Shown here piece after piece: positions 1-39,958 of a stretch of 39,958 nucleotides of DNA. How positions within the stretch are numbered: the first letter of the stretch is position 1; each line of letters opens with the position of its first letter. The notes beneath the pieces are model-generated. The model was not told where the DNA came from. It searched no databases and saw only the letters and a program-made list of their open reading frames with translations. Location of the stretch: NCBI GenBank assembly GCA_036391215.1, contig DASWAI010000084.1:1-39958 (forward strand). Direction: 5' to 3'. The stretch comes from Gemmatimonadales bacterium (lineage in GTDB: Bacteria > Gemmatimonadota > Gemmatimonadetes > Gemmatimonadales > GWC2-71-9). The translations under genes were made by a program, and so were the position numbers.

Positions 1-2
1 TG

Positions 3-737
3 GTGAAGGACGCGGACGAGATCGCCCGCCTGCGCAGGGCGATCGCGCTCACCACGTCGGCCGAGCAGGCGGCGATGGGTGGGGTCCGGCCGGGGACGTA
101 CGAGTACGAGATCGAGGCGCTGATCGAGTACGTCTTCCGCCGGGGCGGAGCCGAACGGCTGGGCTTTCCCAGCATCGTGGGCTCGGGGCCCAACTCGGTG
201 GCTCTCCACTACGACACGAACCGCCGCCGGATGGAGGCCGGGGACGTCGTGGTGATGGACATCGGGGCGGAGTTCGGCTACCTCAGCGCGGACGTCACCC
301 GCACGGCGCCGGTCTCGGGCACGTTCACGTCGCGGCAGCGAGCCATTTACAACCTGGTGCTGGCCACGCAGCAGACCGCGATCGACTCGGTGCACCCGGG
401 AATGACCCTACCCCGGCTCAACCAGATCGCCCGCGCCTACCTGCAGGCCCACTCCGACACGCTCTGCGGTAACGTCACGTGCGACAAGTACTTCGTGCAC
501 GGGCTGAGCCACTGGCTCGGGATGGATGTCCACGACGTTGGCAACATCCAGACGCCGCTCGCGCCCGGCATGGTGCTAACAGTCGAGCCCGGCATCTACC
601 TGCCGCACGAGGCGCTGGGGATTCGGATCGAGGACGATGTCCTGGTGACCGCCGAGGGGCACGAGGTGCTGTCGGCGGCGGCACCGAGGCGGCCGGAGGA
701 GGTGGAAGCGGTGATGCGCCGGAGCCGCCGGCCGTAA
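3..737 (+). CDS. Xaa-Pro aminopeptidase / M24B metallopeptidase, C-terminal part (5' end lies outside the window)
   Basis: The frame is open from the window edge. Pita-bread fold motifs are present: VVMDIGAEFGYLSADVTRT, HGLSHWLGMDVHD, VEPGIY, GIRIEDDVLVT. Confidence 0.85.
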   Translation: MKDADEIARLRRAIALTTSAEQAAMGGVRPGTYEYEIEALIEYVFRRGGAERLGFPSIVGSGPNSVALHYDTNRRRMEAGDVVVMDIGAEFGYLSADVTRTAPVSGTFTSRQRAIYNLVLATQQTAIDSVHPGMTLPRLNQIARAYLQAHSDTLCGNVTCDKYFVHGLSHWLGMDVHDVGNIQTPLAPGMVLTVEPGIYLPHEALGIRIEDDVLVTAEGHEVLSAAAPRRPEEVEAVMRRSRRP

Positions 738-778
738 ATCCGAACCGGTCTCTCCCGGATCGAGTCCGGCAAAGTTGC

Positions 779-807
779 TTGACGCGCCTGCTTCGAGTTG
801 GTAAAGT
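779..807 (+). promoter_or_regulatory. Putative sigma70-like promoter of the cta operon
   Basis: TTGACG (779-784), a 17-nt spacer, then TAAAGT (802-807). It lies about 70 nt upstream of the ctaC ATG, in the only sizeable non-coding gap here. Confidence 0.35.
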
Positions 808-878
808 CTTGGATTCCAAAAACGCCCGTTACTAATTGGGGCGCGAGATCCCTGGCTGACCGACAGGACTTCCACGAC

Positions 879-1985
879 ATGTCCCTAGCAGCCCGAGCCG
901 TCCGGCGTTTCAGCCGGCTGGCCCCCCTGTTCGTCGTCTTGCTCGTCCTAGTCGCCACCGCCTGCGCCCGGGACTACCCACAGACCACGCTGGCTCCGAA
1001 GGGAGACCTGGCGCGGATCGAGGACGACGTCTTCTTCGCGACGGTCAAGTGGGCCGTGCTCGTGTTCGTTCTGGTCGAGGGTGCGCTGGTCTACGCCATC
1101 TTCCGCTTCCGGGGGAAGCCGGGCGACGCGGAGCCGGAGCAGATCCACGGGAACACGATGGTCGAGATCATCTGGACGGTGATCCCGGCGCTCATCCTCG
1201 CGATGATCGCGGTGCCCACGGTCAAGGCGATCTTCAAGGAGAACGAGACGCCCAAGGGCGCCAACGTGCTCACCGTCGAGGTGATCGGGCACCAGTGGTG
1301 GTGGGAGTTCCGCTATCCGGAGTTCAACCTCACCACGGCCAACGAGTTGCACGTTCCGGTCGGGCGCACCGTGTCGCTCAAGATGGGCGCCTACGACGTG
1401 ATCCACAGCTTCTGGCTGCCGCAGTTCGCCGGCAAGCGGGACGTCTTCCCCAACCGGGAGACGCGGCTCTGGTTCACCGCCGAAGAGCCGGGCGAGTACT
1501 CGGGCCAGTGCGCCGAGTTCTGCGGGATCCAGCACGGGCGGATGGCGTTCAGGGTCGAGGCGCAGGAGCCGGCGGCGTTCCAGACCTGGGTGGACCACAT
1601 GAAGACGCTGGGCGCGCAGCCGGCGGCCGCGCCCGTAGCGGCGCCATCGACGGACTCTGTCCACACGTCGGCGGCGGGCGCCACGGTGCAGCAGCCGGCC
1701 GGGGATCTCGCGGCCCAGGGCCAGAAGCTGTTCCTCGCCAAGGGGTGCGTGGGCTGCCACTCGCTGGTGGCGTTCAACGCCCCGCAGGGCCTGCTGGGTC
1801 CGAACCTCGCGAACGTGGGGGCGCGGACGTACATCGCCGCGGGCACCCTCAAGAACACGGACGAGAACCTCGCCCACTGGATCCGCAATCCGCAGGAGGT
1901 CAAGCACGGGGTCCTGATGCCGGTCCTTGGGGTGACCGAGGACGAGGCGAAGGCCCTGGTCGCGTTCCTGCGCACCCATCAGTAA
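879..1985 (+). CDS. ctaC: Cytochrome c oxidase subunit II with a fused C-terminal cytochrome c domain (caa3 type)
   Basis: CuA site HSFWLPQFAGKRD ... CAEFCGIQHGRM, and a C-terminal haem-c motif CVGCHS. I chose the internal ATG at 879 (MSLAARAV..., a signal or lipoprotein-like LVATAC) over the track start at 798, which falls inside the putative promoter. Confidence 0.9.
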   Translation: MSLAARAVRRFSRLAPLFVVLLVLVATACARDYPQTTLAPKGDLARIEDDVFFATVKWAVLVFVLVEGALVYAIFRFRGKPGDAEPEQIHGNTMVEIIWTVIPALILAMIAVPTVKAIFKENETPKGANVLTVEVIGHQWWWEFRYPEFNLTTANELHVPVGRTVSLKMGAYDVIHSFWLPQFAGKRDVFPNRETRLWFTAEEPGEYSGQCAEFCGIQHGRMAFRVEAQEPAAFQTWVDHMKTLGAQPAAAPVAAPSTDSVHTSAAGATVQQPAGDLAAQGQKLFLAKGCVGCHSLVAFNAPQGLLGPNLANVGARTYIAAGTLKNTDENLAHWIRNPQEVKHGVLMPVLGVTEDEAKALVAFLRTHQ

Positions 1986-2003
1986 ACCACTTTAGGACGG
2001 CTA

Positions 2004-3881
2004 ATGGCTACCACGGTTCTGGGACAGGACGCGCACGTCGCGGCGGGACACGGCGAGAAGACGGGCCTCTGGAGCTGGATCACCACCGTCGATCACAAGC
2101 GGATCGGGATCCTCTACGGGGCCACCGCGTTCCTGTTCTTCCTCCTCGGCGGGCTCGAGGCGGAAGTGATCCGGCTGCAGCTGGCGAAGCCCGACAACAA
2201 GCTGGTGACGCCGGAGTTCTATAACCAGCTGTTCACCATGCACGGCACGACGATGATCTTCCTCGGCGTCATGCCGCTGTCGGCGATGTTCTTCAACTAT
2301 CTGATCCCGCTGATGATCGGCGCGCGGGACGTGGCGTTCCCGCGGCTCAACGCCTTCAGCTACTGGGTCTTCCTGCTGGGCGGCCTGTTCCTGAACTCGA
2401 GCTTCCTCTTCGGCGCGGCGCCCAACGCCGGCTGGTTCGGCTACGCCAACCTGACGTCGAAGCAGTTCTCGCCCGGGCTCAACGTGGACTTCTGGCTGAT
2501 GGGCCTCCAGATCCTGGGCGTGGCCTCGCTGGCGGCGGCGGTGAACTTCTTCGTCACGATCATCAATCTGCGGGCGCCCGGCATGAAGCTCATGCGGATG
2601 CCGATGTTCGTATGGATGAGCTTCATCACCCAGGTCCTGCTGCTGCTGGCCTTCCCGGTGATCACGGTCGCGCTGATCATGCTGATGTTCGACCGGCTGT
2701 TCGGCACCCACTTCTTCGTCCCGGCCGGCGGCGGCGACCCGATCCTGTGGCAGCACCTCTTCTGGATTTTCGGGCACCCCGAGGTCTACATCCTCATCCT
2801 GCCGGCCTTCGGCATCATCTCCGAGGTCCTGCCGGTGTTCTCGCGGAAGCCCCTGTTCGGCTACGCGGCGATGGTGTTCTCGGGCGCGTTCATCGCGTTT
2901 CTCGGCTTCGGCGTGTGGAGCCACCACATGTTCTCGACCGGCATGGGGCCGATCGCCGACACGTTCTTCTCGCTTGCCACGATGCTGATCGCGATACCGA
3001 CGGGGGTGAAGATCTTCAACTGGATCGGCACGATCTGGGGCGGGTCGCTCCAGTTCAAGACGCCCATGCTCTTCGCGCTCGGGTTCATCGCGATGTTCAT
3101 CATCGGCGGCCTGTCGGGCGTCATGCACGCGTCGCCCCCGGCCGACCTCCAGCAGACCGACACCTACTTCGTGGTGGCGCACTTCCACTACGTGCTCTTC
3201 GGCGGCAGCATCTTCGGCCTCACCAGCGGCGCCTACTACTGGTGGCCGAAGATGTCGGGCAAGATGCTGGACGAGAAGCTGGGCAAACTCCACTTCTGGC
3301 TCATGCTCATCGGGTTCAACCTGACGTTCTTCCCGATGCACTTCGTCGGCCTCCACGGGATGCCGCGGCGGGTGTACACCTATCCCAGCGGACTGGGCTT
3401 CGAGCTGCTGAACCAGATGGAGACGGTCGGCGCGCTGGTCCTGGCGGTTTCGTTCCTGGTGTTCCTGGTCAACATCTACAGGACCATGAAGAGCGGCGCG
3501 AAGGCGCCGGCCGATCCGTGGAACGGTGCCACGCTGGAGTGGTCCATCCCGTCGCCGCCGCAGGAATGGAACTTCACGGACGTGCCGGTGGTGCACGGCC
3601 GCGACCCCCTGTGGGAGGCGAAGCGCGAGCGGGGCGGGCCCCTGCCGGAGCCGCCGCTGGTGAGCGGGAAGGGGATCCATCTCCCCGCGCCGTCGTTCTG
3701 GCCGCTGGTGGCCGCGGTCGGCGTGACCCTGATCTTCGTCGGGTTCATGCTGCTGCCCAAGGTGGGCCCGTGGGGCCTGGTGATCGGCATCAGCACGTTG
3801 TTCTTCGGGATCTACAACTGGCTGTTCGAGCCAAGCTATACGTCGATCCCCGGGGTCAAGGGGAAGAGCAGCAGTCATTAG
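2004..3881 (+). CDS. ctaD: Cytochrome c oxidase subunit I
   Basis: 625 aa with classical haem-copper oxidase motifs: WFFGHPEVYILILPAFG-like LFWIFGHPEVYILILPAFGIISE, VWSHHMF, HFHYVLFGG. It has a C-terminal extension with extra TM segments. Confidence 0.95.
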   Translation: MATTVLGQDAHVAAGHGEKTGLWSWITTVDHKRIGILYGATAFLFFLLGGLEAEVIRLQLAKPDNKLVTPEFYNQLFTMHGTTMIFLGVMPLSAMFFNYLIPLMIGARDVAFPRLNAFSYWVFLLGGLFLNSSFLFGAAPNAGWFGYANLTSKQFSPGLNVDFWLMGLQILGVASLAAAVNFFVTIINLRAPGMKLMRMPMFVWMSFITQVLLLLAFPVITVALIMLMFDRLFGTHFFVPAGGGDPILWQHLFWIFGHPEVYILILPAFGIISEVLPVFSRKPLFGYAAMVFSGAFIAFLGFGVWSHHMFSTGMGPIADTFFSLATMLIAIPTGVKIFNWIGTIWGGSLQFKTPMLFALGFIAMFIIGGLSGVMHASPPADLQQTDTYFVVAHFHYVLFGGSIFGLTSGAYYWWPKMSGKMLDEKLGKLHFWLMLIGFNLTFFPMHFVGLHGMPRRVYTYPSGLGFELLNQMETVGALVLAVSFLVFLVNIYRTMKSGAKAPADPWNGATLEWSIPSPPQEWNFTDVPVVHGRDPLWEAKRERGGPLPEPPLVSGKGIHLPAPSFWPLVAAVGVTLIFVGFMLLPKVGPWGLVIGISTLFFGIYNWLFEPSYTSIPGVKGKSSSH

Positions 3882-3905
3882 CCGTCAGCCATCAGGAGCA
3901 CTGTC

Positions 3906-4532
3906 TTGTCCGACGCCCAAGCAGCTCACCTCGACACCGCTACTGGTCTCGACAGCCGGAAGCTCGCCATTTGGACCTTCATCGGGTCCGAATGCATGTT
4001 CTTCGCGTCGCTGATCTCGACCTACGTCGTCTACCGCCACCGGAGCCTGGTCGGCCCGTTCCCGCACCAGGCGTGGACCGATCCGGCCACCGGCAAGGTC
4101 TACGAGGCGATCATCGAGATCCCGCTCGTGACCGTCGGCACGGCGCTGCTCCTCTTCAGCTCGCTGTTCATCGTGCTCGCGCTCTACGGCGCCCAGCGGG
4201 GCAACCGCAAGATGCTGCTGGGCTGGCTGGGCGCCACGATCATGTGCGGGATCTTCTTCGTCTCGATGCAGGTGTACGAGTTCACCCACTTCGTGCACAA
4301 GGGCCTGACCCTTCAGCGGAACATGTTCGGGGCCAGCTTCTTCACCCTGACCGGCTTCCACGGGACGCACGTCACGATCGGGGTGATCTGGCTCATCACG
4401 ATGTTCGTGCTGGCGCTCAGGAAGCAGCTCCCGCCGGAAAACGCCGTCAATCTCGAGATGGCCGCGCTGTACTGGCACTTCGTGGACGTGGTGTGGATCA
4501 TCATCTTCCCCGTCGTTTACCTGATGCAGTGA
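3906..4532 (+). CDS. ctaE: Cytochrome c oxidase subunit III
   Basis: A 208-aa polytopic protein with FFTLTGFHGTHVTIGVIWL and LYWHFVDVVWI motifs. TTG start is preceded by AGGAG 7 nt upstream. Confidence 0.9.
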   Translation: MSDAQAAHLDTATGLDSRKLAIWTFIGSECMFFASLISTYVVYRHRSLVGPFPHQAWTDPATGKVYEAIIEIPLVTVGTALLLFSSLFIVLALYGAQRGNRKMLLGWLGATIMCGIFFVSMQVYEFTHFVHKGLTLQRNMFGASFFTLTGFHGTHVTIGVIWLITMFVLALRKQLPPENAVNLEMAALYWHFVDVVWIIIFPVVYLMQ

Positions 4533-4542
4533 GGCCCGAGGC

Positions 4543-4902
4543 ATGACCGCACACGTCACCACCGCCGACGAGCACGCGCACGCCCACCCGACCCCGGGCA
4601 CCTACACCAAGGTCGGGCTGGTGCTGTTCATCCTCACCGCGCTCGAGGTGGCGCTCTACGAGATCACGTTCGGGGAGCACGCCGGAGCGCTGGGCGACCT
4701 GCACCTGGTCTTCGTCCCGATGCTCCTCGCGCTCTCGTTCGCGAAGTTCGCGCTGGTGGCCATGTTCTACATGCACCTGAAGCAGGACCACCGGCTCTTC
4801 TCCGGGGTCTTCGTCTTCCCGCTGATCATCGCGGGGGTGGTGATCATGGCGCTGGCGACCCTCATGGCCTACCACATGGCCTTCGCCAAGTCGGGCGGGT
4901 GA
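4543..4902 (+). CDS. ctaF: Cytochrome c oxidase subunit IV (prokaryotic COX4 family)
   Basis: A 119-aa protein with 3 TM segments and FAKFALVAMFYMHLK. It sits directly after ctaE. Confidence 0.8.
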   Translation: MTAHVTTADEHAHAHPTPGTYTKVGLVLFILTALEVALYEITFGEHAGALGDLHLVFVPMLLALSFAKFALVAMFYMHLKQDHRLFSGVFVFPLIIAGVVIMALATLMAYHMAFAKSGG

Positions 4903-5726
4903 TACCCGGCGGGCTCGCGCCGCTCCTGCTCGATACGCGGCCGAGACCCACCGTTCCGTTCGAGCCGAGCTGGTCGCTCCATCCGAGCGTACTGATAGGC
5001 ACCGGGCTTCTCGGTGCCTTGTACGTTTGGGGCATCGGCCCGCTCCGCCGGAAGAAGGGATGGGGACCGGCGGTCCCGGCGTGGCGGGTGGCGTGCTTCA
5101 TGGCGGGCCTGGCCGTGCTGCTCGTGTCGCTCGACGGTCCGATCCACGACCTGAGCGACTACTATCTGTTCTGGGTCCACATGGCGCAGCACCTGCTGCT
5201 CACGCTGGTGCTGCCGCCGCTGCTCATCGCGGGGACTCCAGGCTGGCTCCTGAGCCCGCTGCTCCGCCGGGCTCCCGTCCGTGCCGCCGCCCGCCTCCTC
5301 ACGCATCCCGTCGCCGCCGGGCTCCTGTTCACCGTCACGATCGCGGTCTGGCACACGACCCAGGCCTACGACCTGATGATGCGGGACCACGACGTGCACG
5401 TGTTCACCCACCTCCTGTTCATGGTCACGGCCGTGATCATGTGGTGGCCGGTGATGAGCCCCTCGCCCGAGGTGCCGCCGCTCGGCCTGGGCCTCCGGAT
5501 GCTCTACCTGTTCCTCGTGAGCATCCCGATGCAGATCGTAGCCGCGATCATCACGCTGGCCGATTCGGTGCTGTACGTCTGGTACGCGGCGGCGCCGCGC
5601 ACCTGGGGGCTGTCGGCGCTGGACGACCAGAAGATCGGCGGGCTGCTGATGTGGATCCCCGGCAACCTCTACATGTTCTGCGCGATCGGCGTGGTGTTCT
5701 TTATCTGGGCGAAGCAGGAGAGCTAG
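4899..5726 (+). CDS. ctaG: Cytochrome c oxidase assembly factor CtaG (caa3_CtaG family membrane protein)
   Basis: A polytopic membrane protein with HMAQHLLLTLVLPPLL and a MWWPV motif. Its GTG start overlaps the ctaF stop (GTGA at 4899-4902). Confidence 0.8.
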   Translation: MIPGGLAPLLLDTRPRPTVPFEPSWSLHPSVLIGTGLLGALYVWGIGPLRRKKGWGPAVPAWRVACFMAGLAVLLVSLDGPIHDLSDYYLFWVHMAQHLLLTLVLPPLLIAGTPGWLLSPLLRRAPVRAAARLLTHPVAAGLLFTVTIAVWHTTQAYDLMMRDHDVHVFTHLLFMVTAVIMWWPVMSPSPEVPPLGLGLRMLYLFLVSIPMQIVAAIITLADSVLYVWYAAAPRTWGLSALDDQKIGGLLMWIPGNLYMFCAIGVVFFIWAKQES

Positions 5727-5750
5727 CGCGCGGCGATGACCGGCGCGCGC
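5726..5750. terminator. GC-rich hairpin between convergent ctaG and yceI-like genes
   Basis: GCGCGCG (5726-5732) pairs with CGCGCGC (5744-5750) around an 11-nt loop. The hairpin overlaps one stop codon (ctaG TAG, 5724-5726) and abuts the other (yceI, 5751-5753). There is no T-tract. Confidence 0.35.
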
Positions 5751-6368
5751 TCAGGAAATGCGCGCGGCCTCGATGGTGATGGTGATGTCCACGTCGTCGC
5801 CGATGGTGCTCACGCCGGCGACGACCTCGTTCCAGGTGATCCCGAAGTCCCGCCGGTCGATCGTGGTGCCCGCCTCGAAGCCGATGCGCTCGTGCCCCTC
5901 GCGGTCCCGGGCGATGCCCCGGTAGGCCCCCTTGAGGACGATGGGCCGCGAGCGGCCCTTGATCGTGAGGACCCCGCGGAGCTCGACCGAGCTGCCCCGC
6001 GCGATGATGCGGGTGCTCTCGAATGTCATCTGGGGAAAGCTGTCTACCGCGAAGAACCGGTTGGAACGAAGGTCGGCGTCCCGGTACTTGTTGCCGGTGT
6101 CGAGGCTGCGCGTCTGGACCGTCACCCGCACCGTTCCGTGGGTCCAGTCGCGGTTCTGCGTCTCCAGGAGCCCGTACCAGTCGGTAAAGGTCCCCCGGAC
6201 CCGGCCCACCAGGTGCCGGATGCGGAAGTCCACCTGGGAGTGGACCGGATCCACCACCCACTTGGTGGCCGCGGTCGAGGAGGCCGGCTCCGGCACCGCC
6301 TGGCCGAGCGCGGCGGCGGGCGCCACGAGCGTGACGGCGAGTGCGGCGAGCAGAGCGTTTCGGCCCAT
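5751..6368 (-). CDS. YceI family periplasmic polyisoprenoid-binding protein
   Basis: Signal peptide, then VDPVHSQVDFRIRHLVGRVRGTFTDW and TIKGRSRPIVL, which are typical YceI. SD GGGAGGG lies before the ATG. Confidence 0.85.
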   Translation of the reverse strand: MGRNALLAALAVTLVAPAAALGQAVPEPASSTAATKWVVDPVHSQVDFRIRHLVGRVRGTFTDWYGLLETQNRDWTHGTVRVTVQTRSLDTGNKYRDADLRSNRFFAVDSFPQMTFESTRIIARGSSVELRGVLTIKGRSRPIVLKGAYRGIARDREGHERIGFEAGTTIDRRDFGITWNEVVAGVSTIGDDVDITITIEAARIS

Positions 6369-6477
6369 CGTGCCCTCCCGGGAGCGGTCTAGCCCGGCGT
6401 ACGCGGGAGCCGGGACGTGTGGGGGAAGCTAGGCCGCGCAGGATGAAGCCACCGTGAAGTCGGGACCCACGGCCTGT

Positions 6478-6843
6478 TCACCCCCGCGCAGCCAGCCCCA
6501 GGCAGAGCCAGCCGGCGAGCAAGCAGACCCCGCCCAGCGGAGTGATCGCGCCGAGCCAGCGGACGCCGCTCAGCGCCAGCACATAGAGGCTGCCGGAGAA
6601 GAGCAGGGTGCCCGCCACGAAGAGCCAGCCGGCCCAGGCGACCAGCGGGCCGGACCAGCGGCCGGCCGCCCAGGCCACGGCCAGGAGTGCCAGCGCGTGG
6701 TACATCTGGTAACGGGCGCCGGTCTCGAACACCGCGAGGAGGTCCGCCGGGAGCCGGGCGCGGAGCGCGTGCGCCCCGAAGGCACCGGCCGCGACGCTCA
6801 CGAATCCCGAGAGGGCGCCGAGGGAGAAGAAGAGACGATCCAT
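6478..6843 (-). CDS. DUF423 (YgdD/TMEM256-like) small membrane protein
   Basis: Only the last 121 codons of track ORF 6478..7335 look real. The sequence MDRLFFSLGALSGFVSVAAGAFGAHAL...YQMYHALALL has 4 TM segments. Confidence 0.8.
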   Translation of the reverse strand: MDRLFFSLGALSGFVSVAAGAFGAHALRARLPADLLAVFETGARYQMYHALALLAVAWAAGRWSGPLVAWAGWLFVAGTLLFSGSLYVLALSGVRWLGAITPLGGVCLLAGWLCLGLAARG

Positions 6844-6857
6844 GGGACGTGCGCCGG

Positions 6858-7673
6858 TCACAGCCCGCGGTCGGCGGGGACGAGCCAGTGGCCGCCATCC
6901 ACCACGAAGATCGATCCGGTGATCCAGTCGCCGGCCGGGCTCGCGAGGAAGGTGACCATCCGCCCGATGTCCTCCGGCGTGCCCCACCGCCCGGCGGGGA
7001 TCGCCTGCCGGGCGTACGCGTCCATCTTGAAGAGATCGGGGGTCTCGGCGTTCGGGGGCGTGAACGCCTTCCTCACCCCTTCCGTGGGGATCGGCCCGGG
7101 CGCCACCGCGTTCACCGTGATCCGGTCCGGCGCCCACTCGAGCGCCAGGGTCCGGGTGAGCGCGTCCACTCCCGCCTTGGCCGCCGTCGCGTGCGCCATC
7201 AGCGGCCATCCGCGGTAGTGGAGCGTCATCGAGACCGAAACGATCCGCCCGCCGCCGGCGGCCTTGAGCGCGGGGTAGGCCGCCTGGCAGCAGTAGAACG
7301 TGCCGTAGAGGTCGGTCTCGACGACGGAGCGCCACGCGTTGGCGGACAACGTCGCCGACGGCGCGTAGAAGTTGCCGGCGGCGTTGTTCACGAGGATGTC
7401 CAGGCGGCCCAGCTCGCCGGTCACCCGCTCGACCATCTGCGCGACCGATTCCGGCTCCCGCACGTTCGCGGCGACGGCGAGGGCGCGGGGCCCGAGTGCC
7501 CCGAGCCGCGCGACCGCCGGCTCGAGGTGCTCCGGCTTCCGGCTCGCGATGGCGACCGCGGCGCCGGCTTCTGCCAGGCAGCTCGCGATGCCGAAGCCGA
7601 TCCCGGTGCCGCCGCCGGTGACCAGCGCCACCTTCCCCGCGAGCAGATCGGGGGCGAATATCGGCTTGCTCAC
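6858..7673 (-). CDS. SDR-family oxidoreductase, 2,4-dienoyl-CoA reductase (DECR)-like
   Basis: GKVALVTGGGTGIGFGI, ILVNNAAGNF, AAKAGVDALTR; from memory it resembles mitochondrial DECR throughout. Its GTG start overlaps the stop of the upstream crotonase (7670-7673). Confidence 0.85.
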   Translation of the reverse strand: MSKPIFAPDLLAGKVALVTGGGTGIGFGIASCLAEAGAAVAIASRKPEHLEPAVARLGALGPRALAVAANVREPESVAQMVERVTGELGRLDILVNNAAGNFYAPSATLSANAWRSVVETDLYGTFYCCQAAYPALKAAGGGRIVSVSMTLHYRGWPLMAHATAAKAGVDALTRTLALEWAPDRITVNAVAPGPIPTEGVRKAFTPPNAETPDLFKMDAYARQAIPAGRWGTPEDIGRMVTFLASPAGDWITGSIFVVDGGHWLVPADRGL

Positions 7674-8455
7674 CGGCCCCCCTGGTCCCGGGCGCTCCGG
7701 GCGAGAAACGCGGCGAGCCGGCGCTGGAACTCCGGGCTCAGGAACGCGGCGGTCTGGGCCTCGCCCTCGGCCTCGAGCGCGCGGGTTAGGCCCGTCAGCT
7801 CTTCGGCCCGGCAGAGCCGCTTGATGGAGGCCAGGCTCCCGGGCGCGTTGGCGGCGAGCGCGGCGGCCAGCGCGGTGACGCGGGCCTCCAGCTCGTTGTC
7901 CTCCACGACCTCGTCCACCAGGCCCCACCGGAGAGCGGACTGGGCGTCCACCGTCTCGCTCGCGAGCAGGAAACGGAGCGCTGCGCCGTCGCCGATGAGG
8001 CGGGGAAGACCGTAGGTGGACCCGCCGTCGGGCACCAGGCCCATGCGGGAGAACGCGGACGTGAAGCTGCAGCTCGTCCCCGCCAGGCGCATGTCGCACG
8101 CGACGGCCAGATCCACCCCGAAGCCCGCGGCCGCGCCGCGCACGACGGCGATCACCGGCAGCGGCGCCCGGACGATCGCGAGAATGACCGACTGGAACCG
8201 CTGGAGGCCGCGCCGGATGTCTTCCTGGTCGGGCGTGGCGCCGAGCGTCTCGAGCCAGCGCAGGTCCAGGCCGGCGCAGAAGTGACCGCCGGCGCCCTCG
8301 AGCAGGATCACCCGGGCGCTGCCCGCCGCGCTCACGCGCTCGATCTCAGCCGCCAGGGCGTGCGCCAGCTCGGGCGTGAGCGCGTTCCGCCGGGCGGGTC
8401 GATTGAGCGTGAGCCTCCAGGCGGGACCATCGGCCCGGCTCAGCAGGTCATCCAT
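7670..8455 (-). CDS. Enoyl-CoA hydratase/isomerase (crotonase) family protein
   Basis: 261 aa with LNRPARRNAL, the oxyanion-hole segment FCAGLDL, and RGAAAGFGVDLAVACDMRLA. Confidence 0.85.
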   Translation of the reverse strand: MDDLLSRADGPAWRLTLNRPARRNALTPELAHALAAEIERVSAAGSARVILLEGAGGHFCAGLDLRWLETLGATPDQEDIRRGLQRFQSVILAIVRAPLPVIAVVRGAAAGFGVDLAVACDMRLAGTSCSFTSAFSRMGLVPDGGSTYGLPRLIGDGAALRFLLASETVDAQSALRWGLVDEVVEDNELEARVTALAAALAANAPGSLASIKRLCRAEELTGLTRALEAEGEAQTAAFLSPEFQRRLAAFLARSARDQGGR

Positions 8456-8473
8456 TCGCGGCTCCCGCCGGAC

Positions 8474-9388
8474 TCACGTGGCCGGCGCGGGCGGCGCCAC
8501 CGGGGCGACCGCCATGCCCATCGCGTGATAACCGTTGTCGACGTAGACCACGCTGCCCGTGATCGCGCCGGCGAGCGGGCTCGAGAGGAAAGCCGCGGCG
8601 TGCCCCACGTCGTCGGCGGTGATCGCGCCCGGCAGCGGCGAGTTGGCGCTGGTGTAGGCGATCATGTTGTGAATGAAGCCGATCGCGGTGGCGGCGCGCG
8701 ACGCCCAGGGCCCGGCGGAGATGGCGTTCACCCGCACGCCCCACCTGCGTCCCGCTTCGAAGGCCAGCGTCCGCGTGTCGGACTCGAGCGCGGCCTTGGC
8801 GCTCGACATGCCCCCGCCGTAGCCCGGGATCACCCGCTCGCCCGCCATGTAGGTCAGCGAGAGAAACGTCCCGCCGGGGCGCATCAGCGGGGCCAGGTGG
8901 CGCACGAGGGAGATGTTGCTGTACGCGCTCACGCTCACGGCGGCCAGATACCCGGCCCGGCTGGTCTCGAGCAGCGGATTCTTCACCTCCGGGCCGTTGG
9001 CCAAGCTGTGGACGACGATGTCTAGGCCGTGCTCGCCGAAGTCCCGGCGGACCCGCTCGGTCATCCCTGCGACACTGAAGTCGCCCTGCTCCTTGTACCG
9101 CTTGTTCTCCAGGATGTCGGGCGGCGCGTCCGCCAGCGTGTCGAAGGCGGCGTCGAGCGGGTAGATCCGCTCGAACTCGAGCTTGCGTCCGTCGGAGAGC
9201 CGGAGCGACTCCTCCATCTTCCCCCGCTCGAGCAGCTTGAGGAAGATCCCGAGCGCCGGCGGCCAGCTCCCGACGCAAACCGAGGCCCCGGCCTCGGCCA
9301 GGGCCTTGGCGATGGCGAAGCCGAAGCCTCCGTCGTCCGAGACGCCGGCCACGAGCGCGCGCTTGCCGCGGAGGTCGATCCCGAGCAT
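8474..9388 (-). CDS. fabI: Enoyl-[acyl-carrier-protein] reductase (NADH), plant/chlamydial-type FabI
   Basis: Near-colinear with my recollection of plant ENR: [76 protein letters not shown]. Confidence 0.9.
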
Positions 9389-9419
9389 GGTCGTCCCTGG
9401 GTGGAAGAGGCGGAGGAAT

Positions 9420-12014
9420 TTACACCCGCAGCACCTCGAGCGGCGGGCGCCGGACCGCCTCGCGCGTGGTCCAGAGGCCCACGCTCACGGTGAGCGCCAC
9501 GATCGCGGCGACCAGCGCGGCCAGCGGCGCCAGCGGCAGCCAGAAGCGGCCGTCGAAGAACCACCGCGCGAGTCCCCAGCCCGCGCCCGCGGCGAGCAGC
9601 ACCGCGGTGAGCGACGACAGGAGGCCCAGCGCCAGATACTCCGCGAAGGCGATGCGGAAGATCTGGCGCCGCGTGGCCCCCAGTGTCCGGAGCAGCACCG
9701 CCTCCCGCAGCCGCGCGAGCCGGCTGGTGGCGATGGCCCCCACCAGCACGAGCGCGCCCACGGCCAGGCTGAACCCGGCCATGAACCGGATGGCGAGCGC
9801 CACCCGGCCCACCAGCCGCTCGATCTGCTCCTGCACCAGCGCCAGATCGATCGTCGTGACGTTCGCGAACCGCTCGACCAGCTGGCGCTGGAAGCGGCCC
9901 CGCGCCGCCGGATCGTCGATCCGGGTGAGCGCCACCAGCGTGTGCGGCGCCTGCTCCAGGCGCCCCGGAGCGAATACCACGAAGAAATTGGGCTCGAAGC
10001 GAGCCCAGCTGACCTCCCGCAGGCTGGTCACCCGCGAGGGGATCGCGATGCCCTGGACGTCCCACACGATCTCGTCTCCCAGGGTCACGCCCAGCTCCCG
10101 CGCGAGGTCCTCCTCTACCGAGATGGAGACGGGTGCCGCGCCGCCCGGCGTGTCGGGCGGCACCGGCTTCATCCAGGAGCCCGCCACCAGCCGCTCCGAT
10201 GCGACCACCGTGTCCCGCCACGTGCTCCGGTACTCGCGGCGGAGCGCCCAGGCGTTGGACGGCCCGTCCCTGCCGGCGCCGTCCCTGCCGCGCTCCCGTC
10301 CGGTCGCGCCGGGGCCCGCGGCGGTGTCCGCCAGAAGGCTCGCGACCGGCGTCCCCTTCACCGACAGAATCCGCATCGGGACGATCGGCACCGGGCCGTA
10401 CTCGGGGAGCCCGCTCGCCTCCAGCTCCCGCGCCACCGCCTGCGCCTGATCGGTCTGGATGTCGAGCAGCAGCAAATTGGGGCGCTGCGGTCCGCCGGTC
10501 GTCTCGATGCCGCGGAGCAGGTTGTGCTGCACCAGGAACAGGGTGCTGAGCAGAAACGCCCCGAACCCGAGCGCGAGCACGACGGCGACGGTCTGATTGG
10601 CCGGGCGAAACAGGTTGGCGAGTCCCTGGCGCCAGACGTAGGGCCACCCGCCGGGGAACCAGCGGCGCACCGCGCGCATGAGCAGCCACGCCGCCAGCCA
10701 GAGCACGCCGAGCGAGAGGCCGATGCCGGCCGCGAAGATGGCGCCGGTCCGCCAGCTCCCGACCTCGAGCACGGCGAGAGCGACGACGCTCGCGGCCAGG
10801 AGGGCGGCCGCGGGCCAGCGCCACGGGTCCCGCGGGGTGGGGGCCGTCTCGTACGGGCGCCGGATCGCGGCGAGCGGGGAGACCCGCCGCACCGCGAGGA
10901 GCGGCAGCAGGGCGAACACGAGCGCCGTCCACACCCCGAGGCCTATCCCCAATGCGATCTCGCGGACGGCGGGCGTGGCGTGCACGTCCACGGGGAGCAG
11001 ACCCCGCAGCACGCCGGGCAGGGCCTGTTGCGCCAGCACGCCGACCGCCGCCCCGGCGACGCTGCCGGCCAGGCCGAGGACGGCGGCCTGGGTGAGGTAC
11101 ACGGCGAACACCTGGCTCGCGGTGGCGCCGAGGCACCGCAGCACCGCGATGGACTCGAGCTTCCGCCGCACGAACACGAGCACGGCGCTGCCGACGCCGA
11201 TCCCCCCCAACAGCAGCGCGACGAGCGCCACGAGACCGAGATACTTCGAGAGCCGGGTGAGCAGGTCGTTGAGGTCGCGCCGGTCGTCGGCCACGGTGCG
11301 GACCCGCGCCCGCTCCGGGCGGAGGACCGGCCGGAGCCGGTCCGCCACCGACGCGGCGGAGAGGCCGGGCCTGAGCTTCACCAGCGCCTGCCGCTCCGCC
11401 TGGGACCCGAAGCCGAGGAGGCGCGTCTCGTCCAGGTAGCGGGCGGGAATGAAGATGCGGGGCCCGAACGCGGCGCGCACGCCGACGTCTCCCGGAAGGT
11501 TGACGAGCGTGCCGGTCACGACGAACCGGCCTTCGCCCAGGGCGAGCGTGTCGCCCACGCGGGCATCGAGCGCGGTGAGCAACACCGGGTCCACCACCAC
11601 CCGGCGCCCGTCCTGAAGCTCGGCCCAGGCCCCAGCGGGCTCGGTCCGGATCTCTCCGTAGAACGGATAGGGGCCCTGGACCGCGGACGCCTGCACCAGA
11701 CGGGTGCCGGTGGTGCGCGGCACGTAGGCCATCGCCGGGAAGTTGGTGAGCCGCGCCGTGGCGGCGGAGGGGAGGGAGTCGAGCGCCGCCTCCACCGCCT
11801 TGGAGAACGGCGCCCGGCTCGAGACGACGAGGTCGGCGCCGAGGAGTGCCTGCGCCTGCCGGCGGACCGAGTCCTGGAGGTTCGCGGTGAACGAGTTGAT
11901 GGCGACCAGCGCCGCCACGCCCGCGCCCACCGCGCCCACCAGGAGCGCGAGCCGTCCGGCCTCGGCGCGCAGCTCGCGCCAGGCCATGCGGAGGACGAAT
12001 CGGGGGGAGATCAC
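9420..12014 (-). CDS. ABC transporter permease with two FtsX-type domains (YbbP-like, MacB-type)
   Basis: 864 aa with about 10 TM segments in two repeated FtsX-like halves and large extracytoplasmic loops. Its GTG start overlaps the ATPase stop (12011-12014). The first 219 aa of track ORF 9420..12671 are an out-of-frame shadow of the ATPase gene. Confidence 0.85.
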
Positions 12015-12679
12015 GCGGCGGAGTCGGCGACCACCCGCCCGTCCGCCAGCCGGATCGTGCGGCGGGCGCGGCCGGCGAGGTCGAGATCGTGGGTCACGAG
12101 CACGAGCGTCGTGCCGAGGTCCCGGTTGAGCTCGACCATGAGGTCGATGATGCCGCCGCCCGTGGCCGCGTCGAGGTTGCCGGTCGGCTCGTCGGCGAAG
12201 AGGATCTTGGGCCGGTTGCTGAACGCGCGCGCCAGCGCCACGCGCTGTTGCTCGCCCCCCGACAGCTGCGCGGGATAGTGGTGGCCCCGCTCGGCGAGCC
12301 CGACCCGGGCGAGCAGCTCGTCGGCCGTGCCGGCCGCGCCGTCGCCGTGCAGCTCGAGCGGGACCTGCACGTTCTCCCGGGCGGTGAGCGTCGGGATGAG
12401 CTGGAAGGACTGGAAGACGAAGCCGACCTTCTCGCCCCGGAGCCGCGCCAGCGCGTCTTCGTCGAGCGCGCCGAGATCCTGCCCGTCCAGGCTGACCCGG
12501 CCGGTCGTCGGTCGGTCCAACCCGGCCAGCAGGCCGAGCAGCGTGGTCTTGCCGCTGCCGGACGGTCCGACGACCGCGACGAAGGCGCCCCGCTCCACCC
12601 TGAAGCTGATATCCTTCAGCACCGTGAGCTCGCGTCCGCCCGAGAGGTAGGTGCGGCCGAGCGATTCGCACTCGAGCAT
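12011..12679 (-). CDS. ABC transporter ATP-binding protein (YbbA/LolD/MacB-NBD-like)
   Basis: Walker A GPSGSGKTT, Q-loop, signature LSGGEQQRVALARA, Walker B ILFADEPTGNLD, H-loop VTHD. 222 aa counted from the ATG at 12679. Confidence 0.9.
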   Translation of the reverse strand: MLECESLGRTYLSGGRELTVLKDISFRVERGAFVAVVGPSGSGKTTLLGLLAGLDRPTTGRVSLDGQDLGALDEDALARLRGEKVGFVFQSFQLIPTLTARENVQVPLELHGDGAAGTADELLARVGLAERGHHYPAQLSGGEQQRVALARAFSNRPKILFADEPTGNLDAATGGGIIDLMVELNRDLGTTLVLVTHDLDLAGRARRTIRLADGRVVADSAA

Positions 12680-12685
12680 GGCCGA

Positions 12686-13369
12686 ATGATATCCCGGTAT
12701 GTCGTGCTTCTTGGCCTGCTCGCGTCGGGTGCGTGCGGGCGGCGGGACAATTCTCCGCCGGCGCGCCCGCCCGCCGCGGCGGCTCAGCCTGCCGCGGACG
12801 CGGCGCGGCCGACCGTGGTCTTCCTGGGCACGAGCCTGACCGCGGGCCTCGGACTCGATCCCGCGCAGGCGTATCCGGCGCTGGTGCAGGCGAAGATCGA
12901 CTCGGCCGGGCTCCGCTACCGGGTGGTGAACGCGGGCGTGAGCGGCGAGACTTCGGCCGGTGCGCTGCGCCGGATCGACTGGCTCCTGCGCGACCATCCC
13001 GCGGTGCTCGTGATCGAGACCGGCGCGAACGACGGGCTCAGGGCCCAGGACCCCGACTCGACCCGGGCGAACATCCAGGCGATCATCGACCGGGCCCGGG
13101 CCCTCGCGCCGCCGCCCCGCATCGTGCTGGCGGGGATGGAAGCCCTCCCGAACTACGGGCCGCTGTACGCGCGCCGGTTCCGCGCCATCTACCCCGAGCT
13201 CGCCAGGCGGAACCACCTCCCGCTCGTCCCGTTCCTGCTCGCCGGCGTGGCCGGAGTGGATTCGCTCAACCAGGCGGACGGCATGCACCCGACCGCGGCG
13301 GGACAACGCATCGTCGCGCAGACGGTGTGGCAGACGCTCGGGCCGGTGCTCCGCGGCTCAGCCCGCTAG
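12686..13369 (+). CDS. SGNH/GDSL arylesterase-thioesterase-lysophospholipase (TesA-like), secreted or lipoprotein
   Basis: SGNH blocks FLGTSLTAG (catalytic Ser), NAGVSGET, ETGANDG, DGMHPT. The N-terminal signal ends in LASGAC. The ATG at 12686 is 6 nt from the divergent ATPase ATG. Confidence 0.85.
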   Translation: MISRYVVLLGLLASGACGRRDNSPPARPPAAAAQPAADAARPTVVFLGTSLTAGLGLDPAQAYPALVQAKIDSAGLRYRVVNAGVSGETSAGALRRIDWLLRDHPAVLVIETGANDGLRAQDPDSTRANIQAIIDRARALAPPPRIVLAGMEALPNYGPLYARRFRAIYPELARRNHLPLVPFLLAGVAGVDSLNQADGMHPTAAGQRIVAQTVWQTLGPVLRGSAR

Positions 13370-14581
13370 CCCCCCGGCCGCGACCGCGGCCAGCTCCTCG
13401 ACCGCGCGGGTGATCTCGTCCGCCGTGTTGTAGTAGTGGGGCGAAATGCGGACGGCCGACGCGGCGCCCTTCTGGTCCATGTCGATCACCGCGGCGGCGC
13501 GGGTGGTGGCGCTGGTGTTGATGTGGCGGCGGCGGAGCTCGAGCTTCACCGCGTCCGCGTCGAGCCCGCCCAGCGCCACCGTCACGATGGCGCACAGCTC
13601 CGCGCCGCGGTCCAGCACGCGCGCGCCGGGAACCTCGGCCAGCTTGAGGCGGGCGTCGGCCGCGAGCGCGCGAGCGCGGTCCCGGGCCGTCTCCAGGCCC
13701 ACGTCGAGGGCGTACAGCGCGGCGGCGCCGAGGCCGAGCACGGCGGCGCAGGCGATCTCCCAGGTCTCGAAGCGGCGCGCGTCCGGCGCGACCTCGAAGG
13801 CGTCGGGATCGATCCAGGTGGCGCCGTGCATGTCCATCATCAGCGGATGCGCGCCTGACGCGAGGACGCGGTCGGATGCGTACAGGAACCCGATGCCGCG
13901 GGGTCCGCGGAGGAATTTGCGGCCGGTGGCCGTGAGATAGTCGCAGCGCAGCCGGGCGACGTCCACCGGCATCTGGCCCACGGCCTGGCACGCGTCCACG
14001 AGATAGGGGACGCCGGCCTCCTCGCATGCGGCGCCAACCGCCTCCACGTCCTGCACCAGCCCCGAGTTGGTCGGGACCCAGGTGACGGCGACCAGGGCCG
14101 GGCGGCGGCGGCGCAGGTGCCGGCGCACCGAATCGGGGTCTACCCCTCCCTCCGGCAGATCGTCCGCCCGCACGATCTCGACGCCCCGCCGCCGCGCCAG
14201 CGAGAGGTAGGTGATCTGGTTCGAGGCGTAGTCGTTGCGCGTCGTGAGGATCGTGTCGCCGGGCGCGAGGTCGAACGCGGAAAGCGCCTGGGTGAACGCG
14301 ATCGTGTTGCTCTGGGCCAGCGCGATGTTCCGCGGCTCCGCCCCCACGAGCCGGGCCAGGGCGGCATACGCCTCCGCCACGGCGGGGGCCACGGCGTCGG
14401 CAGCCTCGTAGCCCCCGAGCGTGGACTCGAGCGCGAGGTGGCGAGTCACGGCCTCGGCCACGGGGCGCGGCACGAGCGCCGCGCCCGCGTTGTTGAGGTG
14501 AATGCGAGTGGTGCAGCCGGGGGTGTCGGCGCGCCAGCGCGCGAGGTCGGAAACCTGGGGGTCGAGCCGGGTGGATGCCAT
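13358..14581 (-). CDS. Aminotransferase class V-fold PLP-dependent enzyme (cysteine desulfurase/epimerase-like)
   Basis: HLNNAGAAL, DACQAVG, and the PLP-lysine segment ATGRKFLRGPRGIGFLY. I chose the ATG at 14581 (GGAG 6 nt upstream) over 14599. The 3' end overlaps the convergent tesA-like gene by 12 nt. Confidence 0.8.
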   Translation of the reverse strand: MASTRLDPQVSDLARWRADTPGCTTRIHLNNAGAALVPRPVAEAVTRHLALESTLGGYEAADAVAPAVAEAYAALARLVGAEPRNIALAQSNTIAFTQALSAFDLAPGDTILTTRNDYASNQITYLSLARRRGVEIVRADDLPEGGVDPDSVRRHLRRRRPALVAVTWVPTNSGLVQDVEAVGAACEEAGVPYLVDACQAVGQMPVDVARLRCDYLTATGRKFLRGPRGIGFLYASDRVLASGAHPLMMDMHGATWIDPDAFEVAPDARRFETWEIACAAVLGLGAAALYALDVGLETARDRARALAADARLKLAEVPGARVLDRGAELCAIVTVALGGLDADAVKLELRRRHINTSATTRAAAVIDMDQKGAASAVRISPHYYNTADEITRAVEELAAVAAGGLAG

Positions 14582-14607
14582 CTCATCTCCGCGGTACATT
14601 GAGCGCC

Positions 14608-15510
14608 ATGCATCGTACGCTGGCCATCGCCTTCGCGTTTCATGCCCTCGCCGCGCCGGCTCGCGCGCAGGACGAGACCGCCCTCCGCACCTACTTCGAG
14701 GGCCGCACGGTCATGGTGAAGGTGGCCATGCCGGCCACCGAGGCGGGGATCGACGTCTATCCCGGCACCCCGCAGCCCGTCGATTACCCGGAGCTGGCCA
14801 AGCGGATGAAGAAGAACGGCATCGCCATCCAGGCCGGCCAGCCCGCCCTCGTGACCAAGCTCAAGGTGAAGGGCAATCTGGTCGAGTTCCAGCTCGACGG
14901 CGGGGGCTATGGCACCGCGGGGGACCCGACGGACCCGACGGTTTCCGTGCAATCGATGCCCAAGACCCAGCGGGAGAAGGACGTCGAGCAGGCCGTGAAG
15001 CAGGAGACCGATCCCACCCTCAAGCGCCGGCTGCAGGGTGAGCTGGACGGGCTCCGCTCGGAGCGCGAGCGTGAGGACCGGCGCAACCGGGCCGTCGCGG
15101 CCACCGCGACGGAGCGGAAGCGGGAGTACATCCAGGAGCGCCGGCTCCAGGGCGGGTCCCGGTTCAATCTGCGATACCGGGCTGGCGTGCCATCGGCGGC
15201 GCTGACCGTCGAGGCGGTGAAGGCGGCGCTCGCCGACTACGTGGATTTCGAGGAGCGGGCAACGGCTCCGGTGGGCGGCGGTCCGGCCGAGGCGGCGCCT
15301 CCGGCAGAGCCGCAGGCAGGACCCCTCGCGCTCCGGAAGGGCATGACGGCGGACGAGGCGGACCGGCTCCTCGGCGCGCCCGCGAGCACGAGGGACCGGA
15401 AGGAGGGCACGCTGGCGGTGAACGTCCGGACCTACGACAGCGCCTCCGGGCAGGTGCGGGCGGAGTTCGTCGAGGGCGTGCTGGTCCGCTTCACGATCAC
15501 CTCACGGTGA
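14608..15510 (+). CDS. Hypothetical secreted protein with a charged coiled-coil-like middle and a BamE/SmpA-like C-terminal segment
   Basis: Signal peptide MHRTLAIAFAFHALAAPARAQ, GC3-rich coding, and C-terminal LRKGMTADEADRLLGAP...VRTY. I recognise no enzymatic motif. Confidence 0.6.
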   Translation: MHRTLAIAFAFHALAAPARAQDETALRTYFEGRTVMVKVAMPATEAGIDVYPGTPQPVDYPELAKRMKKNGIAIQAGQPALVTKLKVKGNLVEFQLDGGGYGTAGDPTDPTVSVQSMPKTQREKDVEQAVKQETDPTLKRRLQGELDGLRSEREREDRRNRAVAATATERKREYIQERRLQGGSRFNLRYRAGVPSAALTVEAVKAALADYVDFEERATAPVGGGPAEAAPPAEPQAGPLALRKGMTADEADRLLGAPASTRDRKEGTLAVNVRTYDSASGQVRAEFVEGVLVRFTITSR

Positions 15511-16070
15511 GTCTCCGGCTCCTCGCGTTCGCGGCGTCGCTCCGCCGGGGCTCGCTCAATCGGCGGTTGCTCGCGCGGGCGGTCGAGCTGGCGGTCGCCG
15601 CCGGCGCCGTCGTCGACCTGGCGGAGTTCGCCGAGTTCGACATGCCCCTCTTCAACCATGATGTGCAGCAGGCGACCGGATTCCCCGCCGGCGCGCAGGA
15701 ACTTGCCCGGCGCGTGCTGGCGGCCGACGGCATGCTGATCGCCTCGCCGGAGTACAACTTCTCGCTGCCGGGCACGCTCAAGAACGCCATCGACTGGGTG
15801 TCGCGCATGAAGCCGATGCCCTTCAGCGGGAAGAGCGCCTTCCTCATGGCCGCGTCCAACGGCATGATCGGCGGGGTCCGCGGGCTCTGGCAGCTGCGCA
15901 TCCCGCTCGAGGGATGCGGCGTCGTGGTCTATCCCGGCATGTTCCCGCTGTCCCTGGCCGGTCAGGCGTTCGGCGACGACGGGGGGCTCAAGGATCCCCA
16001 GGTCGAGGAGCGGCTGCAAAAGTTGCTGGAGGGATACCTGAAGATGGCGAGGCTCCTGACCCCTCCCTGA
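15507..16070 (+). CDS. NAD(P)H-dependent FMN reductase family oxidoreductase
   Basis: SLRRGSLNRRL, ASPEYNFSLPGTLKNAIDW. Its GTG overlaps the upstream stop (GTGA at 15507-15510). Confidence 0.85.
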   Translation: MSLRLLAFAASLRRGSLNRRLLARAVELAVAAGAVVDLAEFAEFDMPLFNHDVQQATGFPAGAQELARRVLAADGMLIASPEYNFSLPGTLKNAIDWVSRMKPMPFSGKSAFLMAASNGMIGGVRGLWQLRIPLEGCGVVVYPGMFPLSLAGQAFGDDGGLKDPQVEERLQKLLEGYLKMARLLTPP

Positions 16071-16076
16071 GCGCCG

Positions 16077-16508
16077 TTACTCGAGGGTCGCCACGAGCTC
16101 CATCGGCACGTTCCCTTTCAGCGCCTGCGACACCGGACATCCGTCCTTGGCCGACTCCGCGGCCTTCCGGAATGCGGCCTGGTCGATCCCCGGCACCTTG
16201 CCGCGCACGTCGAGCCGCATGGAGACGATGCGGAACCCGTCGCCGACCTTGTCGATGGTGCATGCCGCCGTGGTGCTGATCCGGGTCGCCGGCGTCTTCG
16301 CGAGATCGAGCCCGGCGGCCAGCGCCATGCTGAGGCACGCGGCGTGGGCCGCGGCGATCAGCTCCTCGGGGTTGGTGCCCTTCGCGCCCTCGAACCGCGT
16401 GGGGAACGAGTAGTCCCCCCGGAATGCGCCCGAAGCGGCCTCGAACCGCCCCTTGCCGGTCCGCAGCACGCCCTCCCAGACCGCGCTCGCCTTGCTCGTC
16501 GTCGCCAT
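16077..16508 (-). CDS. osmC: OsmC family peroxiredoxin
   Basis: 143 aa with TNPEELIAAAHAACLSMAL and the second catalytic Cys in AKDGCPVSQAL. SD GGGAGGA is present. The rest of track ORF 16077..16757 is an upstream extension. Confidence 0.9.
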   Translation of the reverse strand: MATTSKASAVWEGVLRTGKGRFEAASGAFRGDYSFPTRFEGAKGTNPEELIAAAHAACLSMALAAGLDLAKTPATRISTTAACTIDKVGDGFRIVSMRLDVRGKVPGIDQAAFRKAAESAKDGCPVSQALKGNVPMELVATLE

Positions 16509-16617
16509 GTCGTCCTCCCGAAGTGGGTCGTTTCCGAATCTACACCGAATCCTTCCCGACCCGGCGCTCGTCGGGTTAGGTTGTACGCCGTTTCCCGAAC
16601 CCCCCCTCCAGCGCCGG

Positions 16618-18771
16618 ATGGTGCCGATGCGCCGCACCTTGTTTCGCCTCGCAACTCCCGTCCTCGTCCTGACACTGACGATCGCCGCCGGGCGGCCCGT
16701 GAACGCGCAGGCGGCGCCCGCCGGCACGGACGCGGCGAATGTGACCGGCTTCGTCAAGGAGTTCGGGACGATGTGGACCTTCGACGCGCCGCCGCTCGAC
16801 TACTGGAAGGCGCGTTACGGCTTCAGCCCGGACCAGGCCTGGCTCGACCACGTGCGGCTCGCGTCGGTGCGCCTGCCGATCTGCTCGTCCTCGTTCGTGT
16901 CGTCCGAAGGTCTCGTGATGACGAACCACCACTGCGGCCGCGCCTGCATCACGGCGGTATCGCCGCCGGACACGAGCTACCAGCGGACCGGGTTCGTGGC
17001 GCGCACCGTGTCGGAGGAGAAGAAGTGCCCCGGCCTCTACGTGGACCAGCTCGTGGCGATCGGGGACGTCACGCAGAAGATCCGCGCCCGGGTCACCGCG
17101 CCCACGGCGGGCCAGCAGGTCGCCCAGCGGGACGCCGCGATCCAGGCGATCCAGGACGAATGCCAACAGCAGTCGGGCAACGTCTGCCAGGTGGTCACGT
17201 TCTATCAGGGCGGGCAGTACTCCCTCTACCAATACAAGCGCTACTCCGACGTGCGTCTGGTGATGGCGCCGGAGGAGGAGATCAGCTTCTACGGCGGCGA
17301 CCCGGACAACTTCACCTATCCCCGGTACGATCTCGACCTGACCCTGCTCCGGGTCTACGAGAACGACGCGCCCATGAAGACGAAGGACTTCCTCAAGTGG
17401 AGCGGGGCCGGCGCGAAGGAGGGCGACCTGGTCTTCGTGATCGGGAATCCGGGCTCCACGGGGCGGCTGCTCACGGTGGCCCAGATGGAGTACCTGAGGG
17501 ACGTGACCTACCCGGCGCAGCTGGCCCAGCTCAAGCGGACCATCGGCATCTACCAGGAGGCCATGTCGCGAAGCGAGGATGCCCGCCGCCAGTGGGAGAA
17601 CCAGCTCTTCTACGCTCAGAACTCCTTCAAGGCGATCACCGGGTACCAGGCCGGGCTGCTCGACACCGCCATCATGGCCAGGAAGCACACCTTCGAGCGC
17701 GACTTCCGGGCCCGCGTGAATCGCGATCCCAGGCTCCGGGCCCGGTACGGCGACGCCTGGACCAGGATCGCGGAGGCGCTCCGGCAGGAACGCGCCGTCG
17801 CGGCCAAGTCGCGGTACTACGGCTTCGGCGGCTCGCAGCTCCTGGCGCTCGCCGGCATCATCGTGCGGGTTCCGGAGCAGGGGGCGCTGCCCGACTCGGC
17901 GCGGCTCCCGGCCTACCGGGGTGAGGGGCTGGAGAACGCCCGGCGGGTGGCGGGGGGTGACGTGCCGATCGACAAGGAGCTGGAGAAGCTCACCCTGACC
18001 GCGCAGCTCACGGCGGCCAAGCGGGAGCTTCCTGCCTCTGACCCGTATCTCGCCGCGCTGCTCCAGGGCCGGAGCCCCGAGGTTGCCGCGGAGGCGCTGG
18101 TCGAGCAGACGACCCTGGCCGACCCCGCCGCGCGGAAGGCGCTGCTCGACGGCGGCGCCGCGGCGGTGCGGGCCTCCACCGATCCCATGGTCGTCGCGGC
18201 GCGCCGCATCGCGCCGCTCTCGCGCGCGGTCGCCATGCGGGTGGACCGGCTCGAGTCCACCGCGTCGGCCAACGCGGAGCGGATCGGGCAGGCGCTCTTC
18301 GCGGCCTACGGCACCTCGCTTCCGCCGGACGCGACGTTCACGCTGCGGATCAGCGACGGGGTCGTGAAGGGCTATCCAATGAACGGGACCAGGGCGCCGT
18401 ACAAGACCAGCTTCTATGGTCTCTACGGCCGCGCCGCCGACTTCGACGACCAGCCCCCGTTCCGCATCCCGCAGCGCTGGGAGGCGGCGCGCGACCGGCT
18501 CGATCTCTCGACGCCGTTCGACTTCGTCATGACCAACGACATCATCGGGGGCAACTCGGGAAGCCCGGTCATCAACCGGGACGGCGAGGTGGTCGGTCTC
18601 ATCTTCGACGGCAACATCGAGAGCCTGCCCAACCGGTTCATCTACACCGACGAGGTCGCGCGGTCGGTGGCGGTGCACTCGCGGGCGATCACCGAGGCGC
18701 TCCGGAAGGTGTACGACGCGGGGCGGATCGCGGACGAGCTGGAGGGGACGGCCAAGGTCAGCCAGGAGTGA
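16618..18771 (+). CDS. S46 family serine peptidase (dipeptidyl-peptidase 7/11-like), secreted
   Basis: Signal peptide, catalytic His in VMTNHHCG, catalytic Ser in IIGGNSGSPVINRDGEVVGLIFDGN, and a long helical insert typical of S46. Confidence 0.9.
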   Translation: MVPMRRTLFRLATPVLVLTLTIAAGRPVNAQAAPAGTDAANVTGFVKEFGTMWTFDAPPLDYWKARYGFSPDQAWLDHVRLASVRLPICSSSFVSSEGLVMTNHHCGRACITAVSPPDTSYQRTGFVARTVSEEKKCPGLYVDQLVAIGDVTQKIRARVTAPTAGQQVAQRDAAIQAIQDECQQQSGNVCQVVTFYQGGQYSLYQYKRYSDVRLVMAPEEEISFYGGDPDNFTYPRYDLDLTLLRVYENDAPMKTKDFLKWSGAGAKEGDLVFVIGNPGSTGRLLTVAQMEYLRDVTYPAQLAQLKRTIGIYQEAMSRSEDARRQWENQLFYAQNSFKAITGYQAGLLDTAIMARKHTFERDFRARVNRDPRLRARYGDAWTRIAEALRQERAVAAKSRYYGFGGSQLLALAGIIVRVPEQGALPDSARLPAYRGEGLENARRVAGGDVPIDKELEKLTLTAQLTAAKRELPASDPYLAALLQGRSPEVAAEALVEQTTLADPAARKALLDGGAAAVRASTDPMVVAARRIAPLSRAVAMRVDRLESTASANAERIGQALFAAYGTSLPPDATFTLRISDGVVKGYPMNGTRAPYKTSFYGLYGRAADFDDQPPFRIPQRWEAARDRLDLSTPFDFVMTNDIIGGNSGSPVINRDGEVVGLIFDGNIESLPNRFIYTDEVARSVAVHSRAITEALRKVYDAGRIADELEGTAKVSQE

Positions 18772-18851
18772 GAAGTGAGAGGTGAAAAGTGAGAAGGGGG
18801 ATCCGTGGACCACCGGAGCCCCCTTCTCACCTCTCACTTCTCACGTCTCAC
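18768..18851. repeat. Palindromic heptad-repeat element, copy A (long imperfect hairpin; probable bidirectional terminator)
   Basis: Left arm GTGAGAA GTGAGAG GTGAAAA GTGAGAA GGGGG. Central part ATCCG..CGGAG. Right arm CCCCC TTCTCAC CTCTCAC TTCTCAC GTCTCAC. It lies between convergent genes and contains both of their stop codons. Confidence 0.75.
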
Positions 18852-19336
18852 CCTCCCAGCCGGTGGTTCAACCCCAGGACCAGCCGGAACGGGCTGGTGC
18901 TGTTCACCCAGGTCCAGCGGAACTCGGCGAAGGGACGGCTGCGGGCGGACGGCGGTGCGAAGTTGAGCCCGAAGAACCCGTTGTACCCCGTCTTGACCTT
19001 GTCGAGCGGCAGCACCTTCACGAACGCGATGCCGCCGCCGGCGTAAATGCTCCTGCCCGGCCCGAACGTGATCGTCGCGTCGCCGTTGAGCTGCCAGCGG
19101 AACGGCGTCCGGTCTCCGAAATACCAGTCGCCGCTCGGCCGGATCTCGAACCGGTCCTGGAGCCGGATCCCCATCTGGGCGCCGAGGCTCCAGGCATGGT
19201 CCTCGAAGTCGCGACCGCCGCGGACGCCCGCGGTGAGCTCGGGTCCGGGTCCAACCCGCTGGGCCAGCGCGCGGGGAGCGACGAGCGTGGCGAGAGCCAG
19301 GCAGCAGAGCAGTGCGGGCATCAGCTTGAGAGGCAT
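18848..19336 (-). CDS. Hypothetical secreted protein, possibly a small outer-membrane beta-barrel
   Basis: Signal peptide MPLKLMPALLCCLALATLVAPRALAQ, alternating hydrophobic beta-strand pattern, aromatic C-terminal region. SD AAGGA lies before the ATG. Confidence 0.55.
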   Translation of the reverse strand: MPLKLMPALLCCLALATLVAPRALAQRVGPGPELTAGVRGGRDFEDHAWSLGAQMGIRLQDRFEIRPSGDWYFGDRTPFRWQLNGDATITFGPGRSIYAGGGIAFVKVLPLDKVKTGYNGFFGLNFAPPSARSRPFAEFRWTWVNSTSPFRLVLGLNHRLGG

Positions 19337-27843: not shown

Positions 27844-28185
27844 ATGAGGATCTATGTGATGTTGCCTGCAGCCATTGAGCAGGAGCGGCTCCACCTGGCC
27901 GAGCGGCTCCTCTCGGAAATCCAGCGCCGTCACGCCTTGCCCAGGTCCCAGCAACTTCCACTCAGTCCCTTCCTCGTTGATCGCTTTCTCGCCGCTTATC
28001 TTCCCGAGATCCGGGAGGGCGAGCCCGCGCCGCGCGCGGTGGAATACGCGTTCACGCCGACCATCGACGAGGCGATGAGCCTTCTGCGCGACGTCGTGAC
28101 CCAGTCCCCCGGCGGTTGGGGAACAGCCATCTACATCCACGATCTCGATACCGGTGTTCCCGTCGAGCACGAAGTGACCGGCTAG
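27844..28185 (+). CDS. Hypothetical protein (orphan, 113 aa)
   Basis: An internal ATG of track ORF 27730..28185. The sequence looks protein-like (MRIYVMLPAAIEQERLHLAERLL...AIYIHDLDTGVPVEHEV), but third-position GC is visibly lower than in its neighbours and I recognise no motif. Confidence 0.4.
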   Translation: MRIYVMLPAAIEQERLHLAERLLSEIQRRHALPRSQQLPLSPFLVDRFLAAYLPEIREGEPAPRAVEYAFTPTIDEAMSLLRDVVTQSPGGWGTAIYIHDLDTGVPVEHEVTG

Positions 28186-28274
28186 ACGGAGCCCACCCGT
28201 GCGACGGGCGGCCCGGTGCGCCGGCGCCGCCCGTCGTCTTCCTTACCCGCACCCGCAACGGACGCCGATCACCT

Positions 28275-29276
28275 ATGGTCAGCCGCTGGAAGGTCCGGCT
28301 CGCCCTGTCGCTCCTCGCCGCCGGCCCGGCGAAGGCCCTGCCCGCGCAGACCGCGGGCGCCACGGCCGCCGATCTCGCCGTTCGCCTCGCCGGCATGACG
28401 GCCGTGACCGGCTACGAGCAGCGGATGGTGGACACCCTGCTCACCCTGCTCCCGGGCTCCGAGCGCGACCGCGCGGGAGACGCGGTGCTCGCGCTCGGGA
28501 GCGGCGCGCCCCGCAGGCTCGCCGCCTGCCCCGTGGACGAGACCGGCTACGCCGTGGGCCAGGTGCGGCCCGACGGGTGGCTCACGCTGCACCGCTCGCC
28601 GGTGAGGCTGCGGGTTCCGGGCCCGCTCTTCGACCAGCAGCTCGAGGGGCAGCGGGTGACGGTGTTCGGGAGGCGCGGCGCGGTCCCGGGCGTGGTCGCC
28701 ATCCGGTCCATCCACCTCACCCGTGGGCGCGCATCCATTCCGAACGAGCCGTTCACGTCGGACGACGGGTTCGTCGATATCGGCGCGGCCAGCGCCCGCG
28801 GAGTGGCGGCACTCGGCGTCGGCGTGCTGAGCCCGGTGGCGCTCGCCAAGCGACCGCACCGCTACGGCAGCGACCGGCTGGCGGCCCCGATGGCCGGGCG
28901 GCGGGCGGCGTGCGCGGCGCTGCTGGCAGCGGTCCGGCGGATGACGGCGGGCCGGGGGACGGCACCGGCGCCGGCGCCGGGCACGACGGTGGTCGCGTTC
29001 GTGGTGGAGCAGCAGCTCGAGGCGCGGGGCCTGCTCACGGTCGCGACCACCCGGGGTCCGTTCGACGAGACCTGGATCGCGGACGACTCCGCGGGCGTCG
29101 CCGCCATCGAGGCCGCCACGCTTCCGGCGGGCCCGCGCGCGGCCCTCGGCCGGGTCCATGGCTGGGAGGTCGGCACGAAGTACCCCGGCACGGCGGTCGA
29201 GACCGTTTCCCTCGGCGAGGTGGAGCAGACCAGCGCGACGATCGCGGACTGGCTCCGTGGGGAGGCCGGCCAATGA
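28275..29276 (+). CDS. M42 peptidase-like protein lacking metal-binding/catalytic residues (predicted inactive paralogue), with signal peptide
   Basis: It aligns by eye with the downstream M42 protein, but AHMDEIG is CPVDETG, MDDRVG is MAGRRA, REEIG is EQQLE, and YAHSP is YPGTA. N-terminal signal MVSRWKVRLALSLLAAGPAKALPAQ. Confidence 0.7.
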   Translation: MVSRWKVRLALSLLAAGPAKALPAQTAGATAADLAVRLAGMTAVTGYEQRMVDTLLTLLPGSERDRAGDAVLALGSGAPRRLAACPVDETGYAVGQVRPDGWLTLHRSPVRLRVPGPLFDQQLEGQRVTVFGRRGAVPGVVAIRSIHLTRGRASIPNEPFTSDDGFVDIGAASARGVAALGVGVLSPVALAKRPHRYGSDRLAAPMAGRRAACAALLAAVRRMTAGRGTAPAPAPGTTVVAFVVEQQLEARGLLTVATTRGPFDETWIADDSAGVAAIEAATLPAGPRAALGRVHGWEVGTKYPGTAVETVSLGEVEQTSATIADWLRGEAGQ

Positions 29277-30358
29277 CATGCCCCGTCATCGCCCTGCTCG
29301 GGCTCGCCCTGGCCGGCCCGCTCGCCGCCCAGGAGCCCGCGCGCATCGCGGAAGCCCAGGCGGTGCTCGCGCCGCTGATCGAGAGTTACGGGGTCTCCGG
29401 CAGGGAGGGCCCGGTGCGCGCGACAGTGGAGCGGCTGCTCCCCCCCTGGGCCCGGGCGGAGACCGACACCGCCGGCAACCTCTGGGTCCGCGCGGGCAAG
29501 GGCGATCCGGTGGTCGTCTTCGTCGCCCACATGGACGAGATCGGCTTCCTGGTGAGCGGCATCCGGGACGACGGCTCGCTCGACCTCACCCGGCGCGGCG
29601 GGTTCTTTCCCTCGCTGTTCGAGGCGGAGCCCGCGCTGGTGCATACCGAGGCCGGCCCGGTGCCGGGCGTGTTCACCCCCCGCGACTCGGCGCCCGCGAG
29701 CCCGCGCCGCATGCCCGGGCCGTTCCGGGTGGATGTCGGGACCACGTCCCGCGCGGCCACCGAGGCGCTGGGGGTCGAGGTGGGCCAGGGCGTGACGATG
29801 CCCAAGCACTACACCCGGCTCGCGGGCACCCGGGCCAGCGGGCGCGCGATGGACGACCGGGTGGGCTGCACCGCGCTGCTGCTGGCGCTCCGGCACCTCG
29901 ATCCGGCCCGCCTCCGGCACGAGGTCGTGTTCCTCTTCAGCGTGCGGGAGGAGATCGGGCTCGAGGGCGCGGAAGCGGCGGCCGCCGCGCTGGGGACGCG
30001 GACGCGGCGGGTGCACGCAATCGACACGTTCGTGTCCGCCGATTCCCCGCTCGAGCCGCAGGCCTTCGCGGTGGCGCCGATCGGCCACGGCCCGGTGGTC
30101 CGGGCGCTGGACCAGAGCTCGGTCACGCCGCCGGCGCTGGTGGACTCGGTCGTGGCTCTGGCGCGCGGCCGGGGGATCCCGCTCCAGACCGGCGCCACCA
30201 ACGGCGGGAACGACGGCTCGGTCTTCGGACCCTGGGGCGTGCCGGACGTTCCGATCGGCTGGCCGCTCCGCTACGCCCACTCCCCCGCGGAGGTGGTGGA
30301 TCTCGAGGACGTGGCGCATCTGGGCGACGTGATCGCAGCGCTCGCGGAGCGCTGGTAG
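29273..30358 (+). CDS. M42 family metallopeptidase (TET/FrvX/YsdC-like aminopeptidase), with signal peptide
   Basis: All hallmark motifs are present: VAHMDEIGF, GRAMDDRVGC, SVREEIGLEGA, HAIDTF, GGNDG, LRYAHSPAEVV. Its ATG overlaps the upstream stop (ATGA at 29273-29276). Signal MTCPVIALLGLALAGPLAAQ. Confidence 0.85.
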   Translation: MTCPVIALLGLALAGPLAAQEPARIAEAQAVLAPLIESYGVSGREGPVRATVERLLPPWARAETDTAGNLWVRAGKGDPVVVFVAHMDEIGFLVSGIRDDGSLDLTRRGGFFPSLFEAEPALVHTEAGPVPGVFTPRDSAPASPRRMPGPFRVDVGTTSRAATEALGVEVGQGVTMPKHYTRLAGTRASGRAMDDRVGCTALLLALRHLDPARLRHEVVFLFSVREEIGLEGAEAAAAALGTRTRRVHAIDTFVSADSPLEPQAFAVAPIGHGPVVRALDQSSVTPPALVDSVVALARGRGIPLQTGATNGGNDGSVFGPWGVPDVPIGWPLRYAHSPAEVVDLEDVAHLGDVIAALAERW

Positions 30359-30400
30359 CGCCCGGACGGAGGTGCCCCGGCGCGCGGAGGCCCCGCGCGC

Positions 30401-30429
30401 TTGCATCCGCGCACGCAAGATTGCATAAT
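30401..30429 (+). promoter_or_regulatory. Putative sigma70-like promoter of the arg operon
   Basis: TTGCAT (30401-30406), a 17-nt spacer, then CATAAT (30424-30429). The -10 element ends 8 nt before the argG ATG, and no SD is present. Confidence 0.45.
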
Positions 30430-30437
30430 AATGCATT
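30420..30437 (+). promoter_or_regulatory. ARG-box-like operator (putative ArgR binding site)
   Basis: ATTGCATAATAATGCATT compared with the E. coli ARG-box consensus wNTGAATwwwwATTCANw. Only the two symmetric C/G positions differ. It is the only AT-rich palindrome in the region. It overlaps the -10 element and abuts the argG ATG. A CTTGCAT half-site recurs exactly 20 bp upstream. Confidence 0.5.
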
Positions 30438-31628
30438 ATGCGAACGCGCGGCCCACTCGCCCTCGCCTTCTCGGGCGGCCTCGACACCAGCTTCTGCGTC
30501 CCCCGGCTCGCCGAGGACGGGTGGACGGTGCACACCGTCTACGTGAACACCGGCGGCGCGAGCGCCGCCGAACGCGTCGCGATCGCCGCCCAGGCGCGCG
30601 CGGTGGGTGCCGCCGAGCACCATGAGGTGGACGCCCGCGCCGCCGTCTTCGATCGCTTCGTCCGGTTCCTGATCCAGGGCAACATCCTCCGGGGCGAGGT
30701 CTATCCCCTGAGCGTCTCCGCCGAGCGGACGCAGCAGACGCTCTCGGTGGTGGAGACGGCGCGGGCCATCGGCGCCACGGCGGTGGCGCACGGCTCCACC
30801 GGGGCCGGCAACGACCAGATCCGCTTCGACGTCGCCCTCCGCGTCCTCGCGCCCGAGCTCGAGATCGTCACGCCCATCCGCGACCTGGGCGTCACCCGCG
30901 AGCAGGCGGTGGCGTACCTGAAGGCGCGCGGCCTGCCGGTGCCGGAGAAGGCCGGCGCCTATTCCATAAACCGGGGCCTCTGGGGCACGACCTGGGGCGG
31001 GGGCTGGACCCACGACACCTGGGCCGGCCCGCCGGACGAGCTGCTCGAGCCGCCCGGCGGCGCGCCGGCGGCGCGGGAGATCGTGCTCGGCTGGACCCGC
31101 GGCGTGCCCGTGACGCTCGACGGCGCCGCGCTCGACGGCCCGGCGCTGGTGGAGCGGCTCAACCAGCTGGCCGAGGCCTACGGCTTCGGCCGGGGCATCC
31201 ACGTGGGCGAGACGGCGCTCGGCATAAAGGGCCGGATCGGGTTCGAGGCCGGCGCCGCGCTGGTGCTCATCGCGGCGCACCGGGAGCTGGAGAAGCTGGT
31301 GCTCACGCGGTGGCAGAGCTACTGGAAGGACCAGCTTGGCCGCTTCTACGGCGACCGCCTGCACGAGGGCCAGTACTTCGACCCGGCGCTGCGCGACATC
31401 GAGGCGCTGATCACCAGCTCGCAGGCGCGGGTGACCGGCGAGACCCGGGTGCGGCTCGCGCCCGGCCGGTTCCAGGTCGTGGGGACCCGCAGCCCGCACT
31501 CGATGATGGACCGGAGCGTCGCCACCTACGGCGAGGAGAACCGGCTCTGGACCGGCGACGAGGCCCGCGCCTACGCCCGGATCGCCGCGATTCCCTCGCT
31601 GCTCGCAGCGCGGGCGAGCAGCAAATGA
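30438..31628 (+). CDS. argG: Argininosuccinate synthase
   Basis: LAFSGGLDTS, AHGSTGAGNDQIRF, and the expected length (396 aa). The in-frame TAA at 30429-30431 rules out a longer N-terminus. Confidence 0.95.
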   Translation: MRTRGPLALAFSGGLDTSFCVPRLAEDGWTVHTVYVNTGGASAAERVAIAAQARAVGAAEHHEVDARAAVFDRFVRFLIQGNILRGEVYPLSVSAERTQQTLSVVETARAIGATAVAHGSTGAGNDQIRFDVALRVLAPELEIVTPIRDLGVTREQAVAYLKARGLPVPEKAGAYSINRGLWGTTWGGGWTHDTWAGPPDELLEPPGGAPAAREIVLGWTRGVPVTLDGAALDGPALVERLNQLAEAYGFGRGIHVGETALGIKGRIGFEAGAALVLIAAHRELEKLVLTRWQSYWKDQLGRFYGDRLHEGQYFDPALRDIEALITSSQARVTGETRVRLAPGRFQVVGTRSPHSMMDRSVATYGEENRLWTGDEARAYARIAAIPSLLAARASSK

Positions 31629-31664
31629 GCCCCAAAGCTGAAAGAGATCACCACAGCTGCAACT

Positions 31665-31742
31665 GCGAACCACAGAGGCACAGAGGCACCCAGTTGATCA
31701 CTCTGTGGTTTACCTCCGTGGCTCCGTGCCTCTGTGGTTTGC
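31665..31742 (+). repeat. Repeat-containing hairpin in the argG-X spacer (possible internal terminator/attenuator or processing site)
   Basis: GCGAACCACAGAGGCAC (31665-31681) pairs with GTGCCTCTGTGGTTTGC (31726-31742), 16 of 17 positions. The decamer CTCTGTGGTT is present twice (31701, 31730). There is a tandem CAGAGGCA duplication. The stem is followed by the T-rich TTTGCGGTTTCTT. Confidence 0.6.
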
Positions 31743-31785
31743 GGTTTCTTGCTGGCGTGCGATTCGCCGAATGGAGGAGCCCCGA

Positions 31786-32949
31786 ATGGTCGTAACCACG
31801 CGGGTGAAGCTGGACCGGATCTCATCGTCCACGCGCAACGCGCATCTCGGCGCGGAGGTGATTGTGGGCGACCAGATCATCGCGGCCGAGGGGTACGTGC
31901 TCGCCGTCCGAATTCTGGACGACAAGGCCACGTACAACACGATCGAGGATACCGGCGGGCGGATGGTGTCGCTCCGCGCCGGCGACGTGCTGGCCGGGAC
32001 GCTCGGCACCCGCCGCGCGCTACGGGGCTACGCCGGGGTCGTGCCCCCGACCATCGCCGTGGGCGACACGATCGAGGTGCTGAACCTCGGCGGGATCCTC
32101 GGCCGCTGCACGTCGGTCAACCCCGAGATCGGTCCCCCGTTCAAGGCCGAGGTGCTGGGCGCGATCCTCACCTTCCCCGAGCTGGGCGACAGGATCGGCC
32201 GGCCCGCGCACATCAAGGACCTGGCCGTACCTCCGGCCGAGCGGCTGGAGAGCGCCATTCCCGTGGTCTACGTCGCCGGCACCTGCATGAACGCCGGGAA
32301 GACGGTGGCCGCGACCGAGCTGGTGCGGGGGCTCGCGCGCTCGGGGCTCCGCGTGGCCGCGGCCAAGCTCACCGGCGTCTCGCTCATGCGGGACGCGCTG
32401 TCCATGCAGGACGCCGGCGCCGTGGCGGCGCTCACCTTCAACGACGTGGGGATCGCCAGCACGCACGCGGGGGTCACGGTCACCACGGCCAAGGGGATCT
32501 TCAACCGGCTGGCGCAGGCCAAGCCCGACGTCATCGTGGCCGAGCTGGGCGACGGGATCCTGGGCGAGTACGGCGTGCAGGACATCCTGCGCGACGCCGA
32601 GCTCACCGGGGTCGGCGCGGCCTGGGTGATGGCGGCGCCCGACCCGGTCGCCTGCTGGGGCGCCGCCGAGCTGATGCAGCGGGAGTACGGGCTGCCGATC
32701 ACCGCGATCACCGGCCCGGCCACGGACAACGAGGTGGGCAACGTCTACATCACGGCCGAACTCGGGCTCCCGGCGCACAATGCGCGGCGGGACGCGGCCG
32801 GGCTGGTGGCCCGGGTGCGCGAGGCGCTGACGAGCTGGGCGCAGGCAGCGGCGGGGGTCGGCCCGAGGGGGGTGCGCCCCGAAGCGCTGTCGGCTGGCGC
32901 GGAGGGGCGCGCTCCCCTCACGGCGACCCCCGCCGCAACCGTCGCGTGA
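31786..32949 (+). CDS. Uncharacterised protein with a BioD/CobB/DUF1611-like P-loop domain, embedded in the arg operon
   Basis: ATG at 31786 is preceded by GGAGGAG with a 6-nt spacer. Its stop overlaps the argC GTG (GTGA). It has high-GC3 coding, a P-loop AGTCMNAGKT (aa 164-173) followed by GLRVAAAKLTG, and DVIVAELGDG. It has no GNAT, ATP-grasp or kinase motifs. Confidence 0.75.
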   Translation: MVVTTRVKLDRISSSTRNAHLGAEVIVGDQIIAAEGYVLAVRILDDKATYNTIEDTGGRMVSLRAGDVLAGTLGTRRALRGYAGVVPPTIAVGDTIEVLNLGGILGRCTSVNPEIGPPFKAEVLGAILTFPELGDRIGRPAHIKDLAVPPAERLESAIPVVYVAGTCMNAGKTVAATELVRGLARSGLRVAAAKLTGVSLMRDALSMQDAGAVAALTFNDVGIASTHAGVTVTTAKGIFNRLAQAKPDVIVAELGDGILGEYGVQDILRDAELTGVGAAWVMAAPDPVACWGAAELMQREYGLPITAITGPATDNEVGNVYITAELGLPAHNARRDAAGLVARVREALTSWAQAAAGVGPRGVRPEALSAGAEGRAPLTATPAATVA

Positions 32950-33986
32950 AGGTCGCCGTCGTCGGCGCCGGCGGGTACGTCGGCGGCGAGTTGCTTCGCC
33001 TGCTGCTCCAGCATCCGCGGGTGACCGAGTGCACGGCGACCAGCCGGAGCCAGGCGGGGAAGCCCATCGCCGACACCCATCCGGCGCTGGCCGGCCTCAC
33101 CGACGCCCGGTTCTCGGGGCAGTCGGCGGGCGAGGCGGCGCGGGGGCAGGACGTCGTCTTCCTGTCCCTGGAGCACGGCGAATCGTCCGCCGTCGCGGGG
33201 GAGGTCCTGGATGCGGGGCCCGGGCTGGTGGTGGACCTCGCCGCGGACTTCCGGGTCGAGGACCTTCGCCTCTACGAGCGCTACTACGGCCCGCACGCGG
33301 CGCCGGCGCTCGTGCCCCGGTTCGTGTACGGGCTGGCCGACGTGCGGGGCGAGCGGTTGCGGGGGGCCCGCGCGATCGCGGCGCCGGGCTGCTTCGCCAC
33401 CGCGGCGCAGCTCGCCCTGTATCCGCTGGCGCGGCTGCGGCTGGACGCGGCGCCCGCGCTCTTCGCGGTGACGGGATCGAGCGGGGCGGGCGTGCACCCG
33501 AAGCCCACCACGCACCATCCCATGCGGGCGCACAACCTCTTCGCCTACTCGGTGCTGAGCCACCGGCACGAGGCGGAGGTGCTGCTGCGCTGGCGGGAGT
33601 GGACCGGCCGGCCCGACGCCGCGGCGCGGCTGATGACGCACTCGGGACCGTTCGTTCGGGGCATCCATCTCACCCTGCACGCGTGGCTCGCGCCCGGGGC
33701 GCTGCCCGACGGGACGGCGTCGGTCACCGAGCTGTACCGGCTGGCGTTCGAAGGCCGACCGTTCGTGCGGGTGCTCGACCGGCCCCCGGAGCTCACCCAC
33801 GTCGTGGGGACCAACTACGCCCTGCTGCACGCGGCAGCGGACGGTGACGGTCGCGAAGTGCAGGTGATGGTGGTCATCGACAATCTGGTGAAGGGGGCCG
33901 GCGGCCAGGCGATCCAAGCGATGAATCTCGCACTGGGCATTCCGGAGACCGAAGGGCTCTCGGGAGGAGGGATCTACCCATGTTGA
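32946..33986 (+). CDS. argC: N-acetyl-gamma-glutamyl-phosphate reductase
   Basis: VKVAVVGAGGYVGGELLRLL, the catalytic Cys segment APGCFATAAQLAL, and IDNLVKGAGGQAIQ. Confidence 0.9.
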   Translation: MKVAVVGAGGYVGGELLRLLLQHPRVTECTATSRSQAGKPIADTHPALAGLTDARFSGQSAGEAARGQDVVFLSLEHGESSAVAGEVLDAGPGLVVDLAADFRVEDLRLYERYYGPHAAPALVPRFVYGLADVRGERLRGARAIAAPGCFATAAQLALYPLARLRLDAAPALFAVTGSSGAGVHPKPTTHHPMRAHNLFAYSVLSHRHEAEVLLRWREWTGRPDAAARLMTHSGPFVRGIHLTLHAWLAPGALPDGTASVTELYRLAFEGRPFVRVLDRPPELTHVVGTNYALLHAAADGDGREVQVMVVIDNLVKGAGGQAIQAMNLALGIPETEGLSGGGIYPC

Positions 33987-35140
33987 ACAGCGAGTCGGTG
34001 GGGCCGTCGCCCCACCTCCTTCCCGTGTACGCCCAGATGCCGGTGCGGCCGGTATCGGGGCGGGGCTCGTGGCTCTTCGACGAGGACGGCCGGGAGTGGC
34101 TCGACGCCTACGGCGGGCACGCGGTCGCCTCGACCGGGCATTGCCACCCGCACGTGGTCCAGGCCATCGGGCAGCAGGCGGCGACGCTGCTCTTCTATTC
34201 CACCGCCGTCCCGCACCCCAACCGGGAGCGGCTGGCGGACCGTCTGGCCGCGCTCTGTCCCGACCCGCTCGCGCGGGTGTTCTTCTGCAACTCGGGCGCG
34301 GAAGCGAACGAGAACGCCCTCGCCATCGCCCGGCGGCACACCGGCCGGCAGATGATCGTGTCGCTGCGCGGCGGGTGGCACGGCCGGACGGCCGCGACCC
34401 TCGCGATCACCGACGGCGCCAAGTACGAGGAAGGGGCCCGGCGCGCCGGCGTGCCCCTGTCGCGCAAGGTCCCGGTGGACGACGTGGCCGCGCTGGACGC
34501 GGCCGTGGACGAGACGATCGCCGCGGCGGTCATGGAGCCGGTGCAGGGGCTGGCCGGCGCGCGCGACCTGAGCGTCGAATTCCTGCGCGCGGCCCGGCGG
34601 CTCTGCGACGCCCGCGGCGCGCTGCTGGTGTTCGACGAAGTGCAGTGCGGCGTCGGCCGGTGCGGGGCGTTCACCGCGGCGGAAGCGTGCGGCGTCGTGC
34701 CCGACGTCCTCACGCTCGCCAAGGGGCTCGCCTCCGGGCTCCCCATCGGCGCGGTGATGACGACGCCGGCGATCGGCGACCGGCTCGCGGTGGGCGACCT
34801 CGGCAGCACCTTCGGCGGCGGACCCGTGCCCTGCGCCGCCGCGCTGGCCACGCTCGACGTGATCGAGCGGGAGAATCTGATCGCCAACGCCATCGAGGTA
34901 GGCGACTACATCCGGGCCGGTGCGCTCGCGCTGGGCATTCCGGCCGTGACGGGCCGCGGGCTCCTCGTGGGGCTCAGGCTGGGCCGGCCGGCCGTGCCGG
35001 TCCAGCGGGCGCTGTTCGAGCGTCGCGTGCTCACGGGCACGGCCAGTGATCCCGAGGTCCTGCGGCTGATGCCGCCCCTGTCGTTCAGCCGCCGCGAGGC
35101 GGACCTCCTCCTCGGCGCGCTCCGGGAGGTGCTGGAGTGA
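33980..35140 (+). CDS. argD: Acetylornithine aminotransferase (class III PLP aminotransferase)
   Basis: CNSGAEANE, FDEVQCGVGRCG, and the PLP-lysine segment LTLAKGLASGLPIGA. Its position in the arg operon supports the call. It overlaps argC by 7 nt. Confidence 0.9.
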   Translation: MLNSESVGPSPHLLPVYAQMPVRPVSGRGSWLFDEDGREWLDAYGGHAVASTGHCHPHVVQAIGQQAATLLFYSTAVPHPNRERLADRLAALCPDPLARVFFCNSGAEANENALAIARRHTGRQMIVSLRGGWHGRTAATLAITDGAKYEEGARRAGVPLSRKVPVDDVAALDAAVDETIAAAVMEPVQGLAGARDLSVEFLRAARRLCDARGALLVFDEVQCGVGRCGAFTAAEACGVVPDVLTLAKGLASGLPIGAVMTTPAIGDRLAVGDLGSTFGGGPVPCAAALATLDVIERENLIANAIEVGDYIRAGALALGIPAVTGRGLLVGLRLGRPAVPVQRALFERRVLTGTASDPEVLRLMPPLSFSRREADLLLGALREVLE

Positions 35141-36156
35141 CCAAGCGCGACTTCCTCGCGATGGAGGACTGGAGCGCGGACGCGCTCGCCGGACTGCTGG
35201 CGCTGGCGGCCCGGATCAAGCGGGGAGAGATCGCCGGCGGGCTCGAGCGGAAAGTGCTGGCGATGGTCTTCATGGACCCGAGCCTCCGCACCCGCACCAG
35301 CTTCGAGACCGCGATGTTCCTGCACGGCGGCCACGCCGTGGTGCTGGAGCCGGGGAAGGGGAGCTGGAGCCTGGAGACCGAGCCGGGCGCGGTGATGGAC
35401 GGGTCCACCGTCGAGCACATCATCGACGCCGCGCGCGTCCTCGGGCGCTACGCTGACGCGCTGGCCGTGCGCGCGTTTCCCCGCGGGGCCGAGTGGGCCG
35501 TGGCCCGGCGGGACGACGTGATCCGGAACTTCGCCCGGTACTGCGAGAAGCCGGTGATCAACCTCGAGTCCACCCGGCGGCATCCGTGCCAGGGCCTGGC
35601 GGACGCGCTCACGCTGAAGGAGAAGCTGGGCGAAACCGAGGGCAAGCGCTTCGTGCTCGCCTGGGCCTGGCACCCCAAGGCGCTGCCCACCGCGGTGCCG
35701 GCCAGCGCCGCGATCGCGGCGGCCTCACTCGGCATGGAGATCGTGATCGCCCGGCCCGACGGCTACGAGCTGGACCCGGACGACACGGCGCTCATCCGGC
35801 GCATCGCGCAGGAGCGGGGCGGCGAGTTCGTCCACATCATCAACGACCCGGACGAGGCGCTGGTGGGGGCCGACGCGGTCTACGCCAAGTCCTGGGGGTC
35901 GGTCAAGCTGTTCGGCCGGCCGGAGGAGGAGCACGAGCTCCGGGCGCCGCTCCGCGACTGGCGGGTCACCGAGCAGCGGGTGCGGTCCACCCGCGGCCGG
36001 AAGGGGATCGTGATGCACTGCCTGCCGGTGCGAAGGAACGTGGAGATCGACGACGCGGTGCTCGAGGGCCCCAACTCGGTCGTGGTGGACCAGGCCGAGA
36101 ACCGGCTGCACGTGCAGCGGGCGCTGCTGCTCGAGCTGATCGGGAAGACCGGGTAA
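35137..36156 (+). CDS. argF': N-acetylornithine carbamoyltransferase-type transcarbamylase (argF' family)
   Basis: SLRTRTSFE, GRYADALAVRAF, HPCQGLAD, YAKSWG in place of the OTCase SMG loop, HCLPVRRNV, and ENRLHVQRA. From memory it is colinear with Xanthomonas AOTCase. Confidence 0.85.
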   Translation: MTKRDFLAMEDWSADALAGLLALAARIKRGEIAGGLERKVLAMVFMDPSLRTRTSFETAMFLHGGHAVVLEPGKGSWSLETEPGAVMDGSTVEHIIDAARVLGRYADALAVRAFPRGAEWAVARRDDVIRNFARYCEKPVINLESTRRHPCQGLADALTLKEKLGETEGKRFVLAWAWHPKALPTAVPASAAIAAASLGMEIVIARPDGYELDPDDTALIRRIAQERGGEFVHIINDPDEALVGADAVYAKSWGSVKLFGRPEEEHELRAPLRDWRVTEQRVRSTRGRKGIVMHCLPVRRNVEIDDAVLEGPNSVVVDQAENRLHVQRALLLELIGKTG

Positions 36157-36168
36157 ATCGGAGACGAG

Positions 36169-37104
36169 ATGTCCATCGACACCACGAAAGGCATTGCGGG
36201 GCTGAAGGGCGCGCTCCGCTACGTCCGCGCCTACCGCGACCACGTCTTCGTCGTGAAGCTCGGCGGCGAGGTGCTGAGCGACCCGGACGTGCGCGACCAC
36301 GTCGCCGGCCAGCTGTCGCTCCTCTCGTCGCTCAGCATCCGTCTCGTAGTGGTACACGGCGGCGGGCCCCAGGCGACCGCGCTCAGCCGGCGGCTGGGCC
36401 AGGAGCCGAGGATGGTGGCCGGGCGGCGGGTCACGGACGACGCGGCGCTGGAGGTGGCCAAGATGGTGTACGCCGGCCAGCTCAACGTGGACCTGCTCGC
36501 CGCGCTGCGCGAGCACAAGGTGCAGGCCGTCGGCCTCTCGGGGATCGATGCCGACCTGCTCACGGCGCACCGCCGGCCGCCGGTGTCGGTCGTGGACGAC
36601 GACGGCCGGACGGTCCAGGTGGACTACGGCCACGTCGGCGACATCGACCGGGTGGACCCGCGCGTGCTGGCCACGCTGATGGAGGCGCGGTTCATGCCCG
36701 TGGTCGCGAGCCTGGCGGGCGACGAGGACGGCGGGGTCTACAACGTCAACGCCGACACGGTGGCCGAATCGCTGGCCGTGGCACTCCGGGCGCAGAAGCT
36801 CATCTTCCTGACCGGCGCGCCGGGCGTGCTGCGCGACCGGAACGACCCGACCACCCTCGTGACGTTCGCGGATCCGGACGACCTCGCCGGTCTCATGGCG
36901 AGCGGCGCGCTGGCCGGCGGCATGCGCCCCAAGGTCGAGGCCTGCATCCGCGCCGCCACCAGCGGCGTGGAGCGCACCCATATCATCGACGGCCGCGCGC
37001 CCGACGCCCTCCTGCTGGAGGTGTTCACCGGCGCGGGGTGCGGGACCATGATCGTGGCCCGGAAGGAGAAGGCGACGTACCTGGGAGTGGACCTTGCCGG
37101 GTGA
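36169..37104 (+). CDS. argB: Acetylglutamate kinase
   Basis: VVKLGGEVL, VVVHGGGPQ, VNADTVA. At 311 aa it has only the kinase domain and no fused GNAT. Confidence 0.95.
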   Translation: MSIDTTKGIAGLKGALRYVRAYRDHVFVVKLGGEVLSDPDVRDHVAGQLSLLSSLSIRLVVVHGGGPQATALSRRLGQEPRMVAGRRVTDDAALEVAKMVYAGQLNVDLLAALREHKVQAVGLSGIDADLLTAHRRPPVSVVDDDGRTVQVDYGHVGDIDRVDPRVLATLMEARFMPVVASLAGDEDGGVYNVNADTVAESLAVALRAQKLIFLTGAPGVLRDRNDPTTLVTFADPDDLAGLMASGALAGGMRPKVEACIRAATSGVERTHIIDGRAPDALLLEVFTGAGCGTMIVARKEKATYLGVDLAG

Positions 37105-38164
37105 GATCGAGCTGCTCGCGGAGCTGGTGGGCATTCCGTCGGTGAGCGGTAGCGAAGAGACGATCGCGGGGTTCGTGGAGCAGACGGCGCGCTCGTGGGG
37201 GCTCGACGTCGAGCGGGACGAGACATCGGTCCGGGTGGAGGTGAAGGGCTTCGCCGCCGGCCAGACGCTCGCCTTCGTCTCGCACCTGGACACGGTCCCC
37301 CCCGGGGCCGGCTGGACCCGCGACCCTTTCGTTCCGGCGACCGAGGGCGCCCGGCTCTACGGCCGGGGCTCGGGCGACGCCAAGGCCTCGGTCGCGGCGA
37401 TGCTCTTCGCGGCGCGCGACGTGATGGAGCGCGGGCGGATGGACGCCGGTCGGCTTCTGGTCGTGCTGGGCTACGGCGAGGAGACCAAGAACACCACCAT
37501 GGAACAGGCGGTCGGGCGGATCGGGCAGGTGGACGCGGCGGTGGTCGGAGAGCCCACCAACCTGGACATCGCGATCGCCCAGCGCGGGCTCATGATGGTC
37601 GACCTGATCGCCGAGGGAGACCAGCGCCATGCCGGCTACGCGGCCACCGACGGCGGGTTCACCAACGCGGTCACGGTCCTGGCGCAGGACCTCCTCCGGC
37701 TGCCCCGTCTCTTCGAGGACCGCCCCCACCCGACGCTGGGCGTCACCACCGCCACGCCCACGATGCTCGAGGCCGGCGTGAGTCGGAACGTGACCCCGCC
37801 CGTCGCCAAGGCCGTGCTCGACGTGCGGAGCACACCCGCCTGGACCCACGACGAGATCGCGGACCGGCTCCGGGACTCGCTCGCGTCGCGGGTGGTGGTG
37901 ACCTCGCGCCGCCTGGTGCCGTGCGAGACGCCGCCCGGATCCCGCGTCCTCGGCGCGGCGCTCCGGGCCCGGCCGGAGGCCGCCACGTTCGGCAGTCCCA
38001 CCTGCTCCGACTGGGTGTTCCTGCGCCACGTGGACGCCATCAAGTGCGGCCCCGGCACCAGCCGCCGCTCCCATACGGCGGACGAGTACGTGGATCTCCC
38101 CGAGGTCACCGCGGCCCGCGGGTTCTACGCGGAGCTCGCGCGGGCCTACCTGGGCGGCGCATGA
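37094..38164 (+). CDS. argE: M20 family deacylase (acetylornithine/acetylcitrulline deacetylase)
   Basis: LVGIPSVSG, SHLDTVP, GRGSGDAKA, GYGEETKN, GEPT, SHTADEYV. The TTG start overlaps the argB 3' end. Confidence 0.8.
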   Translation: MPGEIELLAELVGIPSVSGSEETIAGFVEQTARSWGLDVERDETSVRVEVKGFAAGQTLAFVSHLDTVPPGAGWTRDPFVPATEGARLYGRGSGDAKASVAAMLFAARDVMERGRMDAGRLLVVLGYGEETKNTTMEQAVGRIGQVDAAVVGEPTNLDIAIAQRGLMMVDLIAEGDQRHAGYAATDGGFTNAVTVLAQDLLRLPRLFEDRPHPTLGVTTATPTMLEAGVSRNVTPPVAKAVLDVRSTPAWTHDEIADRLRDSLASRVVVTSRRLVPCETPPGSRVLGAALRARPEAATFGSPTCSDWVFLRHVDAIKCGPGTSRRSHTADEYVDLPEVTAARGFYAELARAYLGGA

Positions 38165-39546
38165 GGGCGCGCGCGCGCACGCTGTGGACCGCCGCGCCGG
38201 GACTCGACCGGCGCATGCTCGCCTACACCGTGGGCGACGACCCGCACTGGGACGCAAGGCTCCTCCGCTGGGACGTGCTGGGGAGCCTCGGGCACGTCGA
38301 GGGCCTGCGCGCCGCGCGGCTGCTCTCTGGCGCGGAGCACCGGCGGCTCCGGGCGGGGCTCCGGGCCGCCCTCGTTGCCGTCGAGCGGGGCCGCCTCCGG
38401 ATCGGGCCGGCGCACGAGGACGTCCACTCGGCGGTCGAGGACTGGCTCACCCGCCGCCTCCCGGGCGTGGGCGAGCGGCTTCACACCGGCCGCTCCCGGA
38501 ACGACCAGGTCGCCTGCGACCTCCGTCTCTATCTCAAGGACGCGCTGCTGTCGCTCCACGACGAGGCGCTCGCGCTTGCCGAGGCGCTGCTCGCGTTCGC
38601 CGCCCGGCACCGGACCGCGCTCTGGCCCGGCTACACCCACCAGCGTCGTGCGATGCCTTCATCGGCCGGGCTCTGGGCGCTCGCCTTTGCCGAGGGGCTC
38701 CTCGATACCGCCGAGGCGCTGCCCGCGGTGTGGGCGGCCGTGGATCGCTCGCCGCTTGGCAGCGCGGCGGGGTACGGCGTGCCGCTGCCGCTCCGGCGCG
38801 AGGTCGCGGCCCGGGCACTCGGCTTCGCCGGCCCCGAGCACGCCGTCAGCGCGGTGCAGAACGGCCGGGGGAAGCTCGAGGCCGCGGTGCTGTTCTGGTG
38901 CACGCAGCTGGGCCACGAGACGGGAAAGCTGGCGCAGGACGTCGTGCTCCTGAGCGGCGAGGAGTTCGGCTTTATCGTCGTGCCGCCGAGGCTCGCGACC
39001 GGCTCCAGCATCATGCCGCACAAGCGGAACCCCGACCTCTTCGAGCTGACCCGCGCGCGCGCGGCGCTCGTGGAGGGAGACCTCGCCGCCGTGCTCCATC
39101 TCAAAGGCAAGCTGCCGAGTGGCTACCACCGGGACTTCCAGCTGCTCAAGGAGCCGCTCTTCCGCGGCCTGGACCGGACGCGGGAGATGCTCGCCATGTT
39201 GGCCCATGCCGTGCCCCGGCTCGGCGTGGACCGGCGGCGGGCGGCGGCGGCGCTCGCGGGCGGCACGCTGGCGACCGACGAGGTGATGCGGCGAGTGGAG
39301 CGCGGGCGGGCCTTCCGCCTCGCGTACCGCGAGGTGGCCGAGGCGGTTCGCCGGGGCGAGCCGCTACCCGAGCCCTCGCGGGCCGGCCTTCTGGCGCGCC
39401 GTCGCGCCACCGGCAACCTCGGGAATCTCGGCCTTCCCGCGGTGCGCGCCCGGCTCCGGCGCGCCCGCCGGTGGGCTGAGCGCGAGCGGCGGCGGTTCGA
39501 CGCCGCGATGGCGCGGCTCGCGGGTCCAGGGAGGCGCGGGCGGTGA
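38161..39546 (+). CDS. argH: Argininosuccinate lyase
   Basis: HTGRSRNDQV, GYTHQRRAMP, and the signature GSSIMPHKRNPD. ATGA overlap with argE. Confidence 0.9.
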   Translation: MRARARTLWTAAPGLDRRMLAYTVGDDPHWDARLLRWDVLGSLGHVEGLRAARLLSGAEHRRLRAGLRAALVAVERGRLRIGPAHEDVHSAVEDWLTRRLPGVGERLHTGRSRNDQVACDLRLYLKDALLSLHDEALALAEALLAFAARHRTALWPGYTHQRRAMPSSAGLWALAFAEGLLDTAEALPAVWAAVDRSPLGSAAGYGVPLPLRREVAARALGFAGPEHAVSAVQNGRGKLEAAVLFWCTQLGHETGKLAQDVVLLSGEEFGFIVVPPRLATGSSIMPHKRNPDLFELTRARAALVEGDLAAVLHLKGKLPSGYHRDFQLLKEPLFRGLDRTREMLAMLAHAVPRLGVDRRRAAAALAGGTLATDEVMRRVERGRAFRLAYREVAEAVRRGEPLPEPSRAGLLARRRATGNLGNLGLPAVRARLRRARRWAERERRRFDAAMARLAGPGRRGR

Positions 39547-39958
39547 CGGCCGACCGGAAGCGGCGGCATCTGCGCATCCTGGAGCTGATCAGCACTCGAG
39601 CGGTGCGGACGCAGGAGGAGCTGGCGGACATGCTTGCGGCGGACGGCTGGGAGGTGACGCAGTCCTCGGTGAGCCGGGACATCGCGGCGCTCCGGCTGGT
39701 CAAGATGGACGGCGCCTATCGCCGTCCGCCGCCGAGTCCGCGGGTGGTCACCGACCCGGACGAGCAGCGGATCGCGGAGGGCGTGCTCTCGTGCGACAGC
39801 GCGGGCGATACGTTGGTCGTGGTCCGCACCGCGCCGGGCGAGGCGAACCGGGTCGCGGTGGCGATGGACCGGCTGGCTTGGCCCGAGATCGTGGGGACCA
39901 TCGCGGGAGACGACACGATCTTCGTCGCGGTGCGGGGGGCGGTGGCCCAGCGGCGGGC
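39543..39958 (+). CDS. argR: Arginine repressor ArgR (3' end outside the window)
   Basis: This gene is not in the ORF track; I translated it manually from the GTG at 39543 (GTGA overlap with argH): VTADRKRRHLRILELISTRAVRTQEELADMLAADGWEVTQSSVSRDIAALRLVK...VGTIAGDDTIFV. It shows a winged-helix N-domain and the GTIAGDDT oligomerisation/arginine-binding motif. Confidence 0.85.
   Translation, partial: MTADRKRRHLRILELISTRAVRTQEELADMLAADGWEVTQSSVSRDIAALRLVKMDGAYRRPPPSPRVVTDPDEQRIAEGVLSCDSAGDTLVVVRTAPGEANRVAVAMDRLAWPEIVGTIAGDDTIFVAVRGAVAQRR

What the first reader, a model, noticed from the sequence alone, without database searches (positions are those of the whole stretch)
31786..32949. Unknown P-loop protein translationally coupled inside an arginine operon that lacks any N-acetylglutamate synthase
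Seen in the sequence:
- A 387-codon, well-coded ORF sits between argG and argC.
- It has a strong SD (GGAGGAG) and a GTGA overlap onto argC.
- It matches none of the arginine enzymes I know.
- The layout is a beta-rich domain of about 150 aa, then AGTCMNAGKT, GLRVAAAKLTG and DVIVAELGDG. This is the motif order of the dethiobiotin-synthetase/CobB-CobQ/DUF1611 class of P-loop enzymes, not of GNATs, ATP-grasp ligases or kinases.
- The operon encodes argB, C, D, F', E, G, H and argR. It has no argA, no argJ, no GNAT domain, no fused ArgA/B (argB is 311 aa) and no ArgH(A) fusion (argH is 461 aa).

Inference: this gene may supply the missing first step, N-acylation of glutamate, by a non-canonical mechanism. 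That could be ATP-dependent, or acetyl-CoA-dependent as reported for the DUF1611 protein DgcN, which acetylates D-glutamate. Alternatively it may be another arginine-linked function not yet described.
Basis: partly seen in the sequence, partly recalled or inferred. Interest (0 to 1): 0.78.

Follow-up and report, generated by a model that had tools for sequence, protein, structure and literature searches.

The report
Candidate P-loop N-succinylglutamate synthase
An unannotated but widely conserved P-loop protein inside this arginine operon most likely does the missing first step of arginine synthesis, attaching a succinyl (not acetyl) group to glutamate; a 2024-2026 preprint already predicts this role for what appears to be the same family, and nobody has tested it by experiment.

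Summary
The ORF is real. It spans 31786-32949 (387 aa), has a GGAGGAG Shine-Dalgarno site and a GTGA overlap onto argC, and has thousands of homologues.

It fits no Pfam or NCBIfam model. The AlphaFold model (pLDDT 93.5) has two parts:
- a beta-rich N-domain with no PDB counterpart;
- a SIMIBI-class P-loop domain closest to dethiobiotin synthetase (BioD).

In 79 of 80 genomes from at least six phyla, the gene lies directly upstream of argC inside an arg operon.

All 68 neighbouring ArgF' proteins carry the N-succinylornithine-type specificity residues. The window has V92/P184/E303, where acetyl-type enzymes have E/N/K. The pathway is therefore succinyl-based, and the missing enzyme is an N-succinylglutamate synthase.

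Price et al. (bioRxiv 10.1101/2024.10.14.618325) already made this prediction for Steroidobacter ACG33_RS14135, from the same kinds of evidence and without experiments. I could not align the two proteins directly.

New here: the family keeps all five BioD Mg/phosphoryl-transfer residues (K172, T173, K194, D203, E253). DgcN lacks two of them. An ATP-dependent succinate-glutamate ligase is therefore as plausible as a succinyl-CoA transferase.

This is a new member of an already-predicted kind. Interest is moderate.

The parts
31786..32949 (+). Gene X: 387-aa two-domain P-loop protein, candidate N-succinyl-L-glutamate synthase
   Evidence: ORF and translation. Homologues. AlphaFold model with pLDDT 93.5. 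Conserved arg-operon context.
31773..31779 (+). Shine-Dalgarno GGAGGAG, 6 nt upstream of the ATG
   Evidence: Read directly from the sequence.
31786..32235 (+). N-terminal beta-rich domain (res 1-150). Conserved residues are S14, G36, E54, R76 and P87. Presumed substrate-binding domain.
   Evidence: Domain model with pLDDT 96. No PDB structural match; best E is 0.16. Conservation.
32236..32850 (+). SIMIBI/BioD-like P-loop domain (res ~151-355)
   Evidence: Foldseek hits to BioD, SRP GTPases, MeaB, HypB, DgcN and DUF1611. Profile hits to BioD. hhalign against E. coli BioD gives E 5e-5.
32278..32304 (+). Walker A motif GTCMNAGKT. K172 is in 58/58 members and T173 in 57/58.
   Evidence: Aligns to BioD GTDTEVGKT.
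32365..32367 (+). K194 (AAKLTG), invariant. Equivalent to BioD K37.
   Evidence: Absent from DgcN, which has ATGQTG at this place.
32392..32394 (+). D203 (RDxL), D in 56/58 members. Equivalent to BioD D54.
32542..32544 (+). E253 (ELGDG), invariant. Equivalent to BioD E115 (Walker B / Mg ligand).
32851..32946 (+). Unconserved Ala/Gly/Pro-rich C-terminal tail
   Evidence: pLDDT below 50. Most homologues cover only ~91% of the query.
30438..31628 (+). argG (argininosuccinate synthase), upstream neighbour
   Evidence: NCBIfam. argG lies directly upstream of X in 74 of 80 loci.
32946..33986 (+). argC, starting with a GTGA overlap on X
   Evidence: TIGR01850, 327 bits. Directly downstream of X in 79 of 80 loci.
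33980..35140 (+). argD (N-acylornithine aminotransferase)
35137..36156 (+). argF', AOTCase/SOTCase family. Specificity residues V92, P184 and E303 point to N-succinylornithine carbamoyltransferase.
   Evidence: Criteria from PMC4581275. The best PDB match is the E92V mutant 3L06.
36169..37104 (+). argB (N-acylglutamate kinase, 311 aa, no fused acetyltransferase domain)
37094..38164 (+). M20 ArgE/DapE-family deacylase (predicted N-succinylcitrulline desuccinylase)
   Evidence: DapE models score slightly above the ArgE model.
38161..39546 (+). argH (461 aa, no ArgA fusion)
39543..39958 (+). argR (cut by the window end)
   Evidence: Translation. Arg_repressor Pfam hit on the 98%-identical contig.

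Best explanation
Gene X encodes the first enzyme of a succinyl-type arginine pathway. It is an N-succinyl-L-glutamate synthase that replaces the GNAT-type ArgA.

Proposed pathway:
1. X attaches succinyl to the alpha-amino group of L-glutamate.
2. ArgB, ArgC and ArgD convert the product to N-succinylornithine.
3. The SOTCase-type ArgF' carbamoylates it.
4. The M20 hydrolase removes succinate to give citrulline.
5. ArgG and ArgH finish the pathway.

Shown here:
- The gene is real and conserved.
- It is locked into arg operons across phyla.
- The ArgF' proteins linked to it are succinyl-type.
- Its catalytic domain is a BioD-like P-loop.

Inferred: the reaction itself.

I put the role at about 0.7. 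For the chemistry I lean slightly (about 55:45 within that) towards an ATP/Mg-dependent ligase. In that model the P-loop (K172/T173), K194, D203 and E253 phosphorylate succinate to succinyl phosphate, as BioD does with a carbamate. The glutamate amine, held by the novel N-domain (R76, E54, S14), then attacks it. The alternative is DgcN-like transfer from succinyl-CoA, with the P-loop holding the CoA phosphates.
For: Context:
- X is directly upstream of argC in 79 of 80 genome loci. These come from Gemmatimonadota, Myxococcota, Acidobacteriota, Elusimicrobiota, Planctomycetota and Proteobacteria.
- Relatives at 36-46% identity to the window protein over the aligned stretch, from Pyrinomonadaceae, a Woesearchaeota MAG and Ktedonobacteria, are also arg-linked.
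- X is the only conserved gene without an assigned step. N-acylation of glutamate is the only step without a gene in these operons.

Acyl group:
- 68 of 68 X-linked ArgF' proteins have non-Glu / Pro / non-Lys at the three AOTCase-versus-SOTCase discriminator positions (criteria).

Fold and catalytic residues:
- The fold is SIMIBI P-loop, with BioD as top hit and DgcN 7XRJ also hit.
- hhalign against E. coli BioD maps K15/T16/K37/D54/E115 onto K172/T173/K194/D203/E253. These are conserved in 56-58 of 58 members.

Independent support:
- Price et al. predict the same role for ACG33_RS14135. They report that its homologues never co-occur with ArgA homologues.
- Precedent for a P-loop N-acyltransferase acting on glutamate: DgcN, EC 2.3.1.312.
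Against: - No biochemical or genetic data exist for any member.
- Absence of ArgA/ArgJ from this genome could not be checked.
- One locus (L083) carries a short-NAGS-like GNAT just upstream of argG in the same operon as X, plus a second OTCase. X and a GNAT can therefore coexist.
- Distant relatives sit in non-arg contexts. These include phosphonate clusters next to ATCase/OTCase-like genes, and an EctA-like/PLP-enzyme neighbourhood.
- Homology to BioD is weak (hhalign probability 67%, E 5e-5), so the residue mapping is not certain.
- Few conserved basic residues are available to hold three carboxylates.
Confidence: 0.7

Rival explanations
1. Same role but DgcN-like chemistry. X transfers the succinyl group from succinyl-CoA to L-glutamate without ATP hydrolysis. 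The Walker A lysine binds the CoA phosphates and E253 acts as general base. This is nested within the role-level explanation above; the 0.3 is an absolute probability.
For: - DgcN (7XRJ) and DUF1611 (2OBN) are among the Foldseek hits.
- DgcN is an acetyl-CoA:D-glutamate N-acetyltransferase, EC 2.3.1.312.
- Price et al. base their prediction on this similarity.
- Bacteroidetes are thought to make N-succinylglutamate with an acyl-CoA-type GNAT.
Against: - X lacks the DgcN signatures GKM and ATGQTG. It keeps the GKT, Lys, Asp and Glu set that BioD uses for Mg-ATP chemistry.
- The X profile finds BioD but not DgcN in PDB sequences, even at E<=10.
- The N-domain differs from DgcN's.
Confidence: 0.3
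2. One reading: X makes N-acetylglutamate, from acetyl-CoA or from ATP plus acetate, for an N-acetylornithine-carbamoyltransferase pathway.
For: - NCBIfam names the ArgF' 'N-acetylornithine carbamoyltransferase' (414 bits).
- ArgB passes the acetylglutamate kinase model.
- DgcN is an acetyltransferase.
Against: - ArgF' has V92/P184/E303, where acetyl-specific enzymes have E/N/K. The best PDB match is the engineered E92V variant.
- No X-linked ArgF' among 68 has Glu92.
- The same NCBIfam/Swiss-Prot label is known to mis-name SOTCases.
Confidence: 0.07
3. X is not the first-step enzyme but an accessory arg-linked NTPase. It could be a metallochaperone or assembly factor for the M20 deacylase (as HypB, UreG and MeaB are for their partners), a regulator, or an enzyme tied to the carbamoyltransferase step.
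For: - Foldseek also hits the G3E chaperones MeaB and HypB.
- X-like genes recur next to carbamoyltransferases even outside arg operons.
- L083 has a NAGS-like GNAT as well as X.
Against: - X persists in operons with no M20 gene.
- It lacks G3E metal-binding and NKxD motifs.
- It has a strongly conserved extra domain with Arg, Glu and Ser residues, typical of a small-molecule site.
- This reading would leave the first step of the pathway without an enzyme.
- Price et al. report mutual exclusion with ArgA.
Confidence: 0.15

Closest known systems
[quoted passage not shown]
   Same: - A hypothetical protein fixed in arg operons with argB/C/D/F'/E/G/H/R.
- The neighbouring ArgF' is succinyl-type at position 92.
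- Weak Foldseek similarity to DgcN 7XRJ.
- Proposed to replace ArgA (compared).
   Different: - Direct sequence alignment could not be made, because the sequence was not retrievable. Family identity is inferred and very probable.
- The Steroidobacter cluster lacks ArgE; this operon has an M20 deacylase.
- The preprint says nothing about BioD-type residues or the N-domain.
DgcN, D-glutamate N-acetyltransferase (DUF1611; PDB 7XRJ; EC 2.3.1.312)
   Same: P-loop (SIMIBI) catalytic domain. [quoted passage not shown]
   Different: - X fails the PF07755 cutoff (19.5 vs 25 bits, 45 residues matched).
- DgcN has GKM and ATGQTG where X has GKT and AAKLTG.
- The N-domains differ: X's is beta-rich with no PDB match.
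- Substrate is L- not D-glutamate, the acyl group is probably succinyl, and the role is anabolic.
Dethiobiotin synthetase BioD (with the related CobB/CobQ and CTP synthase ATP domains)
   Same: - Best structural and profile match.
- All five Mg/phosphoryl-transfer residues align.
- In this class, ATP activates a carboxyl, carbamate or oxo group for attack by an amine (my own knowledge).
   Different: - Far below the family cutoffs (15.8 vs 83.3 bits).
- X has an extra 150-aa N-domain.
- Different substrates and an arg context, not a bio context.
Bacteroidetes/Caldithrix GNAT-type synthase (BT3761, Cabys_1732)
   Same: Supplies the first step of an ArgF'-type, succinyl-based arginine pathway. 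Encoded next to argG.
   Different: Unrelated fold (GNAT vs P-loop). X would be a non-orthologous displacement. No homologue of the one operon-linked GNAT found here (L083) occurs in any other held locus.

Membership tests
Alternative N-succinylglutamate synthase family of Price et al. (ACG33_RS14135) | Encoded inside arginine-biosynthesis gene clusters | tested here: met
   79 of 80 loci have X directly upstream of argC, and 74 of 80 have argG-X. The window operon is shown.
Alternative N-succinylglutamate synthase family of Price et al. (ACG33_RS14135) | Neighbouring ArgF' has a non-Glu (A/P/S/V/I/T/Q) residue at position 92 | tested here: met
   V92 in the window. 68 of 68 linked ArgF' are non-Glu, all have Pro at 185, and none has Lys at 302.
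Alternative N-succinylglutamate synthase family of Price et al. (ACG33_RS14135) | Weak structural similarity to DgcN (7XRJ) | tested here: met
   Foldseek rank 31, E 1.8e-4, rmsd 6.2 A over 236 columns.
Alternative N-succinylglutamate synthase family of Price et al. (ACG33_RS14135) | Sequence homology to A0A127FCT3 itself | not testable with these tools
   The sequence could not be retrieved. The last homology search, seeded with a proteobacterial member, returned no Steroidobacter entry.
Alternative N-succinylglutamate synthase family of Price et al. (ACG33_RS14135) | No ArgA/ArgJ-type enzyme in the same genome | not tested
   Only the 40-kb window and +/-10 kb loci are held. None of the ORFs scanned in the window is one. 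The preprint reports mutual exclusion. L083 is a possible exception.
DUF1611 / DgcN (PF07755) | Passes the Pfam gathering score over the P-loop domain | tested here: not met
   19.5 bits against a cutoff of 25, with only residues 155-199 matched. 13 of 58 family members hit weakly, while MobB and CbiA hit more often.
DUF1611 / DgcN (PF07755) | Signature GTDCxVGKM...ATGQTG, as in 7XRJ (2OBN and 2G0T matched the same probe strongly) | tested here: not met
   X has GTCMNAGKT and AAKLTG. The 7XRJ residues were read.
DUF1611 / DgcN (PF07755) | Shared two-domain architecture (N-terminal domain of DgcN/2OBN) | tested here: not met
   The N-domain model alone gives no PDB hit better than E 0.16, and neither 7XRJ nor 2OBN is among the 50 hits listed.
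Dethiobiotin synthetase BioD | Passes the family model (TIGR00347 / PF13500) | tested here: not met
   15.8 bits vs cutoff 83.3, and 12.4 vs 27.
Dethiobiotin synthetase BioD | Catalytic set K15, T16, K37, D54, E115 | tested here: met
   hhalign maps these to K172, T173, K194, D203 and E253, conserved in 56-58 of 58 members. This is a resemblance in mechanism, not family membership.
GNAT / ArgJ N-acetylglutamate synthases | GNAT or ArgJ (DmpA/OAT) fold or domain | tested here: not met
   No such Pfam, NCBIfam or PDB hit.
N-succinylornithine carbamoyltransferase (for the operon's ArgF') | A/S/P/V/Q at 92, P at 185 and V/I/E at 302 (X. campestris numbering) | tested here: met
   V, P and E.

The most novel reading that the evidence does not exclude
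X is a CoA-independent, ATP-dependent succinate:L-glutamate ligase. In this reading a BioD-type P-loop enzyme makes succinyl phosphate and amidates it with glutamate. The succinate released by the desuccinylase would be re-used, giving a succinate cycle analogous to the ArgJ acetyl cycle. This would be a new enzyme class for amino-group protection in amino-acid biosynthesis. Its relatives in phosphonate gene clusters might do the same for other amines.
Probability: 0.35. Interest if true: 0.75.

Novelty: new member of a known kind. Interest (0 to 1): 0.45.

Why it matters
If confirmed, the first step of arginine synthesis in Gemmatimonadota, many Acidobacteriota, Myxococcota, Elusimicrobiota, Ktedonobacteria and others is done by a P-loop enzyme unrelated to all known N-acylglutamate synthases. 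That would have several consequences:
- It would close a recurrent 'missing argA' gap in metabolic reconstructions of abundant soil phyla.
- It would extend the succinyl-type pathway well beyond Bacteroidetes.
- It would correct the widespread 'N-acetylornithine carbamoyltransferase' label.
- It would raise a clear mechanistic question, ATP versus succinyl-CoA, that one enzyme assay could settle.

The idea is already in a preprint, so the value here is independent corroboration, the BioD-type active-site argument and the novel N-domain.

Tried and rejected
- Pfam, NCBIfam and PDB sequence searches with the single protein gave only sub-threshold P-loop hits.
- The profile of 58 members against PDB sequences found FtsY, BioD and MobB P-loops only, with no DgcN.
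- The N-domain fold search found nothing credible. LexA-C-like hits at E 0.16 were rejected.
- The search for related loci with the 58-sequence alignment failed because it had no conserved stretch. It was repeated with 13 sequences.
- The idea that X always replaces a GNAT was checked with the L083 GNAT. That GNAT has no homologue in any other locus, but it is itself NAGS-like. It is kept as a caveat.
- I tried to retrieve the Steroidobacter protein through cluster look-ups and a third homology search. Both failed.
- The DgcN paper (PMC10030869) is not held.
- Carbamoyl-phosphate synthesis by X was considered and rejected, because Ktedonobacteria place X beside carAB.
- An ArgB-like kinase role was rejected because argB is present.
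- A metallochaperone role was rejected because X persists without an M20 gene.
- Promoter/terminator and Rfam scans of the region were uninformative.
Full report
**Observation**

- It starts at ATG 31786 and ends at TGA 32947-32949, giving 387 codons.
- GGAGGAG lies 6 nt upstream of the start.
- The argC start (GTG 32946) overlaps the stop as GTGA.
- The three quoted motifs are present. Third-position GC is 0.91, typical of the coding frames here.
- An in-frame ATG at 31771 is a possible alternative start, but homologues begin at the position matching 31786.
- The flanking genes are argG, argC, argD, an AOTCase/SOTCase-family carbamoyltransferase, argB (311 aa), an M20 ArgE/DapE-type hydrolase and argH (461 aa). 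argR follows.
- Most junctions overlap by 4-11 nt, which fits one translationally coupled operon.
- No GNAT, ArgJ or ArgA domain appears in any ORF I scanned across the 40-kb window.

**A real, large and unnamed family**

- The protein has more than 3211 homologues in the 90%-clustered database. The best are Gemmatimonadales 'hypothetical proteins'.
- In the 50%-clustered library, 1419 clusters reach E<=1e-3 and 167 reach E<=1e-30.
- No Pfam or NCBIfam model reaches its cutoff. There are only weak P-loop matches: DUF1611 at 19.5 bits against a cutoff of 25, plus MobB, CbiA and BioD.
- Across 58 diverse members the weak hits scatter over MobB (25), CbiA (23), DUF1611 (13) and AAA_26 (5).
- K172, K194, E253, D286, P87 and G171 are invariant. 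T173, D203, R76, E54 and S14 are conserved in 55-57 of 58 members.

**Structure**

- AlphaFold2 with the 58-sequence alignment gives pLDDT 93.5 and pTM 0.89. Only the last ~30 residues are disordered.
- Foldseek against the PDB matches only the C-terminal ~200-240 residues. The hits are SIMIBI-class P-loop proteins.
  - BioD is first (1DAE, E 1.8e-5, TM 0.52 on the target).
  - SRP/FtsY GTPases, MeaB and HypB follow.
  - DgcN 7XRJ is at rank 31 (E 1.8e-4) and DUF1611 2OBN at rank 34.
- The N-terminal 153 residues, modelled alone (pLDDT 96.2), have no credible PDB counterpart. The best E is 0.16.
- The architecture is therefore a novel beta-rich domain followed by a BioD-like P-loop domain.

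**Genomic context**

- In 80 genome loci, X lies immediately upstream of argC in 79. It follows argG in 74.
- The usual order is argG-X-argC-argD-argF'-argB-argE-argH-argR.
- The loci come from Gemmatimonadota, Myxococcota, Acidobacteriota (Thermoanaerobaculia), Elusimicrobiota, Planctomycetota and Proteobacteria.
- One Myxococcota-type layout is X-argC-argD-argB-argE-argR-argG-argH.
- A Planctomycetota genome keeps only argG-X together.
- More distant relatives (36-46% identity over the aligned stretch) are also arg-linked:
  - Pyrinomonadaceae: argR-argG-X-argC....
  - Unnamed contigs: argR-X-argC-argD-HAD-argF'-argB, and argR-argG-X-argC-argD-argF'-argB-argH.
  - The cultured Ktedonobacteria Tengunoibacter and Ktedonosporobacter: X-argF'-carA-carB.
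- X is the only conserved operon member without an assigned step. N-acylation of glutamate is the only step without a gene.

**Which acyl group**

- The review by Shi et al. (PMC4581275) gives three residues that separate the two enzyme types. N-acetylornithine enzymes have E92, N185 and K302. N-succinylornithine enzymes have A/S/P/V/Q, P and V/I/E.
- The window's ArgF' has V92, P184 and E303. Its best PDB match is the engineered E92V variant 3L06.
- All 63 ArgF' proteins next to X in the genome loci, and the 5 next to distant relatives, have a non-Glu residue (V/A/P/I/T), Pro, and E/V/I at these positions.
- GapMind (PMC7311316) documents that this family is routinely mislabelled as acetyl-specific. 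It also shows that Bacteroidetes use succinylated intermediates with a GNAT (BT3761) as the presumed N-succinylglutamate synthase.
- The pathway here is therefore predicted to be succinyl-based. The missing enzyme is an N-succinylglutamate synthase, not NAGS.

**Prior art**

[quoted passage not shown] Their evidence is:
  - homologues are virtually always in arg operons;
  - homologues never co-occur with homologues of P. aeruginosa ArgA;
  - the predicted structure weakly resembles DgcN 7XRJ;
  - 90-97% of 70 neighbouring ArgF' proteins have A/P/S/V/I/T at position 92.
- It is listed as a prediction without experimental support.
- My independent results match each of these points, so the window's gene very probably belongs to that family.
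- I could not obtain A0A127FCT3 to align it directly.

**Mechanism: what is new here**

- A profile of the P-loop domain finds BioD as the best PDB sequence match (E 5e-4).
- hhalign against E. coli BioD (probability 67%, E 5e-5, 118 columns) gives these alignments:

| X motif | BioD motif | X residue | BioD residue |
|---|---|---|---|
| GTCMNAGKT | GTDTEVGKT | K172, T173 | K15, T16 |
| AAKLTG | GYKPVA | K194 | K37 |
| RDAL | SDAL | D203 | D54 |
| VAELGDG | LVEGAGG | E253 | E115 |

- From my own knowledge of BioD, these five residues bind Mg2+ and the transferred phosphate.
- DgcN has GKM instead of GKT, and ATGQTG with no lysine at the K194 position. This is read from 7XRJ residues 140-202, fished out with a probe peptide.
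- X is therefore BioD-like rather than DgcN-like in its catalytic residues.
- In this enzyme class (BioD, CobB/CobQ, CTP synthase; my own knowledge), ATP activates a carboxyl-type group for attack by an amine.
- ATP + succinate + L-Glu -> N-succinyl-Glu + ADP + Pi is thus a natural reaction for X. It would recycle the succinate freed by the desuccinylase.
- The DgcN precedent (EC 2.3.1.312, acetyl-CoA dependent) keeps succinyl-CoA transfer fully open.
- My estimates: role about 0.7. Within that, ATP-dependent ligase about 55% and succinyl-CoA transferase about 45%.

**Complications**

- One MAG labelled Woesearchaeota (L083) has a short-NAGS-like GNAT directly upstream of argG in the same operon as X, plus a second OTCase. 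The GNAT scores 70 bits to NF005840 and also matches the acetyltransferase domain of ArgH(A) and ArgA. It has no homologue in any other locus.
- Relatives at 26-32% identity occur in other settings:
  - On Bacillus and Priestia plasmids, in phosphonate-type clusters next to ATCase/OTCase-like, ATP-grasp and M20 genes.
  - On a Paracoccus plasmid, in an unrelated neighbourhood.
  - On a cyanobacterial contig, beside a PLP enzyme and an EctA-like acetyltransferase.
- The wider family is therefore not restricted to arginine. The repeated pairing with a carbamoyltransferase and an M20 hydrolase fits a general 'protect, carbamoylate, deprotect' logic, but that is speculation.

**Verdict**

- It needs three corrections:
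  - the acyl group is succinyl, not acetyl;
  - the protein is not a DUF1611 member;
  - the idea has already been predicted in a preprint.
- The function remains unproven, and the ATP-versus-CoA question is open and easy to test.

Noticed in passing
window 28257-29276 and 29275-30358 (+): Two tandem M42-family (FrvX-like) peptidase genes sit directly upstream of argG on the same strand. M42 matches also lie upstream of argG, at varying distances, in many but not all Gemmatimonadales loci. Their role and any link to arginine are unknown.
   Followed up: partly
window 35137-36156 (+) and 68 related loci: NCBIfam NF003384 names these proteins 'N-acetylornithine carbamoyltransferase' (414 bits). 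All three specificity residues are of the N-succinylornithine type, so this is probably a systematic annotation error outside Bacteroidetes too.
   Followed up: yes
L083 8193-8666 and 17464-18399: In a MAG labelled Woesearchaeota, an X-containing arg operon also carries a short-NAGS-like GNAT before argG and a second, classical-looking OTCase after argH. Acetyl and succinyl routes may coexist there, or the bin may be chimeric.
   Followed up: partly
L087 7938-8966 (Bacillus paranthracis plasmid) and L088 7905-8966 (Priestia megaterium plasmid): Relatives of X at 26-27% identity lie in clusters with PEP mutase-family, split TPP decarboxylase, ATP-grasp, TauD, M20 and ATCase/OTCase-like genes. 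These look like phosphonate natural-product clusters. X-like enzymes may acylate other amines there.
   Followed up: partly
L082 and L085 (Tengunoibacter, Ktedonosporobacter) 10001-16640: In cultured Ktedonobacteria, X forms an operon with a SOTCase-type argF' (I/P/E) and carAB, away from argB/C/D. These are tractable organisms for genetics.
   Followed up: partly
L089 4558-7321: On a contig whose protein NCBI labels as a cyanobacterial MAG, an X homologue sits next to a Cys/Met-metabolism PLP enzyme and an EctA-like diaminobutyrate acetyltransferase. This is a non-arginine context.
   Followed up: no
L084 12234-12605; L090 11264-11929: Extra small genes are inserted in some X-type arg operons: a tRNA_bind-domain protein between argC and argD, and a HAD hydrolase between argD and argF'.
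   Followed up: no
window 31629-31785: The argG-X spacer is 157 nt, unusually long in an otherwise tightly overlapping operon. It holds no Rfam match and no sigma-70-like promoter. It has only a weak terminator-like hairpin on the opposite strand.
   Followed up: partly
window 25370-26935 (-): An OmpA-family outer-membrane protein has a long run of thrombospondin type-3-like calcium-binding repeats (DxDxDGVxDxxDKCPNTP).
   Followed up: no
window 798-5726 (+): A caa3-type cytochrome c oxidase cluster (COX2 with a fused cytochrome c, COX1, COX3, CtaG) follows an M24 peptidase gene.
   Followed up: no
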